Under the pieces are notes generated by a model that saw only the letters and a program-made list of their open reading frames with translations, had not been told where the DNA came from and did not search any database. Both the position numbers and the translations under genes were made by a program. This document shows positions 1 to 64,000 of a DNA stretch of 64,000 nt, one piece after another. This stretch comes from Clostridiales bacterium (GTDB taxonomy: Bacteria; Bacillota; Clostridia; Lachnospirales; WQUN01): NCBI GenBank assembly GCA_031263155.1, contig JAISGK010000102.1, forward strand, positions 7,028 to 71,027, given 5' to 3'. The first letter of the stretch is position 1. Each line of letters opens with the position of its first letter.

Positions 1-330
1 GCTGTAGCGCGCGGAGATGAGATTATTATACCGCCGCTCGTCCACTATGAGATAAGGCGCGGGTTCCTCTGCAAGTCTGTACCAAAGAGGGAGAACTCGT
101 ATTACATCCTTACCGAGCGATGCCCTGTCGGTGAAGTGAGCGCGAAATCATTAGAACTAGGAGCCCGTATCTATGCAGACCTTTACAAAGCAAAGAGAAC
201 GGTAGCGGACATGGATTTGCTCATCGCCGCGTTCTGCATAGCTGGCGGGTGCACGCTTGTCACAGGCAATGTCCGGCACTTCGAGGTTATCAATGGTCTG
301 ATGTTTGAGGATTGGGCCGCCGGATCATGA
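1..330 (+). CDS. PIN-domain toxin (VapC-like), 5'-truncated by the window edge
   Basis: Frame 1 is open from nt 1 (AVARGDEIIIPPLVHYEIRRGF...), so the 64-aa track ORF is the tail of a longer protein. The C-terminal DMDLLIAAFCIAGGCTLVTGNVRHF resembles the last acidic-residue region of VapC-type PIN domains. Confidence 0.6.
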   Translation, partial: AVARGDEIIIPPLVHYEIRRGFLCKSVPKRENSYYILTERCPVGEVSAKSLELGARIYADLYKAKRTVADMDLLIAAFCIAGGCTLVTGNVRHFEVINGLMFEDWAAGS

Positions 331-352
331 CCACCAGTTAGGCTGGTGGTCA
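328..352 (+). terminator. Hairpin overlapping the VapC stop codon (possible terminator)
   Basis: tgaccaccag-ttagg-ctggtggtca forms a perfect 10-bp stem with a 5-nt loop. No clear T-tract follows, so function is uncertain. Confidence 0.3.
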
Positions 353-463
353 TGATTGAGATAAGATTGGAAGGTAAGTTACACAGGGGGGCTTTTTGCT
401 CCCTTTATTTTCTATCCTCCCGTAAGCATTGGCTTCCCAAGTGTAAATATAAAAAGAAAAGAG

Positions 464-1333
464 ATGAATACCATATTGTATAAAATGGCCTTACTTGACA
501 TAGACGGAACACTGGTAACTACATGGAAATCCATCACCAAACAGACAAAAAATGTAATAAAACGTATATCAGACAATGGGGTTATTATTTGCCTCTGCAC
601 CGGACGCAATGTGAACTCCACCATACCCGTGCATCGAGCCCTGCGCCTTTCTACCCCGTGTATGTGCGTAGACGGTATGGTCATGTACGATGTCGCCCGG
701 CGAAGCGCAATTTTCGAAAACGCCCTGCCCCACGGCGTAATGTCTGACGTGCTTGACATTGTCGCCCAATACGACGTTAATGTAGAGGTCATCACAGACA
801 AGCGATATTATTGGTACGTAAAAAACAAGAACATTCGCGGCTATGATTTCTACACGCAAGACAACAATTCACTATTGATAAAACTTGGATCCATTCCCTA
901 CAAAATATGGTTTGGAGTGCGCAACATTAAAAATCTACAACTTGTTAAAACTAAGGGAGAGAAGATCTATGAGGTGGTCGCCATAGGCGCTCCGGATCAA
1001 ACCGACGCCGTAAAGGCCGCTTTGGGCGGTATCACCACAACGCATGGCTGCGAGGTGCTCACACGCCTGTTGTGGTCCAATCAATTGTTTATAACGGCTA
1101 AAGACGTGGGCAAGTCGCACGGACTCAGGATATTGTGTGAACATTTCAACATAAAGCCAAGTGAGGTCGTTGCAATCGGTGACGACGACAATGACATAGA
1201 CATGCTAAAATCCGCCGGCATGGGCGTGGCGATGGGTAACGCGTCTGACGCTGTCAAAAACTCGGCGGATTTTGTAACCAGAACCAACAACAATGAGGGC
1301 GCGGCTTTTGCCCTTGAGGAGTTCTTTTTATGA
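464..1333 (+). CDS. Cof-type HAD-IIB family phosphatase/hydrolase
   Basis: 289-aa ORF with an N-terminal DxDGT motif (LLDIDGTLV) and C-terminal GDDDNDIDML...GVAMGNA. The stop overlaps the next start (ATGA at 1330-1333). Confidence 0.85.
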   Translation: MNTILYKMALLDIDGTLVTTWKSITKQTKNVIKRISDNGVIICLCTGRNVNSTIPVHRALRLSTPCMCVDGMVMYDVARRSAIFENALPHGVMSDVLDIVAQYDVNVEVITDKRYYWYVKNKNIRGYDFYTQDNNSLLIKLGSIPYKIWFGVRNIKNLQLVKTKGEKIYEVVAIGAPDQTDAVKAALGGITTTHGCEVLTRLLWSNQLFITAKDVGKSHGLRILCEHFNIKPSEVVAIGDDDNDIDMLKSAGMGVAMGNASDAVKNSADFVTRTNNNEGAAFALEEFFL

Positions 1334-2034
1334 GCGCGTTTGTAACTTTGCAACATGTGTTTAAAAGGTACCAAATGGGCGAGGTCACAGTCGCCGCGCT
1401 AAACGATGCCTCGTTCGAGATACGACGGGGTGAGTTCGCCGTTATTGTCGGGGCAAGCGGTGCGGGCAAATCAACCGTGCTTAACATTTTGGGCGGTATG
1501 GATACCTCTGACGAGGGACAGATTATCGTTGACGGGCAAAACGTGCATGAGTATGGGCGCAAACAGCTAATTACATATAGACGTTACGACATAGGCTTTG
1601 TATTTCAATTTTACAATCTCATGCATAATTTGACCGCGCTGGAAAATGTTGAACTCGCTACCCAGGTGAGCCGAGACCCTTTAGATCCCGAAGCGGTGAT
1701 GCGGAAGGTGGGGCTGGAACAACGGCTAAAAAACTTTCCATCCCAGTTGTCGGGAGGAGAGCAGCAGCGCGTCAGTATCGCGCGCGCGCTGGCAAAAAAT
1801 CCAAAACTTTTGCTGTGCGATGAGCCGACCGGCGCTCTGGATTACGTGACGGGCAAGGAAGTGTTAAAACTACTGCAAGACACGTGCCGTAGCGAGGGTA
1901 TGACCGTCGTCGTTATAACACATAACCTGGCCATAACCCCCATGGCGGACCGAATTATCAAAATGCGCAACGGGCAGGTCAGCGAGGTGTCTGTTAATCA
2001 AAAGATTATACCTGTAGAAGAAATAGAATGGTAG
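1330..2034 (+). CDS. ABC transporter ATP-binding protein (MacB/LolD-like)
   Basis: Walker [10 protein letters not shown], signature LSGGEQQR, Walker [10 protein letters not shown]-loop ITHN. Confidence 0.9.
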
Positions 2035-2090
2035 GTCTACTACGATATTATTTATTGCCATGACGGGAAAAGAGGCGAAAGTGTTGCCAT

Positions 2091-4850
2091 ATGAACGCGT
2101 TTAACAAAGATGTCTTTAGGGAAATAAAAAATACGTTCGGCAGATTCTTGGGCATCGCTATTATCGTCGCCTTGGGCGTATCCTTTTTTTCTGGCCTGGG
2201 GGCGACAGGCGCCGACATGAAGTTGACAGGCGATATGTACTTTGACGAACACAACTTAATGGACATACGCGTCATCAGCACCGTTGGCATAACAGACGAC
2301 GATTTGGAAGCGATTGCCCAGGTGCCCAGGGTCGAAAGCGTACATGGCTCTTATAGCATAGATACAGCGTGGGAGTACAACGGTGAAGCGTATGTAATAA
2401 AATTGCATAGCATAAGCGAAGTAAACACACCCGAATTAATCAGCGGTCGTTTACCTTCGCGCCCCGGCGAGATTTTCGTAGAGAACGAGCTGTCGCAATT
2501 GCTTGGCAAAACAATAAAGTTAACCAGCGGGAGGGATTCCGATTTACGTAACAGTTTGCGAACGAATCTGTTTCGTGTAGTCGGTGTCGCTAAATCTCCC
2601 TACTATGCTTCACTAGAGCGCGGCAGCGGCTCTATCGGCAATGGAACGGTAGATTTTTACGCGTATGTGACGCCCCAGAATTTTCTGCAAACCTATTACA
2701 GTGAGGCGTTTGTTCAAGTTAGAGGTCTTAAGGGCCTTATGAGCTTTTATGACGAATATACTGATAAAGTAGACGAGGTGGCCGACGCAATAGAGGCGGT
2801 GGGAGACTCGCGTATCGTCAAGCGGTACCACGAGATAACCAACGCGGCGTACAATAACATAGTAAACGCGGAAACTGGCTTGAATTTGCAAGAAGCGGCC
2901 ATGTCGGAAAGCTTTATTAACCAGGAAGCCTTGCTTACCTCTCAGTTAGTCGAGCTAAACCAAAGCTCTCAATCGGCTGATTCTTCGTCAACGACCGATA
3001 TATACGCCTCGCAACCGAGCGTAATAATAGAATCGCTTGATATTTCCGCGCAGCGGCTCGCGCTGGAGTCGGCCCTGATGGAACTTGCTAACGCGCGCGC
3101 GCAAGCAATGGATGAAATAAATGAGCAACGTGACGCGCTAGATGTCGCCCGCGCCAGATTGGACGATATTGAGCTGCCAGAATGGTATGTGCTGGACAGG
3201 GACAGCAACCCCGGTTACGCGAGCTACGCTCAAGATACCGATAAAATAGCGGCCATTGGCAATGTATTTCCCTTGTTGTTTTTCCTTGTTGCGGCACTGG
3301 TCAGCCTTACGACTATGACACGCCTTGTGGAAGAGCGCCGCGTCGAAATAGGCGCCCTTAAATCCCTTGGATACAGAAATGGTACAATTATATCAAAATA
3401 TTTGTTTTACGCCGGCGCGCCCTCGCTGGTGGGCGGTTTGCTTGGCGGGCGCGTAGGCATGGTTATATACCCAAAGCTGGTAACAACAATGTACTCTAGC
3501 CTATACTCCCTGCCGCCCACTGTCACCCCGATTAATTACACATATTGGTTTATCGGAACCGGCATAGCATCCTTTTTCACAGTTTTTGCCGCAGTATTCT
3601 CCTGTGTTCGCGAACTGAGCGAAACTCCCGCTTCTCTCATGCGTCCAAAGCCGCCTCAGGCGGGCAAGCGCACCGTGCTTGAATATGTGGGGTTTATATG
3701 GAAACGCCTTACGTTTACACACAAAGTCACCATGCGTAATATCACGCGCTACAAGAAACGTTTCTTCATGACCGTAATAGGCATAGGGGGTTGCACCGCG
3801 CTTCTGTTGACCGCGTTTGGCCTGCGCGACTCCATAACCGCGCTAATGTCGTTGCAATATGGCGAGATATGCCACTACGACATGTCTGTAGCCTTTTCAG
3901 ACACGGCTAAAGAGCGTGACCTCACCAACGTAGGCGACATATTGCAGGAAGAGCGCGTGGAGGGTTTTGTCAAGCTAAAACAAAAAAATGTGGACTCCTA
4001 CGATCCCGCCGGGCTTTACACCACCCGCCAGGCTTCACTGGTGGTACCCGAAACAACGGAAGAATTTGACAGGTACATCATCTTTCGCGATCGCAGAACA
4101 CACGCGCAATACGATTTTAGCAACCAGGGCGTGGTAATCACAGAGCGTTTGTCCCAATTGCTTGGCGTGTCTGTCGGCGACGACATAACGATAAAAGAGG
4201 ATGGGTACCCAGCTGTTGATGTCGCTGTGGCCGCTATAGCCGAAAATTATTTTCTGCACAATATTTATATGACGCCCGATATGTACCAAACGCTCTTTAA
4301 CGAAGAGCCAGAATATAACTCCATGCTCGTACTGCTGGGCGAAAGAGAGTCCACCACCATGGCCAATGAGATATTGGATCAAACAGGCGTGTCGTCCCTT
4401 ACCTTCACGTATGCTACCGAGGGTACATTTGGAGATATGATCAAGAGCCTTAACCTGGTGGTGCTTGTGCTGATAGTGTCGGCGGGGGCGTTGGCGTTCG
4501 TGGTGCTGCTCAACCTCAGTTCCATAAACATATCCGAACGGGAAAGAGAGCTTGCGACTATAGAAGTGCTTGGATTTTATGATAACGAGGTTTCAGCGTA
4601 TGTGTTTCGCGAATCCACGGTGTTAACGGCGATAGGCGCGTTGGCGGGGCTTGCGATGGGGATAGGGTTGCATAGATTTGTTCTCATGACGGCGGAAACA
4701 GATCTCGTGATGTTTAGCCGCCACATAAATTTCATCAGCTTTGTATATTCAATCATATTAACTGTGTTCTTTTCTGTAAGCGCCAACCTGTTTGCCGCGC
4801 GCAAGCTCAAACAAATAAAAATGGTAGAAGCGTTAAAAAGTGTGGAATAG
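2091..4850 (+). CDS. FtsX-family ABC permease with two FtsX modules and a large extracytoplasmic coiled-coil region
   Basis: 919 aa. FtsX-like TM bundles lie at about aa 385-520 and 790-919 (…RRVEIGALKSLGY… and …ERELATIEVLGFY…), separated by long soluble segments. Confidence 0.85.
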   Translation: MNAFNKDVFREIKNTFGRFLGIAIIVALGVSFFSGLGATGADMKLTGDMYFDEHNLMDIRVISTVGITDDDLEAIAQVPRVESVHGSYSIDTAWEYNGEAYVIKLHSISEVNTPELISGRLPSRPGEIFVENELSQLLGKTIKLTSGRDSDLRNSLRTNLFRVVGVAKSPYYASLERGSGSIGNGTVDFYAYVTPQNFLQTYYSEAFVQVRGLKGLMSFYDEYTDKVDEVADAIEAVGDSRIVKRYHEITNAAYNNIVNAETGLNLQEAAMSESFINQEALLTSQLVELNQSSQSADSSSTTDIYASQPSVIIESLDISAQRLALESALMELANARAQAMDEINEQRDALDVARARLDDIELPEWYVLDRDSNPGYASYAQDTDKIAAIGNVFPLLFFLVAALVSLTTMTRLVEERRVEIGALKSLGYRNGTIISKYLFYAGAPSLVGGLLGGRVGMVIYPKLVTTMYSSLYSLPPTVTPINYTYWFIGTGIASFFTVFAAVFSCVRELSETPASLMRPKPPQAGKRTVLEYVGFIWKRLTFTHKVTMRNITRYKKRFFMTVIGIGGCTALLLTAFGLRDSITALMSLQYGEICHYDMSVAFSDTAKERDLTNVGDILQEERVEGFVKLKQKNVDSYDPAGLYTTRQASLVVPETTEEFDRYIIFRDRRTHAQYDFSNQGVVITERLSQLLGVSVGDDITIKEDGYPAVDVAVAAIAENYFLHNIYMTPDMYQTLFNEEPEYNSMLVLLGERESTTMANEILDQTGVSSLTFTYATEGTFGDMIKSLNLVVLVLIVSAGALAFVVLLNLSSINISERERELATIEVLGFYDNEVSAYVFRESTVLTAIGALAGLAMGIGLHRFVLMTAETDLVMFSRHINFISFVYSIILTVFFSVSANLFAARKLKQIKMVEALKSVE

Positions 4851-4859
4851 GAGAAGGAA

Positions 4860-6452
4860 ATGCGTATTCAAAACAAGGCCTTAAAAATAACGATAAGGAT
4901 ACTTATTATTTTACTTATAACCGCTTCTGCGCTGGCTATTGCCGGCTACACATTCTTGAGCAGGTACAAGCCGTTCGATCCAGAAACCGCCTTTACGTTT
5001 CATACCGTGTCTTATGATGACGTAACCAAGAGCGTATTGACCACGGGGCATATCAAGCCTTCTGAAACGATATACGTATCAGTGGAAACGGCGCAAAAAG
5101 TTAGCCAGGTATTGGTGAAAGAGGGCGATCCGGTTAAACAGGGTGACGTTCTCATTACCTACGATGTGGCAAAAGACAGGCAAGACATAGAACGTAAAAT
5201 CGCTACGGCGCGACTCAATATAGAAAATGGCAGACTGAACCTGAACGCGCTTACACTGCCTGCGGAGGGTAATGAGCTTTTACAGTATTCTGGCGAGATA
5301 ACAGCGGCGGAATACAATGTAAGCCAAGCCGACAACACGATCAACAGCCTGGATAACAAGGCCTCGCAAGCGCAAAAGCAGGTTGACCAAGCTCAAAGGC
5401 AGATAGAACAGCAGCAAAATATAATAGACCAGCAGCAACAAGCCGTGGATCGCGCCAGCGATGAGGCGGAACGCGCAAAGGCGTTATATGACGTCGAGGC
5501 CCTGCCCTGGGTCACATATGATGAAACGCTTAAAGCGCTGGAGGCCGCGCAATTGCAACTTAACGCGGCGCAATTGCAAAAAAGCGGCGCGGAGACAGCG
5601 CTGGAAAGCGCGATGTTAACACTTGACGAGCTTGCCATAAGCCGTGAATCTGCCCTTAAAACGCTGGAGACAGGGCAAAAGCAGCTGGGCGACGCGCAAG
5701 AAGCCCTAAACAACGCGCTTAACCGCGCGAGCACCGACGCGGTATCCATCAAGTACAAACAGCAGGAGATTGGTATACAATTGATAGAGCAGCAGATAAC
5801 GCAGTACGAAGTGGACCTCGCTTTGTATACGGATCAATCTGTAGCGTCGGCGGATGGCATAATCAGCAAGGTAAACATAAAGGATGGCGCGACCGCAAGC
5901 AAAGGGGCCTCGCTGATAGAGCTGGATGTGGTTAATGAAACACTGGCGGAGGCCGAGGTAACAGAATTTGACGCGCCCCTGTTATCGCTGGGGATGGATG
6001 CGGACATCGTAACCAGCGGGCTTCCTGACAGTGTGTTTAAAGGTACAATAACAAAAATCGCGGCGGGCGCGATAACAAAAGAGAAGGCAAGCGGCGACGA
6101 GGTAGTGGTGCCGGTAAGGTTCACGCTGGTCGATACACAGCATAAACTTAAGGTTGGATACAGCGTCGATATAGAGATTTACACAGAGCGCAGAGATAAC
6201 GTGCTTTGTGTTCCCGCCCAAACACTCTTTGCGGAAGGTGACACGCAAAGCGTGTTTGTGTACGACGGCGAAACTTTGGCAAAAGCGCCTGTGACAGTCG
6301 GCTTTTACGGCGATGCCAACGTAGAGATAATAAATGGCGTTGCGCCAAGCGACCGCATTGTAACAAACCCCTCCGGCGCGGCAAGCCGCACGGGCAACTG
6401 GTTTACCGACGGGCTGGACACCGTGTATGGGTTTTTAAAACAACGATTCTAA
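4860..6452 (+). CDS. HlyD/MacA-family membrane-fusion (adaptor) protein
   Basis: 530 aa with an N-terminal TM anchor, a long Q/A-rich coiled coil (QAQKQVDQAQRQIEQQQNIIDQQQQ) and a C-terminal beta-rich region. It starts 9 nt after the permease stop. Confidence 0.8.
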   Translation: MRIQNKALKITIRILIILLITASALAIAGYTFLSRYKPFDPETAFTFHTVSYDDVTKSVLTTGHIKPSETIYVSVETAQKVSQVLVKEGDPVKQGDVLITYDVAKDRQDIERKIATARLNIENGRLNLNALTLPAEGNELLQYSGEITAAEYNVSQADNTINSLDNKASQAQKQVDQAQRQIEQQQNIIDQQQQAVDRASDEAERAKALYDVEALPWVTYDETLKALEAAQLQLNAAQLQKSGAETALESAMLTLDELAISRESALKTLETGQKQLGDAQEALNNALNRASTDAVSIKYKQQEIGIQLIEQQITQYEVDLALYTDQSVASADGIISKVNIKDGATASKGASLIELDVVNETLAEAEVTEFDAPLLSLGMDADIVTSGLPDSVFKGTITKIAAGAITKEKASGDEVVVPVRFTLVDTQHKLKVGYSVDIEIYTERRDNVLCVPAQTLFAEGDTQSVFVYDGETLAKAPVTVGFYGDANVEIINGVAPSDRIVTNPSGAASRTGNWFTDGLDTVYGFLKQRF

Positions 6453-6463
6453 AGGGTATAATT

Positions 6464-6570
6464 TTACGAAAATAACATCAAAAATAATATCAGCCGCTCT
6501 CGTTCGCCATCAAGCGCGTCAAGGGGGCTAACCAAGCAAAGCCTCAAACAGTAGGTGTTGGGGCTTTGTT
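6464..6570 (-). pseudogene. Decayed 3'-end fragment of a radical SAM/SPASM gene (fifth-paralogue remnant)
   Basis: The reverse strand reads ...QSPNTYCLRLCLVSPLDALDGERERLILFLMLFS*. The intact gene at 7498-8514 ends ...LPKCENCCAPDDCSSPLDVLDGERERLINLFS*. Over the 39 nt encoding PLD.LDGERERLI there are 6 differences. No start codon or upstream body is present. Confidence 0.55.
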
Positions 6571-6580
6571 CTATTCCCCA

Positions 6581-6614
6581 ATTAAAATAACAAGGGCCAA
6601 CCATAGGGTCAGCC
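6581..6614 (-). terminator. Candidate intrinsic terminator of the PIN cassette
   Basis: The minus-strand RNA ggcugacc-cuau-gguuggcc forms an 8-bp stem (including 2 G-U pairs) followed by cuuguuauuuuaauu. It lies 27 nt after the stop at 6642. Confidence 0.35.
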
Positions 6615-6641
6615 TTTATCCGGCAAAATCATTTGCGAGCA

Positions 6642-6872
6642 TTACATTGACGCTATTTTGTTCGCCAGTTCTTCGTCCTGTTGCTTTTTCCATGCCAAGC
6701 GTTTTAGCATTTCTTCTTCCGTTACATAACGTACCCCTGCGGCTTCTCTTTCACGTTGTTTAGAATCAATGTATGCATCAAGTTTCCTGATGTCGCCACC
6801 GAAATCGGCGAGAAGTTCCTTACGGTTACGGCGTACTTCCGCAACGATCGGGTCGTAAAATGCGTTATTCAT
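6642..6872 (-). CDS. Small helical partner protein of the PIN toxin (putative antitoxin), 76 aa
   Basis: I place the start at ATG 6872 (MNNAFYDPIVAEVRRNRKELL...), which overlaps the PIN stop by 8 nt (tATGAATAA). The protein is charged and helical-looking, with no recognisable catalytic motif. Confidence 0.55.
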   Translation of the reverse strand: MNNAFYDPIVAEVRRNRKELLADFGGDIRKLDAYIDSKQREREAAGVRYVTEEEMLKRLAWKKQQDEELANKIASM

Positions 6873-7359
6873 AAGAACCCTCCTCATTATTTTTCTCAAT
6901 AAGGTCAAATGGCGTCAGCATCTCCGGCGTTGACAGTCCATGCTTATCATTGTGTTTTTGGGCGATTAACATGCTTCGAGTGCCTAAGTGCTTAAAGTTC
7001 CAACTGAGCAGGAAGTCTATGCCATAAATACAACATATAGCAAGATGCCGGGCGTCAATTGCGGAATCCTTTGGAATGGACAACAACTGCATATAAATCT
7101 CCGCGAGAGGCTCAATTTTGGGAGTTTTCTTTAAGGTCTCAATGCCATTTAGCCATTCCAAGCGTCTTTTTGCGGCGGCTTCGTCGCCCTTCTCACATTC
7201 TTCATAAACATAATCTGACACAAAGAGGTCATATTTATGCCGTAAAGATTCAAAGAACTCATGAGTTGCTGATTGCTTAATGGCAATGACAGGGTTGCTA
7301 CTGGTACGAGCCGCCAAATAGCTGGGGATTGTGGTTTCAAGGTATAAGCTAGGATTCAT
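6865..7359 (-). CDS. PIN-like domain protein (putative toxin), 164 aa
   Basis: Acidic residues fall at PIN-like spacing: LYLETTI (N-terminal), VYEECEKGD, DARHLAICC, LLSWNFKH. A GGAGTGGAGG RBS sits upstream of the ATG. Confidence 0.6.
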   Translation of the reverse strand: MNPSLYLETTIPSYLAARTSSNPVIAIKQSATHEFFESLRHKYDLFVSDYVYEECEKGDEAAAKRRLEWLNGIETLKKTPKIEPLAEIYMQLLSIPKDSAIDARHLAICCIYGIDFLLSWNFKHLGTRSMLIAQKHNDKHGLSTPEMLTPFDLIEKNNEEGSYE

Positions 7360-7385
7360 TCTGTTTCCTCCACTCCTATAATAAC

Positions 7386-7414
7386 AGTATACGCTTAAAG
7401 TGCGGCCTTTTCAA
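7386..7414 (-). promoter_or_regulatory. Candidate sigma-A promoter of the PIN cassette
   Basis: On the minus strand: TTGAAA, a 17-nt spacer, then TATACT. The -10 box lies 27 nt upstream of the ATG at 7359. Confidence 0.35.
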
Positions 7415-7497
7415 CCATACCCCCAAGGGCCTCAAGGTGTCGTAAGAGATTGGTATGTGATATCAACTTTGCGGTTAAGGTTCATAGACATTAGATA

Positions 7498-8514
7498 TCA
7501 CGAAAATAAGTTTATCAGTCGCTCGCGTTCACCGTCAAGCACATCAAGGGGACTTGAGCAGTCGTCGGGCGCACAGCAGTTTTCGCATTTGGGGAGAGAT
7601 TTGTAACCGTCTCGCAACTGGGCCAGCCTAAAATCGCGAAGTCTCTCGCCGTTCCAGATCTCGCGCAAGGTAGCGCCGTGAACATTGCCAAGGCTGCACG
7701 CCCTATAAATCGCGTCACAGGGTTGAATGTCGCCGTTGGGCCATATACACATCTGGTAGAACGGGAACGGACACACAAAACGCGGCGAGTGTTCGTTCCC
7801 GTATCTGTCGCGCAATACGGCGTTCTGCTGTACACCAACCGCGTGATACACGGGTTGCACATACTCAACTGACATACGGTCGCACTTGCCGTTAAGCAGT
7901 TTGTAGAATTCAGCCGCCGCGTTCGGGGTTACGCCAACCGGCGGCAGCGCGATGTCCATTATTTTTACAAACAGCCCCATTTCAGGCTTCTTATGCTGAT
8001 AAAAATATGCAAGGTGTTCAAGTAATGTGTCAAAGTCCAGCGCGATGCCGCAAATCCGGCGGTATGTTTCTTTGTCAAGCCCTTGCAGCGATACGCGCAG
8101 ATTGGTGAGTCCTGAATCAATCAGCGCGTCCGAGTATTCGCGCGTAAGCAAGCTCGCGTTGGTGATTATTTCTATACGTTTCGCAATCCCCGCGCTGGCC
8201 GCCATCTTAATCATTTGAGGCAGATCACGGTTTAACAATGGTTCGCCCTGCGACACAAACTGTAAGAGCTTATACGGCGCAAAGTTCGCGCTCTGCTCGA
8301 CGATTAACCTCATTGTGTCAAGGCTCATCATCTCACTCCCTACGCCATAAGTCTGAAACAATTCGCCATCGCTCAAGCTATGCGCGCAGTAACTGCACCG
8401 GAAATTACACGCGTTACTGGGAAATACATACAACGTAAACGGCGATGCCAGCGGCAAACTGCCTGCAAGCGGTACGCGATCAGCTTGCTCGGCGTTGGAT
8501 TTTAGCCGCGTCAT
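7498..8514 (-). CDS. Radical SAM/SPASM-type protein, paralogue D (338 aa)
   Basis: CxxxCxxC in PSNACNFRCSYCAHS; shared motifs GEPLLN, IITNASLLT, LRVSLQG; Cys-rich C-terminus CPFPFYQMCIWPNGDIQPCD...CENCCAPDDC. GGAGG RBS. Confidence 0.85.
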   Translation of the reverse strand: MTRLKSNAEQADRVPLAGSLPLASPFTLYVFPSNACNFRCSYCAHSLSDGELFQTYGVGSEMMSLDTMRLIVEQSANFAPYKLLQFVSQGEPLLNRDLPQMIKMAASAGIAKRIEIITNASLLTREYSDALIDSGLTNLRVSLQGLDKETYRRICGIALDFDTLLEHLAYFYQHKKPEMGLFVKIMDIALPPVGVTPNAAAEFYKLLNGKCDRMSVEYVQPVYHAVGVQQNAVLRDRYGNEHSPRFVCPFPFYQMCIWPNGDIQPCDAIYRACSLGNVHGATLREIWNGERLRDFRLAQLRDGYKSLPKCENCCAPDDCSSPLDVLDGERERLINLFS

Positions 8515-8640
8515 AAAAAACCTCCATTAAATCACGCAGTACAAAACGGTCTTGGCGGCGGTGTACCAGTAATGTCACAAATATGCCTTGTATTCCGAAA
8601 CAAATGATTTGGTTAGCTCTCCCGTAATCTTCTCCCCCAC

Positions 8641-9621
8641 TCACATAAACATTTTTGACAGTTGCTCCCGGTACTCGTCGAGAAAATCAACTTGCTGTGT
8701 GCCATAGTCCGGCGACTTGCAGTTTATGCATATCTTATTTGCGTCGCGCCCGGAGATTTGCGTCTTGAGAAACTCGCGGCGGCTATTGTCATTCCAGATT
8801 TCCAGCAAGCTGCCCTTTGTGATGTTTCCGAATACCGCAGGCGGTTCAATATAGCAACACCCGATTACGTTGCCGTTGGGCAGCACAACCGCTATGTAGA
8901 ACGGCATCGGGCACACATCAACCCGCCGCGCCTCGTCATCATTGTTTTTGGCGTATTTCAACTCGCTGCCCATAGCGCTGTGGTCGATTTGCTGAATGTT
9001 TGGAAATAAATGCTCCACTACTGCCGTGTCGCTGATGGGGTCGAACAGAGCGTGAAAATTCTCGACCGAAACATCAAGCGCGATGTCTATAATTTTGACA
9101 TACAAGTCCGTGCTGGCCTTGCGACGGTAGAAATACCGCAGGTTGTCAATGAACCCGTCAAAATTCAGCTTCACGCCGCAAACCTTCTCATAGGCTGACG
9201 CGCCGCAGCCTTGCAGTGATACGCGCATACGATCCAGCCCCGCGTCAATCAGGGCGTTTGACATCTCACGCGTCAACAGACTGCCGTTTGTTACTATTTC
9301 GACACGCTCTGCAGCGGTGCGTTCCTTGGCGTAACGCACCATATCGGCAATGCGCGGATGGGTCAGTGGCTCGCCGTGGCCGTCGAACATCAGCACCTTG
9401 GGCTTGACAGGCAGAGCGGCAACGTCGTCAACCGCTTTCGTGAACACCTCAAACGGCATTAACTGTTTTACGAATCCGATCTCTGCCTGTTCACTGGCAG
9501 TCATACTATGTACACAGTACGAACACTTAAAATTGCAGTAATACGACGCAAATATATGCACCGACAGAGGCGACGCAAGTGGGAGTTTTGTAATTAGCGG
9601 CACGCGCTTAGGTATTGCCAT
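8641..9621 (-). CDS. Radical SAM/SPASM-type protein, paralogue C (326 aa)
   Basis: ASYYCNFKCSYCVHS; GEPLTH, IVTNGSLLT, MRVSLQG; CPMPFYIAVVLPNGNVIGCC...CINC. The start overlaps the upstream stop by 1 nt. Confidence 0.85.
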   Translation of the reverse strand: MAIPKRVPLITKLPLASPLSVHIFASYYCNFKCSYCVHSMTASEQAEIGFVKQLMPFEVFTKAVDDVAALPVKPKVLMFDGHGEPLTHPRIADMVRYAKERTAAERVEIVTNGSLLTREMSNALIDAGLDRMRVSLQGCGASAYEKVCGVKLNFDGFIDNLRYFYRRKASTDLYVKIIDIALDVSVENFHALFDPISDTAVVEHLFPNIQQIDHSAMGSELKYAKNNDDEARRVDVCPMPFYIAVVLPNGNVIGCCYIEPPAVFGNITKGSLLEIWNDNSRREFLKTQISGRDANKICINCKSPDYGTQQVDFLDEYREQLSKMFM

Positions 9622-10637
9622 TAATTATTTACCTCATATCGTTTTAAAACACCAGCGGCGCAATCGTCTAAATGTTCTTCTTTCCAGTGAATTCCTACGT
9701 ATTTTGATACGCAATTCTTGCAATACGGCAAACTAGAAGCCTCAAACCGCAGCAGTTGTTTGCATAGCTCGCGCTGTTCGCCATTCCATATGTCAATGAG
9801 TCGTTTTTCATGAATGTTTCCCAATACTGGGTTAAAATAGTCGCAACAGGGTATAACATCACCTGTTACGGTTACATCCGTCATATAAAACGGTTGCGGG
9901 CAAACTTCAAACATGTCGGATTCTATACCGTACTGGCTGGATTTAGCTGATATTTCATCAGTATACTGCACTCCTTCTTTGCTAAACATTGGAACAGTAG
10001 GGCCAATAAACATATCATCGCACATTTCGCCGAACATATCATAAAACTTAGTATCTTCACCGGGTGCAAGCGCAACGTCGGCAATTTTTATGTGTACGCC
10101 CATATTGCCGCGATTCTCATATAAATATTTAATCTCGCCTACGAAGTTTGGAAAATCAATGTCCGCGCCGCAGATTTTGCGGTACGATTCTGCGTTTAAC
10201 CCTTGCAGAGAAATCATTATGCGGTCTGCTCCGCTTGAAATTAATTTTTCGCTCCTTTCGCGTGTAAGCAGTAACCCATTTGAGAAGAACGAAAGATATT
10301 CAATTTTCCCCGTCGCTTTCAACATATCGCAAATCTGCTCAAACTGCGGATGACACAGAGGTTCTCCCATACCGCAAATTCTACAACTTTTGAAAGAACA
10401 GGGGAAATCGCCAAGCTGCTCGCAAACGCACTCGACCGTTTCCATGCTGACTAGAGAATTGTGAAAGTGTGGGTTCGCTTTCTTTTTCTCTGGTGAAAGG
10501 CTGTGGAAGCAATACCTACACCGAATATTGCAAATGTGTGATACCTGCATAACAAAAGTATACGGCGTTGCCAATGGTACGACATCGCGAAGCCATTGAC
10601 GATTTGAGTCAACATTAGGTTGAACCTTGGCTGCCAT
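9621..10637 (-). CDS. Radical SAM/SPASM-type protein, paralogue B (338 aa)
   Basis: VSHICNIRCRYCFHS; GEPLCH, FFSNGLLLT, IMISLQG; CPQPFYMTDVTVTGDVIPCCDY...CKNC. A 2-nt gap follows paralogue A. Confidence 0.85.
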   Translation of the reverse strand: MAAKVQPNVDSNRQWLRDVVPLATPYTFVMQVSHICNIRCRYCFHSLSPEKKKANPHFHNSLVSMETVECVCEQLGDFPCSFKSCRICGMGEPLCHPQFEQICDMLKATGKIEYLSFFSNGLLLTRERSEKLISSGADRIMISLQGLNAESYRKICGADIDFPNFVGEIKYLYENRGNMGVHIKIADVALAPGEDTKFYDMFGEMCDDMFIGPTVPMFSKEGVQYTDEISAKSSQYGIESDMFEVCPQPFYMTDVTVTGDVIPCCDYFNPVLGNIHEKRLIDIWNGEQRELCKQLLRFEASSLPYCKNCVSKYVGIHWKEEHLDDCAAGVLKRYEVNN

Positions 10638-10639
10638 TA

Positions 10640-11650
10640 CTAAATAACCTCCAAACGCTTGATGATCTCACCAACGGAACCGTCTAAATTATCGGATGGC
10701 TGCTGATTATTAGGAACATAGCAATCAACACAATTGTAGTCATACTCACATCTTAGCTGGCGCAGGAGGACTTCTTTGCGCGCCTTGCCGTTCCAAATAT
10801 CGACCAACGATTGAGTATGAACATTGCCGATTGGGGGCTCATAAAAATTACAGCACGGCAACACGTCGCCACCCGGCCATACCGCGATGGTATAGAAACA
10901 ATTCGGACAGACACGGGTAGTCTTTAGGTCTTGCTGGTATTTGTTTTTGGAGCCGTCTTTGTCCTCCAAATAACTGTAGTCAACATCCTTAAACAGTGGG
11001 ACGATATGTTCCACATATATCTTGTCGCAAATGTCGCCGAACATTTCATAGAATTTTTGTTCGTTTCCATCAAGGGCAATATCAGCACATTTTATGTACA
11101 ACTTGGCGTTGCCTTTTATCGAACAGAAATATGCTATTCGTTCGATTATCTGCGTAAGATCTACGGTTGCTCCTGCTATGTCTTTGTATTTTTCCGCTGT
11201 TATTCCTTGCAAAGAAATCCGCAATTCGCTCAAGCCCGCATCTAACAATTCTTCAGAGAGCTTTTTTGTAAGCAATGTTCCGTTGGTAAAAAATTGGATT
11301 CTATCCGCGATACCCGCCTCGTTGATAAGTCTGACAATACGGGGCAAATCCGTGTGCAGAAGGGGTTCGCCAAAGCTGGTTAAGTTTATATCTTTTATCT
11401 TATCGGGAAACGATTGGCAATCAAATATCGCTTTTTCAACAGTTTCCAACGTCATATATGCGCCCCCCCAGCGCTGGATATACGACTTGTAATTTTCCGA
11501 GTGCTTCCAATAACTCTGAACGCAGTATTTACAAGACAAATTGCAAACAAGCGTTGGGCAAAAAAACATCGTTAACGGTGTTTGCAGCGGAATATTTTCC
11601 GCAAGGATCATTCTGTCTGTGCTGTAATAAGGATTATTTTCTGCCTTCAT
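10640..11650 (-). CDS. Radical SAM/SPASM-type protein, paralogue A (336 aa)
   Basis: PTLVCNLSCKYCVQS; GEPLLH, FFTNGTLLT, LRISLQG; CPNCFYTIAVWPGGDVLPCCNF...CVDC. A 2-nt gap follows the FkbM gene. Confidence 0.85.
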   Translation of the reverse strand: MKAENNPYYSTDRMILAENIPLQTPLTMFFCPTLVCNLSCKYCVQSYWKHSENYKSYIQRWGGAYMTLETVEKAIFDCQSFPDKIKDINLTSFGEPLLHTDLPRIVRLINEAGIADRIQFFTNGTLLTKKLSEELLDAGLSELRISLQGITAEKYKDIAGATVDLTQIIERIAYFCSIKGNAKLYIKCADIALDGNEQKFYEMFGDICDKIYVEHIVPLFKDVDYSYLEDKDGSKNKYQQDLKTTRVCPNCFYTIAVWPGGDVLPCCNFYEPPIGNVHTQSLVDIWNGKARKEVLLRQLRCEYDYNCVDCYVPNNQQPSDNLDGSVGEIIKRLEVI

Positions 11651-11652
11651 TC

Positions 11653-12795
11653 TCAGCGCCCTCCCACCGTAGCGTATAAGACGGTTTCAAACGTGTATTC
11701 ATAATGATTACGCAAATAAAACCTATACTGTGGCGTCAAGACGTGCAGCATGTTAGGGATTTCCCACAGATCCGACACATAATGATAGACGCAGATTGCA
11801 AGGTCGGGCGCGCCGCTCTTGATTAAACGCTCCGCCCCGCAAATGGCGGCAGCCTCGCTGCCCTCAATATCCATTTTTATAGTCAGGCCATCCGGGTTCT
11901 TGATAATATCGTCTAGTCTTACTGTCTGCAAAATACTCTTGCCATCTTCGGCAATTCGAGAGTTTCCGCTGCTGCGATCATCAAATTTAACAAAACCGCT
12001 CTCATCAGAAATGGCAAGTGGGAGACATAACGTGTCGATCTTATAGGACATGGCATTTTTAACCAACAGCGAATAACTTTCTAACGACGGCTCAAAGCCT
12101 ATATACCACTCACATTTTGTGCGGGACATCAGCTCGTTTAGCGTATCGCCATTATACGCGCCGCAATCAACGAAACGGCGATAGTTATTGGCAAAAGGCA
12201 CACTATTGTCAAAATACTGCGGAATATTGGCGTCAATAGCATCTCCATAATTGTGTTGGGTGTGGGCTTGTAAAATATTCGCGAATACCGACTTTGAGTG
12301 TTCATCTGACAACAGCATAAAAGCGTCGCATACTGCGTCTGCTGAATCGGAAATATACCGCATATCTTCACTGACGCGCGAAACCTGCACTGATGTAGTC
12401 ATTAGCGCGTAGGCGTTTAGCGTATTTTGATAGCCATAGCCCTTTATACGTTTTTCAAGGCTGTTATAATCGCTCTTGTTGAGCATAACAGCCACGATTA
12501 CAAGGGCTTTTTCTTTTATCGCGTCGCTCACCGTATCAGAGTCAGGCAGTACAATCGGGATATTAGCGTAATGCGTTTTGCCGCTGGGGTTTGCGTCAAG
12601 GAAGAACGCGACATCGTCTTGGCGGCCTAGGTTTGTCAGAATCGCCAAGGTTCGTTTTCCAAGATTCCCCGCGCCGTATATGATGATTTTCTTGTATGGA
12701 GATATGATAGCGCTGGCCGTATCGGCCGCGCTGGCTGCACTAGCGGTGTTGGCCGCTAGTTTCCTTATCGTTTCAACTGTTGGCAATGTTATCAT
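11653..12795 (-). CDS. FkbM-family methyltransferase with an N-terminal Rossmann-like domain
   Basis: The C-terminal half carries FVDCGAYNGDT...GFEPS...IKMDIEGSE (FkbM pattern). The N-terminal IIIYGAGNLGKR resembles NeuD/PglD-type N-domains. Confidence 0.75.
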   Translation of the reverse strand: MITLPTVETIRKLAANTASAASAADTASAIISPYKKIIIYGAGNLGKRTLAILTNLGRQDDVAFFLDANPSGKTHYANIPIVLPDSDTVSDAIKEKALVIVAVMLNKSDYNSLEKRIKGYGYQNTLNAYALMTTSVQVSRVSEDMRYISDSADAVCDAFMLLSDEHSKSVFANILQAHTQHNYGDAIDANIPQYFDNSVPFANNYRRFVDCGAYNGDTLNELMSRTKCEWYIGFEPSLESYSLLVKNAMSYKIDTLCLPLAISDESGFVKFDDRSSGNSRIAEDGKSILQTVRLDDIIKNPDGLTIKMDIEGSEAAAICGAERLIKSGAPDLAICVYHYVSDLWEIPNMLHVLTPQYRFYLRNHYEYTFETVLYATVGGR

Positions 12796-13820
12796 TTTGC
12801 CACCCTTTCAATTTCGGCGTTAAACCGCCGCAAATTTTCGACCGCGCTACAGTGCGATATAGCATATCGCCTTGCCGCCTGCCCCAGGCGCCGGCGCTCC
12901 GCTTCGCTGTCAAACAGGCGCCGAATCGCCGACGCATACTCTTGCGGGTTGTTCACTGTCAACCCTGTCGCCCCGTTTTGCACAATCCAACACCCGATGG
13001 GGCTTTGCGAGATCACAACAGGCAGCCCAACCGCCATCGCTTCCAGCGCGGAGTTGTCTATGCTCGCGGTCGTGTCGGGGCGCATAAGATAGCTAAATAC
13101 GTCAAACCGGCGCAAATTGTCATATACATTATTGCGCCAGCCAATGAACGTGAAATATCGCCCCATACCACGGCGGGCGATATCATTTTGTACACTGCCG
13201 TCATTCTCTCCTAGCATTGTAAAGTGACTATTGGGCACGGTGCCAAGGGCGGCATCGCAGTAATCAACAAAATTGCTTGGCAGGCGCTTATAGGTTGGCA
13301 TCCCTACATAGCCGATACTTAACGCGCCGCTTTTGAGAGAGTAGTCTGTTTTGCGCGTAAGCTCGCCGGGGTTAAAGTCGCCAAATCCGTAAACAGGGGC
13401 CGGATTTTTTGCGGCATAGCGCGAAATGCCAAGAGTCGCCGGTGTGGTCACAAGCAAGCGCTCGCATTTGTCAAGTACGTCATCGGGCATCAACTCTCCC
13501 GAGAAGCCATTGTTGTGATACCAGATCAACAGTGGTTTATTGATTGTAAGGCCGCGAATAAAATCATTCAGGAAAGCGCTGGCCCAATAACTTATTACCG
13601 CAATATCAGCCCACGCCAACGCGCCATCTATCGCTGATAAAGGCAGTACCGCAACGCCATTTGCCTTGCAGCGTTCTATGTGGTTGAGCTTGCGCGGCTC
13701 TTGCAACAGCAGTATGCGGTGGGAGTGCCCGCCCTCGCGGCTGCCGAGTATCGCCAACCCGCTAATCGCCTTACCCGCGCCGTCTCCCAAATGCGCGGCT
13801 ATGTGGAGAATATTGGCCAT
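12792..13820 (-). CDS. Glycosyltransferase family 1/4 (GT-B)
   Basis: The C-terminal NSALEAMAVGLPVVIS...GATGLTV...RRLGQAARRYA is the typical GT4 EX7E-region pattern. Confidence 0.85.
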   Translation of the reverse strand: MANILHIAAHLGDGAGKAISGLAILGSREGGHSHRILLLQEPRKLNHIERCKANGVAVLPLSAIDGALAWADIAVISYWASAFLNDFIRGLTINKPLLIWYHNNGFSGELMPDDVLDKCERLLVTTPATLGISRYAAKNPAPVYGFGDFNPGELTRKTDYSLKSGALSIGYVGMPTYKRLPSNFVDYCDAALGTVPNSHFTMLGENDGSVQNDIARRGMGRYFTFIGWRNNVYDNLRRFDVFSYLMRPDTTASIDNSALEAMAVGLPVVISQSPIGCWIVQNGATGLTVNNPQEYASAIRRLFDSEAERRRLGQAARRYAISHCSAVENLRRFNAEIERVAK

Positions 13821-14632
13821 TCGTCACACGCTTCCCCAACATTCTTTACAGCCTGCTCAAAGCCAAGCTGCGGCGAGTACCCCGTTTCGGCCGCCAGCGG
13901 CGCGATGTCAAACCACTCACGCTGAAAGCGCAGGCCATCGTCGGGGCGCGCGCCGATGTTCACCTTGTCGCTTACACCTAATATATGCGGCAGTTGCGTC
14001 AAATAATCGCGCAAAACGCGAGGCTGTCCCGAACCAATAAAATATTCGCGTTTGCTCAGTCTATATTCTCCCGCAAGTCTAAGCCCCAAGGCCAAATCTT
14101 CAACGGCGACCACATCGTACCACGTCTTTGCCAAACCGAACGCTGGCGACACGCCTTTGAGCAAGTTTGAAACGGCATAGGCCATCATCTGCTCCGGCTT
14201 TATGCCGCGCCCTATAGGGTGGCATACCGTACACCAAACGAAGTCTATGCCCAATTGCCTCGCCAACCTGTCTGCCATGGCGTGGGAATAACGCTTTGAC
14301 AGTATGTAAAAATCAGAAATGCCCACTGCGTCCGGCAACGGCAGAAACTCGTAAACGGTACCCAACGACACAAATTTTTGACAGCCGACTTTGTATGCCG
14401 CTCTCAGGGTTTCAAGGGTCAGCGCCGCGTTGCCCGCTTGCAAAACGGCGTCGCCCCGCCCCGGCCCGGACGCGCTCTCCCACGCCAAGTGATAGCATAC
14501 GTCGGCGGGAGTGGCTGGAAGTTCTCCGCGCTTAAGCGGGGTAACAATCACGCCGCGCGCCGCAATTTCAGCGGTCAAGTGCCGCCCAACAAACCCCGTC
14601 GCACCGGTAACGATTGCGTTTTTCATTTTCAT
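13799..14632 (-). CDS. NAD-dependent epimerase/dehydratase-family SDR (probable 4-ketoreductase)
   Basis: Rossmann motif VTGATGFVG and catalytic YxxxK (YILSK). It overlaps the GT4 start by 22 nt. Confidence 0.8.
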   Translation of the reverse strand: MKMKNAIVTGATGFVGRHLTAEIAARGVIVTPLKRGELPATPADVCYHLAWESASGPGRGDAVLQAGNAALTLETLRAAYKVGCQKFVSLGTVYEFLPLPDAVGISDFYILSKRYSHAMADRLARQLGIDFVWCTVCHPIGRGIKPEQMMAYAVSNLLKGVSPAFGLAKTWYDVVAVEDLALGLRLAGEYRLSKREYFIGSGQPRVLRDYLTQLPHILGVSDKVNIGARPDDGLRFQREWFDIAPLAAETGYSPQLGFEQAVKNVGEACDEWPIFST

Positions 14633-14673
14633 TTATTAAAGCACCAGCAGAATCACAGATTAAAAAACATAGC

Positions 14674-15189
14674 TTACCAACTTTTATCCTTCTCGCTCAC
14701 AACCCTAATCTCGCCTGGCCACTGTATACCAAAAGCAGGGTCGTCGTAACGGTATCCGCGCTCGCTGCCCGGTTGATAAAAGCACGTCACAAAGTATTGC
14801 ACCCAGGCGTCGTCGGTTAGCGTCAGATAGCCGTGGGCAAAGCCCTTTGGCACATACAGCGCGTTCCCCGCCGCCGCCGAAAGCTCCGCGCCCGCCCACT
14901 GCCCGAATGATTCGAAATTTTGGCGAACATCAACAGCCACGTCAAACACCGCGCCGCGAACACAAGTAACAAACTTGTCTTCGGCAAACTCTCCCCTTTG
15001 GCAGTGCAGACCGCGCAACGTGCCTTTGAGTATGTTTGTTGACAGGTTTACCTGAACTATATCACCGCACAGCCCCGCCGCCTCAAGCTCGCGCTTGCAA
15101 AACATTCTGGCGAATATGCCGCGCTCATCCTCAAAAGGTTCCAGCGTGATGATGTGCACTCCGTCCAGTCTGGTTTTTTCAAATTTCAT
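14674..15189 (-). CDS. RmlC-like sugar-nucleotide 3,5-epimerase (cupin)
   Basis: 171 aa: ...FEDERGIF...LRGLHCQ...VFDVAVDVR...YVPKGFAHGY..., the dTDP-4-dehydrorhamnose 3,5-epimerase family pattern. Confidence 0.85.
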   Translation of the reverse strand: MKFEKTRLDGVHIITLEPFEDERGIFARMFCKRELEAAGLCGDIVQVNLSTNILKGTLRGLHCQRGEFAEDKFVTCVRGAVFDVAVDVRQNFESFGQWAGAELSAAAGNALYVPKGFAHGYLTLTDDAWVQYFVTCFYQPGSERGYRYDDPAFGIQWPGEIRVVSEKDKSW

Positions 15190-15192
15190 TGT

Positions 15193-16710
15193 TTACCCTT
15201 TCGACACGCTAAACATGTAATCTTTGATCGTCAGATTTTGCAAATTCTGATTATTGTAGTTTGGATTGACCTTGCCAAGCCAACTTTTTATTATGGCCAA
15301 GTCGTCCTGCGACAACCTATATGATTCGCCGCCAATGCTAATATTTTTTCCGCCGAACAGCTTCAACGCTTTGCTAACCTCGTCTATGGACATAACCGCC
15401 GGGCAATCCTCGTCATTTGCGCCGCCAAACCCCGCCACCCGCATCAGCGCATTGTAGTCGCTCGTATTCCGCAGTTTAAACAGCAAAATACCACCGCGTT
15501 TTGCAAAGTTGTACAGACTTTGCAATAACGTTATTGGCGCGGAGTGATAACAGTTCAGCGGCTCGCACAGGGCGACAATGTCAAATGTCTCATCCGCGTA
15601 GTGGTTCTGAATGAAGTCCACTCGATCGCATTTGACCTCCGCCTCTGTTGTCTGCAAGTCGAGGAAGTATTTTGCCCGCGTGGTAAACGCCCAATTGCTT
15701 ACGTCCAACCTGCCGCGCCGGCGAAGGCGATTGCGAATCTCCAAAACGGGCGTGCCACAGCGCGCGTCAACGCACAGCGCGCTTATCTCGCCCTGCGGCA
15801 TATCCCAGGTGCCAAGGGGCGCGAGTAATTGTAATTCGTAATTATTAATATCGTCCCACGGGTCAATCCCGTGATATTTTTCGCGGTACAGACGCCGGCC
15901 GCTTTCTAAACTCGCCCGAAACGCCGCCGGGTCTTTGTCTTCCATATGGTCTAGATCGTGGTCGTGGCATACCCAGGTGTCTTTGCACAACATCAGTTTG
16001 TATCCCATACGGCGCAGACGGGCGGTCAGGTCGTCCTCGCTGAAATCGTGAACAAACGCAAAATCTCCAATTCCAACGCTGTCAAGCACTTGTCTGCTAA
16101 AAATACTCAATATGCTTATCAGCCGCATACGCTCCTCCCACTTGGAGGGATCGCTGATATTAAATGACGCGGCCTTACCCTGCATCTCGTCAAAATCTTT
16201 CCAGCCGCCCAAATCATACTGTTGTAAATTGCTTATATTACTTGATAAGGGCTCTACAAAACCTATGCGCGGGTCCGACTCAAAACACCGCAGCAGATTA
16301 GACAGCCAATTGGCAGTAACGTAAACGTCGTTTGATACGCCGACGAGGTATTTGCCGCTGTACACCTTGCGTATCGCCCCGAAAGAAAAGCCGCCGCCTA
16401 TATTTTTGCTTACCTTGATAATCCGCTTTTTGGGATGCTCCACCGACTGAAAATACTCGAACGTTCCGTCGCTTGAGCCGTTATCTATAAGTATCAGCTC
16501 ATAATCAATATCTGTTGTATATTTTAAAACGCACTCCACTGCGTACTTGGTCTTATGCAAGCGATTGTATCCCGTTATGAAAATACTGCACAGCGGCGCG
16601 CTGGGCACGTCATACTGCGAATAGGCCAGCAAGCGGTTGCCCCATAGTGTCCCATCTGCCGACACGGCAGTCTTATCGTCCGTATTTAGAAAAATTACGT
16701 CATTATCCAT
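15193..16710 (-). CDS. Family 2 glycosyltransferase fused to a C-terminal methyltransferase-like domain
   Basis: The N-terminal part is GT2-like (SIFITGYNR...LILIDNGSSDGT...). The C-terminal ~200 aa look Rossmann/SAM-MT-like (…LCVDARCGTPVLE…FDIVALCEPL…GGILLF). Confidence 0.75.
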   Translation of the reverse strand: MDNDVIFLNTDDKTAVSADGTLWGNRLLAYSQYDVPSAPLCSIFITGYNRLHKTKYAVECVLKYTTDIDYELILIDNGSSDGTFEYFQSVEHPKKRIIKVSKNIGGGFSFGAIRKVYSGKYLVGVSNDVYVTANWLSNLLRCFESDPRIGFVEPLSSNISNLQQYDLGGWKDFDEMQGKAASFNISDPSKWEERMRLISILSIFSRQVLDSVGIGDFAFVHDFSEDDLTARLRRMGYKLMLCKDTWVCHDHDLDHMEDKDPAAFRASLESGRRLYREKYHGIDPWDDINNYELQLLAPLGTWDMPQGEISALCVDARCGTPVLEIRNRLRRRGRLDVSNWAFTTRAKYFLDLQTTEAEVKCDRVDFIQNHYADETFDIVALCEPLNCYHSAPITLLQSLYNFAKRGGILLFKLRNTSDYNALMRVAGFGGANDEDCPAVMSIDEVSKALKLFGGKNISIGGESYRLSQDDLAIIKSWLGKVNPNYNNQNLQNLTIKDYMFSVSKG

Positions 16711-17770
16711 CTAAAGTATACTCCTCAATCTGCCGTATCATTACAGCGATTGCATCGCTGACAGCGTTTGTGTCGACGCTGTCATAAAACGCCCTGTACC
16801 ACTGTGCCGATAGTCTGACGGCTTCCGCAATGCCGTAGCGCGGTCTCCAGCCCAGGGCGGTCTTTATCTTGCCGCAGTTTAAGCTAAGCAGCCTTGCCTC
16901 GTAGGGTTGTTCGGCGCGCGCATGCTCCCAGGCCGCGCCATCGCCCCAGGCGTTGCAGAATATAGCGGCAAGCTCTCCATTATTGGCGGCGGAGTCCGGC
17001 CCGATATTATACGCTCCGGCGAGTGAAAGATCGGAGTACTGTTTTTCGGCAATCAGCAGATAGGCCGTGAGGGTGTCAAGCACAAATTGATACGGACGCG
17101 CCGATACCGGATTGCGTATGTTGATTAGCTTTTTTGCCGCCGCCGCTTTAGCGCAGTCAGGGATGATACGATTCGCGGCGAAGTCGCCGCCCCCTATTAC
17201 ATTGCCCGACCGAGCTGTTGATACCGCTATGTGTTTAGCGTGACAAAACGAGTTAACATAACTTGAGGTGACCATCTCAGAACACGATTTGCTGTTGCTA
17301 TAGGGGTCGCAGCCGTTCAGATAATCACCCTCGCGGTAATCCTCGCCGTTCTCGCGGTCCAGATATACCTTGTCTGTAGTGATATTGACAAACGACTTAA
17401 CGCAATCGGCATTGCGGATACACTCAAGAATATTTACTGTGCCCATCACGTTGGTTTCATACGTGTAACGCGGTCTTTGATAACTGTCTAACACCAGCGG
17501 TTGCGCCGCTAGGTGAAAAACTATCTCTGGCTTCGTTGCGTCAAACGCGTTTTGCAGTTTGTCAATATCCCGAATATCACCAATATGAGATTCCATTTTC
17601 GCGTCCAAGCCGCAAAGGTCCCAAAGGTTGGGCGCTGTGTTTGGGGCAAGGGCGTAACCGGCTATTTTTGCCCCAAACGTAAGCAACAACTCGCACAGCC
17701 ATGAGCCTTTAAACCCTGTGTGCCCCGTTATAAACACACGACGGCCACGCCAAAATTCAGCATTTATCAA
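16703..17770 (-). CDS. rfbG: CDP-glucose 4,6-dehydratase
   Basis: 355 aa with FWRGRRVFITGHTGFKGSWL and DPYSNSKSCSE (YxxxK). Overall length and pattern match RfbG. Confidence 0.88.
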   Translation of the reverse strand: MINAEFWRGRRVFITGHTGFKGSWLCELLLTFGAKIAGYALAPNTAPNLWDLCGLDAKMESHIGDIRDIDKLQNAFDATKPEIVFHLAAQPLVLDSYQRPRYTYETNVMGTVNILECIRNADCVKSFVNITTDKVYLDRENGEDYREGDYLNGCDPYSNSKSCSEMVTSSYVNSFCHAKHIAVSTARSGNVIGGGDFAANRIIPDCAKAAAAKKLINIRNPVSARPYQFVLDTLTAYLLIAEKQYSDLSLAGAYNIGPDSAANNGELAAIFCNAWGDGAAWEHARAEQPYEARLLSLNCGKIKTALGWRPRYGIAEAVRLSAQWYRAFYDSVDTNAVSDAIAVMIRQIEEYTLDG

Positions 17771-18777
17771 GTAATCCCCCCACTATACCATTGTGCGAAA
17801 TGGCGGCTCACAATCTCCGCGCCACTGTAGTTCAGGTGGGCGTCGTCGCGGAAGTTATCGTTTGTGAACAGCCCCTCATCACGATTTAGCGCGTTATAGT
17901 CCAGGTATGGTATTTGCCGTTGAGTTGCGAATTCTTTAACCACGCGATTAATATCATCGTAATTGGATATGAGGTTCATTGACACGGGGGCTATCGGGGC
18001 AGTCACAAAGATTAAATCGACGCCTTTATTTTCGCACAGTTTCCATATTTTATCCAAATATCCCAACTGCACCGGCGAAAATTCAAACGCCGCCCCATCC
18101 AGCCGGGCAAATTGATTGGTTTTATCATATTCATCAGGCAGCATGTTATAGTCGCACCACATAAAGCCGCGATAATCATAACGTTCCGTGCCTTGTTGAC
18201 TGCCAAACTCCCTCTCCCAACCATATCGTTCTAAAAAATTCAGCAGTTTCGTGTTATAATACGTTAAAAAATCCAGTTGATAGCGAATCAACCCAAACCT
18301 GTATTTTATCTTCTCGTTCCATGGAAATATCTCATCTATATACGCTCGGCGCAGACTGTCGTCATCGAACGCGGTGAGAAGCGTATCGGCCTGCTTTACG
18401 TCAAAGTCTTGCCCCAGCACTCCCCAATACACATCCACAACGACCGTGTTTGGACGCTGCGTTTTTAGCGCCTCTACAAGCGTAAAATAGGTAGAGTCCG
18501 CATACTGCAACGGCATGCCAAAGTTGAAACTCTCCGTATTTAGCATGTCGTCTATCAATTCGGGCGCGAATGTACAGTATACGTGCGAAGAGCCAAGAAA
18601 GAGCATGTTTAGCGTATTGTCAGGCAACGAGCGGAAATCTGACACGCGCTGTCTGTTCCACGTGTTAATGTGGTTTTGTGTGGACGAATAGGTGTATTCA
18701 TTGCGTAGGAATAGATATGCGGGTATCACGATGCCGACAAGCGCCAGCACTTTTAGAACGTAGCTTAATATTCTCAT
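17767..18777 (-). CDS. Membrane-anchored SGNH/AlgX-AlgJ/DltD-like O-acyltransferase partner
   Basis: N-terminal TM helix and a C-terminal RDDAHLNYSGAEIV (D-x-H motif of AlgJ/AlgX/PatB-type proteins). It lies immediately downstream of the MBOAT gene. Confidence 0.6.
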   Translation of the reverse strand: MRILSYVLKVLALVGIVIPAYLFLRNEYTYSSTQNHINTWNRQRVSDFRSLPDNTLNMLFLGSSHVYCTFAPELIDDMLNTESFNFGMPLQYADSTYFTLVEALKTQRPNTVVVDVYWGVLGQDFDVKQADTLLTAFDDDSLRRAYIDEIFPWNEKIKYRFGLIRYQLDFLTYYNTKLLNFLERYGWEREFGSQQGTERYDYRGFMWCDYNMLPDEYDKTNQFARLDGAAFEFSPVQLGYLDKIWKLCENKGVDLIFVTAPIAPVSMNLISNYDDINRVVKEFATQRQIPYLDYNALNRDEGLFTNDNFRDDAHLNYSGAEIVSRHFAQWYSGGIT

Positions 18778-18821
18778 ATGCGCCTCAAGTCTTTCAAGTC
18801 TCTAAACGTGCGTTTAGACCT

Positions 18822-20264
18822 CTAAAATTGAAAATAAATAAAATCCCCGGCTGAATAAAACTTTGCCAGAGCCATTATCATTATCAAAAGAACAGAGTAT
18901 ACAACCACTCTTATTAGCGAGGGCATTTTACCCACGCGCGCTATAAAATCCGTTTGCCAGGCAATCAAATCAATCGCCGCGATCGCCGCGCACAACATGA
19001 TATTTATAAGTATGTCCAGCAGATTTGAAGACATCGACGAAAGTACATCCAACACATACCGCCAGTCGCCCCATCGCGCCGAATCGCTGGTAAGGTGTGT
19101 GAGAATGAGTATGGCGTCGGAAACGTTATTGGCGCGAAAGAAGATCCATGTAACACAAACCAGCACAAAGGTTATGGCAATGGCTAAAGGCGTTAAAACT
19201 TTCGGCACATGGCGCGTTTTTGCGAATAGCGCGTCCTCCGCTACCTGCAACGCGCCGTGCATCCCGCCCCACACAACAAATGTCCAGTTCGCGCCATGCC
19301 ACAGGCCACTTGCCAAAAAGGTAATCATTATATTGGCGTATCGCTTCACCCTGCTCACCCGCCCGCCCCCCAGCGGGATATATATATAGTCTCTTAGCCA
19401 CGACGATAAAGTGATGTGCCATCTGCGCCAAAACTCACGAATACCCGCGCTAAGGTAGGGCTGGCGGAAATTTTGCGTAAGGTCAACGCCCAGCAGCTTG
19501 GCGCTGCCTATGGCAATGTCCGAATATCCCGAAAAGTCGCAATATATCTGTACGGCAAAAAAAAGCGTCGCGACCACATACGCCAAGCCGGTAAAGGAGT
19601 CCGGGCGGTTGTAAACGGCGTTAACGCAATCGGCGAGCCTGTCGGCGACAACAGCCTTTTTAAAAAAGCCCAGCAGCAGAAATTTAGCGCCCGCGCCAAG
19701 ATTATCCAGGCGCGGTTTTATACTATGGTCCAATAACTGATCCATCAGCTTGTCGGCGCGCTCTATGGGCCCCGCAACCAACTGAGGAAAAAACATGATA
19801 AACAGCAGCACATTGATAAAACTTATCTGCGCCGCGTACTTTTCGCGGTAGACATCTATAGTGTACGCGGCGGCTTGGAATGTGTAAAACGATATGCCCA
19901 TGGGCAAGAGAATATCAAACGCCGGGCGGGAGATCTCCGCCCCTGCCCATCGCGCCACGGCGACAATAGAATCGGTAAAAAAACCAAAATATTTGAATAT
20001 GAACAGAAGCGCGAAATTTATTGCCATACAGACGGCGAGAACAAGTTTGCGGCGATGGTTTGCCGCTAACAAACGCGCCGCGACATAATTAACCCCCACA
20101 GTCGCGACTATCAGCAACACGAGTTCCGCCCGCCACGCCATATAAAACGCCAAGCTCGCGCACAGCAGGGTGTACCTGCGAATCTTGGGCAGTATATAGT
20201 ATATCAGCGCCACTACAGGCAGAAATATAAGGTATGTTAATGAATTAAAGACCATTTGCGCCAC
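18822..20264 (-). CDS. MBOAT-family membrane O-acyltransferase (AlgI/DltB/PatA-like)
   Basis: 480 aa, polytopic. WRRWHITLSSWLRDYIYIPLGG and ASGLWHGA contain the conserved MBOAT histidine. Confidence 0.9.
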   Translation of the reverse strand: MAQMVFNSLTYLIFLPVVALIYYILPKIRRYTLLCASLAFYMAWRAELVLLIVATVGVNYVAARLLAANHRRKLVLAVCMAINFALLFIFKYFGFFTDSIVAVARWAGAEISRPAFDILLPMGISFYTFQAAAYTIDVYREKYAAQISFINVLLFIMFFPQLVAGPIERADKLMDQLLDHSIKPRLDNLGAGAKFLLLGFFKKAVVADRLADCVNAVYNRPDSFTGLAYVVATLFFAVQIYCDFSGYSDIAIGSAKLLGVDLTQNFRQPYLSAGIREFWRRWHITLSSWLRDYIYIPLGGGRVSRVKRYANIMITFLASGLWHGANWTFVVWGGMHGALQVAEDALFAKTRHVPKVLTPLAIAITFVLVCVTWIFFRANNVSDAILILTHLTSDSARWGDWRYVLDVLSSMSSNLLDILINIMLCAAIAAIDLIAWQTDFIARVGKMPSLIRVVVYSVLLIMIMALAKFYSAGDFIYFQF

Positions 20265-20297
20265 CTGTTCCCGCGTCTTGTGTCTCGCTTCGGTGTT

Positions 20298-21509
20298 TTA
20301 TGATTTCTTGCTGTGCCGCGAGATATTTAGCAGCACTCCTACCAAAAACAATGTTACCATCAAAGATGTGCCGCCATAACTTATAAAGGGTAACGGCACT
20401 CCTGTATTAGGCATGCTGTTTGTCACCACTGCCACGTTTAACACAACCTGCGCGGATATAAGAATCATTATGCCCGCAGCCACAAGGCTGCCAAACATGT
20501 CTGTCGCGTTCATGGCTATCTTAAGCCCGCGCCATATAAGTACGCCGAACAGCGCCAGAACCAGCGCGCCGCCGATAAACCCCAATTCTTCACAGATGAT
20601 AGAAAAAATAATGTCATTGTGCGCTTCGGGCACGAAGGTTTTTTGTCTGCTGTTGCCAACGCCCAGTCCAAACATTCCGCCCGACGCTATAGCGTACAGC
20701 GACTGGATTACTTGAAAACCGTCTCCCGTTGGGTCACTAAACGGATTAATCCACGCCTCAATACGGCCAATGCGAAAGTTCTCGGCGGACGACATTGCCG
20801 TGTACAAAAAATAGCCAGCCAGCCCTGCCACGCCCCCTGCTATAACCACCACAAAACGCATTACATACGGGCACGCGATAAATATGACGCCCATTCCCAC
20901 CAGCGTTACCACTATAGCCATGCTTAAGCTGTTTCCCAGCATAACCAGCCCGGCGGTCACTCCAACCACAGCGCACGCCAGTATAAACGTGGGCCATTTA
21001 AGCAGCATCTTGGGGTTTTGCGAAATGAGAAACGACATATAAAATATAACCCCCGCCTTGGCCATCTCAGACGGTTGAAACTGACCGATAATCGGAACGG
21101 GTATCCATCGCTGCGCTCCATGCGACGATATGCCTATTAGGGCCGCTACAACCAACAGCGCGTTGGCTGCCAGGTATATAATAAAAGCCATGCTGCGAAA
21201 ATATCTGTACGATATATTCATTGTAACCAACATAACGGCGGTTCCCGACAAAAAAAATAATCCCTGGCGCTTTAAATAATAGTACGCGTCATTTTGGCTG
21301 GCCGCAGCCGTCATGTATGACGACGTGAAAACCATTACAACGCCGATAACACAAAGCATAAGCACGATTATAAGGAGTGTGTAGTCTGGAGCGCCCACAC
21401 GAACGATCTCGCCCCGCCCTTTGATCTCCTGCTTGTTTAAAAACTGCGGGCGTAAAACCCTTGCCCCCTCCATTGAAACTCTCCCTCCATTTGAAGCTCT
21501 ACTCTTCAT
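20298..21509 (-). CDS. ftsW: SEDS-family peptidoglycan polymerase FtsW/SpoVE
   Basis: Polytopic FtsW/RodA family pattern (…GAQRWI…QPSE.AK…PEAHNDIIFS…). It sits after murD in the dcw block. The exact start is uncertain. Confidence 0.88.
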   Translation of the reverse strand: MKSRASNGGRVSMEGARVLRPQFLNKQEIKGRGEIVRVGAPDYTLLIIVLMLCVIGVVMVFTSSYMTAAASQNDAYYYLKRQGLFFLSGTAVMLVTMNISYRYFRSMAFIIYLAANALLVVAALIGISSHGAQRWIPVPIIGQFQPSEMAKAGVIFYMSFLISQNPKMLLKWPTFILACAVVGVTAGLVMLGNSLSMAIVVTLVGMGVIFIACPYVMRFVVVIAGGVAGLAGYFLYTAMSSAENFRIGRIEAWINPFSDPTGDGFQVIQSLYAIASGGMFGLGVGNSRQKTFVPEAHNDIIFSIICEELGFIGGALVLALFGVLIWRGLKIAMNATDMFGSLVAAGIMILISAQVVLNVAVVTNSMPNTGVPLPFISYGGTSLMVTLFLVGVLLNISRHSKKS

Positions 21510-21538
21510 TAACGACTACGACACGCGGATTTTGAAAT

Positions 21539-22906
21539 TTATAGCTTGAATACGTAATCCTTAAACATATTGCCGCGCTGTTCGTAATTATCAAACATAT
21601 CCCAGCTCGCACACGCGGGAGAAAGCAACACGCAGTCGCCGCGCCGCGCCGCGCCGCTGGCAGCGTAAACGGCGTCTTTTAGCGTGTTAACCCGCTGTAT
21701 GTTTTCAAAACCATACGCATGGCATGTTTCCGCAATTTGATCCGCCGTCTCGCCCAGCACTATAAGTTCTTTTACCCTGTCTTTAAACGCCGTTACCCAT
21801 TCGCTAAAGTCGGCGCGCTTGTCATAGCCTCCTCCGATAAGCACTACGGGCCATTTCATCGCCTCCAAGGCTTTTACCGCCGAGTCGATGTTGGTACCCT
21901 TGCTGTCGTTGTAGTAACGCACCCCGTTAAGCTCGCGCACAAACTCTATTCTGTGCTCCACAGCCTTAAAGCGTTCCAACGCCGCGCGCAGGGTCTCTAC
22001 CGGTACGCCAGCGCATATGGCGGCTGCGGAAGCCGCCAGCGCGTTCTCTATATTGTGATTGCCAATGATATTCATGCGGTTAGCATTAACAATGTCAAAC
22101 TCCCGCCCATTAAATCGCGCGTGCAAATTGCCGGCTTTAAGAAAAAAGCCCTCGTATAGCGGCTCGCACCTGCTAAAAAACACATGCCTGGCGCGTGAAC
22201 GCATTTTTCTGCACAATAGGTCGTCGTAGTTTAAAATGATAAAATCGCCCGGCATCTGATATTTACCAACGCTCTCTTTTATCAAGGCGTAGCGCTCCAT
22301 GGTTTTATGCCTGTCTAGGTGGTCTGGCGTTACATTAAGCACCGCCGATATTTTGGGCCTAAATGTCTGTATAGTCTCAAGCTGAAAGCTCGATATCTCA
22401 GCCACAACCCACGAATCCGCCGTCACGCGCCCCACACGCTCCGCAAAGGGCGTGCCTATGTTGCCCACTACCGCTGTATCGTGGTTGTGGGCTTCCATTA
22501 TTTCTCCAATTAGGGCGGTGGTGGTGGTTTTACCATTTGTTCCCGTCACCGCCGTGATAGGGCAAGGGCAAAACCGATAGGCCAGCTCCATCTCTCCCCA
22601 TACGGGAACCCCCAAATCCTTTGCCTTTTCCACAAATGGAAGGTCAGTCGATATGCCTGGGCTTAACACCACAAGGTCAAAGTCCGCTATAATATCGTCT
22701 GGATTTTTTCCCAAATACAGTGTAATGCCATCCGCCTCCAAGGCCGATGCGTTATCTATCTTATCCGCCGGTTTCAAATCCTGGCAGGTTACATCGCAGC
22801 CATGGTCTTTGAGCAATCGCGCCGCCGCGATGCCGCTCCTGGCCATGCCGCTTACCAGAACCCTTTTATAATTGTCACTAAACAAAATCTTTCCTCCGCA
22901 CAACAC
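21539..22906 (-). CDS. murD: UDP-N-acetylmuramoylalanine--D-glutamate ligase
   Basis: Mur ligase P-loop VTGTNGKTTT, an N-terminal Rossmann domain, and dcw position. Confidence 0.92.
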   Translation of the reverse strand: MLCGGKILFSDNYKRVLVSGMARSGIAAARLLKDHGCDVTCQDLKPADKIDNASALEADGITLYLGKNPDDIIADFDLVVLSPGISTDLPFVEKAKDLGVPVWGEMELAYRFCPCPITAVTGTNGKTTTTALIGEIMEAHNHDTAVVGNIGTPFAERVGRVTADSWVVAEISSFQLETIQTFRPKISAVLNVTPDHLDRHKTMERYALIKESVGKYQMPGDFIILNYDDLLCRKMRSRARHVFFSRCEPLYEGFFLKAGNLHARFNGREFDIVNANRMNIIGNHNIENALAASAAAICAGVPVETLRAALERFKAVEHRIEFVRELNGVRYYNDSKGTNIDSAVKALEAMKWPVVLIGGGYDKRADFSEWVTAFKDRVKELIVLGETADQIAETCHAYGFENIQRVNTLKDAVYAASGAARRGDCVLLSPACASWDMFDNYEQRGNMFKDYVFKL

Positions 22907-22916
22907 ACGCTATAAA

Positions 22917-23885
22917 TCACACCACCCCAAGGTACCCTATGAGGCAAAGAATGGCGGTTACCACATAAAACAATGACACGATCTTGGTTTCTGTCCAACC
23001 TGAAAGCTCAAATGTATGATGAATGGGGGCCATTTTAAAAAATCGCCTGTGCGTTAGTTTAAAATATCCTACCTGGATGATGACCGAAAGCACTTCCACA
23101 AGATATACCAACGCAACTATGAGTATAAACAGGGGCATACCCAGCAACAACGATATTGCCGCCACAAATCCGCCCAACGCCAGCGAGCCCGTATCGCCCA
23201 TAAATATTTTGGCGGGGTGCGAGTTAAACAGAAGAAAACCCAGCAAACTGCCCGCCGCCGCGCCGGCCAGCGGCATTACTGCACTATTAAACGCCCATGC
23301 GGCAAACAGAAAGAAAGCCACTATAAGCACGGTAACGCCCGATGCCAATCCATCCAGCCCGTCGGTAAAGTTAGCACCATTAACAGTCCCCAAAATCACC
23401 AGAAACGCCAGTGGAATATACCACACATCCAAATCAGCGTTTTTCAAAAAAGGAACATATACCTCTGTCAGCCCCAGCGCGCCAGGTTGACGCATGCATA
23501 ATAGATAATAGACAAACGCGGCGGTTATGACCATCTGCCCCAGCATTTTTTGCCAGGCGCGCAAACCCAGGGAGCGTTTTTTTACCACCTTTATATAGTC
23601 GTCCGCAAAGCCTACCAAGCCAAACCCGATTGTCACAAGCAGCAGTACCGTGCCGTCCGGGTTGTTTTTTACAAAAAACACAGCTGAGGCTACAAACGCG
23701 ATTATTATAATTATGCCGCCCATGGTGGGCGTACCTGCTTTTTTAAGGTGCGACTTTGGCCCATCGTCACGTTCGTATGAGCCGAATTTTAGCTTCATCA
23801 GATAAGGTATCAGCGCGGGGCACAGTATAACACTGACAATGAACGCGCCCAGCGCGGCATATACCGCAAGTGTAAAGTCTTGCAT
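22917..23885 (-). CDS. mraY: Phospho-N-acetylmuramoyl-pentapeptide transferase
   Basis: KxGTPTMGG, NxTDGLDGL and HHxFE motifs (GTPTMGGIIII, NFTDGLDGLA, PIHHTFEL). Confidence 0.95.
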   Translation of the reverse strand: MQDFTLAVYAALGAFIVSVILCPALIPYLMKLKFGSYERDDGPKSHLKKAGTPTMGGIIIIIAFVASAVFFVKNNPDGTVLLLVTIGFGLVGFADDYIKVVKKRSLGLRAWQKMLGQMVITAAFVYYLLCMRQPGALGLTEVYVPFLKNADLDVWYIPLAFLVILGTVNGANFTDGLDGLASGVTVLIVAFFLFAAWAFNSAVMPLAGAAAGSLLGFLLFNSHPAKIFMGDTGSLALGGFVAAISLLLGMPLFILIVALVYLVEVLSVIIQVGYFKLTHRRFFKMAPIHHTFELSGWTETKIVSLFYVVTAILCLIGYLGVV

Positions 23886-25354
23886 CAGCTCATCTCCTTC
23901 ACTTTTGCAACAGTCGTTTCCAGTTGCATACCGCGAGACGCTTTTATCAGGATAATATCTCCCTGCTGAAGAAATTCCTCAAACTTTGGAAGAGCGTCCT
24001 CCGCCTCCTCTTTTGCGGCGAATGAAAGCGAATGGCCGCCGTTATCTTTATTATTATTTATAAATCCCTGGCGGATAAAATCTGCGGCCTTGCCGATAGT
24101 TATCAAATAGTCAATGCCCAGCTCCGCCGCGTGCCTGCCAATTTGCTCATGATGCGCCTGAGAAAACTCGCCCAGCTCAAACATGTCTCCCAAAATGGCG
24201 ATCGTTTGTGGCTTGCGGCCCGCGACGCTATTATAGCTTGCCATTTGCGACAGCACATCCAGCGCGGCAATCATAGACTGGGGGTTGGCGTTGTACACGT
24301 CATTTATTATCGTAAACCTATCAGTGCGGATAAATTCCATACGATTTTTCGACAATGGAAAAGATCTCAGCCCTTCCTGTATACACTCGCCGCTCAAGCC
24401 AAGCGCAAAACCGACCGCCGCCGCCGCAAGGGCGTTAAGCACGTTATGCTCCCCCGGCAACGGCACAAACAGCTCATGTACAATGACATCCTTATACACT
24501 ACGTCAAACCTCTGCCCATCGCCGGACATTTTTATGTTGATGGCGCGCATGTCTCCGTTGTGAATACCGTATGATATGTTATTCGTGCCTGTCGAAACAA
24601 TTTTGCCCAGCATATCGTCGTCAGCATTAAGGATTACGGCGCCTCCTCGCCGCATATGCTCAAATATTTCGCACTTGGCTCGCAGGATGTTTTCGCGGCT
24701 GCCAAGAAATTCCATGTGCGCCGTGCCAATGTTGGTTATCACACACACATGCGGTTTAATTATTTTACTTAAATTTCGGATCTCACCCAGGTGGTTCATG
24801 CCCATTTCAAAAACAGCCGCTTCATGAGTGTCATTGAGCCTTAGGGCCATTAGTGGCAGCCCGATCTCGTTATTAAGATTTCCATCTGTTTTAAGGGTTA
24901 CAAATCGTTGGCTCAATACAGAGGCTATCATATCTTTTGTTGTCGTTTTGCCGGCGCTGCCCGTAATCGCCACTGCGGGTATGTCAAACCTGGCGCGATG
25001 CCACTCGGCCAAGTCGCGCAGCGCCTGGTATGTGGATTCCACATGAATTATCACGCACGGATCGCCTTGCATACCAGATTTCGCGACGGATTTTGCCGCT
25101 GATAAAATATCCGCCGCGCATACATCACGCCGCTCGGTCAAAACAGCAGCCGCGCCTTTCTCTATCGCCGCGCCTATATAATCGTGGCCGTCAAATTTGG
25201 GGCCCTTTAACGGCACAAACAACTTGCCGCCCATATCCTCGCGGCTGTCGGTGCTTACGCCCAATATACGCCGGCGCAACGCCGTATTTTCAACATCAAC
25301 ACTCTCAACTGTCCCCCGCACGGCGATCAAAACGTCACGTATCTCTATGTTCAC
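23885..25354 (-). CDS. murF: UDP-MurNAc-tripeptide--D-Ala-D-Ala ligase
   Basis: Mur ligase P-loop ITGSAGKTTTK. It shares 1 nt with mraY and 4 nt with murE. Confidence 0.9.
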   Translation of the reverse strand: MNIEIRDVLIAVRGTVESVDVENTALRRRILGVSTDSREDMGGKLFVPLKGPKFDGHDYIGAAIEKGAAAVLTERRDVCAADILSAAKSVAKSGMQGDPCVIIHVESTYQALRDLAEWHRARFDIPAVAITGSAGKTTTKDMIASVLSQRFVTLKTDGNLNNEIGLPLMALRLNDTHEAAVFEMGMNHLGEIRNLSKIIKPHVCVITNIGTAHMEFLGSRENILRAKCEIFEHMRRGGAVILNADDDMLGKIVSTGTNNISYGIHNGDMRAINIKMSGDGQRFDVVYKDVIVHELFVPLPGEHNVLNALAAAAVGFALGLSGECIQEGLRSFPLSKNRMEFIRTDRFTIINDVYNANPQSMIAALDVLSQMASYNSVAGRKPQTIAILGDMFELGEFSQAHHEQIGRHAAELGIDYLITIGKAADFIRQGFINNNKDNGGHSLSFAAKEEAEDALPKFEEFLQQGDIILIKASRGMQLETTVAKVKEMS

Positions 25355-26820
25355 AGCGCCTCCAGCGCTTCTTGCGCAACCTCCAAATCATCAAAGTGTA
25401 TGGTGGCCTCGCCTATTATTTGATAATTCTCATGCCCCTTGCCCGCTATAATCAGCGTATCAGTCGGCTCAGCCAGTTTAACGGCGCGGAATATGGCCTC
25501 TCGCCGGTCAGATATGGTTTCGTGCGGGCAATTTGTTTCTTTTATGCCGCCCTCTATCGCGGCTATGATATCCATCGGGTTTTCTGTTCTTGGGTTATCG
25601 GAGGTAACAATACAAAAGTCTGCCAGCTCTCCCGCTATTTTGCCCATCATAGGCCGCTTTAGCGCGTCTCTGTCGCCTCCGCAGCCAAACACGACCATAA
25701 CGCGGCCTTTGGTAAATTCGCGCACAGCGTTGATAATGTTCACCAGCGAATCGGGGGAGTGGGCGTAGTCTACTATCACATGTCGGCCCTTGTCATTGGG
25801 AACGTCTTGAATACGGCCCGGCACGCCCTTGATCACGGCAAGGCCCTGCTTAATCACCTCAACAGGTATGCCCATGATCAACGCCGCGCCGATAACGCCC
25901 AAAGCATTGTATACGGTGAAGCGGCCCTTTATGGGTACAAAGAAGTTTTCTGTACACCCGTTTATCTCTACGCAAAACGATACGCCGTTTTCGGGGTAGT
26001 TAATATTAATGGCGCGAAGCTCGCTGGGTCTTTCGATGCTAAATGTAGTAAACGTACACGCGCTTTGGGCGCGTTTATGAATTTTTATTATCTCAAGCCC
26101 CGCGTCGCTGTCGGCATTTATAACGCCCTGCCTGCACTGCTTAAACATCTTGCTTTTTGCCCGCATATAGTCTTCCATCGTCTTATGAAAATCCAAATGA
26201 TCCTGCGTGAGGTTGGTAAACAGGCCGATGTTAAACATCATGCCCTCCACTTTATCAAACGACAGCGCTTGGGACGAAACCTCCATTACCACGTCGTTTA
26301 CGTGATCGTCGCGCATTACAGACAAAATATGCTGCAACTCAACGGGGTCTGGGGTGGTGCTCGTATCATAGTGTATATTGAGCGGGACCCCCGCCACCTT
26401 TGCACCCAGCGTGCCAATAACGCCAACGCGATGCCGATAGTGCGCCAGCACATTTTCCATAAGGTAGGTAGATGTGGTTTTGCCTTTTGTGCCCGTAATA
26501 CCCACAAGGTTAAAGCTGTCGGCAGGGTAATTAAAAAACGCTTCCGCGCACAGCGCGAGGGCGGCGCGCGTGTTGTCCGTTTGCGCTATAGTAATGTTAT
26601 CGGGCGGGTTGGTAATCGCTTCCTGCGCAAGAACAGCCGCCGCCCCCGCGTTGGCCGCCTGCTTTACATATTGGTGCCCGTCGCTCTTTAAACCCTTAAG
26701 GCAAACAAAAAGCGAACCATATTTTACTTTGCGTGAATCAATAACAATGTCTTCGATCTCTGGGTTCTTGCCTTGCACCCATTTGCAGTTCACGTTGCGC
26801 AAAATTTCTTTAAGCAGCAT
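25351..26820 (-). CDS. murE: UDP-MurNAc-L-Ala-D-Glu--2,6-diaminopimelate (or L-Lys) ligase
   Basis: ITGTKGKTTST P-loop and a C-terminal TSDNPRTE motif. Confidence 0.9.
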   Translation of the reverse strand: MLLKEILRNVNCKWVQGKNPEIEDIVIDSRKVKYGSLFVCLKGLKSDGHQYVKQAANAGAAAVLAQEAITNPPDNITIAQTDNTRAALALCAEAFFNYPADSFNLVGITGTKGKTTSTYLMENVLAHYRHRVGVIGTLGAKVAGVPLNIHYDTSTTPDPVELQHILSVMRDDHVNDVVMEVSSQALSFDKVEGMMFNIGLFTNLTQDHLDFHKTMEDYMRAKSKMFKQCRQGVINADSDAGLEIIKIHKRAQSACTFTTFSIERPSELRAININYPENGVSFCVEINGCTENFFVPIKGRFTVYNALGVIGAALIMGIPVEVIKQGLAVIKGVPGRIQDVPNDKGRHVIVDYAHSPDSLVNIINAVREFTKGRVMVVFGCGGDRDALKRPMMGKIAGELADFCIVTSDNPRTENPMDIIAAIEGGIKETNCPHETISDRREAIFRAVKLAEPTDTLIIAGKGHENYQIIGEATIHFDDLEVAQEALEAL

Positions 26821-26872
26821 GTTGCAATACTCCTTTCACGCGTGAGGCTATCGCTCATCCTGTATCATGCAA

Positions 26873-28816
26873 TCATTCTAAATACAGTACAATCTTGGCG
26901 TTTAGGTTTACCGTCTCGCCCGGCAGGGGGAATTGATCCCTCACTACAGCGCCTTCACCCATTACTTCGCAGGTTAACCCCGTTCCGTTCAGCACTTTTT
27001 TCGCGTATGCCGCGTTAAGGCCGCGCATGTCCGGCACTTCTATACGCACAGATTCGGGCATTTGCTGCTCAAGTTCGTTATATTGTGGTTTTATGTTAAG
27101 ATAAGGCAGTACATTGGCCAAGAGTTCTTTCATAACAGGCCCCGCGACAGTTCCGCCGTAATACACGCCCTGCGGCTCGTCTATAAGCACCAACGCCATC
27201 ACTTGTGGGTTCTCGGCGGGAGCAAACGCTAAAAACGACGCTATGTACTTGCCGTTTCGGCGCGGGAGTTTTTCGCTGGTCGCCGTCTTGCCGCCCACGC
27301 GATAACCCGGTATGTAGGTTTTGTTGCCTGTGCCAGAAAAAACGACGCTCTCCAAAATCATTTTCATTGTTTCCGATGTCTCGGTCGAAAGTATCTTCTC
27401 CCCTTTTTCGTACACAAGTTGTTCTACTACGCTGCCATTGCCGTCTATTACCTCTGTTCCCAGGTGTGGTGTTACAAGATAGCCCCCGTTAACCGTAGCG
27501 GAGGCGGCGCGCAGCAATTGCAGCGGCGTAATGGTAAGCGACTGGCCAAAGCTCATGGTCGCAAGCTCAACAGGCCCTATTTTATCCGCGTTATACATAA
27601 TACCGGTTGCCTCGCCGGGCAGGTCTATGCCCGTCTTTTTGCCAACCTCGAATTTCTGTAAATAGTCGTAAAACTTTTGCGCCCCCAACCTTGCGGCGAT
27701 CTCCATAAAAACGGGGTTGCACGAATTTTCGACACCCTCCACGAATGTTTCCGCTCCGTGCGAGCGCGGGAAACGCCAGCATTTGATCTGCCTGCCCCCT
27801 ACAGCCACAGAGCCGGAGCAATTGAATACGCTTGTTGGGGTAACAACACCCTCTTCAAGCCCTGCGGCGGAGGTTACAATCTTAAATGTAGAACCCGGCT
27901 CATACGTATCATTTAGAGTAAAGTTGCGCCACATTTGATTAAGCGCGTCGGTCTGCTCTTTCTCTGACATCGTGTCCCAAATGGGCAGAAGGTTGGGGTC
28001 TTGAATGGTGAATGGATCGTTAAGATCAAAATCCGGCTTGTTGGCCATGGCGTATATCTCTCCGTTTTGGGGATTCATAATAATAATGGCCCCGCGTGTC
28101 GCGCCTTTGGCCTCAATGGTCTTTTCTATTGTTTGCTCGGCGTATTCCTGTATCAGCACATCAAGGCTTGTGACCAGGTCGTAGCCATCCTTCGGCGGCA
28201 CGCGAACAGAGTGACTGTCGGGCAGTTCCTGACCTATTACATTGGTTTCAGTTTTTATAGCGCCGCTCTCACCCTTCAGGTATTTGTCATATTTAGATTC
28301 AAGCCCAACTATGCCCTGGTTGTCGCGGCCCACAAAGCCTATCACCTGCGAGGCCAACCTGGAAAACGGATATACGCGTTTTATATCTTCATCGACAACA
28401 ACACCGGGCAAGTCAAACGCTCGAATTTTGTCCGCCACGTCCTTTTCGACCTTTGTTTTAATTCTTTCCAACGCCACGCGCTTCAAAACCTTCTGTAGTA
28501 CATCATTATAATCCATTTCCAACTCTTTAGACAATACATTTGCTACTTCTTCGGTATTTTTTATTTGACTGTGAATGACAGAAACCGACGCCACTGTTTC
28601 CGTCAAGGCAATGCCTACCATATTGCGGTCTAGTATAGCCCCGCGTTCCGGCGTAATTAATCTGTCGCGCGTTTGCTGTTCGTATGCCTTTGCCTGCAAT
28701 TCTTCCCCTTCAAACGCCTCAATGTAAAATACGCGCCCGGCAAGGCACGTTAGCATAAATTCCAGCGCGAACAATAAAAAAACCAATTTCTTTTTGGTTT
28801 CTATCCCTGGCTTCAT
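26873..28816 (-). CDS. Class B penicillin-binding protein (FtsI/PBP2B/SpoVD-like) with a C-terminal PASTA domain
   Basis: N-terminal TM helix, transpeptidase motifs STFK and SCN, and one C-terminal PASTA-like segment (VPDMRGLNAAYAKKVLNGTGL...). Confidence 0.9.
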   Translation of the reverse strand: MKPGIETKKKLVFLLFALEFMLTCLAGRVFYIEAFEGEELQAKAYEQQTRDRLITPERGAILDRNMVGIALTETVASVSVIHSQIKNTEEVANVLSKELEMDYNDVLQKVLKRVALERIKTKVEKDVADKIRAFDLPGVVVDEDIKRVYPFSRLASQVIGFVGRDNQGIVGLESKYDKYLKGESGAIKTETNVIGQELPDSHSVRVPPKDGYDLVTSLDVLIQEYAEQTIEKTIEAKGATRGAIIIMNPQNGEIYAMANKPDFDLNDPFTIQDPNLLPIWDTMSEKEQTDALNQMWRNFTLNDTYEPGSTFKIVTSAAGLEEGVVTPTSVFNCSGSVAVGGRQIKCWRFPRSHGAETFVEGVENSCNPVFMEIAARLGAQKFYDYLQKFEVGKKTGIDLPGEATGIMYNADKIGPVELATMSFGQSLTITPLQLLRAASATVNGGYLVTPHLGTEVIDGNGSVVEQLVYEKGEKILSTETSETMKMILESVVFSGTGNKTYIPGYRVGGKTATSEKLPRRNGKYIASFLAFAPAENPQVMALVLIDEPQGVYYGGTVAGPVMKELLANVLPYLNIKPQYNELEQQMPESVRIEVPDMRGLNAAYAKKVLNGTGLTCEVMGEGAVVRDQFPLPGETVNLNAKIVLYLE

Positions 28817-28939
28817 AACAGATCACCCCTTTATGTATACTTGCGACAGATCTTTATTATTACCTCTAACCGTGCGTTTTTTTAAAATGCCGAGCCCATA
28901 AATTAATCTCAAAGCAAATTTGAAATTTGGAAGCTATTA

Positions 28940-28968
28940 TTGAAAATTCTTGTATTCGGTGCTATGAT
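28940..28968 (+). promoter_or_regulatory. Candidate sigma-A promoter for the GH42 gene
   Basis: TTGAAA (28940-28945), a 17-nt spacer, then TATGAT (28963-28968). This implies a ~170-nt leader. Confidence 0.4.
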
Positions 28969-29090
28969 AAGTCGCAGTTCGCTGCTATCTGCTAAAATTC
29001 AGGCAGAGAAAATAGGCGCGCGTATGCCAAACAGCGAGCGCGTCAAAACGCGATACGACAGACTGTAAATTAAGTCGCTTCGCGTCTGCT

Positions 29091-29132
29091 TAGGGCGGCT
29101 TGCGCCGCCCTACTTCAATTCCTACTTCAATT
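29091..29132 (+). promoter_or_regulatory. GC-rich hairpin plus tandem 11-nt direct repeat in the GH42 leader
   Basis: tagggcggc-ttgc-gccgcccta forms a perfect 9-bp stem. It is followed by ctacttcaatt at 29110-29120 and again at 29122-29132. Confidence 0.5.
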
Positions 29133-29147
29133 TGCAAAGGGGCATGT

Positions 29148-31115
29148 ATGGCGTATTTTTGGGACAGCACACTCATTCACGGTGGGGACTATAACCCAGA
29201 CCAGTGGCTTGACAGGCCAGATATTTTGGCCAAAGACATAGAACTAATGAAAAAAGCACACATAAACAGCGCTTCTGTGGCGATTTTCGCATGGTCTAAC
29301 CTTGAGCCTCAAGAAGGCGTGTATAAATTCGAGTGGCTTAAAAATATTATTGATAATCTGTACAATAATGGGATCTACACCATCTTGGCTACGCCGACCG
29401 GCGCAAGGCCGCGATGGCTTGCGGGGTATGAAGAGACCAATCGCGTTAACCGAGACCTTGTGCGTGAACACCCTGGCGAACGTCACAATCATTGCTACAC
29501 TTCACCCATTATGCGCGAGAAAACGCGCGCCATTAATATGAGCCTTGCGCAGTCGTTTGCTGGCCACCCGGGGATAATTTTGTGGCACTTATCTAACGAA
29601 TATGGCGGCGAATGTTATTGCCCGCTGTGTCGAGCCGCGTTTCGCGCATGGCTTAAAGCAAAGTATGGTACTTTGGGCAATTTGAATCACGAATGGTGGT
29701 CTCATTTCTGGAGTCATACCTACACTTCTTGGGATCAAATAGAACCGCCAATAAATATCGGCGATCATAGCATTCATGGGCTTTCGCTTGACTGGAAGCG
29801 TTTTGTGACTCACCAGACGGCAGATTTCTGCGCCTGGGAAAAACAAGCGCTGCGCGACGGCGGATCGCGACTTCCTGTAACAATAAATATGATGGGATTC
29901 TATAACGGAGTTAATTACTTTAAATTCAGAGATATCATAGATATAGGCAGCTGGGACAGTTACCCTTGCTGGCACACCACCGACGACATCAGATTGGCCG
30001 CGCTCACAGCGGCGACTCATGATAAAATGCGCAGTGTAACAGGTAAAAACTTTTTGCTTATGGAAAGCACTCCCAGCATGACCAATTGGTCACATGTAAG
30101 TAAGAACAAGCGTCCCGGCATGCATATGCTTTCTTCTATTCAGGCTATAGCCCACGGCTCCAACTCTGTTCAATACTTTCAATGGCGCAAAGGGCGTGGT
30201 GGCGCGGAGAAATTTCACGGCGCTGTAGTCGGTCACGATGGCGGCGGTGACACGCGGGTTTTTAAGGATGCGCAAGAGGTGGGCGCGTGTCTGAAAGAGC
30301 TTTCCCACGTAGCCCAAACAAGTGTCAACGCCCAAGTCGCTATTATACACGATATGGAGAATAAATGGGCTATGGAAGACGCGGCTGGCCCCCGACGCGC
30401 AGGTCTGCACTATGACGAAACAATCATTGAGCATTATAGGCCTTTTTGGGAAATGGGCATAGCTGTGGATATCCCCGACATGGGATGCAATTTCGATAAA
30501 TATAAGGTCGTGGTCGCGCCCATGTTATACATGTACCGCGAAGATATTCAAAATAAACTTCGCAAGTTTGCGCAAAGCGGCGGTACACTGATAATGACGT
30601 ATTGGAGCGGTATCGTTAACGAAAACGATCTTTGCTGGGAAGGCGCAGTCCCATTTGGGCTTACAGACGTTTTTGGCATCGAGAGCTACGAGATTGACGC
30701 GTTGGATGACAGCGAAGGTTACGACGTACGCTACGATGGCAAAGTTTATAGGCTAACTGAGCTTGCGCAAAGGGTGCGACTAATCAGCGCCGGAGACAAA
30801 CCTTCCAAAATTTTGGCTGAATACCAGTCTGACTTTTGCCCGCGCGAAATTGCTCTTACGAAGAAGCAATATGGCGTTGGTATGGCCTACTATCTGGCGG
30901 GTAAGCTGGATAGTGATTTTATTGGAGCGTTTTACAGGCAACTCGCGGTCGATTTGTCGTTGACCAAGGCTGTTGATATCAAGTTGCCATACGGCGTTGT
31001 CGCCGGTCGGCGCGGTGAGACGCTCATATTTCAAAACTACAACAAGTTTGCTGTTTCATTCGGTTACGAGGGGAAGATTATAGATATGCCATCGTATTCG
31101 GTAAAGATAGTTTAG
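29148..31115 (+). CDS. GH42-family beta-galactosidase
   Basis: MAYFWDSTLIHGGDYNPDQW..., acid/base region WHLSNEYGGECYCPLC (GH42 Cys cluster), ~655 aa. Start moved from the track's TTG at 29100 to ATG 29148, which follows AAAGGGG. Confidence 0.88.
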   Translation: MAYFWDSTLIHGGDYNPDQWLDRPDILAKDIELMKKAHINSASVAIFAWSNLEPQEGVYKFEWLKNIIDNLYNNGIYTILATPTGARPRWLAGYEETNRVNRDLVREHPGERHNHCYTSPIMREKTRAINMSLAQSFAGHPGIILWHLSNEYGGECYCPLCRAAFRAWLKAKYGTLGNLNHEWWSHFWSHTYTSWDQIEPPINIGDHSIHGLSLDWKRFVTHQTADFCAWEKQALRDGGSRLPVTINMMGFYNGVNYFKFRDIIDIGSWDSYPCWHTTDDIRLAALTAATHDKMRSVTGKNFLLMESTPSMTNWSHVSKNKRPGMHMLSSIQAIAHGSNSVQYFQWRKGRGGAEKFHGAVVGHDGGGDTRVFKDAQEVGACLKELSHVAQTSVNAQVAIIHDMENKWAMEDAAGPRRAGLHYDETIIEHYRPFWEMGIAVDIPDMGCNFDKYKVVVAPMLYMYREDIQNKLRKFAQSGGTLIMTYWSGIVNENDLCWEGAVPFGLTDVFGIESYEIDALDDSEGYDVRYDGKVYRLTELAQRVRLISAGDKPSKILAEYQSDFCPREIALTKKQYGVGMAYYLAGKLDSDFIGAFYRQLAVDLSLTKAVDIKLPYGVVAGRRGETLIFQNYNKFAVSFGYEGKIIDMPSYSVKIV

Positions 31116-31217
31116 AGCATATTCAAAAGCCGTTTTTGGGATTTTTGAGTGCCGCGCGAAAGATATAAACGGTCACTTGTCGCCAAGTCCGCTTCCGGCC
31201 TGACTTAAAACATCGTG

Positions 31218-31961
31218 TTATTTTGACGCGCGCAGCATCAAAACACGCTTGATAAACTCAAGATCTTCCGGATAGGTCAATTTGATATTTTCTCTGTTTC
31301 CCATTACCAATTTGACCGGAACGCCCGGCAGATATTTCGCGACCACGCCGCAGTCGTCTGTGCTGTTAAAATCCGGATCCCGCAGCGCGATTTCATATGC
31401 TTTCCTTATGACACCCAGTCGAAATGCTTGAGGGGTTTGCGTATGATACACACGAGAGCGGTCTGGCACATATTCTACGACAGAACCGGCGGCGTCGGAA
31501 ACCAGTATTGTATCCGTCGCGGGTACGACGACATTAACGGCGTCGTACCCGTCAAGATACATCTTTACCGTAAGCAAAACGCCGGGGTTGAGCAACGGAC
31601 GCGCCGCGTCGTGAAATATCAGCGTGTCGTTATCGTGAGCGTGATTGCTACAGTGATCGAGATCAAGATCACAATCGTATGCGTTGACCGCCGCCAAAGT
31701 GGATTGGCGCCGTTGCTCTCCGCCTGGCAAAATTTTTGTCACCTTGCGCCAGCAATTACCCAATATCAATTTTTCAACAGAGTTGATGTATTGTGGATGC
31801 ATGACAATAGCCACTTCGTCTATCGCATCGCTATGTTCAAATAAATCTACAGTATGCTCCAATATCGTTTTGCCCGCGACAGTGACAAATTGCTTGGGAA
31901 TGCCGCCCCCAAAGCGCGCGCCTTCCCCTCCGGCAAGCACTACCCCAATGCAGCGTACCAT
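31218..31961 (-). CDS. IspD/TarI-family cytidylyltransferase (MEP or ribitol-5-P cytidylyltransferase)
   Basis: VVLAGGEGARFGGGIPKQF (GxGxR...PKQ) and FHDAARP motifs. I place the start at ATG 31961, downstream of GGTGGGGG. Confidence 0.75.
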   Translation of the reverse strand: MVRCIGVVLAGGEGARFGGGIPKQFVTVAGKTILEHTVDLFEHSDAIDEVAIVMHPQYINSVEKLILGNCWRKVTKILPGGEQRRQSTLAAVNAYDCDLDLDHCSNHAHDNDTLIFHDAARPLLNPGVLLTVKMYLDGYDAVNVVVPATDTILVSDAAGSVVEYVPDRSRVYHTQTPQAFRLGVIRKAYEIALRDPDFNSTDDCGVVAKYLPGVPVKLVMGNRENIKLTYPEDLEFIKRVLMLRASK

Positions 31962-32070
31962 TCGCTCGCCCCCACCCAATTATTTTCTTGTGCTTTACGC
32001 AACTTATTATACAAGAAGTTCTCCGCTTTATAAAGCGCGCGCCTTTGCCGTTATTTTTTAGCTGTTTGTC

Positions 32071-32099
32071 TTGCTAACGTTATATCCCTATGATAATAT
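32071..32099 (+). promoter_or_regulatory. Candidate sigma-A promoter (extended -10) for the hydrolase gene
   Basis: TTGCTA, a 17-nt spacer ending in TGA, then TAATAT. Confidence 0.4.
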
Positions 32100-32184
32100 G
32101 GCGGTATAGAGAATAGAGTACAAGGAACGGTCAACCACCCCATGCCCAAAGGCAGGGGCTTGTAAACGAGTCCGAGGTGATTTT

Positions 32185-33027
32185 ATGAAGTTATTGACAA
32201 AGTTGTTAATTGCCGGCGGAATTATCGCTGCCCCAATTATCTATAATCGACTTGATTTTATTAACAGGGCGCGTTTCTCGCCCCCTGCCGAAAATGAGAA
32301 ATTTTACGGCTGGCGTTACGGTAAAATAAGATATGTCGTTTACGGAACCGGCACCCCCCTCTTACTTATTCACGGCATTTATCCGGGAGCCAGTTTAGAC
32401 GAATGGAGCGATATTTCATCCTCGATCACACGCAACCACTGTGTTTATAAATTAGACTTGCTTGGCTTCGGACATTCTGATAAGCCCAATATGTCATTTT
32501 CTGCGTATATATATACTTCGCTTATTAATGATTTTATGAGAGACGTGATCGGTTCGCCCACCATAGTCGTGGCTTCAGATTATGCGGCGGCTTACGCCGT
32601 TTTAGGCTATAGAATGGGCGGCAAATTGTACAGAAAACTTCTGATGATTGCCCCTGCCGGTATTTCTCGCGGGCATACATTGCCTACATTTAAGGGTTCT
32701 CTCTTCAAATTTATTTTAGAGTTACCCATTATTGGCACTTTTGCCTATCGTTCGCTTGTGGCACGCCCTATTAAACGCAAAGCGTTCGGCGCGTTGCGCA
32801 ACAAAAGAAACATTGCCGCTAACATACCGGACAGTCTTTCGCCCTCGGCTTTTGTTGGGGGCCCGAACGCTCGTATGCCCATTGCGGCATTGATTTCTGG
32901 TTTTTTGAACGCTAATATCAAAAATAGTATAAGCAATGTTCACATCCCCATGCTTATATTATCCAACGCATGCTATGGTTTATCGGATATTCTACTTAGC
33001 AAGCGAGTAGTTGACTTTGTTGGCTAA
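32185..33027 (+). CDS. Alpha/beta-fold hydrolase-like protein with an N-terminal TM helix
   Basis: PLLLIHGIYPGAS (HG oxyanion region) and LLGFGHSDKP. The nucleophile elbow looks degenerate (VVASDYAAA), so catalytic competence is uncertain. Confidence 0.65.
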   Translation: MKLLTKLLIAGGIIAAPIIYNRLDFINRARFSPPAENEKFYGWRYGKIRYVVYGTGTPLLLIHGIYPGASLDEWSDISSSITRNHCVYKLDLLGFGHSDKPNMSFSAYIYTSLINDFMRDVIGSPTIVVASDYAAAYAVLGYRMGGKLYRKLLMIAPAGISRGHTLPTFKGSLFKFILELPIIGTFAYRSLVARPIKRKAFGALRNKRNIAANIPDSLSPSAFVGGPNARMPIAALISGFLNANIKNSISNVHIPMLILSNACYGLSDILLSKRVVDFVG

Positions 33028-33371
33028 CATATCGGATGTGATATCGAAGTGAAGCATGTCACAAACAAAGGTAAACTTTCAACAATCAACCATATTCAAT
33101 AATATCCTAGCTGCTCTGATTTGTTGGTTTTTTGATTTCTTATGATTTTTGTAGGGGAGCGCGAATTACACGAATAAAATATGGTTATTCTGTGTTGTGT
33201 ATAATTCTTCTCTGTAACTCAAATAATACAATTAACTCAAATAATACCATTGCAAAAAAAGAACAATACAGTTAATATATTCTTGTAGACATGCAAACAC
33301 CACATAAGAATAAATATTATTATTTAGCAGAAAATAAATAAGAGGGACTTAATAAAGGGAGGTATTTAATC

Positions 33372-33917
33372 TTGAAGGCAACTGGGATAGTCAGAAGAAT
33401 TGACGATTTGGGCCGGGTAGTAATCCCAAAAGAGATCAGGCGAACCCTTCGCATAAGAGAGGGCGATCCGTTAGAGATATTTACTGACAGGGAAGGCGAA
33501 ATAATTCTAAAAAAGTATTCGCCTATCGGTGAATTGGGAACATTTGCTAAAGAATACGCGGAAAGCCTCGCTCAATCTGTGGGACATATTACTTGTATTG
33601 TCGATAAGGATCAGATAATTGCCGTTTCTGGCGGGGCAAAAAAAGATTTTTTGGAAAAGCATATTTCTTCAGCATTGGAAAAATCGATAAATCAACGCAA
33701 TACCATCTTATCCAACCGCAGCGAAAGCAGTTTCGTTCCTATACTTGATGAGGACGATCCGAGCACATATAACAATGAATTGATAACCCCTATCATCGCA
33801 GAAGGTGACGTTCTTGGCGCTATTGTACTTTTGTCAAACAACAAAAAGATGGGTGATGTAGAAGAAAAGCTTGCGCAAACGGCAGCCGGATTTTTGGGTA
33901 AACAAATGGAACAATAG
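33372..33917 (+). CDS. spoVT: Stage V sporulation protein T (AbrB-type N-domain plus GAF-like domain)
   Basis: MKATGIVRRIDDLGRVVIPKEIRRTLRIREGDPLEIF...AAGFLGKQMEQ is near-collinear with my recollection of B. subtilis SpoVT. TTG start preceded by AGGGAGG. Confidence 0.88.
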   Translation: MKATGIVRRIDDLGRVVIPKEIRRTLRIREGDPLEIFTDREGEIILKKYSPIGELGTFAKEYAESLAQSVGHITCIVDKDQIIAVSGGAKKDFLEKHISSALEKSINQRNTILSNRSESSFVPILDEDDPSTYNNELITPIIAEGDVLGAIVLLSNNKKMGDVEEKLAQTAAGFLGKQMEQ

Positions 33918-33924
33918 AGGTGTA

Positions 33925-33957
33925 AGAATGAATCGGAGATGGTTCATTCTTTTTTTC
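33925..33957 (+). terminator. Rho-independent terminator after spoVT
   Basis: agaatgaa-tcggagatgg-ttcattct forms an 8-bp stem followed by TTTTTTT. Confidence 0.6.
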
Positions 33958-34035
33958 TTGTATATATGGGTATATATTTGGTTTATATTGGCATTTGTCG
34001 GATATTGCGCCCTGCCAAAAAGTCCACCTTAGTCA

Positions 34036-34064
34036 TTGCCTAAATTGATTATAAATGCTATATT
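34036..34064 (+). promoter_or_regulatory. Candidate sigma-A promoter of dnaA
   Basis: TTGCCT, a 17-nt spacer, then TATATT, about 80 nt upstream of the dnaA ATG. Confidence 0.35.
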
Positions 34065-34145
34065 TTTATTGAAGCTCCAGCAATCGTCAACAATTAATCA
34101 AGAGGATAACTATAAACACTAAAGTGAGAGCTAAGGAGAGCCAAA

Positions 34146-35465
34146 ATGAAAGAGCTAATTGCCGAATATTGGACGCAAGCGCTTGAGCTGCTGGAAAATT
34201 CATACACAGAGGTCGTTTTTAACGCCTGGCTTAAGCCACTAAAACCATATGATTACGACAGCAACGTATTTTTGCTAAAAACAGACGACGATTTCTTTAA
34301 GGCGAGGCTTAACCAACGATATTTGCACGAAATAACTCGCTGCTTGCGAGCGGTCATGAATGCTGATGTTGATGTGCGCGTAATTTCACCGGAAGATTTC
34401 ATTCCTGGCACTGGAGAATTAATTAAGAAAAACGCGTTTCAAACAAATTTGCGTTCAAAATACACCTTCGAAACATTTGTACAAGGCAAGAGCAATCAGG
34501 TGGCTTACGGAGCGGCGCTCACGGTCAGTGAGTCCCCCGGCGAGAAGGGTTATAACCCTCTTTTTTTATATGGCGGGGTTGGGCTGGGTAAAACACACCT
34601 TATGCATTCTATAGGTAATTACATCATTGAACAGACATCGGGCGCCAAGGTTTACTACGTCTCTTCCGAAACCTTCATGAACGAATTTGTCGCGGCCATT
34701 CGCTCTAGCGCCATGTCCTCTTTCCGCGAAAAGTATCGTGATTTGGATGTGTTGCTACTAGACGATGTACAATTTCTTGAAGGAAAGGAAGAGACGCAGG
34801 AAGAACTTTTTCACACGTTTAACACCTTGTATGGGTTTAATAAGCAAATAGTTTTAACCAGCGATCAGCCCCCAAAGGTGATGAAAGGGCTTGAGGAACG
34901 ATTGATATCCCGCTTTGCCATGGGACTCAACGTAGACATTAACAAACCCGATCTCGAAACACGAATGGCAATCTTAGAGAAAAAAACGAAATTTGAAAAA
35001 TTGAGTATTCCGCACGATGTACTACAATACATAGCTCAATATGTGGTATCAAACATACGCGACCTTGAGGGCGCGTTAAACAAGGTGGCAGCCTACTCAC
35101 GGCTTACACACACATTGATAAGCATGGATATGGCCGAAGACGCCTTAAAAGACATGGTAACAGGGGTAGAAAAGCCGGAAATAACAGTAGCGTACATACA
35201 GGGGGTTGTGGCGAGCTATTATGATATAACTGTGGATGACATGTTGAGTACAAAACGCAAACAGAGCGTCGCGTTTCCGCGCCAGGTCGCTATGTATCTA
35301 TCACGAAAGATATTGGATATGTCACTGCCGTTGGTAGGCAAGGCGTTTGGGGGCCGCAACCATTCTACGGTTATACATAGCGTAGAGCGCATACTGGAAT
35401 CGCTTGACAAGGACATAAACCTCCAACGCGTGATATATGACCTTGAGCGTAAGATTAGATCATAG
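34146..35465 (+). CDS. dnaA: Chromosomal replication initiator DnaA
   Basis: AAA+ Walker A GGVGLGKTHL, LLLDDVQF, and domain IV ...PRQVAMYLSRK...FGGRNHSTVIH. RBS AAGGAGAG. Confidence 0.97.
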   Translation: MKELIAEYWTQALELLENSYTEVVFNAWLKPLKPYDYDSNVFLLKTDDDFFKARLNQRYLHEITRCLRAVMNADVDVRVISPEDFIPGTGELIKKNAFQTNLRSKYTFETFVQGKSNQVAYGAALTVSESPGEKGYNPLFLYGGVGLGKTHLMHSIGNYIIEQTSGAKVYYVSSETFMNEFVAAIRSSAMSSFREKYRDLDVLLLDDVQFLEGKEETQEELFHTFNTLYGFNKQIVLTSDQPPKVMKGLEERLISRFAMGLNVDINKPDLETRMAILEKKTKFEKLSIPHDVLQYIAQYVVSNIRDLEGALNKVAAYSRLTHTLISMDMAEDALKDMVTGVEKPEITVAYIQGVVASYYDITVDDMLSTKRKQSVAFPRQVAMYLSRKILDMSLPLVGKAFGGRNHSTVIHSVERILESLDKDINLQRVIYDLERKIRS

Positions 35466-35928
35466 CGCCCAGAGTCATTAATATGATACCAGGGCGCCAT
35501 ATTAATCAAATCTCAACGATTGCGATAAAATCGGCATTGGTCAATCTGTGAAACGGCATACCCGCAAATGACGAAGAACATTTTGTTCATGCGAAAAACA
35601 GTGAATCCTGCGGATACTGAAAATTATCTAGTAATAATTACTGTTTGTCGTTTATAGCCGATATCTTCAATTTCTATAACAATATAGCACGAGGCGCAGT
35701 TCTTGTCGAATGGCCGCTCGCGATCGGCATTGTAAGCTCGGTTTTCATTGCTGTTGTAGCCTTCGCTGAATATTCTCAATAATCGATATTTATATAAACT
35801 ATTCGACAATACCGTGAACATTGTTAAGCAAATTACTATTAGAAATTCTCATTAAAATTTGATTAGAAATCAGTTGCTATTGTATTACAATTATTTCGCA
35901 ATTTTTACGAAACCGCGTTTAGAATGAG

Positions 35929-36600
35929 TTATCAACAGATTTTTGGCAAAAACTGTTGATAACCCTGTTGATAAAAAAGTTATCAACAGGTAGCCTGTTG
36001 ATAAAAGTTGCAGGAAACAAAATAGTTATTACTACTAGTTTTGAGTTATGAACAGGTTTTTTTAAAAAACTGTTGATAACTTTCAAAAACCTGTTCATAA
36101 CTTTCGTTTTTTGGCCAAAATCTGTTGATAAAAATATTTAAAAATTTTTTTCAAAAAATCAAGAAATTGATGAGGCTTTTTCGACTCAAAATCTCCCGCT
36201 TCGATGTATTTTTTAAAGTTATGAACATTTTTGAGCCAAAAACTGTTGATAACTCAAAAAATCTGTTGATAACTTTTTAGACCCGTACAAAACATCGAAA
36301 TGTTATTAACATTTACCTGTTCATAACTTCAAAACTAATTATTAGAAAATTTTAATCAAAAATAGGTATACTACCAATTCCACACATAAATATATGGCAT
36401 GACTATGGGCCGATACATTAATTTACATATTTTTGACAAATACTACTCATTATTTCGACACTCAAAGATCCTAGGGTGTGATAAAGTTATTAACAGCCCC
36501 TGTTGATAACTTGGCAAGTTATCAACAGGTTAGGGGCAAGTTATCAACAGGCACTTTGCCGTAATTACGCCATTTTCGTGAGTTATGAACAGTATGAACA
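35929..36600. other. oriC DnaA-box cluster in the dnaA-dnaN intergenic region
   Basis: 12 exact TTATCAACA/TGTTGATAA 9-mers at 35929, 35954, 35966, 35980, 35996, 36071, 36123, 36244, 36264, 36501, 36519 and 36541. 5 TTATGAACA/TGTTCATAA at 36046, 36092, 36219, 36318 and 36583. Degenerate copies at 36301, 36487 and 36592. AT-rich tracts lie at ~36130-36175 and 36330-36440. Confidence 0.9.
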
Positions 36601-36619
36601 GCCCCTACTACTACTACTA
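36583..36619 (+). promoter_or_regulatory. Probable origin unwinding module: abutting box pair, GC cluster, then five CTA DnaA-trios
   Basis: TTATGAACA (36583-36591), GTATGAACA (36592-36600), gccc (36601-36604), then CTA x5 (36605-36619). Confidence 0.65.
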
Positions 36620-36813
36620 TAGATCATACATACATTCATACACTCATACACAGCAGCGTGGAAAATAATCTTTCCACCAGTCAGTTAGATCCGTACTGGA
36701 TGTCGAAAGGTCAACTGCTTTTGCCCACTTCATCCACTCGACCACCATAAACAATTGTTCATCCACAGTTTGAACAGATAACCCTCATCAAAAAAAATAC
36801 GGGAGGCTAACAC

Positions 36814-37929
36814 ATGAAAATCTTAATCAACAAAAATCTGCTGCTGGAGAATCTCGCTGTTGTCGGCAAGGCGGTAAGTACACGAGCGCCCATGCCCATT
36901 TTGGAGTGCGTACTCATCAAGGCTCAAGGCTCCTCTGTAAAAGTCTACGGCAATGATTTAGAATTGGGCATCGTATCTGCGGACATGGAAGCGACGGTAG
37001 ATGTACCCGGCTCTGTCGCTATTGAGGCCAAGATGCTGCTGGAGATTGTGCGCAAAATGCCCGATGCGTACATACGCATAGAAACCGACAAGTCGAATGT
37101 GACGCGCCTCAATAGCGGTCGCACAGAGTTTAAAGTGCTGGGTTTAGACGGCGAAGAATTCCCTTTGCCCAATACGAATAGCTCAGATGAGGTATTCGAA
37201 GTAAACGCGTCAGACTTTAAGGACATGATACGGCAAACCATTTTTTCTGTGGCGCAGGATGAGTCCAAGCCGGTTTTAACCGGAGAACTAATAGAGATAA
37301 AAGACGGAGAGCTGCACCTGGTGGCCGTGGATGGATTTCGCATCGCTTATCGTAAAAGCCGCTTGCCAGAATATGATGCGGGAGCATCCTTTAAAGCGGT
37401 GGTACCCGCAAAGACCCTTAACGAGCTTGCCCGCGCGCTCCCTTCCGAAGGCGAAGAAAAACTTAGATTTTATCTATCGGGCAATCAGATTGTATTTGAT
37501 CTGACCAGATATCGTTTTATATCGCGCTTGATAGAGGGCGAGTTTATACGCTATAATCAAATATTTAACGAAGACCATACCACAATGGTTAATATCAGCA
37601 ACCCTATTTTTCTTGACAGCATAGAGCGCGTTTCGCTTATCGCGCGCGACGTTAAAAAATCTCCCGTTAAGTTGAGTATTGGAAACGATATAATTGAGTT
37701 GTCATCTACGGCGGAGATGGGGGTGTCATACGATGAAGCAGCCGCAGATGTAGACGGCAACCCATTGGAGATTGCGTTTAATCCCCGGTTTCTTGCGGAA
37801 GCGCTGCGCGCGATTGGCGATGAAAAAGTGATTTTGCTCTTTACAGCGCCGCTTTCACCGTGTATCATAAAAGGTGCTGATAATCCGGTTTATAAATATC
37901 TCATTTTGCCGCTGCGTATGAAAGGTTAG
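36814..37929 (+). CDS. dnaN: DNA polymerase III beta sliding clamp
   Basis: 371 aa, MKILINKNLLLENL... with the three-domain clamp pattern. Position after dnaA/oriC. RBS GGGAGG. Confidence 0.96.
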   Translation: MKILINKNLLLENLAVVGKAVSTRAPMPILECVLIKAQGSSVKVYGNDLELGIVSADMEATVDVPGSVAIEAKMLLEIVRKMPDAYIRIETDKSNVTRLNSGRTEFKVLGLDGEEFPLPNTNSSDEVFEVNASDFKDMIRQTIFSVAQDESKPVLTGELIEIKDGELHLVAVDGFRIAYRKSRLPEYDAGASFKAVVPAKTLNELARALPSEGEEKLRFYLSGNQIVFDLTRYRFISRLIEGEFIRYNQIFNEDHTTMVNISNPIFLDSIERVSLIARDVKKSPVKLSIGNDIIELSSTAEMGVSYDEAAADVDGNPLEIAFNPRFLAEALRAIGDEKVILLFTAPLSPCIIKGADNPVYKYLILPLRMKG

Positions 37930-37978
37930 CGCGTTACTGTTGATTATGCGGCCCAAAACAAGGCAAAAATAATAAAGG

Positions 37979-39055
37979 GTGCGGAAATTGAGGATACATA
38001 CGGTTTGCGTGACCGGCTTTCGCAATTTGCAGGATGGCGAGCATGAATTGTTCCCTGGTGTTAATATCCTTTTTGGCGACAACGCGCAAGGCAAAACGAA
38101 TTTTTTGGAGGCCGTGTATGTGTGCTCGACCGGACGCTCTCAACGAGGCTCCGCCGATCGGGAAATGATAAATCACGACTTATCAGAATCGCGCGTTCGC
38201 GTAGAAACGGATGATTCGACGCTCATAGACATACATCTGCAACGCGGCGGAAAAAAAAGCGTGGCCATAAATCACCTGCCGACAAAGCGCCTAGGTGATT
38301 TATTTGGCAATCTATTAACCGTCAGTTTTTCTCCGGAAGACTTGAGAATTATAAAACAAGGCCCCAAAGAACGCAGAAGATTTATGGACATGGAGCTTTG
38401 CCAGCTTTCACGTATTTATTACAGCGAATTGCTGTCTTATTACCGCGCGCTTAGACAACGCAATAATCTATTGCGACAAATAAAACAAGAGCGGGCAGAG
38501 CGCGCCACGCTATTTATCTGGAATTCGCAACTCGCGACGCACGGGGCGAAAATATTCGCGCGGCGTAAAGAATTTTGTGAGCTGCTTAATAATATAGCCG
38601 GTAGATTGCACGCCGCGATCACCAACCATAATGAATCGCTTCAAGTAATCTATAAGCCCGACGCCGCGCCCAACGACGTTGAAGAGAGGCTTAACGCCAA
38701 TACCGAACGGGATATAACGCGGGTGAGCACATCTGTTGGTATTCATCGCGACGATATTGAGTTTATCGTAAACGATACAAATTGCCGCGTATACGGTTCG
38801 CAAGGGCAGCAACGGACTGCCGCGCTTTCCGCCAAGCTGGCGGAAATGGAGATAATAAAACAAACAAAGAATAAAAATCCCATACTACTGCTGGATGATG
38901 TGCTATCAGAACTGGACATAAACAGGCAAAGGTATCTCCTTGACAGCATAAGCGGCAGTCAGGTTATCATGACTCTTACTGGTATGGAAGATATAAAGCG
39001 GTTCGCGCCGGCAGACGCGAGAATAATGGCGGTTAAGCAGGGGAGTATCACATAA
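37979..39055 (+). CDS. recF: DNA replication and repair protein RecF
   Basis: NFRN-like GFRNL, Walker A GDNAQGKTN, signature-like SQGQQRT, Walker B ILLLDDV. Confidence 0.93.
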   Translation: MRKLRIHTVCVTGFRNLQDGEHELFPGVNILFGDNAQGKTNFLEAVYVCSTGRSQRGSADREMINHDLSESRVRVETDDSTLIDIHLQRGGKKSVAINHLPTKRLGDLFGNLLTVSFSPEDLRIIKQGPKERRRFMDMELCQLSRIYYSELLSYYRALRQRNNLLRQIKQERAERATLFIWNSQLATHGAKIFARRKEFCELLNNIAGRLHAAITNHNESLQVIYKPDAAPNDVEERLNANTERDITRVSTSVGIHRDDIEFIVNDTNCRVYGSQGQQRTAALSAKLAEMEIIKQTKNKNPILLLDDVLSELDINRQRYLLDSISGSQVIMTLTGMEDIKRFAPADARIMAVKQGSIT

Positions 39056-39084
39056 CTCCCCCAATCGTTAGCGTTACATGCTAG

Positions 39085-41010
<1,926 letters not shown>

Positions 41011-41095
41011 GGGCCATTTGTCATCATCCACATTGATTAAGTGTTTACAAAATAAAAACATAGGATGTTAACAAACCTCAGGGAAAGGATATCTC

Positions 41096-43588
41096 ATGGA
41101 CGGTGAAAGTTTAGACAAAGTGCTGGAAGTTAATCTCGAATCAGAGATGCGTGAGTCGTATATCGATTATGCCATGAGCGTTATTGTAGCGCGCGCGCTC
41201 CCCGATGTGCGCGACGGCCTAAAGCCTGTTCACAGGCGCATCTTATACGCCATGAACGAGCTTAACCTTGATCCGTCCAAAGCGCATAAAAAGTCCGCCC
41301 GCATAGTTGGCGACACGATGGGTAAGTATCACCCGCATGGCGAAAGCAGCATATACGACGCTATGGTGCGTATGGCGCAGGATTTTAGCACACGCTATCT
41401 ATTGGTGGATGGCCACGGCAATTTTGGGAGTATGGACGGAGACATGGCCGCCGCGCAAAGATACACAGAGGCGCGCCTTTCGCGCATATCGATGGAACTC
41501 CTGGGCGACATAGAAAAGCAAACGGTAGACTTTACCCCCAATTATGACGGTGAGTTTGAAGAGCCGGCTGTGCTTCCCTCGCGCTTTCCCAATCTATTGG
41601 TTAACGGATCATCGGGCATAGCGGTTAGCATGGCGACTAACATACCGCCGCATAACCTGGCCGAATGTTGCGACGCCATTGTCCTTATGCTTAACGCGCA
41701 GATAGAAGGCCGCGAGACAGAGATCGAAGAGATTATGGACATCATAAAGGGGCCGGATTTTCCCACCGGCGCGTCCATTCTTGGCACAGAGGGAATAAGG
41801 CAGGCGTACCTCACGGGCAGGGGCAAGATCATAGTGCGCGCCACTGCGGAAATAACGCGTATAGGTAATCGTGACGCCATACTGGTATCTGAGGTGCCTT
41901 ACCAGGCCAACAAGGCCAAGATTGTGGAAAGAATCGCGGAGTTGGTAAGAGAGCGCAGGATAGAGGGCATTTCGGACATTCGCGACGAGAGTAACCGCGA
42001 AGGCGTTCGTGTAGTTATAGAGATGACAAAGAACGCCGACGCGAATGTTATTCTCAACAGGCTTTATAAATACTCGCCCCTGCAAGACACATTCGGCGTG
42101 ATAATGCTCGCGCTGGTAGGCAAGGAAGCCAAGGTTCTCAACCTAAAACAGATTTTGACGCACTATATAGATCACCAAAAGGATGTTGTGCTGCGCCGAA
42201 CGCGATACGAGCTGGAACGCGCGAAAAAGCGTGAACACATTTTAGAGGGCTTGCTGGTCGCGTTGGATCATATTGACGAAGTCATATCGATTATTCGCTC
42301 ATCCAAGACGGGAGCGGAGGCGGAAGTTAGCCTGAGAGATAAATTCGCTCTATCGGAGGAACAAGCGCGGGCAATTGTCGATATGCGCCTTAGAGCATTA
42401 ACGGGTCTTGAGCGCGAGCGACTCGAGAATGAATACAGCGAGCTAAAACGGACAATAGCCGAATTGGAGCGCATTTTGAATGACGAGCACAGATTGTTCG
42501 AAGTCATTCGAGACGATATTATTGTTATTCGAGACAAGTACGGCGACGAGCGCAAAACGAAGATTCTATCCGACACGGGCGAGATTGTGACGGACGAATT
42601 AATACCGGAAGAAGACAGTGTAATAACCCTAACCTCTTTGGATTATGTAAAGCGATTGCCTTTAGAGACCTATAAAAGCCAGCGGCGCGGCGGCAAGGGC
42701 ATAATGGGGATGCAAACCCGCGACGAAGATATTATTAAAAACCTGTTTGTGGCCAACTCGCATGATACGTTGCTATTCTTTACGAACAAAGGGAAGGCGT
42801 TTGGCATAAAAGCTTTCGAACTGCCTTCCAGTGGTCGCACGGCAAAGGGCATGGCCATAGTTAACATGCTTGGCCTGAAAGAGGGCGAACGCATTGCCGA
42901 TGTTATCCCTATAGGCCTAAACGCCAATGACGGCATCGCGTTGCTTACAAGGCGCGGTATCGTTAAAAAGACTGCGGCAGCCAAATTTGCCAACATTAAC
43001 AAGGCGGGCAAAATTGCCATGACAGTCGCCGACGGGGATGAAATAATATCAGCTCTTCGTATTAGAGACGGTCAAGAGATATTTGTGGCTACGTCGTTGG
43101 GGATGGGTATTCGTTTTAACGTTAGCGAGGTAAGGCAGATGGGCCGCACGGCGGCGGGAGTAAAGGCCATAGTGCTAAAGGAGGGTGATTATGTCGTATC
43201 AGCTGGTGTGATCACAGACGAGACATGCCTGCTATTTGTAAGCGAAAACGGAATGGGCAAATGCACGCCTATCAAGGATTTTCGCGTGCAAGGGCGGCGC
43301 GGCATAGGCTTGCACGCCTATAGAGTGACGGAAAAGACCGGGCGCGTCGCCAATGTTTGCGCCGTTAAAGAAAACGAAGAGCTTATGTTGATTAACAGCG
43401 AGGGCAATGTAATACGCATACGCGCGGCGGATATATCGGTGCAAGGCCGGGCCGCCTCTGGCGTGAGGTTATTTAATATGGACGAGGGCGTCACTGTGGC
43501 CGGTGTGGCAAAGATCGCCGAAGACATGTTGATATCGCGCGAAAAGTCTGCCGACGAGCCGTTATACGACTCCAACGAAGAGATTTAA
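41096..43588 (+). CDS. gyrA: DNA gyrase subunit A
   Basis: [27 protein letters not shown], active-site [10 protein letters not shown], a long beta-pinwheel CTD, and an acidic tail. Confidence 0.97.
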
Positions 43589-43679
43589 CAAAAGAGATTT
43601 AGCGTTAAACCTTTAAACGTGCGTTTTCAAATCCGGCAGGTACAATACCCGTCGGATGAAATAGCCAGCATATGTGATG

Positions 43680-43853
43680 TCGTAGGGGCGCGCATTGCGC
43701 GCCCGTGGGCCTTTCCAAGCCTTTTTTACGCCCTTTGGCTCCTTTTTACACCTCTACGATATCGGGGAACCGGGCGGCTGTCGGGTGACTTTCTTTTTGG
43801 CCTGGTTATCGGGCGGTTGTCGGGTGCGGGCGCGCACTGCGCGCTCCCTACGA
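43680..43853. repeat. ~175-bp palindromic (MITE/REP-like) element 3' of gyrA
   Basis: Terminal inverted repeats tcgtaggggcgcgcattgcgcgcccg (43680-43705) and cgggcgcgcactgcgcgctccctacga (43827-43853). Each is itself a GC hairpin. Internal 17-nt direct repeats cgggcggctgtcgggtg and cgggcggttgtcgggtg lie at 43771 and 43810. Confidence 0.65.
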
Positions 43854-43968
43854 AAGTAAAATCCTTTTGTGAAAACGCGCTGTCGATAGTTTTTTAAAAT
43901 ATGAGATGGACAAATTAAGCACGATGGTGTATCATGAACGCAGAGTAGATGTGGGGGGATTTATAAAT

Positions 43969-45042
43969 ATGTCGAGGCGTGGGTTATACGCGGCTTTGAT
44001 GATCGTTGCGCTCATATGTTCAGTTACCGTGACGACAAGAGCGAGCGTGCTTTCTGCCGGAGGGCCAGATGTCGTTATTGACGGCGTTAATTTGTCTCAG
44101 GTTTCATTTCCGGTAGCATATGCGCGGCTTAATCAAAAGGCCCAAGAGTTTACAAGGAACTTTGAAATTAAGGTTATCATAAACAGCAAAGAATATTACA
44201 TACATTCGAACGACATTAACATATCCACGGCGGGCGCAAAGCAGTTGCGCGATATTTGGTATGGGGTTAACGCTCTACCGCCCGGCGCGGTCGTTCCGCT
44301 TGATTATGCTTATGACGAGGACGCGTTAAACACCAGGGCGGACGAAATCATTGCCGAACTGTACAAGGATGTTACCCCAGAAAGCGAAATGGCAAAAGTA
44401 TTTAACTCTGAAACCAAAAAGTTGCAGGTGGATGGATCTAAAAACTATATCATTGGCTACGATCTTAAACCAGATGAATTTAAGTTGCAACTTGAGGGCA
44501 AGGTAGAGTCCGCTACGCGAGATAGCGCGGGTTATAAATCTGCGCTTAATATAAAGACCAACCCTGTGCGCACTGCCGGGAACAACGCGCCGACTTATGA
44601 CTTGCTGGGTACATATACTACATACACCACTAATGTCGCCAACCGCAACGAAAATATTCGACTCGCGTCCGAAATAATATCGGGCAAGATGCTTCAGCCG
44701 GGCGAGGTGTTTTCGTACTATGGGGTGCTGGGACGCGTGTCTGCGGCCCGTGGCTTTAAAGAAGCCGGCATATTGGTTAACGGGCAGCCGGACACTGGTA
44801 TCGGTGGAGGCATATGCCAGGTGAGCAGTACGCTGTACAATGCGTGCTTGGAAGCGGGTATGCAAATAGTCGAGCGCCACGCCCACTCAAGGGATGTGGG
44901 ATATGTTCCGCATGGAAAAGACGCGACTGTAGCTTGGCCAAGCTTGGACTATAAGTTTCGTAATAACACAGCCAATAGCCTGTACGTCATTTTGAATTAT
45001 AATAATCGCACGCTTACAGCGTCGTTGTATGGGAAAAGATAA
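43969..45042 (+). CDS. VanW-family protein with an N-terminal membrane anchor
   Basis: GGGICQVSSTLYNACLEAGM...ERHAHS (VanW domain). I place the start at ATG 43969 after GTGGGGGG; the longer track ORF starts at 43906. Confidence 0.8.
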   Translation: MSRRGLYAALMIVALICSVTVTTRASVLSAGGPDVVIDGVNLSQVSFPVAYARLNQKAQEFTRNFEIKVIINSKEYYIHSNDINISTAGAKQLRDIWYGVNALPPGAVVPLDYAYDEDALNTRADEIIAELYKDVTPESEMAKVFNSETKKLQVDGSKNYIIGYDLKPDEFKLQLEGKVESATRDSAGYKSALNIKTNPVRTAGNNAPTYDLLGTYTTYTTNVANRNENIRLASEIISGKMLQPGEVFSYYGVLGRVSAARGFKEAGILVNGQPDTGIGGGICQVSSTLYNACLEAGMQIVERHAHSRDVGYVPHGKDATVAWPSLDYKFRNNTANSLYVILNYNNRTLTASLYGKR

Positions 45043-45062
45043 GTAGCGAGGTGGGTTTGACC

Positions 45063-46193
45063 ATGTCAGACAAAAAAAGGATAGCGATCATTGGGTGCGG
45101 AGGCATGGGAGCCGGCCACGCCATAGCCATTGCGAGCGGTACGGGTATAGCCATGTGGTTTCCCAAAGGCATGAGCGAAGCCTTGGTGAAGAACGACGAC
45201 CAGCACTCCACAAATATCTCCAATAGGCTTGAGCTGGCTGGGGTGTACGATATAGACCCCGCAAGGAATGAATGGGCGGCGGCGCAGGGATTTAGCGTGT
45301 ATGACAGCTTTAACGCAGTGTTGAATGACAATAGCGTGGACATTGTATTGATAGCCACGCCCAACCACCTGCACAAGGATATGGCAATAGCATCCATGCG
45401 CGCCGGTAAGCATGTATTGTGTGAAAAACCGGTAACTGTAACCTCCGCCGAGCTGGAAGAGGTTATAGTGGTGGCCAAAGAGACCGGTAAGGTGTTTTAC
45501 CCCAGGCAGAACCGCAGGTGGGACGAGGACTTTTTGATTATAAAAAAGATTTACAATGAAAACCTTGTCGGCAAAACGTTTAACATTGAGAGCCGTGTTA
45601 TGGGCAGTCGTGGCATACCTGGCGACTGGCGCGGAGTAAAAGCGTCTGGCGGGGGTATGATGCTGGATTGGGGCGTTCATCTGCTGGATCGTATCCTGCT
45701 AATGGTGCCCGAAAAAGTAAAGCGCGTATATTGCAATATGACCTATATAAAGAACGATGAATGTGACGACGGCTTTAAGTTGCAACTTGTTTTTGAAAGC
45801 GGGCTTACGGTATCGGTAGAAGTGGGTACATGCCATTTTATAAACCACCCAATTTGGTATATCGCGGGCGATCAGGGTACTGCGGTAATAGAAGATTGGA
45901 AAGGACACGGCAAGTTGGTCGTGCTCAAAAGCTGGCAGGATAAAGACGCAAAGCCCATACTCGCGGGCGAGGGCCTTACAAAAACTATGGCGCCGCGTGA
46001 GCGGGATTCGGTTGAAGAGCATCCTCTGCCCGATGTGGCATATGACAAGAATACACTGTACCTAAATCTGGCGGACGTGATAGACGGCAAAGCGGAGCAG
46101 ATAGTAACCGCCGAGCAGGCTCTTAGAGTGCTAAAACTTATGGAGGCCGCCTTTAAAAGCTCTGAAACGGGCGAAGTGGCGCGTTTTGAATAA
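45063..46193 (+). CDS. Gfo/Idh/MocA-family NAD(P)-dependent oxidoreductase
   Basis: RIAIIGCGGMG Rossmann motif and VLCEKP motif. ATG at 45063 (MSDKKR...). Confidence 0.85.
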   Translation: MSDKKRIAIIGCGGMGAGHAIAIASGTGIAMWFPKGMSEALVKNDDQHSTNISNRLELAGVYDIDPARNEWAAAQGFSVYDSFNAVLNDNSVDIVLIATPNHLHKDMAIASMRAGKHVLCEKPVTVTSAELEEVIVVAKETGKVFYPRQNRRWDEDFLIIKKIYNENLVGKTFNIESRVMGSRGIPGDWRGVKASGGGMMLDWGVHLLDRILLMVPEKVKRVYCNMTYIKNDECDDGFKLQLVFESGLTVSVEVGTCHFINHPIWYIAGDQGTAVIEDWKGHGKLVVLKSWQDKDAKPILAGEGLTKTMAPRERDSVEEHPLPDVAYDKNTLYLNLADVIDGKAEQIVTAEQALRVLKLMEAAFKSSETGEVARFE

Positions 46194-46203
46194 ATATGGC
46201 GGT

Positions 46204-46239
46204 CAAAGGGTGGCGATGCCATCCTTTGTTTGCTTTTTT
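46204..46239 (+). terminator. Rho-independent terminator after the oxidoreductase gene
   Basis: caaagggtggc-gat-gccatcctttg forms an 11-bp stem (1 G-U pair) followed by tttgcttttttg. Confidence 0.65.
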
Positions 46240-46241
46240 GC

Positions 46242-46270
46242 TTGCCTGCGACAAATTGTTGCGGTATACT
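46242..46270 (+). promoter_or_regulatory. Candidate sigma-A promoter of the second topoisomerase operon
   Basis: TTGCCT, a 17-nt spacer, then TATACT. The -10 ends 27 nt before the ATG at 46297. Confidence 0.45.
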
Positions 46271-46296
46271 TTTAGGAAAGGGCAATTGGAGGCGGT

Positions 46297-48258
46297 ATGC
46301 GAAAGGATTACACCAATGAAAGTATCGTATCCCTTAAGGGAGCGGACAGGGTGCGTAAACGCCCATCTGTCATATTCGGGTCTGATGGAATAGATGGTTG
46401 TCAACACAGTATTTTCGAAATAGTATCCAACTCTATAGACGAGGCGCGCGAAAGCTACGGTAAAAAAATCGAGGTCATACGCCACGCGGATTTTTCTGTT
46501 TCTGTGAGGGACTATGGACGTGGATGCCCTGTAGACTACAATCAGAAAGAACAGCGATACAACTGGGAGCTATTGTTTTGTGAACTCTATGCTGGAGGCA
46601 AGTACGCAAACGACGAAAACGAGAACTATTCGTACAGCTTGGGGCTTAACGGCCTGGGGCTTTGCTCTACGCAATACAGCGCGGAATTTATGGATGTTGA
46701 CGTTTATCGCGACGGATACAGGTACACGCTGCATTTTGAAAAAGGGGAAAATATCGGAGGGCTTAGCAAAGAACAATATAACGGGCACACAGGGTCACTG
46801 ATTACATGGCGGCCCGATCGCGAGGTATTTACTAACATAGCCGTGCCACTGGATTATTATCACGTTATGCTTAAACGTCAGGCTATCGTTAACGCGGGGC
46901 TCAAGTTTGAGCTGTACGACGAAGAGACAGACGAAAATTTTACTTTCTGCTACGAAAATGGCATAAAGGACTACATACAAGAAATATCCGGCTGGTCCGC
47001 CCTGACCGAGCCGTGTTTTTTTAACTACGAAACAAAAGGCAGAGATAGAGAAGACAAACCGGAGTACAAATTGAAGGTTGAGCTGGCCTTTTGTTTTAGC
47101 AATGATACCAATGTTTTGGAGTATTATCATAATGGCAGTTTTTTAGAACACGGAGGCTCGCCAGATAAAGCTGCGAGGTCCGCATTTTTATCGGCGGCCG
47201 ACGCTTATATCAAAAACAATAATTTGTATAAAAAAGATGAGAAGCGCCTTACGTTTGGCGATATAGAAGACTGCCTGGTACTTATCTCCAATTCGTTTTC
47301 TACATCCACAAGCTACGAGAATCAGACCAAAAAATCAATAACAAACAAATTCATACAGGACTCAATGACAGAATTTCTAAAAAAGCAGCTTTCTGTGTAC
47401 TTTGTAGAGAATAAGGTTGACGCGGATAAAATTGCCGCGCAGTTATTGGTTAACAAGCGCAGCCGTGAGAGCGCGGAGAATACCCGCGTCGCGATAAAAA
47501 AGAAGCTGACCGGCGCTATAGATATTAACAGCCGCGTTGAGAAATTTGTCAATTGCAGAACGAAGGACGCACAGCGCCGCGAGCTTTACATAGTGGAGGG
47601 GGACAGCGCGCTGGGCGCGTGCAAACTTGGGCGTGACGCGGATTTTCAGGCGATTATGCCCGTGCGCGGTAAAATACTCAATTGCCTAAAGGCGGACTAT
47701 GACAGGATATTTAAAAGCGACATAATTACTGATCTACTGCGGGTGCTGGGTTGCGGCGTGGAGATTCACCATAGGCACAGCAGAGACATTAACGGCTTTG
47801 ATCTGTCGCAACTGCGGTGGAGCAAGATAATCATATGTACCGATGCTGATGTGGATGGTTTTCAGATACGCGCGCTTATATTAACCATGTTTTATCGTCT
47901 TGTACCGGCTCTTATCGAAGCTCGCAAAGTCTTTATTGCCGAATCCCCACTGTACGAGATCAGTAGCGCCAAGAAGACGTATTTTGCCTACAACGAACGC
48001 GAAAAGGCGCGGATACTATCGCGACTTACGGGCAAGTACATAATTCAACGCTCAAAGGGTTTGGGCGAAAACGAACCCGATATGATGTGGCAAACCACCA
48101 TGAACCCCGAGACACGCAGACTTGTGCTGGTTACTCCCGATGATGAAAATTTGACGCGCGAGATGTTTGAAATCTTGCTGGGAAACAATCTGCGCGGGCG
48201 CAAGGATTTTATAGAACAGCATGGCCAACGATACATCGATGTGACAGAGGTTGTTTAG
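46297..48258 (+). CDS. Second type IIA topoisomerase subunit B (ParE/GyrB-like, divergent N-terminus)
   Basis: GADRVRKRPSVIFG, EIVSNSIDEA (GHKL ATPase), Toprim ELYIVEGDSALG, CTDADVDGFQI, QRSKGLGE. Confidence 0.85.
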   Translation: MRKDYTNESIVSLKGADRVRKRPSVIFGSDGIDGCQHSIFEIVSNSIDEARESYGKKIEVIRHADFSVSVRDYGRGCPVDYNQKEQRYNWELLFCELYAGGKYANDENENYSYSLGLNGLGLCSTQYSAEFMDVDVYRDGYRYTLHFEKGENIGGLSKEQYNGHTGSLITWRPDREVFTNIAVPLDYYHVMLKRQAIVNAGLKFELYDEETDENFTFCYENGIKDYIQEISGWSALTEPCFFNYETKGRDREDKPEYKLKVELAFCFSNDTNVLEYYHNGSFLEHGGSPDKAARSAFLSAADAYIKNNNLYKKDEKRLTFGDIEDCLVLISNSFSTSTSYENQTKKSITNKFIQDSMTEFLKKQLSVYFVENKVDADKIAAQLLVNKRSRESAENTRVAIKKKLTGAIDINSRVEKFVNCRTKDAQRRELYIVEGDSALGACKLGRDADFQAIMPVRGKILNCLKADYDRIFKSDIITDLLRVLGCGVEIHHRHSRDINGFDLSQLRWSKIIICTDADVDGFQIRALILTMFYRLVPALIEARKVFIAESPLYEISSAKKTYFAYNEREKARILSRLTGKYIIQRSKGLGENEPDMMWQTTMNPETRRLVLVTPDDENLTREMFEILLGNNLRGRKDFIEQHGQRYIDVTEVV

Positions 48259-48318
48259 AGAGCATATTTTGCATACTCGCCGGCAACTAACAATGAGAAC
48301 GATAAGGTTGTAAAGTAC

Positions 48319-50499
48319 ATGAAAAATTCTACCGTAGCCGAACAACGTATCGCGGAAACACTGCAAGAAAATTATATGCCCTATGTCATGAGCGTTATAA
48401 TCTCCCGCGCCATACCCGAGATGGACGGCTTTAAACCGGCTCACCGCAAGCTGTTATATACTATGTACAAGATGGGGCTACTATCTGGGCAGCGTATAAA
48501 GAGCGCCGACGTTGTGGGGCAGACAATGAGACTTAACCCACACGGAGACCAAGCCATTTACGAAACCCTGGTACGTCTCACGCGGGGTAACGATGCCCTT
48601 TTGCACCCATTTATAGATAGCAAGGGCAACTTCGGCAAGGTGTACAGCAGGGATATGGCATACGCCGCCAGTCGTTACACCGAGGTGCGCTTGAGTAGCA
48701 TATGCGGCGAACTGTTTAAGGATATAGACAAAAATACTGTAGATATGGCTGACAACTACAACGGTTCAATGAAAGAGCCGCTGTTGTTTCCCACTACCTT
48801 TCCCAATTTGCTGGTAACGTCTAACCAGGGTATAGCAGTGGGAATGGCCAGCAACGTTTGCGGCTTTAACCTTAAAGAGGTTTGTGACGCAACCGTGGCA
48901 TACATAAAAAATCGCGAAACCGATCTGCTCAAATATTTACAGGCCCCTGATTTTTCCACCGGGGGCGAATTGATCTATAACGCCGACGAATTGCGCAGGA
49001 TATATGAGACCGGGCGCGGAAGTTTTAGGTTGCGCGCAAAATATAGGCATGATCCCAAACAAAATTGCGTGGAGATAACCGAAATTCCCTACACAACAAC
49101 AATAGAGGCTATTATTGATAAAATAGCCGCCCTGCTGAAAGCCGGTAAATTGCGAGAGATAAATGATGTGCGGGATGAAACGGACCTTAATGGCTTGCGG
49201 ATAACGCTGGATATAAAGCGTGGCGTAAACCCTGACCTGCTCATGCGCAAGCTATTCGAACAGACGCCCCTGTGCGACACGTTTAACTGCAATTTTAACT
49301 TTCTTGTAAGCAGTAAACCCAGGGTCATGGGCGTGAGGGAAATATTAAACGAATGGCTGAAATTTCGCAAAACCTGCGTAAAGCGGGCAGTAGCCTTTGA
49401 TATTGAGAAAAAGACCGCCCACGCCCATTTACTGGAGGGTTTAGCAAAGGTTCTTGTTGACATTGATAAAGCGATACGTATTATTCGCTCCACAGAGGAG
49501 GACAAAAACGTTATTCCCAACCTTATGGAAGGGTTTGACATTGACAGGGAGCAGGCGGAGTTTATAGCCGAGATAAAGTTGAGAAATCTTAATAAAGAAC
49601 ATGTCATAAGCCGCGTTAACGAGTTGGATAAATTATTTAACGAGCTTAATGAACTGCGTAAACTCTTGTCCAGCGACACAGACATAGAAAACAAAATCGC
49701 GAAAGAATTGAAAGACATCGCTAAAAAGTATAGCGAGCCCCGTCGCACACAGATTGTTTACGAACAAGAGATGCCTGAAATTGCAAAAGAGGATTTGATT
49801 GAAGACTACCCTGTCAGACTATTTTTAACGGCGCATAACTATTTCAAAAAAATAACCGCCGCGTCATTGAGATCGGCTAATGAACAAGCCCTAAAAGAGG
49901 CGGACACGATAATTCAAGAACTGGACGCGCAGAATAAACACGATGTATTGTTTTTCAGTGATATGCAAAACGTATACAAGGTAAAGGCACACGATTTGTC
50001 AGAGTGCAAAGCGTCCGCGCAAGGCGAATTTTTAACTAACACGCTAGGCATGGTCGCGGGAGAAAAGATTGTCTTTATCGCGGTGACACTGGATTATTCG
50101 GGGTATATAATATATGCCTTTGCCAATGGAAAGGTTTCTAAAATACCGATGAATAGTTATGCCACAAAAGTGAATCGCAAAAAAATGATAAACGCCTATT
50201 CAGACAAGTCACGCTTGGTGTTTGCCGCTCATGTGAAAGACGACGCGGACTTCTTTGCCTTGCGCGATTGTGACAAGGCGCTGTTGTTTTCTACAAGTCT
50301 TATTGCCGCCAGCGCATCCAAAAACTCGGTAGGCGTCGCCGTTTTTACCTTAAGGAAAAACAGTACGCTCACCAGGTTGATACACACAGATGATTTCATT
50401 TGCGACAACCCGGAATACTACCGCGTAACCAACATCCCCACTGCCGGACATTTTATAAATGAGCGTGAGCGCGCGGCAAATGGATTAATCAAATCGTAA
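48319..50499 (+). CDS. Second type IIA topoisomerase subunit A (ParC/GyrA-like)
   Basis: YMPYVMSVIISRAIPEMDGFKPAHRK and active-site AASRYTEVRL. The CTD is shorter than in the gyrA at 41096. Confidence 0.85.
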   Translation: MKNSTVAEQRIAETLQENYMPYVMSVIISRAIPEMDGFKPAHRKLLYTMYKMGLLSGQRIKSADVVGQTMRLNPHGDQAIYETLVRLTRGNDALLHPFIDSKGNFGKVYSRDMAYAASRYTEVRLSSICGELFKDIDKNTVDMADNYNGSMKEPLLFPTTFPNLLVTSNQGIAVGMASNVCGFNLKEVCDATVAYIKNRETDLLKYLQAPDFSTGGELIYNADELRRIYETGRGSFRLRAKYRHDPKQNCVEITEIPYTTTIEAIIDKIAALLKAGKLREINDVRDETDLNGLRITLDIKRGVNPDLLMRKLFEQTPLCDTFNCNFNFLVSSKPRVMGVREILNEWLKFRKTCVKRAVAFDIEKKTAHAHLLEGLAKVLVDIDKAIRIIRSTEEDKNVIPNLMEGFDIDREQAEFIAEIKLRNLNKEHVISRVNELDKLFNELNELRKLLSSDTDIENKIAKELKDIAKKYSEPRRTQIVYEQEMPEIAKEDLIEDYPVRLFLTAHNYFKKITAASLRSANEQALKEADTIIQELDAQNKHDVLFFSDMQNVYKVKAHDLSECKASAQGEFLTNTLGMVAGEKIVFIAVTLDYSGYIIYAFANGKVSKIPMNSYATKVNRKKMINAYSDKSRLVFAAHVKDDADFFALRDCDKALLFSTSLIAASASKNSVGVAVFTLRKNSTLTRLIHTDDFICDNPEYYRVTNIPTAGHFINERERAANGLIKS

Positions 50500-50582
50500 A
50501 TAAATCGCCGTAAATGGTTATCAGAATTGCGTGGGAGCTTGAGGCATCTGTGTTACATGTTTAACTACAAGGAGTGGGAACT

Positions 50583-52322
50583 ATGATAAAAAAACTCGCC
50601 AGGTCTATACGCGAGTTCAAAAGCCCTGCTATATTGACCCCAATATTGGTTGTGATCGAAGTTTTTTTTGAGGTCATTATCCCTTTTTTGATGGCGGATC
50701 TCATTGATAATGGCATAGAAAGCGGGGATATGAGGCATGTTGCGTTTATGGGGGTGCTGCTGATTGCGCTGTCGCTGATCGCGATGTTTTTGGGAGCTCT
50801 GGCGGGGTCTGTCGCCGCGAAGGCATCGACCGGTTTCGCGCGTAACCTGCGCAAAGATATGTTTTACAATGTGCAAAACTTCAGCTTCTCTAATATCGAC
50901 AAATTTTCCACGTCCAGCCTTGTCACGCGCCTTACTACGGACGTTATGAATGTGCAAAACGCTTTTCAAATGATAATTCGCATGGCTGTGCGATGTCCTG
51001 TTATGCTTGTAATGTCCTTTATCGCTGCGTTTAGCACCGCGCCCGATTTGGCGCTTATATTTCTTTGCTCCATACCCATTTTGACGATAGGGCTTTTATT
51101 GATTATGACTAGCGTACATCCGATATTTAAGCGCGTGTTTAAAACCTATGACAAGCTGAACAAGATTGTGCAAGAAAATGTACGCGGTGTGCGCGTAGTA
51201 AAAAGTTACGCGCGCGAAAAATTTGAAGAAAGCAAATTTTACGAAGTTAGCAAGCAAATTTTCGACGATTTTTCGCGCGCGGAAAAACGGCTGGCGTTTA
51301 ATATGCCGATAATGCAGTTTTGTATGTTTGGCGGTATGCTGCTTATATCATGGATAGGCGCAAGGATGGTTGTTGGCGGTGAACTGAGCACTGGCCAGTT
51401 GATGAGCGTGTTTACGTATTCGATGCAGATTCTCATGTCGCTGATGATGCTCTCTATGGTATTCGTTATGCTCTATATCTCTCGCGCGTCGGCGGAGCGC
51501 ATTACGGAAGTGCTTGACGAACAGTCTGATTTGACAAACAGGCAAAGCCCCATAACAACGATTAAAGATGGCTCGCTCGTGTTTAACAACGTAAGTTTCA
51601 GTTATAGCGGCGACAAAGAAAAGCTGAGCCTTATTGATGTGAACCTTGAAATAAAATCTGGCGAAACGATTGGTATTTTGGGCGGCACGGGCAGCAGTAA
51701 GACAACGCTTGTGCAGCTAATACCAAGACTGTATGATGTGACCGAGGGATCGCTGACAGTAGGCGGGGTGGATGTGCGTGATTTGGATATAAAAACGCTT
51801 CGGGATAATGTGGCGATGGTGCTGCAAAAGAATATCCTTTTTGGAGGAACGATAAAAGAGAATTTGCGATGGGGCAGCCCAGACGCCACAGACGCGGAGA
51901 TTATACACGCCTGCAAACTAGCCCAAGCCGATAGCTTTATAGAAGAGCTGCCTGATAAGTATGACACAATGATAGAACAAGGCGGTACGAATGTATCGGG
52001 CGGGCAGAAGCAACGCCTATGTATCGCGCGCGCGCTGCTGAAGCACCCCAAGGTATTAATTTTGGACGACTCGACCAGCGCGGTGGACACGCGTACAGAC
52101 GCCATGATACGCAAGTCATTTAAAGAGGATATTCCGCACATCACAAAATTGATAATAGCCCAACGTGTAGCCAGCGTACAAGACGCTAACAAAATAGTTG
52201 TACTTGACAATGGAAAGGTTCACGCCGTGGGTACGCACGACGAGTTGCTTGATCATGATCCCATCTACACAGAGGTATATAATTCACAAACTCAAGGAGG
52301 AGACTTTGATGAAGCGATCTGA
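50583..52322 (+). CDS. ABC exporter, fused TMD-NBD half-transporter (partner 1)
   Basis: 6-TM exporter domain, then Walker A GGTGSSKTT, VSGGQKQR, LILDDSTS. ATG at 50583 lies 8 nt after AAGGAG. Confidence 0.9.
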   Translation: MIKKLARSIREFKSPAILTPILVVIEVFFEVIIPFLMADLIDNGIESGDMRHVAFMGVLLIALSLIAMFLGALAGSVAAKASTGFARNLRKDMFYNVQNFSFSNIDKFSTSSLVTRLTTDVMNVQNAFQMIIRMAVRCPVMLVMSFIAAFSTAPDLALIFLCSIPILTIGLLLIMTSVHPIFKRVFKTYDKLNKIVQENVRGVRVVKSYAREKFEESKFYEVSKQIFDDFSRAEKRLAFNMPIMQFCMFGGMLLISWIGARMVVGGELSTGQLMSVFTYSMQILMSLMMLSMVFVMLYISRASAERITEVLDEQSDLTNRQSPITTIKDGSLVFNNVSFSYSGDKEKLSLIDVNLEIKSGETIGILGGTGSSKTTLVQLIPRLYDVTEGSLTVGGVDVRDLDIKTLRDNVAMVLQKNILFGGTIKENLRWGSPDATDAEIIHACKLAQADSFIEELPDKYDTMIEQGGTNVSGGQKQRLCIARALLKHPKVLILDDSTSAVDTRTDAMIRKSFKEDIPHITKLIIAQRVASVQDANKIVVLDNGKVHAVGTHDELLDHDPIYTEVYNSQTQGGDFDEAI

Positions 52323-54525
52323 TAAGAATTTTGCTCCCCCTCCGCCTGACAAAGATGGAAATTATCCCGGTATGCCAAAGGGATGGAGACCTGGTATGCC
52401 TTTGCCAGAGGGCTTCACTCCCCCACAGCCGCCAAGCGGACGCGGCCCTATGCCCCCTCCGCCGCCGCCAAACGGACACGGCCCCATGCCCCCTCCGCCG
52501 CCACCAAGCGGAGAAACCCCGCCTGTGAATGAAAAACCACTTCAGGCTGGACAGCGCACATATACGAGCAGCGGGGGAGGCTCCGGTTTCGGCAGGGGGC
52601 CGGGCGGCCCCGGAGGCAGAATACCCGTTGCCATAGGGCCGGATGGCAAGCCCATGAAGCCGCAGATAAATTGGGGCATGGCAAAACGCTTGCTGGCTTA
52701 TATAGCGCAGAAGAATAAAATATTACTCGTTATCGTCGCGGTGTGCATTGTGATTAGCTCGCTTGCGAATGTTGTATCCACCACATTTATCCAAAGCCTC
52801 ATAGACGATCACATCGCCCCCATGCTGGCGATGAAGACGCAAAATTTGGACTACAGCGGCCTGCTGTTTGTGATAACCCAAATGGGCGGGATGTTTCTGA
52901 TATGTATGTTTGCATCTCTTTTCTACCAACGGCTGATGGTTACAATTTCGCAGGGCGTATTGAAACGTTTGCGTGACGAGATGTTTGCGCGCATGCAAAG
53001 ATTGCCTATAAGCTACTTTGACCAAAATTCTTACGGTGATGTGATGAGCCGTTACACGAACGACACTGACGCGCTGCGGCAGATGATCTCGCAGACGATA
53101 CCGCAGACGCTTGCTTCGATACTCATGATTGTTTCTGTTACGATAACGATGCTAATACTTAACGTTTACTTGACCATTGTCGTCTTTGCCGTTGTGTTTT
53201 TGATGTTGTTGGTGACGCGCAAGATAAGCTCGTTGTCGGCCACGCACTTTGTTGAGGTTCAACGCTCTTTGGGGGATGTCAACGGGTTTATAGAAGAAAT
53301 GATAAACGGGCAAAAAATCATAAAAGTCTTTACGCATGAAGAGCAAACCAAGGTAGATTTTGACCAAAAAAATGACACACTGTATGATCACGCGTCCGCT
53401 GGCAATCGTTACGCCAATATACTTATGCCCATTATGGGTAACATAGGCAACGCGCAATATGTACTGATAGCGATGATCGGCGGCGCTATGGCGATAAACG
53501 GTTTCGGAGGGGTTTCGCTTGGCGACATAGCGGCGTTTTTGACGCTGTCGCGCTCGTTTGCCCAACCGATAGGCCAGCTATCTATGCAAATAAACGCCGT
53601 AATAATGGCACTGGCCGGCGCGGCGCGCGTGTTTGCGCTTATGGACGAACCAGTAGAAAAAGACGAAGGTTATGTGACGCTGGTGAATGCCAAGTGGGAC
53701 GATGGCAATCTTGTGGAGAGTGACAAACCGACAGGGCTGTGGGCCTGGAAGCACCCTCACGGCGACGGCAGTTTAACATACACAGAGGTAAAGGGCCATG
53801 TTACGCTAAACGATGTGGATTTTGAATACATGCCGGGCAAGCCTGTGTTGCGCGATGTGTCTATATTTGCCAAACCGGGGCAAAAGATAGCTTTTGTTGG
53901 CGCGACAGGCGCTGGCAAAACGACCATTACCAATTTGATAAATCGCTTTTATGATATTGCCGACGGTAAGATACGCATAGACGATATCAACATAAACAAG
54001 ATACAAAAAAACGCCCTGAGACGATCGTTGGGCATCGTATTGCAGGATGTCAACCTATTCACAGGCACTGTGCGCGAAAATATTCGTTATGGCAGACTTG
54101 ACTCGACTGATGAAGAGGTAGAGCACGCGGCCAAACTTGCCAACGCCCATGACTTTATCATGCGACTGCCTAAAGGATATGATACAGAGATAGAGGGCGA
54201 TGGCGGGCAGTTGAGCCAGGGGCAGCGTCAGCTGCTGTCCATAGCGCGCGCGGCGGTCGCCGACCCGCCCGTAATGATACTGGACGAGGCTACATCGAGC
54301 ATAGACACGCGCACGGAGGCGATTGTACAAAAAGGGATGGATAATTTGATGGAGGGCCGCACAGTGATTGTCATAGCACACAGGCTATCTACCATCCAAA
54401 ACGCCGACGCGATTATGGTGCTGGAGAACGGCAGTATAATTGAGCGCGGAAGCCATGAGAGTTTACTTAAAGAAAAGGGCAAGTATTATCAATTGTACAC
54501 CGGGGTGTTTGCGACTCAAGGGTAG
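52309..54525 (+). CDS. ABC exporter half-transporter (partner 2) with a ~125-aa proline-rich N-terminal extension
   Basis: ATG 52309 follows AAGGAGGAG and overlaps the upstream stop by 14 nt. Walker A GATGAGKTT, LSQGQRQL, MILDEATS. The N-terminus is PPPPDKDGNYPGMPKGW...GPMPPPPPPNG... Confidence 0.88.
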   Translation: MKRSDKNFAPPPPDKDGNYPGMPKGWRPGMPLPEGFTPPQPPSGRGPMPPPPPPNGHGPMPPPPPPSGETPPVNEKPLQAGQRTYTSSGGGSGFGRGPGGPGGRIPVAIGPDGKPMKPQINWGMAKRLLAYIAQKNKILLVIVAVCIVISSLANVVSTTFIQSLIDDHIAPMLAMKTQNLDYSGLLFVITQMGGMFLICMFASLFYQRLMVTISQGVLKRLRDEMFARMQRLPISYFDQNSYGDVMSRYTNDTDALRQMISQTIPQTLASILMIVSVTITMLILNVYLTIVVFAVVFLMLLVTRKISSLSATHFVEVQRSLGDVNGFIEEMINGQKIIKVFTHEEQTKVDFDQKNDTLYDHASAGNRYANILMPIMGNIGNAQYVLIAMIGGAMAINGFGGVSLGDIAAFLTLSRSFAQPIGQLSMQINAVIMALAGAARVFALMDEPVEKDEGYVTLVNAKWDDGNLVESDKPTGLWAWKHPHGDGSLTYTEVKGHVTLNDVDFEYMPGKPVLRDVSIFAKPGQKIAFVGATGAGKTTITNLINRFYDIADGKIRIDDININKIQKNALRRSLGIVLQDVNLFTGTVRENIRYGRLDSTDEEVEHAAKLANAHDFIMRLPKGYDTEIEGDGGQLSQGQRQLLSIARAAVADPPVMILDEATSSIDTRTEAIVQKGMDNLMEGRTVIVIAHRLSTIQNADAIMVLENGSIIERGSHESLLKEKGKYYQLYTGVFATQG

Positions 54526-54611
54526 CTGTTATTGTCGCGACAGGACATGGTGAAACAGCAGAAAGGCAGTTAATATATTTTCGTAAGCAGGCAATTTGAA
54601 TATGTTAGGCA

Positions 54612-54657
54612 AAACGAACCTCCGGCTGAGTGGCATCAGCCAGAGGTTCGTTTTTTT
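54612..54657 (+). terminator. Rho-independent terminator after the ABC exporter pair
   Basis: aacgaacctc(c)ggctga...tcagcc(a)gaggttcgtt forms a long stem followed by TTTTT. Confidence 0.75.
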
Positions 54658-54689
54658 GTGCGCGAGCATACTCATAAATATCGATAAAT

Positions 54690-54718
54690 ATTGACATTTT
54701 TAGCGTAAATAGTTATAC
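54690..54718 (+). promoter_or_regulatory. Near-consensus sigma-A promoter of the SLH-protein gene
   Basis: TTGACA (54690-54695), a 17-nt spacer, then TATACT (54713-54718). Confidence 0.55.
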
Positions 54719-54765
54719 TATGGTGCGTTACTGACATTAAAAATCGACAAACCTAGGAGAACGAT

Positions 54766-57525
54766 ATGCGCCCTAAAAGAATTATACTCTTCGCGTTTGC
54801 AATCATATTCGCGATGACAATCGCCCTCATACGCGTAAACGACACCCACGCCGCCGAATCAACAGACCCAGGGTCATCTTCCGGGCCATTTAATGTAGGC
54901 GACACTCGTCTGTTTCAATTTTATAAGATTACATCTGCTACAAAATATCTTGCAATAATGGCGAATTTGGCTGCCCAGCATGGCGGCATAAACATTTGGG
55001 TGCTTGATGACGCGGACTATCATAATAAAACGAACACAGCTCATTCAAATGCGTGCAGGCTTCGCGATATTAATACAGAATTCGCCAATCACTTAGCAAA
55101 AAGGTTTGACGAAGTTTTTGCCGAGCTTGACTCCATTGCGCAATATTCGGGAGTGGTGACAAACGCCAACCTGTCCTCAATTGGCGTAACTGATGTGGGA
55201 GACCTGGGTAATGACGGTGCGCTTAACTGCCTACTGTATGACATCAAGGGCGACAGCGGCAAAGAGAGTGATGACTATCAAGCGGCTGTGTTTGACCGCA
55301 AAGACTACGCGCCAGGAACTTCTGGAGGTACGATAGAATACAGCAAGCTGGATATGATACATATAGACATTGGCAATCGCGGGTATACAGCTCTTACCGA
55401 TGGCAATGAGGAAATGATTGAAGCGTTTGCGCGTGAGCTTTTTAACATGTGTTTCTTTGTGCGTTTTGAGGCTCATAAAAACCAGCCAACCGATGAAATA
55501 ACCCAATTGTTGAGCGAGGCGTTAGCGCACTTGTTTGTGGCGCGCTTGAGTGCGGAGCGGGCAGAAACAACATTGCCAGACACCCCATATTGGAACGAAA
55601 ACATATTGATTTCTGATGCGGCTACCAACACTTATAATAACCCCAATCCATACAGTGAATTTTTCAGATATAACTGTGATAAAAATTATGCCTTGGCGGT
55701 GCTGTTCGCTAAATGGTCAACCAGATACCCGGATTTTATGCCGAGCATTATTACATATGTGCAGCAAAAATATATCCCCGATCCAAAGCCGTTGGATGAG
55801 GTAAAGGTTACGGATCTTTACGCCGCGATGGGCGATATGCTAAAGGCCGCAACCGATATTGGCACGGGTGGCGAGGACACCCTTAAACAGATCTATTTCG
55901 CTTTTATGGAAACATTCGCGGCGGATGGCGGCACGGTGTACGGAATAGATGAGACTTATGAAACACAGCCGTTGGGAGCTTTGGCAGAGGGCGGGCTGTG
56001 GGCGTACAGAATTAATGACGATACGATTAAAAGCATAGTCAGCGAAGATAAAATCAACGATAAAATTAACGAGGATGAAGCGCTCGTAGATAAAATCAGC
56101 TTGAAGGGCTATCCTGATAATTTGACCCTTGGCCCCTCGCACGAGAAGTTTTATAAGCTCGTGCCAGATGAGGAAGGCTTACCTCTTTTGACAATAAATG
56201 CGCCTATATCTGGTGACGAACGCTATTATATAGCAATACCAAGGGAAAATGGAGGCGCGGATTTATACGCGCTTGCCCAAGGAACCGCCAACAATATTAA
56301 CACGCGAGGAAAGGATGCGTATTTATATGTTGTGACGTACAAGCAAGTTGTTGACACGGCCATCACATATTCGTGGGATGAGGTCAAGGAAGAGTTGATT
56401 GATGAACAAGAGGACGATCCAGAGCTGGGCGGAACTGATCCAACGGAGCCGGATGATGAGCAAGGCGGAATTGATCCAGCGGAGCCAGATGATGAGCAAG
56501 GCGGAGCAGATCCAGCGGAGCCAGATGATGAGCAAGGCAGAGTAGATCCAGCAGGGCCGGACGACGAGCAGATCGGAGCAGATCCAACGGAACCGGACGA
56601 CGAGCAGATCAGAGCAGATCCAACGGAACCGGACGACGAGCAGATCGGAGCAGATCCAACGGAACCGGACGACGAGCAGATCGGAGCAGATCCAGCGGAG
56701 CCGGATGATGAGCAAGGCGCATCGGTAACACCCGAAAAAATCACCACAATAGACCCCTCACCCGGCCCGGCTAACGAACCTGCTTCAAGCGTGACAGCAA
56801 GCCGCTCTTCGACCACACCAGCGCCATCAAAAAATCTATTGTCGTCGGTTTACGATACCGCAAGTAGTGCTGAATTGGCGCAGACTTTGCTATCAAGCCC
56901 GGTTATACCGTCGCTGTCATCAGATAACGCGCTAACCATAGCAGGCGACATAGCAAAAATGTTGCACAACCTCGGCTTGTTCGTCGGGGATACGACCAGT
57001 GAAACTACCCCTGTTTACCGTCTAGAGCAACCGCTTTCGCGCATAGAGTCTCTTTCCCTGCTCATTCGTTTGTTGGGGCTGGAACAATTGGCAATCGCCT
57101 ATGATGGGAGTTGCCCCTTTAACGATGTGCCGGTTTGGGGACAAAGCGTCGCGGCATTCGCGAATGTTCACGGCATTGCGTTTGGTGTCGATGACGATCA
57201 ATTCGACGCGTCGAGGTCTATTACGTACAAAGAATTTACCGCTATGCTACTGCGAGCGTTGGGTTACACCGAACAGCAGGGTGACTTTGATTTTAATAGC
57301 GCTGTTGATTACGCCGTTAAGATAAATCTGCAAAGCCTGTCAAGGCGCGATATATTTGATACAACCTATCTGCGCGCGTATGCCGTTATAGAAATGTCAG
57401 ACGCGCTATTGGCCAATGAAAAAGGGAGCGGGCCGCGTTTGATTGATCGTCTTGTCAATTCTGGCGCTATCACATTAGAGCAAGCGGAAAATTTTATATC
57501 ACAAATTGCCGCTATTCGCGCTTGA
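54766..57525 (+). CDS. Secreted SLH-domain cell-wall protein with an acidic tandem-repeat linker
   Basis: Signal peptide (MRPKRIILFAFAIIFAMTIALIRVNDTHA/AE), a ~550-aa N-domain of unknown family, 8 x 12-aa DP(T/A)EPDDEQxGx repeats and a P/S/T-rich linker. The C-terminus has SLH-like repeats (FNDVPVWGQSVAAFANVHGIAFGVDDDQFDASRSITYKEFTAMLLRALG). Confidence 0.75.
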   Translation: MRPKRIILFAFAIIFAMTIALIRVNDTHAAESTDPGSSSGPFNVGDTRLFQFYKITSATKYLAIMANLAAQHGGINIWVLDDADYHNKTNTAHSNACRLRDINTEFANHLAKRFDEVFAELDSIAQYSGVVTNANLSSIGVTDVGDLGNDGALNCLLYDIKGDSGKESDDYQAAVFDRKDYAPGTSGGTIEYSKLDMIHIDIGNRGYTALTDGNEEMIEAFARELFNMCFFVRFEAHKNQPTDEITQLLSEALAHLFVARLSAERAETTLPDTPYWNENILISDAATNTYNNPNPYSEFFRYNCDKNYALAVLFAKWSTRYPDFMPSIITYVQQKYIPDPKPLDEVKVTDLYAAMGDMLKAATDIGTGGEDTLKQIYFAFMETFAADGGTVYGIDETYETQPLGALAEGGLWAYRINDDTIKSIVSEDKINDKINEDEALVDKISLKGYPDNLTLGPSHEKFYKLVPDEEGLPLLTINAPISGDERYYIAIPRENGGADLYALAQGTANNINTRGKDAYLYVVTYKQVVDTAITYSWDEVKEELIDEQEDDPELGGTDPTEPDDEQGGIDPAEPDDEQGGADPAEPDDEQGRVDPAGPDDEQIGADPTEPDDEQIRADPTEPDDEQIGADPTEPDDEQIGADPAEPDDEQGASVTPEKITTIDPSPGPANEPASSVTASRSSTTPAPSKNLLSSVYDTASSAELAQTLLSSPVIPSLSSDNALTIAGDIAKMLHNLGLFVGDTTSETTPVYRLEQPLSRIESLSLLIRLLGLEQLAIAYDGSCPFNDVPVWGQSVAAFANVHGIAFGVDDDQFDASRSITYKEFTAMLLRALGYTEQQGDFDFNSAVDYAVKINLQSLSRRDIFDTTYLRAYAVIEMSDALLANEKGSGPRLIDRLVNSGAITLEQAENFISQIAAIRA
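56437..56724 (+). repeat. 8 x 36-bp in-frame tandem repeat inside the SLH-protein gene
   Basis: Units start at 56437 + 36n. Units 6 and 7 are identical (gatccaacggaaccggacgacgagcagatcggagca) and unit 5 differs from them by 1 nt. Confidence 0.92.
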
Positions 57526-57684
57526 TTGAGATGAAGCCGCTACAGCCAGGGCAATAGAATTTACTTTTCAAGCCAAAAACGACTGATATAATAAACCAAG
57601 GGCACAAAAAAGAATATACAAAAGATATAAGAAAAAATACAACTAAATCTGAAAGACCTACGTAGACCATATGGGGACTTAGAG

Positions 57685-57716
57685 CCTATCCCACAAAATC
57701 CTTATTGTGGGATAGG
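57685..57716. terminator. Bidirectional hairpin terminator between convergent genes
   Basis: cctatcccacaa-aatcctta-ttgtgggatagg forms a perfect 12-bp stem. It lies between the + gene ending at 57525 and the - gene ending at 57736. Confidence 0.6.
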
Positions 57717-57735
57717 TTCTTGATCATTGCCCATT

Positions 57736-58230
57736 TCATCCGAACAGTTTAACGAAATCAGCATAGCGATTTTCAGATTTCAGCAGCTTCGCCAATATAT
57801 CCCTCACCGCCCCTCGACCGCCATTGAGTTTACTTATATAATCGCATATCGCCTTTATTTCTTCCACAGCGTCCGCCGGACAGGCTTTCCATCCACAGAG
57901 ATCCATTGCGGCGTAATCGTTTAAGTCATTGCCAATGTAGGCGACTGCGGCAAATCTAATGCCAAGTTCTCCGCACAATTCACGCAAGGCGACGACTTTG
58001 TCGCCAATGCCGTGGTACAACTTTGTAATCCTCAAGTCTCGAGCGCGAACCTCAACAGGCGAGGAAATACGGCCTGTTATTATCGCCGTAACGTAGCCCA
58101 ACGCTGGCAATTGGCGTATTATCAGGCCATCCGCGTCACTAAAACATTTTGTTTCAATGCCGCCATCGGATATAATTATTCCGCCGTCTGTCAGCGTTCC
58201 GTCAACATCAAATACAATCAGCTTTATCAT
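57736..58230 (-). CDS. KdsC/YrbI-family HAD-IIIA phosphatase (ulosonate-phosphate phosphatase-like)
   Basis: 164 aa: LIVFDVDGTLTDG...ITGR...YIGNDLNDY...NGGRGAVRD. The start overlaps the upstream stop by 4 nt. Confidence 0.85.
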   Translation of the reverse strand: MIKLIVFDVDGTLTDGGIIISDGGIETKCFSDADGLIIRQLPALGYVTAIITGRISSPVEVRARDLRITKLYHGIGDKVVALRELCGELGIRFAAVAYIGNDLNDYAAMDLCGWKACPADAVEEIKAICDYISKLNGGRGAVRDILAKLLKSENRYADFVKLFG

Positions 58231-59768
58231 ATCCTATAGGCTGTTGGTGTTACAAAATTTAGCTTCATACGCTTATGTATCTTCCTTAATTGAGTTTCCA
58301 TATTTTCGTTCAGGTTTTCAATAGCCTCGCCCGAAAGATAGTTGTCATAGGTTTTGCCATAATAGTTAGTCCCCGCCGAAAATCCGTCATAGCCCGCAAG
58401 CGCGGCGGACTTTATATCAAGCTGTATCAATAAGCGCAATGCCATTAGTCCCGACGAGTCTGAGCTGCCTGAACGAAGCGAGTCATAATCAATCACAAAC
58501 GCGTTTTGCGCGTCAATGTTGGACGAAACAATCACAGGGATTTCATTTCTTCTTAGCTGGCCGTAGCGCCTTTGGTTGCCAATAAATACCAAATCCGGCG
58601 TAAATTGCTCCGGCACGAAGTTGACGCTGATTACAAACGAGTTAGTTGCGGCAATATATTTGCCAATTGAATCCGCATGTGTTTTTACGGAACTGCCGGG
58701 AACCGCAACTAATACAGCGCGTACGCCTATGATTTCACGTAGATTCTTCAAAGCCACCGCGTCATTGGTAGTGTGCCGCATATCGGCGAAATAGACTTCC
58801 TCAATAAGCGATTTTTTGAACAAATGCCTGTTATTCTGTGGCAAAACATCAAGCAGTCTACTGATCTTTGCCATACTCATAGATTGTTTGTCAATCAGGT
58901 AAGACGCGTAATTTGGGTGGACCCCACGAATTGCCGCCATATAGTACGGCTCGCTGAATCCCCATGGCGTGTACTTGTAAATGGGCAGAATAATCTCATC
59001 CATTAAGTCAAGCAATGGCGTTATATTGTAGCGGTTCTCAATATTACTGTTTATATAGTGCGTGATTAGCTCCGTATTCAGGTTTCCCGCGCCGCGTCCC
59101 ATTCCGAAAATGGAACTGTCAATGATTAAATATCTTTGCGTGTGAAGCTCCAGTAAACTCATTGCGTTGGAAAACGACAGCTGCATATTGTTGTGCGAGT
59201 GAAAACCTAACGCGATGCCGTCCGCTAAATTATGCTCTACGAGGAAAAACAGCCGCATTAAATCATTCTTGTACATTGAGCCGAGCGTATCAACGAGATA
59301 GAATGCGAACGGCTTTAGTTCGTTTACTTGCTTTATAAGCGCAAGAAGCTCTTCATCTGTATATGACAGCGTTCCGACAGGTTGGATAAAGACCTTATAG
59401 CCCTTATCCATAAGATTTTGGGCTAACGCTTTTGTTTCTTCCCATTCGGAATTGTGAAATGTCAGCCGAATCCCGTCAATATAATCAGACTGTCTTTTTG
59501 CGATTTCGCTGGCGCTAATATCACCGAACGCAATCATCGCCACAAACATTTGCGCGTCGCGATTAGGAGGCAGCTTTATTTGTTCTGCCGCGCCATACAA
59601 CGAGCGCTCCGGGTCATTCTTGCCAGACTGTAAAAAGCCACACTCAATAATATCAATGTTCGCATCGCAAAACCCACTCTTGATTTTTTCAATAGTGCTT
59701 GCGCCGAAATTGAAATCGTTTACATATCCGCCGTCGCGGAGAGTGCAGTCTAAAACGTTGATTCTCAA
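58227..59768 (-). CDS. DmpG/HMGL-like aldolase-domain protein with an extra ~200-aa C-terminal domain
   Basis: N-terminal TIM-barrel motifs DCTLRDGGY, GFHSHNN (HxH) and GMGRGAGN. The C-terminal third (…VLVAVPGSSVKTHADSIGKYIAATNSFVISVNF…) is of a family I do not recognise. Confidence 0.75.
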   Translation of the reverse strand: MRINVLDCTLRDGGYVNDFNFGASTIEKIKSGFCDANIDIIECGFLQSGKNDPERSLYGAAEQIKLPPNRDAQMFVAMIAFGDISASEIAKRQSDYIDGIRLTFHNSEWEETKALAQNLMDKGYKVFIQPVGTLSYTDEELLALIKQVNELKPFAFYLVDTLGSMYKNDLMRLFFLVEHNLADGIALGFHSHNNMQLSFSNAMSLLELHTQRYLIIDSSIFGMGRGAGNLNTELITHYINSNIENRYNITPLLDLMDEIILPIYKYTPWGFSEPYYMAAIRGVHPNYASYLIDKQSMSMAKISRLLDVLPQNNRHLFKKSLIEEVYFADMRHTTNDAVALKNLREIIGVRAVLVAVPGSSVKTHADSIGKYIAATNSFVISVNFVPEQFTPDLVFIGNQRRYGQLRRNEIPVIVSSNIDAQNAFVIDYDSLRSGSSDSSGLMALRLLIQLDIKSAALAGYDGFSAGTNYYGKTYDNYLSGEAIENLNENMETQLRKIHKRMKLNFVTPTAYRI

Positions 59769-59828
59769 ATCACAATCTCCCCTTTGCTGATTTTGCCTTG
59801 AGTAATTTGCCGTACATATTCTAAATGA

Positions 59829-60470
59829 TTACAACTCGGGTGGGGGGAGCGCTTGCGCTAGTTCAAAGTCGACTTGCTCATTTATGTCAATCGCTTCGAG
59901 TTTTGATACTTCAACCAGCATTGGTTTGTTTCCGATTCTGCTTCCGTTTTCCGTTATCAGCTCTCGCTTGAAAATATAGAAGCCTGTAGTTTCAATAAAG
60001 AACGGGTCCAAATCTTGCGTTCGCGGAATATCTCGCGTGTCGTAATTGGGCTTGCCGTCTTGCCACAAAAACTCGTTGTGTTTTGTCACAGAGAAGGAGC
60101 AATCGTATTCGCCGCTCACAATGGCATTTATACCTTTCTCAACGCTTTCCGCTGACGTATAGGGGGCGGTTGCATGCATTAACGCGTACACGTCAGCGGG
60201 AACAGCTTGAACAAACTCGGATATGACCGCAGTAATGCTGGTGTTTGACAAGTCTAAATACTCGGCGCGCTTCAACAATTTCACACCCTGCGGTAAGTAA
60301 TCGCAGATTCCTTCGTTACTGCACCAAACGTACACCGAATCAAATGAGCGTACTTTTAACGCTGTCTCCAAAATGTAGCTTATCAGCGGCTTGTTGTGGA
60401 GCAGCTTTATGTTTTTGCCCGGCAATCGCTCGTTATTCAGCTTTATTGGGATAAAAGCAATTGTTTTCAT
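59829..60470 (-). CDS. CTP_transf_3 (NeuA/KdsB-type) cytidylyltransferase
   Basis: MKTIAFIPIKLNNERLPGKNIKLL... is the typical N-terminal P-loop-like motif of acylneuraminate/Kdo cytidylyltransferases. 213 aa. Confidence 0.85.
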   Translation of the reverse strand: MKTIAFIPIKLNNERLPGKNIKLLHNKPLISYILETALKVRSFDSVYVWCSNEGICDYLPQGVKLLKRAEYLDLSNTSITAVISEFVQAVPADVYALMHATAPYTSAESVEKGINAIVSGEYDCSFSVTKHNEFLWQDGKPNYDTRDIPRTQDLDPFFIETTGFYIFKRELITENGSRIGNKPMLVEVSKLEAIDINEQVDFELAQALPPPEL

Positions 60471-60472
60471 TT

Positions 60473-63400
60473 CTATCCTCGCTCGCCTCCAAATACAAAA
60501 TCTTCGGATGTTTTTCGATTCTCCGCCATTTTTATCAGCGCGACAGCATCTGTATACGGCAGTCCATAACGTTTTTTACGCAGCTGCAAATCGTCAAACA
60601 GGTAATATTTAAGCAGTTGCGCGCAATGGCGTTCAAAAGCCGCAATTTGCTGAGTTGCGCGCTTATTCTCCAACACCGTTTTTATTGTCGGCTCTATCAG
60701 TTCGATTTTAAGCGCCTCATACGCACAACCCTGACCAATCAGAGTACTCTTGCCCAACAAGACAACGGGGTAACCTCTCACAAGCGCGTTGTACGACACG
60801 CTCGTCGCAATGCAAATGATTACATCGCTTACAGCAAACATATCGTACAGGCTACCCTGCGGTAAATAGATGACATTCTTAGGCGGTAAGTGTAATTTAG
60901 GTAAGTATGAGTGTGATGCCGCAACTGTTATCGGGTGAGGCTTGTATATCAAATTCCAATTGTTTTTCTCCGCCAGTCTCGCAAGGAACCGCATAGCCTC
61001 ATCTGATGAGTCGAACATAGGCGATATGCCTCCTTTGCCCTCGTGCCAAAACTTCGGCATTCCAGCTTCCGCATCCAATTCGCCAGCGTAAAGTAAAGTT
61101 GGTCTAGAGCGGTCAATTGAGGTAAGTTTATCCGCAACTTCTGGCAATGACTGTTGTTTGTACCTGTTGGAATTGTTTGATTGCCACCCTGAAATCAACT
61201 CGCGCGCGCGCTCTATTTCTTCGTCGCAGACAGGCAAAGCGGCAAAACGGTCGGGGAATTTTCCAATTGTACCGAATCCAAGCATACCGAATGTGTCCAT
61301 CAGCATTGTCCCGGGCAACATCCCACTTTCTGAAATTACAATGGGAATGTTCTTTTCCTGCGCTACAATGCTCGCCGTGTGGTTAAATGGTACAAATTGG
61401 TTCCAACTCCAAAGTACTTTGGATGCGCGAAGTGCCTCGCGCAGATATTTGTACTGGTAGTAAACCAGCACGCTTGCGCTGTTGCCGACATAGTGCCCCG
61501 CGTACCCAACATTCAGTACATCCACGCACTCTTGCAAATCGGGGTGCTGCTTGAAGAATGCCCTTATTTCACTCGGTATTGCTTTTTCAGCGGACGAAAC
61601 GGTGTAGGAGCGAGCAAACTCATCTGGGACATATATTCTGGCAAGTACAGCACTTTTATTAAATCCGCTCATTTGAGGAACTATCGCGCAAGCATCAATG
61701 TTAGGAGCAACAGCGTTTAGCAGTTTAAAAAAGTTTGCGTGCGGCATGCCGACAAATGGCAGTTCGACAGGTGGAGATGAGGTTAATTTCGCGATTGCCG
61801 CCTCTGTTTTGAGGCGTACAGAATCCGCAAACTTTACGTTTTTACCCGACAGTATGCGATAGACTCTTCTTACGGGATGCAGAATATGTAATTTGACGCA
61901 TAGTTTCCAGACATTGACGCGCAGTCTCTCGAAAAACGGCAATGTGGTTGCTGAACTCTTAAACCTGGAACTATACCAAATTGCAAACCGCGTTTCCGAA
62001 TGGTTGTCAAACCGATTGGGATAATACAAATTCCTGATAAATTCCGCGTCGAACCTGTTCGGTGACAGTAGCAAATCATATATGATTTGATAGGCTGACA
62101 ATTGTGAATACGTTATCTTATCAATGTATTTTCCGAACAGTATTGCGAATTGCTCAACGTACTCAATAACTGCGCCTTGAATAGTTTCGATTGAATGTGT
62201 GAATTTAGTTTCTTCCTGTATAAGAATCTCCGGCTCACCGTTTTTGATGCCGACGACCTCCGCGCGCGGGTCTGACATTATAACTTCTGGCAAAATAATA
62301 GCGGGCGATGCTCGTGAAAACATATAATATTCATACTGAACAAACGTATTTTGGCGCACTTTTTTATTGAAGTAAGTGGATGGATTGCCTAAAAGCTGAT
62401 AACTAACAGGGTTGACACCGATATAGTTTGCCACAAAGACAGCCGATGCCGACCGCGAACCGCTGTCGAAAATACCGCAGTTATCGGTACAGATGTTGCT
62501 TAGGTATTGGCGAAATTGATTCGCATAGTCCAATGCGAACGGCTGCCATACCTCTTGCACTTTTGCGCACAACTGCGGGTTTTGTTTAATTCCCACAATT
62601 ATTTTGTCGCCGCGTGAACAGCCGTAAGAATAAAAAATCTTGCGAATCTTTGTTGCTGCCTCATCATCAGTAATGTTAAGGTAATCGCTGATGAATGAAT
62701 CAACGGTAAGTGTCGATATAACATCGTCGTGAATTATGGCTTCAAACAAGCCATTCCGCTTCGAAGCAAAAAATGGGGTGCGCAAGATTCTCGAAAGATA
62801 GGCCGTCTCAATGGAAAACGTATTACTGGAAAAGTACGGCGTTAGAATATCCAGTATCTTTTTGTGCATATACCCGTCGCGGTAAGCGAGAATGAGTTTG
62901 TCGATCTTGTCAATTTTTGCCTGTTCTGCCAGCCACAGCGCCGACGTAATAAACCACGGCGCGATAAGATAACCGAACTGCCTGGCTTCCCCATTGTAGC
63001 GGCTGTATTTGGGAGTCGGTTTGTACGGGTCGTCAAACATAAAATTAAACGCCAGACCCATCATCATCTGAAATTGAGTTGCTCTAATATTGGCGTGCGA
63101 ATATTTTGTAATTGCTTTCAAGCGCGGATGTTTATTTACACAATCCATTACTTTCATTATAAACTCGGCTTGAAGTCCTTTGCTGCGCGGAATAGTTACA
63201 TCGGATTTCCAATTGTCTCCGATATGAATAATTTCGTTTGTCTTTATTCCGCGTTTGGCAAACTCGCAGATTACTGCGGTCCAAAGATTGCCTGTGCCTT
63301 TGAACAGCCTATATTCACTTGAAATGTATAGTTTTGAGTAGCCGGTGTAACCATTTTTTTCTAACATACGCGCAAGAAATTCAGCGGATAGGTACATATC

Positions 63401-63850
63401 GGAAACAATGATGACTTCTTTATCTGCGTCTAATGCCGCTTGATACAATAACTTAGTGATTTGTCGGGGGTAAGTAAGTTCTAATTCCAAATCTAACTCT
63501 ATGCGCTTTAAACGTTCTGTTTCAACCGGATCAATATTAAACAGATTTGCGTAAACCTCGTATATCAAGCCAAGAGTGACATCTTCATCCTGTGCGTTTT
63601 TATAATACTTCCGCGCTTGAACCTCCGCTGTTATGCGTTTTTGTGGGAAAAACTCAACGTCTGCTATTTGTCCGGCAAGCACAAACATGTCCTGCGGGTC
63701 AAGAACTGGACGTAAAATAAGCGTGTCAAAAATATCAAAACTTACAATTTTTATTTCCGGCGCAAGGATTTTGTCATAAATCCCGCACATTCGCTCCGAC
63801 AATGTGTCATATGTTTTGGTTATTGCCTCGCGCAATTTACTTTCTCCCAT
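60473..63850 (-). CDS. 1125-aa fusion: HAD-superfamily domain(s) plus a C-terminal KpsC/KpsS-like (Capsule_synth) transferase domain
   Basis: N-terminal DxDxT (VSFDIFDTLILRP) and IHIGDNWKSD. The C-terminal ISESGMLPG..., IYKPHP and VIICIATSVSYNALVRGYPVVLLG resemble KpsS FEEGYLRP / KHHP / VVTINSTAGISAL. I place the start at ATG 63850 (MGESKL...). Confidence 0.65.
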   Translation of the reverse strand: MGESKLREAITKTYDTLSERMCGIYDKILAPEIKIVSFDIFDTLILRPVLDPQDMFVLAGQIADVEFFPQKRITAEVQARKYYKNAQDEDVTLGLIYEVYANLFNIDPVETERLKRIELDLELELTYPRQITKLLYQAALDADKEVIIVSDMYLSAEFLARMLEKNGYTGYSKLYISSEYRLFKGTGNLWTAVICEFAKRGIKTNEIIHIGDNWKSDVTIPRSKGLQAEFIMKVMDCVNKHPRLKAITKYSHANIRATQFQMMMGLAFNFMFDDPYKPTPKYSRYNGEARQFGYLIAPWFITSALWLAEQAKIDKIDKLILAYRDGYMHKKILDILTPYFSSNTFSIETAYLSRILRTPFFASKRNGLFEAIIHDDVISTLTVDSFISDYLNITDDEAATKIRKIFYSYGCSRGDKIIVGIKQNPQLCAKVQEVWQPFALDYANQFRQYLSNICTDNCGIFDSGSRSASAVFVANYIGVNPVSYQLLGNPSTYFNKKVRQNTFVQYEYYMFSRASPAIILPEVIMSDPRAEVVGIKNGEPEILIQEETKFTHSIETIQGAVIEYVEQFAILFGKYIDKITYSQLSAYQIIYDLLLSPNRFDAEFIRNLYYPNRFDNHSETRFAIWYSSRFKSSATTLPFFERLRVNVWKLCVKLHILHPVRRVYRILSGKNVKFADSVRLKTEAAIAKLTSSPPVELPFVGMPHANFFKLLNAVAPNIDACAIVPQMSGFNKSAVLARIYVPDEFARSYTVSSAEKAIPSEIRAFFKQHPDLQECVDVLNVGYAGHYVGNSASVLVYYQYKYLREALRASKVLWSWNQFVPFNHTASIVAQEKNIPIVISESGMLPGTMLMDTFGMLGFGTIGKFPDRFAALPVCDEEIERARELISGWQSNNSNRYKQQSLPEVADKLTSIDRSRPTLLYAGELDAEAGMPKFWHEGKGGISPMFDSSDEAMRFLARLAEKNNWNLIYKPHPITVAASHSYLPKLHLPPKNVIYLPQGSLYDMFAVSDVIICIATSVSYNALVRGYPVVLLGKSTLIGQGCAYEALKIELIEPTIKTVLENKRATQQIAAFERHCAQLLKYYLFDDLQLRKKRYGLPYTDAVALIKMAENRKTSEDFVFGGERG

Positions 63851-64000
63851 CTTTATGTTTTGGGCTGTTGTACTCCTCGCAGACCTCCGCCACATTGCCG
63901 CTGAACGCAAGCTGCCGACCGTGGTCTAGCCACAAGACTTTGTTACAAAGCCGTGTAACCTGCTCAATACTGTGGGACACGATTATCGTCGTAGCGCCAG
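63837..64000 (-). CDS. Polysaccharide/teichoic-acid-type ABC exporter ATP-binding protein, 3' end only
   Basis: The reverse strand reads GATTIIVSHSIEQVTRLCNKVLWLDHGRQLAFSGNVAEVCEEYNSPKHKDGRK* (H-loop region of TagH/KpsT/Wzt-like ATPases). It overlaps the next start by 14 nt and is cut by the window edge. Confidence 0.7.
   Translation of the reverse strand, partial: GATTIIVSHSIEQVTRLCNKVLWLDHGRQLAFSGNVAEVCEEYNSPKHKDGRK

Follow-up and report, generated by a model that had tools for sequence, protein, structure and literature searches.

Tandem radical SAM/twitch paralogues as putative sugar-tailoring enzymes of a widespread glycosylation cassette

Closest described systems

BtrN, the 2-deoxy-scyllo-inosamine dehydrogenase of butirosin biosynthesis, is the founding twitch radical SAM enzyme and acts on a carbohydrate. 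Like the four proteins described here (R1 to R4), it combines a radical SAM core with a C-terminal domain for a single auxiliary cluster; the four auxiliary cysteines align, and BtrN is the best fold match. The array proteins, however, are 75–90 residues longer, possess an N-terminal motif of their own (R-x2-L-x4-P-L-x2-P) and, in the clades designated A and B, carry extra conserved cysteines. BtrN is also a single enzyme in an aminoglycoside cluster, whereas the array proteins occur as obligate sets of three to four in a protein- or surface-glycan cassette.

DesII (dTDP-4-amino-4,6-dideoxyglucose deaminase/dehydrogenase) and BlsE are likewise radical SAM enzymes, with nucleotide-linked 6-deoxy or uronic sugars as substrates. 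Each ranks among the top fold matches, but their profile matches cover the N-terminal core only (residues 25–207 for DesII, 84–151 for BlsE), and they differ in size and pathway context. The SPASM maturases (anSME, PqqE, AlbA/SkfB, SuiB, CteB, and MftC) share the Pfam SPASM match and, from the seven-cysteine motif, the stretch CX9-15GX4C ... CX2C. The array proteins lack the motif's CX5CX3C...C half, so no second auxiliary cluster is expected, and they have no recognition domain, precursor peptide or nearby sulfatase.

Two types of locus should also be kept in mind. Flagellin glycosylation islands (Campylobacter, Helicobacter, Clostridium, Pseudomonas, and Clostridioides difficile types A and B) are known for nonulosonic acids, rhamnose, viosamine or GlcNAc-phospho-threonine, and the flagellin-glycan literature that we searched mentions no radical SAM enzyme. 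Some loci related to ours abut flagellar genes, with TPR-containing glycosyltransferases, and some hold NeuB and CMP-sugar synthetase genes, though our own locus has no flagellar gene. The CDP-3,6-dideoxyhexose (rfb/ddh/asc) pathway of Salmonella and Yersinia O-antigens resembles it in RfbG, an RmlC/AscE-like epimerase and a reductase, with RfbF and RfbH added in many relatives. In contrast to that pathway, our locus lacks RfbF and RfbH, and genes for an O-antigen polymerase, flippase or ligase are absent from it and from the Pfam-annotated related loci; the classical pathway has no counterpart of the radical SAM, FkbM and B12-dependent radical SAM genes.

The array and its locus

The stretch of DNA analysed (the window) comprises 64,000 nucleotides from a Clostridiales bacterium (GCA_031263155.1). 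The array and its neighbours are as follows:

7498..8514, minus strand: R4, radical SAM/twitch enzyme, 338 aa; CNFRCSYC; clade B
8641..9621, minus strand: R3, radical SAM/twitch enzyme, 326 aa; CNFKCSYC; clade A
9621..10637, minus strand: R2, radical SAM/twitch enzyme, 338 aa; PF04055 and PF13186; CNIRCRYC
10640..11650, minus strand: R1, radical SAM/twitch enzyme, 336 aa; PF04055 and PF13186; CNLSCKYC; four auxiliary Cys
11653..12795, minus strand: FkbM-family methyltransferase with a PglD_N/NeuD-like N-terminal domain; PF05050 and TIGR01444 over cut-offs
12792..13820, minus strand: GT4 glycosyltransferase; PF13692, PF00534
13799..14632, minus strand: short-chain dehydrogenase/reductase (SDR), probably a sugar 4-ketoreductase; PF01370
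14674..15189, minus strand: RmlC-type 3,5-epimerase (cupin); TIGR01221, 169 bits vs 156; PF00908, E = 9e-59
15193..16710, minus strand: GT2 glycosyltransferase, 505 aa; PF00535 at residues 42–151
16703..17770, minus strand: CDP-glucose 4,6-dehydratase (RfbG); TIGR02622, 405 bits vs a cut-off of 278
17767..18777, minus strand: SGNH/DUF1574-like protein; weak PF07611/PF13472
18822..20264, minus strand: MBOAT acyltransferase; PF03062; DltB-like, 170 bits vs a cut-off of 375

R1 to R4 were noticed in a preliminary description as four consecutive same-strand paralogues, and the ORF calls bear this out, the proteins being 33–37% identical. Judged by between-copy tblastn E-values of 3e-45 to 3e-65 at 31–37% pairwise identity, their paralogy is far beyond chance. 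PF04055 (55–66 bits vs 29.5) and PF13186 (39–49 bits vs 21.5) score above their Pfam cut-offs in every copy, and the GEPL, TNG/A-x-LLT and SLQG blocks described earlier are present in each alongside CxxxCxxC. Only 28–35 residues precede the latter motif, too few to accommodate a RiPP recognition element at the N-terminus. The packing is as tight as had been reported: the FkbM gene and R1 are 2 nt apart, as are R1 and R2, while R2 and R3 overlap by 1 nt and a 126-nt spacer separates R3 from R4; downstream of this spacer R4 has its own GGAGG ribosome binding site.

Domain scores agree with the upstream genes named in that description, from FkbM (TIGR01444, 49 bits vs a cut-off of 38; PglD_N, 26.3 bits vs 23.4) through GT4, SDR and the RmlC-like epimerase to rfbG. 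The supposed GT2-methyltransferase fusion finds no firm support: only the GT2 domain passes, and methyltransferase matches in the otherwise unassigned C-terminal half are sub-threshold (E = 0.02–0.07). GT2 orthologues of 502–513 aa are found in the related loci L004, L005, L015, L021, L077, L079, and L082; SDR homologues are seen in related loci as well. The window contains no cytidylyltransferase gene.

The cassette adjoins the dcw cell-wall cluster and is translationally coupled, by a 4-nt overlap of rfbG, to the SGNH gene, which follows the MBOAT gene. Homologues of the SGNH and MBOAT proteins were looked for in the related loci and none was found, so their membership of the cassette is uncertain; the pair hints at an extracytoplasmic polymer in the source organism.

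A single-cluster auxiliary domain

An alignment with 72 relatives reveals seven conserved cysteines, of which three belong to the SAM cluster and the other four are auxiliary; the cluster cysteines, on which the earlier reading depended, are thus retained. The four auxiliary residues align one-to-one with Cys 169, 187, 232, and 235 of BtrN, which is the sole PDB sequence match for the auxiliary domain and the best match of the C-terminal half in a PDB profile search (2e-18). From these alignments, the C-terminal domain is a twitch of the BtrN type with four cysteines rather than a full SPASM domain. Of the SPASM/twitch character first proposed for the Cys-rich C-terminus, the twitch part stands and the two-cluster SPASM part does not.

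An AlphaFold2 model of R3 (pLDDT 92) was used for a fold search of the PDB. The nearest structures are BtrN (2e-13), DesII, MoaA, and BlsE, enzymes of sugar or nucleotide substrates, and the peptide maturases SuiB, CteB, SkfB, and anSME rank behind them. The model is too far from BtrN (identity ~20%, TM-score 0.55–0.72) for the reaction type to be transferred.

None of the characterised families claims R1 to R4, every NCBIfam model scoring far below its cut-off: anSME reaches 34 bits vs 349, PqqE 36–52 vs 381, the DesII and BlsE models TIGR04426 and TIGR04466 33–43 vs 400–450 (450 for DesII), and the best model, TIGR04317, 71–88 vs 380. A description of the family is absent from the curated family models and from the literature searched. 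The family appears to be uncharacterised, and the chemistry given below is a proposal drawn from sequence.

Orthologous clades

The preliminary description suggested that each paralogue might act at its own position or on its own substrate, which fits the phylogenetic pattern. Clades A to D are each maintained across phyla, E is a further clade, and both A and B are present wherever a locus holds three or more copies. Clade A is usually the neighbour of FkbM and clade C that of GT4. The paralogues belong to old orthologous clades, and HMM scores place R3 in A (478 bits vs at most 329 for other clades) and R4 in B (449 bits vs at most 291). R3 has the clade-A-invariant extra cysteine (“CC”) beside the second auxiliary ligand, and R4 the clade-B-specific CxxCC motif.

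R1 fits no major clade, its clade HMM scores of 270–324 bits giving no clear winner, and represents a rare lineage, E1; only five close orthologues (47–54% identity) were found in 5.8 billion proteins, including those of loci L084 and L085. R2 represents the rare lineage E2, with an orthologue in L084 (12938–13969; 409 bits). The GC content is 0.426 for R1 and 0.428 for R2 (GC3 of R2, 0.428) vs ~0.52 for R3 and R4. Rarer and low in GC, the R1/R2 pair stands in for clade C.

Related loci

A neighbourhood survey for tandem radical SAM genes beside FkbM, glycosyltransferase and CDP-sugar genes, as had been advised, placed the family in 31 related loci, which span at least eight phyla. The papers searched contain no description of the family, and the preliminary description knew of no four-fold array in a CDP-6-deoxyhexose locus, but the arrangement is not peculiar to the window, since three to four tandem copies are the rule.

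Across these loci the neighbours are FkbM, GT4, GT2, RmlC-like, CDP-glucose 4,6-dehydratase, and cytidylyltransferase genes. Glucose-1-phosphate cytidylyltransferase is present in 19 of the 31 and RfbH in 11 (692 bits vs 423), and an RmlC-type epimerase is found in at least 16 related loci. FkbM homologues occur in 19 of 27 clustered loci, usually directly beside clade A or A' in the gene-order table, and GT4 likewise in 19 of the 27. Natural fusions join the radical SAM protein to GT4 (P0173), FkbM (P0206), and SDR (L003:4027-5931). We regard the whole as a conserved glycosylation cassette, widespread but uncharacterised, that is horizontally mobile, often adjoins flagellin genes in anaerobic bacteria and would make a modified deoxy-sugar decoration.

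Proposed target of glycosylation

Flagellin, FliD, FliS, FliT or MotAB genes lie within 10 kb of the cassette in 8 of the 31 loci, whereas the window has no flagellar gene within its 64 kb. In a further 119 neighbouring ORFs, GT2, epimerases, NeuB, GT61, TPR, and CTP_transf_3 are the families met most often; Wzx, Wzy, ABC-2, and phosphoglycosyl-transferase families are absent from the 25 most frequent families and from the seven Pfam-annotated loci. Because flippase, polymerase and exporter are missing while flagellin is frequently adjacent, we infer that the cassette decorates a protein inside the cytoplasm, most often flagellin. In loci other than this one it would often act as a flagellin glycosylation island.

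Proposed role and alternatives

We consider R1 to R4 to be radical enzymes that tailor sugars for a glycosylation cassette working in the cytoplasm and often on flagellin, with a probability of roughly 0.55. The sugar-tailoring role, already suggested in the preliminary description, agrees with the sugar-gene synteny of the 31 loci and with the GT4, FkbM, and SDR fusions, and the computational checks advised there support it. The four proteins are predicted to be active BtrN-like twitch enzymes forming the tailoring core, each with a single [4Fe-4S] cluster for SAM cleavage and a single auxiliary [4Fe-4S] cluster on four cysteines. The set has a fixed make-up of clade A, clade B, and either clade C or the E1 and E2 pair (R1 and R2 in the window). 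With it come GT4 and GT2 transferases, between one and three FkbM methyltransferases and, in many cases, a B12-dependent radical SAM enzyme. The cassette would make a CDP-linked 6-deoxy-L-hexose or, with the added RfbH of many relatives, a 3,6-dideoxyhexose.

Reductive cleavage of SAM would yield a 5'-deoxyadenosyl radical, which would take hydrogen from a specific carbinol carbon of the sugar, either as CDP-sugar or after transfer. The auxiliary cluster may then accept an electron to give a keto-sugar, as in BtrN, or hydrogen may be returned to the other face to give an epimer, the extra clade-specific cysteines of A and B being candidate hydrogen donors. The products could then be methylated by FkbM, reduced by the SDR, or both. 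Dehydrogenation or epimerisation is thus proposed by analogy. A 3,6-dideoxyhexose offers too few positions for three to four radical steps and several methylations, so at least some of the enzymes would have to act on other residues; the GT4 and SDR fusions point to different substrate levels, glycan and nucleotide sugar, respectively.

The same cassette and carbohydrate substrates might, less probably though quite conceivably, support a different radical chemistry: diol dehydration or deoxygenation (as in AprD4), C–C bond formation or C-branching, ring contraction, an ether or acetal bridge from an FkbM-installed O-methyl group, or C-methylation with FkbM. Three to four obligate paralogues seem to exceed the needs of a simple epimerisation scheme, and the tight pairing of FkbM with clade A, together with the FkbM fusion, suggests coupled chemistry. 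In relatives the set is accompanied by a B12-dependent radical SAM enzyme, up to three FkbM and a CmcI methyltransferase, and the SDR fusion recalls the logic of AprD4/AprD3, a dehydratase-reductase pair. However, the AprD4 model is not among the 25 best NCBIfam matches listed for R1 to R4, DesII scores as poorly as noted above, at the sequence level the auxiliary domain is related only to a dehydrogenase, BtrN, and a fully Cys-ligated auxiliary cluster suits a role in electron transfer.

It is unlikely that the array consists of SPASM-type maturases modifying residues of a glycosylated protein such as flagellin, or of an unrecognised RiPP precursor. One might be led there by the PF13186 matches, by weak similarity to the PqqE, sactipeptide and ranthipeptide maturase models, by SuiB, CteB, SkfB, anSME, and EpeE in the fold search (1e-10 to 1e-8), and by the flagellin genes adjoining several loci. 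The four conserved auxiliary cysteines provide for one cluster vs two in SPASM maturases, though, and an N-terminal extension for a recognition domain is lacking. As the first reading of the window had it, no precursor peptide or RiPP exporter accompanies the array: a search of 27 loci found no shared small-ORF family, the annotated related loci contain neither peptidase nor exporter, and sugar genes co-occur instead. None of the fusion partners is peptide-binding, and the cassette is also found without a flagellar gene within 10 kb, the window included.

A role in cofactor or metalloenzyme maturation (MoaA-like, tungsten-cofactor maturase-like or heme-related), with a coincidental position in a glycan locus, is very improbable, for although TIGR04317 (a tungsten-cofactor maturase model) and MoaA (55–67 bits) are the best partial NCBIfam matches and MoaA is the top PDB profile match of the N-terminal half (6e-20), the scores lie four to five times under the family cut-offs and reflect the generic radical SAM core only, the sugar-gene synteny is conserved across phyla, and molybdopterin, tungsten and heme genes are not among the conserved neighbours of the family.

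Remnant downstream of R4

The array had been thought to be perhaps five-fold originally. The sole trace of a further copy is a short recombination scar:

6488..6529, minus strand: 3'-terminal remnant of an R4-type gene; tblastn match to R4 residues 321–334 with 13 of 14 aa identical

The similarity spans ~45 nt of DNA in the alignment and 14 aa at 93% protein identity with the R4 C-terminus. Between the remnant and R4 lies an inserted two-gene pair, a weakly PIN-like gene (6865–7359) and a 76-aa ORF (6642–6872).

Organization of the gene cluster

The four tandem radical SAM (rSAM) paralogues of the window, R1 to R4, lie on the minus strand directly behind an FkbM methyltransferase gene:

11653-12795, minus strand, FkbM methyltransferase, directly precedes R1
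10640-11650, minus strand, R1, radical SAM ORF, 336 aa
9621-10637, minus strand, R2, radical SAM ORF, 338 aa
8641-9621, minus strand, R3, radical SAM ORF, 326 aa
7498-8514, minus strand, R4, radical SAM ORF, 338 aa

The four same-strand ORFs and the spacing noted in the preliminary description were confirmed, with 2 nt between FkbM and R1, 2 nt between R1 and R2, a 1-nt overlap of R2 and R3, and 126 nt between R3 and R4, the last of which has its own ribosome-binding site (GGAGG). Mutual identity of the paralogues is about 31-37% (tblastn E 3e-45 to 3e-65). A search of the window against Rfam, the 126-nt spacer included, returned no structured RNA match.

Upstream of these genes and on the same strand are a GT4, an SDR, an RmlC-type epimerase (169 bits vs an equivalog cut-off of 156), a 505-aa GT2, and a CDP-glucose 4,6-dehydratase (rfbG; 405 bits vs an equivalog cut-off of 278). 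The GT2 had been read as a fusion with a methyltransferase; the GT2 half stands, but the methyltransferase half is a sub-threshold match only. Together, the FkbM, GT4, GT2, RmlC, SDR, and CDP-sugar genes and the rSAM paralogues are referred to here as the cassette. An SGNH/DUF1574-like gene upstream of rfbG overlaps it by 4 nt and is itself preceded by an MBOAT gene, beyond which come ftsW-murD-mraY-murF-murE-pbp. Read in the direction of transcription, this dcw cluster (pbp-murE-murF-mraY-murD-ftsW) runs straight on into the MBOAT gene and the SGNH-like gene, the whole stretch taking up 17767-28816 on the minus strand, and then into the cassette, with no further large same-strand ORF between them after ftsW. 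The MBOAT/SGNH pair was found in none of the related loci.

The start of R3 deserves attention, as the public gene call (protein P0001) has 287 aa, that is, 88% of the ORF, and its implied start lies 3' of the CxxxCxxC motif. The conserved form of R3 is the 326-aa ORF, which overlaps the stop codon of R2 by 1 nt.

The region downstream of R4 holds three small features, of which the remnant is about 1 kb away from R4:

6488-6529, minus strand, R4-type 3'-end remnant of 14 aa (~45 nt), 93% protein identity to the R4 C-terminus
6642-6872, minus strand, 76-aa ORF between the remnant and R4, overlapping the PIN-like gene
6865-7359, minus strand, weakly PIN-like gene of 164 aa (E = 0.027), also between remnant and R4

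The stretch from 6488 to 7359 has the look of an insertion of the toxin-antitoxin type, or of a scar left by recombination, at the cassette's end. The suggestion that the array was originally five-fold was dropped, since a tblastn search of the entire window with R1-R4 recovered, as a fifth paralogue, the 14-aa remnant only.

R1-R4 are twitch-type radical SAM enzymes

All four proteins score 55-66 bits with PF04055, against a Pfam gathering cut-off of 29.5, which places them in the radical SAM superfamily. They also exceed the Pfam threshold for the SPASM model, because that model covers twitch domains as well. The CxxxCxxC, GEPL, TNG-x-LLT, and SLQG blocks and the C-terminal cysteine pattern are common to R1-R4, as had been seen by eye; the SAM-binding motifs are intact in all four copies, with CxxxCxxC and GEPL invariant. 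In a census of 72 family members from related loci, the proposed cluster cysteines held up: CxxxCxxC is kept in 71, the four auxiliary cysteines are conserved in all 72, and the conserved set is exactly seven (three for the SAM cluster and four auxiliary).

The C-terminal domain had been described as SPASM or twitch, and only the second term applies. The auxiliary cysteines follow the pattern C...GxxxxC...CxxC; a full SPASM domain (CX9-15GX4C - CX2CX5CX3C - C) was considered and rejected, as four auxiliary cysteines are conserved and not seven. Neither a conserved CX5CX3C nor a terminal cysteine occurs in the 72 relatives, where CX12-17...GX4C and CX2C alone are kept, and it is because this second half of the seven-cysteine motif is absent that we class R1-R4 as twitch rather than two-cluster SPASM proteins.

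The structural comparisons lead to BtrN. For the C-terminal 99 residues of R3, BtrN is the only match in the whole PDB, and the four auxiliary cysteines pair with its Cys 169, 187, 232, and 235 (chain numbering of the alignment), which we take to be the ligands of the single auxiliary cluster in BtrN. A profile of R1-R4 matches MoaA with its N-terminal core (6e-20) and BtrN with its C-terminal domain (2e-18), and PDB sequence matches are confined to this generic core and the BtrN twitch domain. When an AlphaFold2 model of R3 (pLDDT 92, pTM 0.91; 47-sequence alignment) was used for a fold search, BtrN came first, followed by DesII, MoaA, and BlsE, with peptide maturases further down. Judged by sequence and predicted fold, R1-R4 are twitch-type (BtrN-like) enzymes, predicted to carry one auxiliary [4Fe-4S] cluster besides the SAM cluster.

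None of the curated families takes in R1-R4, and the top-scoring NCBIfam models reach 71-88 bits vs cut-offs of at least 380. Candidates set aside at the NCBIfam cut-offs include anSME (TIGR03942; 33.8 bits vs 349, with no sulfatase in the cluster) and, at the equivalog level, DesII (33-43 bits vs 450) and BlsE (33 vs 400). The AprD4 model is not among the best 25 NCBIfam hits of any of R1-R4, and the PqqE, sactipeptide, and ranthipeptide models fall far under their thresholds. The profile check proposed in the preliminary description thus ends with PF04055 and SPASM passed and no characterized family matched. For annotation, R1-R4 should be recorded as twitch and not SPASM proteins, and one public gene call, that of R3, as truncated.

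A widespread cassette and its gene order

Scanning one genome per species gave 24 loci with full-length relatives (32-42% identity), from Bacillota (including Selenomonas), Synergistales, Desulfobacterota, Fibrobacter, Scalindua and other Planctomycetota, Bacteroides, Prevotellaceae, Competibacteraceae, and one betaproteobacterium. Further loci, located by exact-protein look-up, are those of Desulfitobacterium hafniense DCB-2, Intestinimonas, and Magnetovirga frankeli and those on four metagenomic contigs. An exhaustive profile search at E <= 1e-30 counted 1,063 representatives of 50%-identity clusters, spread over Bacillota, Synergistota, Desulfobacterota, Fibrobacterota, Planctomycetota, Bacteroidota, and Proteobacteria.

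Tandem arrays of three to four rSAM copies are the rule among the related loci, so the array has many genomic parallels. The preliminary description was aware of no described system of this kind, and the literature search found no paper on one. The neighborhood survey bore out the association with sugar genes: homologues of the window's FkbM (often in 2-3 copies), GT4, 505-aa GT2, RmlC, SDR, and CDP-glucose dehydratase accompany the tandem rSAM genes. Absent from the window are a Glc-1-P cytidylyltransferase (19 related loci), RfbH (11 related loci; 692 bits vs a cut-off of 423), a B12-binding radical SAM enzyme (at least 13 related loci), and an occasional CmcI-type methyltransferase. Extra components that are likewise missing in the window occur among some cassettes (L007, L008, L012, L014, L018, L077, L082, and L084); one is a radical SAM protein of 380-450 aa whose N-terminal domain is NeuD/PglD-like (C2185-like_N), another a 719-748-aa protein without a Pfam match.

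A neighbor-joining tree and clade HMMs separate the orthologous clades A/A', B, C, and D. R3 belongs to clade A (478 bits vs at most 329 for the other clade HMMs) and R4 to clade B (449 bits vs at most 291). R1 and R2 lie outside all of these clades and were assigned to two rare lineages, E1 and E2; close orthologues of R1 number only five (47-54% identity), and R1/R2-type orthologues occur in loci L084 and L085, each with four rSAM copies. Clade A has an extra, invariant cysteine directly after the second auxiliary ligand, which in R3 is C256, and 85% of clade B members have one after the fourth, seen in R4 as a CxxCC motif.

Writing M for FkbM, 4 for GT4, and K for the B12 radical SAM gene, the recurrent orders are M-A-C-B, C-M-A-B, and 4-C-B-A'(-D)-M. 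Those of the E type are M-E1-K-E2-B-A' (L084), E1-E1-M-B-A' (L085), and M-E1-E2-A-B (the window, with 4-M upstream of E1-E2-A-B). Both A (or A') and B are present wherever a locus carries three or more copies, and the window type has E1 and E2 in place of C. If the cassette is defined by clades A and B and either C or E1/E2, beside FkbM and GT4, the window contains all of these elements. The rSAM genes form fixed orthologous sets, physically and genetically linked to FkbM, GT4, and SDR, and the window represents the rarer E type of a widespread cassette and is no unique oddity.

Base composition differs within the array: GC is 0.43 and GC3 0.43-0.49 in R1 and R2, vs GC 0.52 and GC3 0.61-0.63 in R3 and R4 (remaining cluster genes, GC3 0.51-0.63). 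Because of this low GC, the rarity of the lineage, and the fact that FkbM directly adjoins clade A in most loci, the R1-R2 pair suggests a later horizontal insertion between FkbM and R3.

Substrate and proposed reaction

At the level of sequence, the family is linked with sugar enzymes through three naturally occurring fusions: GT4-rSAM (protein P0173, 775 aa, its rSAM domain being of the A' type), FkbM-rSAM (protein P0206, 585 aa), and SDR-rSAM (L003:4027-5931, 634 aa). The window's FkbM has a PglD_N/NeuD-like N-terminal domain, as does the further radical SAM type of some loci; in PglD, this is the domain in which the sugar donor's nucleotide is bound. CDP-6-deoxyhexose genes in the window comprise the dehydratase, the RmlC-type epimerase, and the SDR, with no Glc-1-P cytidylyltransferase (rfbF), which may lie elsewhere in the genome.

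We propose that each rSAM enzyme would abstract hydrogen from one defined sugar carbon. The sugar radical might then be oxidized via the fully ligated auxiliary cluster to give a BtrN-type ketone, or be quenched from the opposite face to give an epimer, after which FkbM would methylate and the SDR reduce the product. Other outcomes of the radical, namely dehydration, formation of a C-C or ether bond, or coupled methylation, are a tentative and less likely alternative.

A peptide or protein substrate is improbable. A RiPP maturase was considered and rejected, with no evidence of a precursor peptide, peptidase, or exporter at the examined loci. Only 28-35 residues precede the cluster motif in R1-R4, which leaves no room for a peptide-recognition domain such as an RRE. 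When ORFs of 25-95 aa that lie clear of larger genes were clustered across 27 loci, one chance pair only was shared, in keeping with the original failure to see a precursor peptide or RiPP exporter; the annotated related loci contain neither peptidase nor exporter, and the fusions are to sugar enzymes. Cofactor maturation is more improbable still, and we give it very little credence.

Possible target of glycosylation

Flagellin, FliD, FliS, FliT, or MotAB is encoded within 10 kb of the cassette in 8/31 loci (L004, L005, L011, L021, L077, L079, L082, and L085). The flagellin adjoining the cassette of D. hafniense DCB-2 (L077, 13951-16905) is unusually long, at 984 aa; the cassette itself occupies 4,407,078-4,428,112 of CP001336. 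Among 119 non-cassette neighbors, the commonest families are GT2, epimerases, NeuB, GT61, TPR, and CTP_transf_3; flippase, polymerase, ABC-2, and phosphoglycosyl-transferase are absent both from the 25 commonest families and from the seven Pfam-annotated loci.

Taken over the family, these neighborhoods are consistent with flagellin-type protein glycosylation in the cytoplasm, a reading that is more tentative for the window, which has no flagellar gene or rfbF. Searching the 64-kb window with phmmer for flagellin, FliD, FliS, FliT, FlaG, and MotAB gave no match, and its cassette is attached to the dcw cluster behind the MBOAT/SGNH pair. An extension beyond the window, made to look for flagellin or rfbF, covered about 0.5 kb at the left end and at the right end led into an unrelated cluster that encodes an ABC transporter and GT2 proteins; it gave nothing of use for this question.

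Comparison with known systems

The cassette resembles both flagellin glycosylation islands and the CDP-dideoxyhexose pathway but differs from each by its obligate set of radical SAM paralogues. In its proposed mode of action the rSAM family is like BtrN, DesII, and the carbohydrate epimerases, but it belongs to none of these families. To our knowledge, carbohydrate-acting radical SAM enzymes are few (BtrN, DesII, BlsE, AprD4, SpeY, and a handful of epimerases) and come nearly all from antibiotic pathways. A literature search that took in few subscription journals found no paper in which radical SAM enzymes are connected with the glycosylation of flagellin, with FkbM, or with CDP-glucose glycan clusters. 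This is an uncharacterized, broadly distributed twitch rSAM family with a conserved multi-paralogue architecture, of which a description elsewhere is possible.

If the sugar prediction holds, it would indicate unexplored radical sugar chemistry on the flagella or other surface proteins of anaerobes, with carriers in gut and oral genera (Intestinimonas, Selenomonas, Prevotellaceae, and Bacteroides). A bolder idea, which we consider rather unlikely, is that the obligate set of three to four twitch rSAM enzymes together with FkbM, and often the B12-rSAM, builds a sugar modification unseen in bacterial protein glycans. For example, a deoxyhexose glycan of CDP origin might receive several radical epimerizations, C-branches, or ether/acetal bridges. 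If true, anaerobes would have a new type of glycosylation, phylogenetically broad, on flagellin or surface proteins. Culturable carriers in which the glycan structure could be determined are D. hafniense DCB-2, Sporanaerobium hydrogeniformans, Desulfopila, and M. frankeli.

Other features of the window

The window is chromosomal, since it contains the replication-origin region (about 30000-43600) with spoVT, dnaA (34146-35465), dnaN, recF, gyrB, and gyrA. The cumulative GC skew has its minimum near 30 kb, and the stretch at 32-38 kb is AT-rich (GC 0.40-0.42). The presence of spoVT and the NCBI label of matching proteins suggest that the host is a spore-forming member of the Clostridia. Two 919-aa ORFs, considered as a possible repeat, are unrelated to each other.

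A second, separate glycan cluster occupies 57736-63910 (minus strand) and continues beyond the window (contig stretch L087). Encoded there are a HAD phosphatase, an HMGL-like enzyme, and a CTP_transf_3 cytidylyltransferase. A further product, of 1145 aa, matches Capsule_synth (PF05159) weakly and is similar (2e-30) to a 719-aa D. hafniense cassette protein without Pfam hits. Past the window end, this cluster is followed by an ABC-2 transporter and two GT2 genes.

Follow-up and report, generated by a model that had tools for sequence, protein, structure and literature searches.

To determine whether bacteria may make a CMP-activated, Kdo-like acidic sugar without the usual KdsA/NeuB synthase, we examined the last three genes of a cell-wall polysaccharide operon found in a 64,000-nucleotide stretch (hereafter, the window) of contig JAISGK010000102.1 from an uncultured gut-type Clostridia bacterium. 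An earlier note based on the sequence alone had proposed that a DmpG/HMGL-like aldolase replaces the synthase in these genes, and had suggested a pyruvate-dependent route to a ulosonic-type acid phosphate that is then dephosphorylated and CMP-activated. The gene arrangement was confirmed [Table 1] and the interpretation is supported by the analyses described below, although the sugar's identity, the use of pyruvate and the phosphorylated intermediate are inferred. The same uncharacterised cassette recurs in hundreds of bacterial genomes, and no description of this aldolase family was found in ten literature searches.

A conserved three-gene cassette at the 3' end of a longer operon

The three co-oriented genes form the 3' end of a longer operon, a feature not seen in the earlier note, whose probable end is a perfect stem-loop located 19 nt after the phosphatase stop codon. 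The predicted RNA fold is strong (dG -30.8 kcal/mol, z -5.4, with 0 of 200 shuffles folding as well), but it has no U-tract and was not called by a terminator scan. The arrangement is not a chance juxtaposition, in that the order cytidylyltransferase, aldolase, phosphatase recurs in unrelated taxa and in 4 of 5 close-relative contigs.

Table 1 Features of the cassette and of the adjacent upstream gene (window coordinates)
Feature	Coordinates	Strand	Size or residues	Assignment
Cytidylyltransferase gene	59829-60470	-	213 aa	CTP_transf_3 cytidylyltransferase, predicted CMP-ulosonate synthetase
Gap between first two genes	59769-59828		60 nt	
Aldolase gene (TTG start)	58227-59768	-	513 aa	HMGL/DmpG-like aldolase
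Aldolase, N-terminal part	58779-59768	-	aa 1-330	DmpG-like class II aldolase TIM barrel plus helical 'communication' domain (predicted fold)
Aldolase, C-terminal part	58230-58766	-	aa ~335-513	Conserved alpha/beta domain, predicted MptE/SteA/Cst-II-like nucleotide-binding fold; function unknown
Overlap between last two genes	58227-58230		4 nt	
Phosphatase gene	57736-58230	-	164 aa	YrbI/KdsC-family HAD-IIIA phosphatase, predicted ulosonate-omega-phosphate phosphatase
Stem-loop	57685-57716	-	12-bp stem	Probable end of the operon
1145-aa protein, N-terminal module	61961-63781	-	aa ~44-650	Predicted HAD phosphoribosyl-phosphatase plus PRPP-dependent glycan ribofuranosyltransferase module
1145-aa protein, C-terminal module	60476-61813	-	aa ~700-1145	Tentative KpsC/Capsule_synth-like GT-B module, predicted CMP-ulosonate transferase

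The 513-aa protein is aldolase-like

To establish whether the 513-aa protein is an aldolase rather than an unrelated carboxyltransferase, its sequence and predicted structure were compared to known families. Residues 3-251 matched PF00682 (HMGL-like) with 55.2 bits against a cutoff of 29, and the best NCBIfam models were 4-hydroxy-2-oxovalerate aldolase models (TIGR03217 / NF006049), albeit with scores far below their curated cutoffs (66.1 bits against 286, and 76.2 bits against 229). The best sequence matches in the PDB included 3dxi (E 8e-21), a structural-genomics member of the same family, and the DmpG-type aldolase 4lrs (E 1.5e-11). An AlphaFold2 model of the protein (pLDDT 89) retrieved 3dxi (E 3.6e-14), 4lrs, 1nvm, 8ih7 and 4jn6 as top Foldseek hits, with TMt values of 0.63-0.72. 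The motifs DCTLRDGGY (D7-Y15), HSH (H190, H192) and GMGRGAGN (G222-N229) are invariant in 39 homologues. R11, D12, H190 and H192, the equivalents of DmpG R17, D18, H200 and H202, are invariant in 39 and in 78 homologues, and Y287, the equivalent of the communication-domain residue Y291, is conserved in 90% or more. In contrast, the catalytic base His21 of DmpG (motif RDGxH) is replaced by Tyr15 (RDGGY); the aligned residue is Tyr in 68 of the 71 classified homologues (55 of 58 and 13 of 13) and in 3dxi. Together with the low equivalog-level scores, this means that the chemistry may differ from that of DmpG. No acylating aldehyde dehydrogenase (DmpF-type) partner gene appears in the operon or among the recurrent neighbour families.

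The earlier note overlooked the conserved C-terminal domain of the protein. A model of this domain (pLDDT 89.7) matched SteA (9hmz, E 1.7e-4) and Cst-II with CMP (2x61, E 4.6e-3) by Foldseek, both with TMq 0.55, and a profile search against the PDB returned 9hmz at 0.006 and MptE 8sd5 at 0.32. Alignment of profiles to MptE-like proteins encoded in the loci (hhalign) gave an E-value of 1.7e-3 but only 15% probability, and aligned APGxS with GTGPS and LAGYDG with LLGxDC. PF01973 was not significant on this domain, matching only 2 of 17 members at E 0.055, and no His is conserved at a Cst-II His188-like position, such that an MptE/Cst-II-like fold remains a tentative assignment. The motifs P357-G358, N383, N398, R401, S416-N417, D437 and G459-x-D461-G462 are equally conserved in loci without a cytidylyltransferase.

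The partner enzymes point to a keto-deoxy acid

We next asked whether the cytidylyltransferase is of the ulosonate type or of the IspD/TagD polyol-phosphate type. The 213-aa protein matched PF02348 (CTP_transf_3) with 53.7 bits against a cutoff of 22.6, which places it in the ulosonate type, and R15 and K19 of the CTP-binding loop are invariant in 51 aldolase-adjacent homologues. The protein is nonetheless divergent and belongs to a 'PseF-like' subtype, scoring 66.7 bits on the PseF model against a cutoff of 205.7 and 31.5 or less on the KdsB models. Of the 51 orthologous-position partners, 28 scored as KdsB-like (E down to 3.5e-93) and 19 as weakly PseF-like; some reach KdsB subfamily scores, as in locus L032 (218.9 against 193). 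The 164-aa protein passed the cutoff of the YrbI/KdsC family model TIGR01670 (131.6 bits against 106.95) but not those of the substrate-specific KdsC (129 against 208) and KDN-9-P phosphatase (113.1 against 180) models. Its best PDB matches were KdsC 4um5 (E 1.4e-32) and E. coli KdsC 2r8e (E 2.8e-26), over the full length.

Among 77 related loci from diverse taxa, 57 carry a CTP_transf_3 gene, within two genes of the aldolase in 52, while a HAD_2 phosphatase is found within two genes in 22 loci and a KdsC-type phosphatase in 12. The order found in the window is typical, and one homologue is an aldolase-HAD_2 fusion. However, 26 loci that have the cytidylyltransferase lack an adjacent phosphatase. 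In 6 loci, a kinase sits where the phosphatase normally is, a situation not explained by a simple three-step scheme; in 6 loci the adjacent kinase is KDG/KDGal-kinase-like. In an alternative context the partner is a ThDP enzyme, a family that acts on 2-oxo acids. Most carriers sampled are Clostridia and other Bacillota, with some Bacteroidales and others.

To search for a canonical synthase, PDB-validated KdsA, NeuB and KdsD probes were run by tblastn and phmmer against the window and 81 fetched loci (82 sequences, 1.5 Mb in all), yielding no hit. Nor do these families recur among 135 other neighbour clusters. No kdsA or neuB was found just outside the window either, the upstream operon being visible in one of the loci (L001), although a synthase encoded elsewhere in the genome is not excluded by these searches.

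The neighbouring transferases belong to families whose characterised members use CMP-Kdo or CMP-sialic-type donors: KpsC-like, GT99, polysialyltransferase-like, GT52 and Maf-like. GT99 proteins lie beside the cassette in three loci (L083, L085 and L086), at 89.5, 76.3 and 30.2 bits against a cutoff of 27, and PF07388, GT52, MptE/PseD-like or TIGR04396 proteins are present in 46 of the 57 loci that have a cytidylyltransferase.

The upstream gene predicts a ribofuranose-ulosonate polymer

The gene upstream of the cassette, which itself lies downstream of an ABC transporter, encodes a 1145-aa protein with an uncertain start codon (1120 aa was called in L001). Its N-terminal region matched 7shg (T. 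composti ribofuranosyltransferase) at E 2.7e-9 by phmmer, and a family profile matched H. influenzae b Bcs3 (8a0c/9h50) at E 1e-41 and 7shg at E 6.9e-36 over profile positions 86-619, spanning both the HAD and transferase modules. The HAD motif FDIFDT (F58-D59-x-F61-D62-T63) is invariant. The roles of these modules are taken from PMC12887879 and PMC10299916. The KpsC-like assignment of the C-terminal module rests on a partial, weak match to PF05159 (23.9 bits against a cutoff of 20, over aa 968-1065 and model positions 168-274) and on a weak match to KpsC 6mgd (E 0.049); a profile search against the PDB found nothing. K-P-H-P is invariant when aligned with neighbouring PF07388-type proteins. 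The Eggerthellaceae homologue is 30% identical over the full length.

Proposed pathway and alternatives

We propose, with a probability of roughly 65%, that the trio is a self-contained cassette making a CMP-activated 3-deoxy-2-ulosonic acid, either Kdo itself or a close analogue, without a PEP-dependent KdsA/NeuB synthase. In the inferred scheme, the DmpG-like aldolase domain forms a pyruvate enolate on its Asp/His/His metal site and adds it to an aldose phosphate from central metabolism, giving a 4-hydroxy-2-oxo (ulosonate) omega-phosphate; the phosphatase removes the phosphate, which makes the sequence irreversible; and the CTP_transf_3 enzyme converts the free ulosonate to its CMP glycoside. 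There is no biochemical evidence for any family member, and no arabinose-5-phosphate isomerase is encoded nearby. The KpsC-like module would then transfer the sugar, and the N-terminal module of the same protein would add ribofuranose from PRPP and remove the 5-phosphate. The product would be an alternating ribofuranose-ulosonate anionic polymer, primed by the upstream GT2 enzymes and exported by the ABC transporter, by a teichoic-acid-like (ABC-dependent) route in a monoderm Clostridia bacterium. The C-terminal domain of the aldolase, which has no place in the minimal three-step scheme, probably binds a nucleotide and contributes to the synthase step, although its role is unknown.

An unlikely alternative retains the overall pathway but makes the aldolase protein bifunctional, its C-terminal domain being an ATP-dependent kinase that phosphorylates either the free aldose substrate or the aldol product. 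Pyruvate plus ATP would then stand in for PEP, and the HAD phosphatase would remove the phosphate afterwards, as in the animal kinase, synthase, phosphatase route to sialic acid. In favor of this view, the domain resembles MptE, a pyrophosphokinase, and SteA; the conservation of its polar motifs whether or not a cytidylyltransferase is present argues for a catalytic role tied to the aldolase step rather than sensing of the CMP product; and the pTM of the full-length model (0.82) suggests that the two domains are fixed relative to each other. Against it, the CMP-binding sialyltransferase Cst-II matched at a similar score, the family-level matches to MptE were weak as described above, and some loci add a separate PfkB kinase, which would then be redundant. 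The 513-aa protein might found a new class of ulosonate synthase in which pyruvate plus a nucleotide triphosphate replaces PEP, making genuine Kdo, or a new Kdo isomer built directly from a pentose phosphate, in monoderm bacteria. Kdo-type wall polymers, here a ribofuranose-Kdo teichoic-acid-like polymer, would then be common in gut Clostridia, Eggerthellaceae and Bacteroidales, made by a pathway that current annotation does not recognise. We consider this reading improbable, though not excluded.

It is also unlikely that the aldolase is not the synthase of the CMP-activated sugar, with the cytidylyltransferase acting on Kdo or a nonulosonic acid made by a canonical KdsA/NeuB enzyme encoded elsewhere in the genome, and the aldolase and phosphatase making a different component such as a substituent or a precursor aldehyde. 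Aldolase homologues do occur without any cytidylyltransferase, in the ThDP-enzyme context (13 loci), and a Firmicute with canonical kdsA/B/C/D plus kpsC exists. Yet the cytidylyltransferase is immediately upstream of the aldolase in 51 loci across several phyla, no canonical synthase was detected in the 1.5 Mb of such loci searched, whereas canonical CMP-ulosonate clusters would normally be expected to keep the synthase next to the synthetase, the phosphatase family is known only for ulosonate phosphates, judging from its family models, and a monoderm Clostridia host is not expected to make LPS Kdo. Finally, a Claisen-type synthase of the isopropylmalate/citramalate/homocitrate kind, or a lyase, making a non-sugar hydroxy-acid that is then activated or attached, is very doubtful, for despite weak matches to IPMS, homocitrate and citramalate synthase models and structures, the absence of the catalytic His of DmpG and an extra C-terminal domain of the sort that tends to be regulatory in IPMS-type enzymes, DmpG-type models and structures scored clearly better (76 against 32 bits or less, and 4lrs at E 1.5e-11 against citramalate synthase at 3.9e-4), the communication-domain Tyr is conserved, and CTP_transf_3 enzymes and the Kdo/sialyl-type transferases need a 2-keto acid able to form a hemiketal, which a Claisen product is not.

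Comparison to characterised systems

The proposed route follows the logic of the canonical CMP-Kdo pathway (KdsD, KdsA, KdsC, KdsB) and of the KDN/Neu5Ac-9-phosphate pathways (NeuB-type synthase, YrbI-family phosphatase, NeuA), in which a three-carbon keto-acid unit is condensed with an aldose phosphate prior to dephosphorylation and formation of the CMP glycoside. It differs from them in that the synthase is not homologous to KdsA or NeuB, is expected to use pyruvate rather than PEP, and carries an extra domain, and in that no KdsD was found in the loci searched. Relative to the DmpG/BphI/HsaF 4-hydroxy-2-oxovalerate aldolases, which share the fold, the metal site, the enolate-stabilising Arg and the communication-domain Tyr, the family described here sits in a biosynthetic glycan context rather than a catabolic aromatic or steroid one. 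3DXI, the N-terminal domain of putative aldolase BVU_2661 from Bacteroides vulgatus, shares the DCTLRDGGY motif but has no assigned function; only this domain was solved, and no paper mentioning it was found.

The E. coli K13/K20/K23 capsule polymerase KrkA (PMC12887879), which in K13 makes a ribose-Kdo polymer, provides a functional precedent for one polypeptide combining a PRPP-dependent ribofuranosyltransferase and HAD phosphatase with a CMP-ulosonate (Kdo) transferase, with export dependent on an ABC transporter. In the window, the domain order is reversed, the Kdo-transferase-like module appears KpsC/PF05159-like rather than GT140, the host is Gram-positive-type, and the sugar donor is inferred to come from the aldolase cassette rather than from housekeeping KdsA. 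Such polymers are plausible in monoderms, as shown by a genomic island of Bacillus coahuilensis m2-6 (PMC4744853) that pairs kdsA, kdsB, kdsC and kdsD with kpsC; that island, however, uses the canonical KdsA and KdsD, apparently acquired from Gram-negative bacteria.

The three genes of the cassette and their families

ORF calling placed the three genes where the earlier note had put them, all on the minus strand, with a 60-nt gap between the first two and a 4-nt overlap between the last two (see the table of features). Family scans assigned the 213-aa product to PF02348 CTP_transf_3 at 53.7 bits, the best NCBIfam model being PseF at 66.7 bits, far below its cutoff. The 513-aa product matched PF00682 HMGL-like over aa 3-251 at 55.2 bits, and its best NCBIfam models were the 4-hydroxy-2-oxovalerate aldolases at 76 and 66 bits, again far below their cutoffs, whereas the 164-aa product scored 131.6 bits on the YrbI/KdsC model TIGR01670, above the cutoff of 106.95. 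The aldolase motifs DCTLRDGGY, HSH and GMGRGAGN picked out in the earlier note are present and invariant in 39 homologues. A perfect 12-bp hairpin (dG -30.8 kcal/mol, z -5.4) follows the last stop codon, and the trio thus probably closes an operon.

Table of features. Coordinates in the window and in loci carrying aldolase homologues.
Sequence	Coordinates	Strand	Feature
Window	59829-60470	-	CTP_transf_3 cytidylyltransferase, 213 aa
Window	58227-59768	-	HMGL/DmpG-like aldolase protein, 513 aa, TTG start
Window	57736-58230	-	YrbI/KdsC-family phosphatase, 164 aa
Window	57685-57716		Perfect 12-bp hairpin after the last stop codon
Window	60473-63910		ORF immediately upstream of the trio, fusion protein, 1145 aa
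Window	54766-57525		ORF of a 919-aa secreted or surface protein
Window	56428-56719	+	36-bp tandem repeat (8.1 copies, 87% matches) inside ORF 54766-57525
Window	32000-38000		Segment with GC content of 0.40-0.42
Window	7498-28816	-	Run of about 18 co-oriented genes, including 489-, 489- and 647-aa ORFs
L001 (identical contig)	3139-4416		~425-460-aa protein with no Pfam match (cluster c18), upstream of the window's end
L043, L045, L049, L050, L052, L067, L071, L075, L077-L079, L081 (loci of the ThDP-enzyme context)	~10001-11590 in most		Aldolase homologue
L020 (kinase-type locus)	11584-12609		PfkB kinase directly downstream of the aldolase
L033 (kinase-type locus)	11563-12585		PfkB kinase directly downstream of the aldolase
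L083 (close relative)	12430-15546		GT99 (PF21912) protein
L085 (close relative)	7918-9210		GT99 (PF21912) protein
L086 (close relative)	12134-13702		GT99 (PF21912) protein
L082 (Eggerthellaceae MAG)	13596-14642		BNR_2 (sialidase-like) protein and Mur-ligase-family protein directly following the cassette

Predicted two-part architecture of the aldolase protein

To gain insight into the 513-aa protein, an AlphaFold model was built on 39 homologues and proved to be confident (pLDDT 89, pTM 0.82). The N-terminal part (aa 1 to ~330) is a DmpG-like aldolase. Its best PDB sequence hit was 3dxi, the N-terminal domain of a putative aldolase, BVU_2661, from Bacteroides vulgatus (E 8e-21), followed by the DmpG-type aldolases 4lrs, 8ih7, 1nvm and 4jn6, and Foldseek gave the same order. 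Alignment to 4lrs placed R11, D12, H190, H192 and Y287 on R17, D18, H200, H202 and Y291 of DmpG, the first four being invariant and Y287 nearly so. In contrast, the catalytic His21 of DmpG is replaced by a family-wide Tyr15. Claisen-type relatives (IPMS, homocitrate and citramalate synthases) and carboxyltransferases scored much worse.

The C-terminal part (aa ~335-513), which the earlier note had overlooked, has no Pfam match but carries the invariant polar motifs P357-G358, N383, R401, S416-N417, D437 and G459-x-D461-G462. When this part was modelled alone (pLDDT 89.7), its best structural matches were SteA (E 1.7e-4) and the sialyltransferase Cst-II in complex with CMP (E 4.6e-3), both with TMq 0.55. 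A sequence profile weakly found SteA and the archaeal pyrophosphokinase MptE, and hhalign against MptE-like proteins from related loci aligned APGxS with GTGPS and LAGYDG with LLGxDC, at E 1.7e-3 and low probability. The domain thus appears to adopt an MptE/GT42-like nucleotide-binding fold, although membership of PF01973 is not established. Its motifs are equally conserved in 13 loci in which the aldolase accompanies a ThDP enzyme and no cytidylyltransferase is present, which argues for a role intrinsic to the synthase step, possibly that of a kinase, and against a sensor of the CMP-sugar product, a possibility considered by analogy with IPMS regulatory domains and rated unlikely. A SIS-type sugar-phosphate isomerase supplying arabinose-5-P was not adopted, as it rested only on weak Foldseek hints (9lj9, and YckF at TMq 0.28) much poorer than the MptE/Cst-II matches.

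A predicted ribofuranosyltransferase fusion precedes the cassette

The 1145-aa ORF immediately upstream of the trio appears to be a fusion. Residues ~44-650 are homologous to the HAD phosphoribosyl-phosphatase plus PRPP-dependent glycan ribofuranosyltransferase, phmmer finding 7shg at E 2.7e-9 and a profile built with related proteins finding Bcs3 at 1e-41 and 7shg at 6.9e-36. The function of these modules is established for Bcs3, for the Klebsiella O4/O7 enzymes and for KrkA. Residues ~968-1065 match part of PF05159 Capsule_synth, the KpsC/KpsS family, at 23.9 bits against a cutoff of 20, match KpsC 6mgd weakly, and contain an invariant K-P-H-P; a PDB profile search with this KpsC-like module aligned to PF07388-type neighbours, however, found nothing.

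The rest of the operon upstream is visible in L001, an identical contig, and consists of two GT2 genes, a 425-aa protein with no Pfam hit, an ABC-2 permease and an ABC ATPase, with no kdsA or neuB among them. A ~425-460-aa protein without a Pfam match, with homologues in 8 loci, recurs between the GT2/GT4 genes and the ABC transporter in loci of this type, and may be a primer, adaptor or terminator component of the polymer pathway.

Conservation of the cassette across related loci

The aldolase family is large, with 7464 protein clusters scoring E<=1e-3, of which the top 120 are all full-length at 43-75% identity and are named only 'aldolase catalytic domain-containing protein' or 4-hydroxy-2-oxovalerate aldolase. 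These come from Clostridia, Bacilli, Bacteroidales, Melainabacteria, Fusobacterium, Treponema, Helicobacteraceae and an alphaproteobacterium. To determine whether the association of the three genes was conserved, ORFs were called in 80 such loci, clustered, and the clusters annotated. Of the 77 loci with an aldolase ORF, 57 contain a CTP_transf_3 gene, which lies within two genes of the aldolase in 52 and immediately upstream in 51. A HAD_2 phosphatase is found within two genes in 22 loci and a KdsC-type phosphatase within two genes in 12, and one homologue is an aldolase-HAD_2 fusion. Of the 51 adjacent cytidylyltransferases, 28 are KdsB-like (E down to 3.5e-93) and 19, including that of the window, are weakly PseF-like. 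Of the 57 cytidylyltransferase-containing loci, 46 also encode proteins of sialyl/ulosonate-transferase-like families, namely PF07388, MptE/PseD-like or TIGR04396 'surface carbohydrate biosynthesis protein', and GT52 also appears among other neighbours. Twelve loci pair the cassette with the same ribofuranosyltransferase family as in the window.

We next searched for canonical synthases. PDB-validated KdsA, NeuB and KdsD probes gave no hit in the window or in 81 loci, 1.5 Mb in all. A neighbour cluster lying next to a NeuC-like epimerase was rejected as a hidden NeuB, being a GFO/IDH/MocA oxidoreductase that is part of a WbpB-type set.

Two departures from the common arrangement were noted. 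In six loci (L020, L028, L033, L035, L045 and L055), a PfkB kinase, scoring 497-552 bits on the kinase half of the 'KHG/KDPG aldolase/sugar kinase' model and 217-237 bits on KDG/KDGal kinase, sits directly downstream of the aldolase where the phosphatase usually is, a substitution that remains unexplained. In 13 of the 77 loci, an AHAS-like ThDP enzyme is adjacent to the aldolase and none of these 13 has a cytidylyltransferase; this second context never overlaps that with the cytidylyltransferase. These loci often also have an NDP-sugar transferase, an SDR and a DegT aminotransferase, and K122 of the aldolase is replaced by Leu in this group while the C-terminal-domain motifs stay invariant. 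This context may represent a decarboxylative fate for the same 2-oxo-acid product.

Close relatives of the cassette

Five contigs carrying aldolases 57-62% identical to that of the window were examined. Four keep the order cytidylyltransferase, aldolase, KdsC-type phosphatase, whereas the fifth lacks the phosphatase. The Eggerthellaceae MAG (L082) has the same fusion, here of 1141 aa and 30% identical over its full length, and in this MAG a BNR_2 (sialidase-like) protein and a Mur-ligase-family protein follow the cassette directly. Three others (L083, L085 and L086) have, next to the cassette, a protein with the GT99 N-terminal domain PF21912, at 89.5, 76.3 and 30.2 bits against a cutoff of 27. 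GT99 is the WbbB beta-Kdo transferase family (PMC9587256). One of these proteins is fused to WsaF rhamnosyltransferase domains, and all three sit beside rml, RgpF or ABC-transporter genes, in rhamnan-type loci with ABC-transporter or Wzy-type (L085) genes nearby, suggesting that the sugar caps or decorates rhamnose polymers there. GT99 homologues were absent from the 80 loci of the genome survey and occurred only in these closer relatives of the window.

A proposed KdsA/NeuB-independent route to a CMP-ulosonic acid

The simplest reading that fits all of these observations is a KdsA/NeuB-independent route, in which pyruvate is added to an aldose phosphate by aldol addition, the product is dephosphorylated and CMP-activated, and the sugar is transferred by Kdo/sialyl-type transferases. 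In the window, the transfer step would alternate with the addition of PRPP-derived ribofuranose, the polymer being then exported by the ABC transporter. This is the hypothesis of the earlier note, which had proposed a pyruvate-dependent route to a CMP-activated ulosonic-type acid for a wall or capsule polymer, with the polymerase context added. It is supported by comparative genomics but, in the absence of biochemical evidence for any family member and with the absence of kdsA established only within the loci searched and not in the rest of this genome, remains a hypothesis. The literature searches returned no description of this aldolase family. The closest characterized analogue of the polymerase is KrkA of E. 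coli K13, which makes [ribofuranose-Kdo]n, and a Firmicute island of B. coahuilensis with canonical kdsA/B/C/D plus kpsC shows the canonical version of the same idea. The KdsB-like, KdsC-like, GT99 and KpsC-like partners make Kdo or a close analogue the best guess for the product; however, no arabinose-5-phosphate isomerase is nearby and the KDG-kinase-like neighbor leaves shorter keto-deoxy acids open, such that assignment of the product as Kdo itself is no more than tentative.

CMP-activated ulosonic acids (Kdo, sialic, pseudaminic and legionaminic acids) are major determinants of bacterial surface recognition. All known routes to them use PEP-dependent KdsA/NeuB synthases, and genome mining for these sugars relies on those genes. 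What would be new here is a CMP-ulosonate pathway relying on a non-homologous, aldolase-based synthase. Such a route, seen here in hundreds of genome stretches and thousands of protein clusters, would mean that these acidic sugars are systematically overlooked in Gram-positive-type and gut anaerobes. It would further add a new enzyme for the chemo-enzymatic synthesis of keto-deoxy sugars from pyruvate, give a function to a structural-genomics orphan (3DXI), and predicts an alternating ribofuranose-ulosonate wall polymer in Clostridia, analogous to the E. coli K13 capsule.

Other features of the window

Rfam and tRNA scans of the window were empty. The tandem repeat located in the ORF of a 919-aa secreted or surface protein encodes an acidic 12-residue repeat (about GADPTEPDDEQ). 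The C-terminal region of this protein looks like a wall-binding module, but has only a weak PepX_N hit, and the two 919-aa ORFs found in the window are unrelated. Finally, the segment of reduced GC content, which compares with about 0.49 elsewhere in the window, may have been horizontally acquired.
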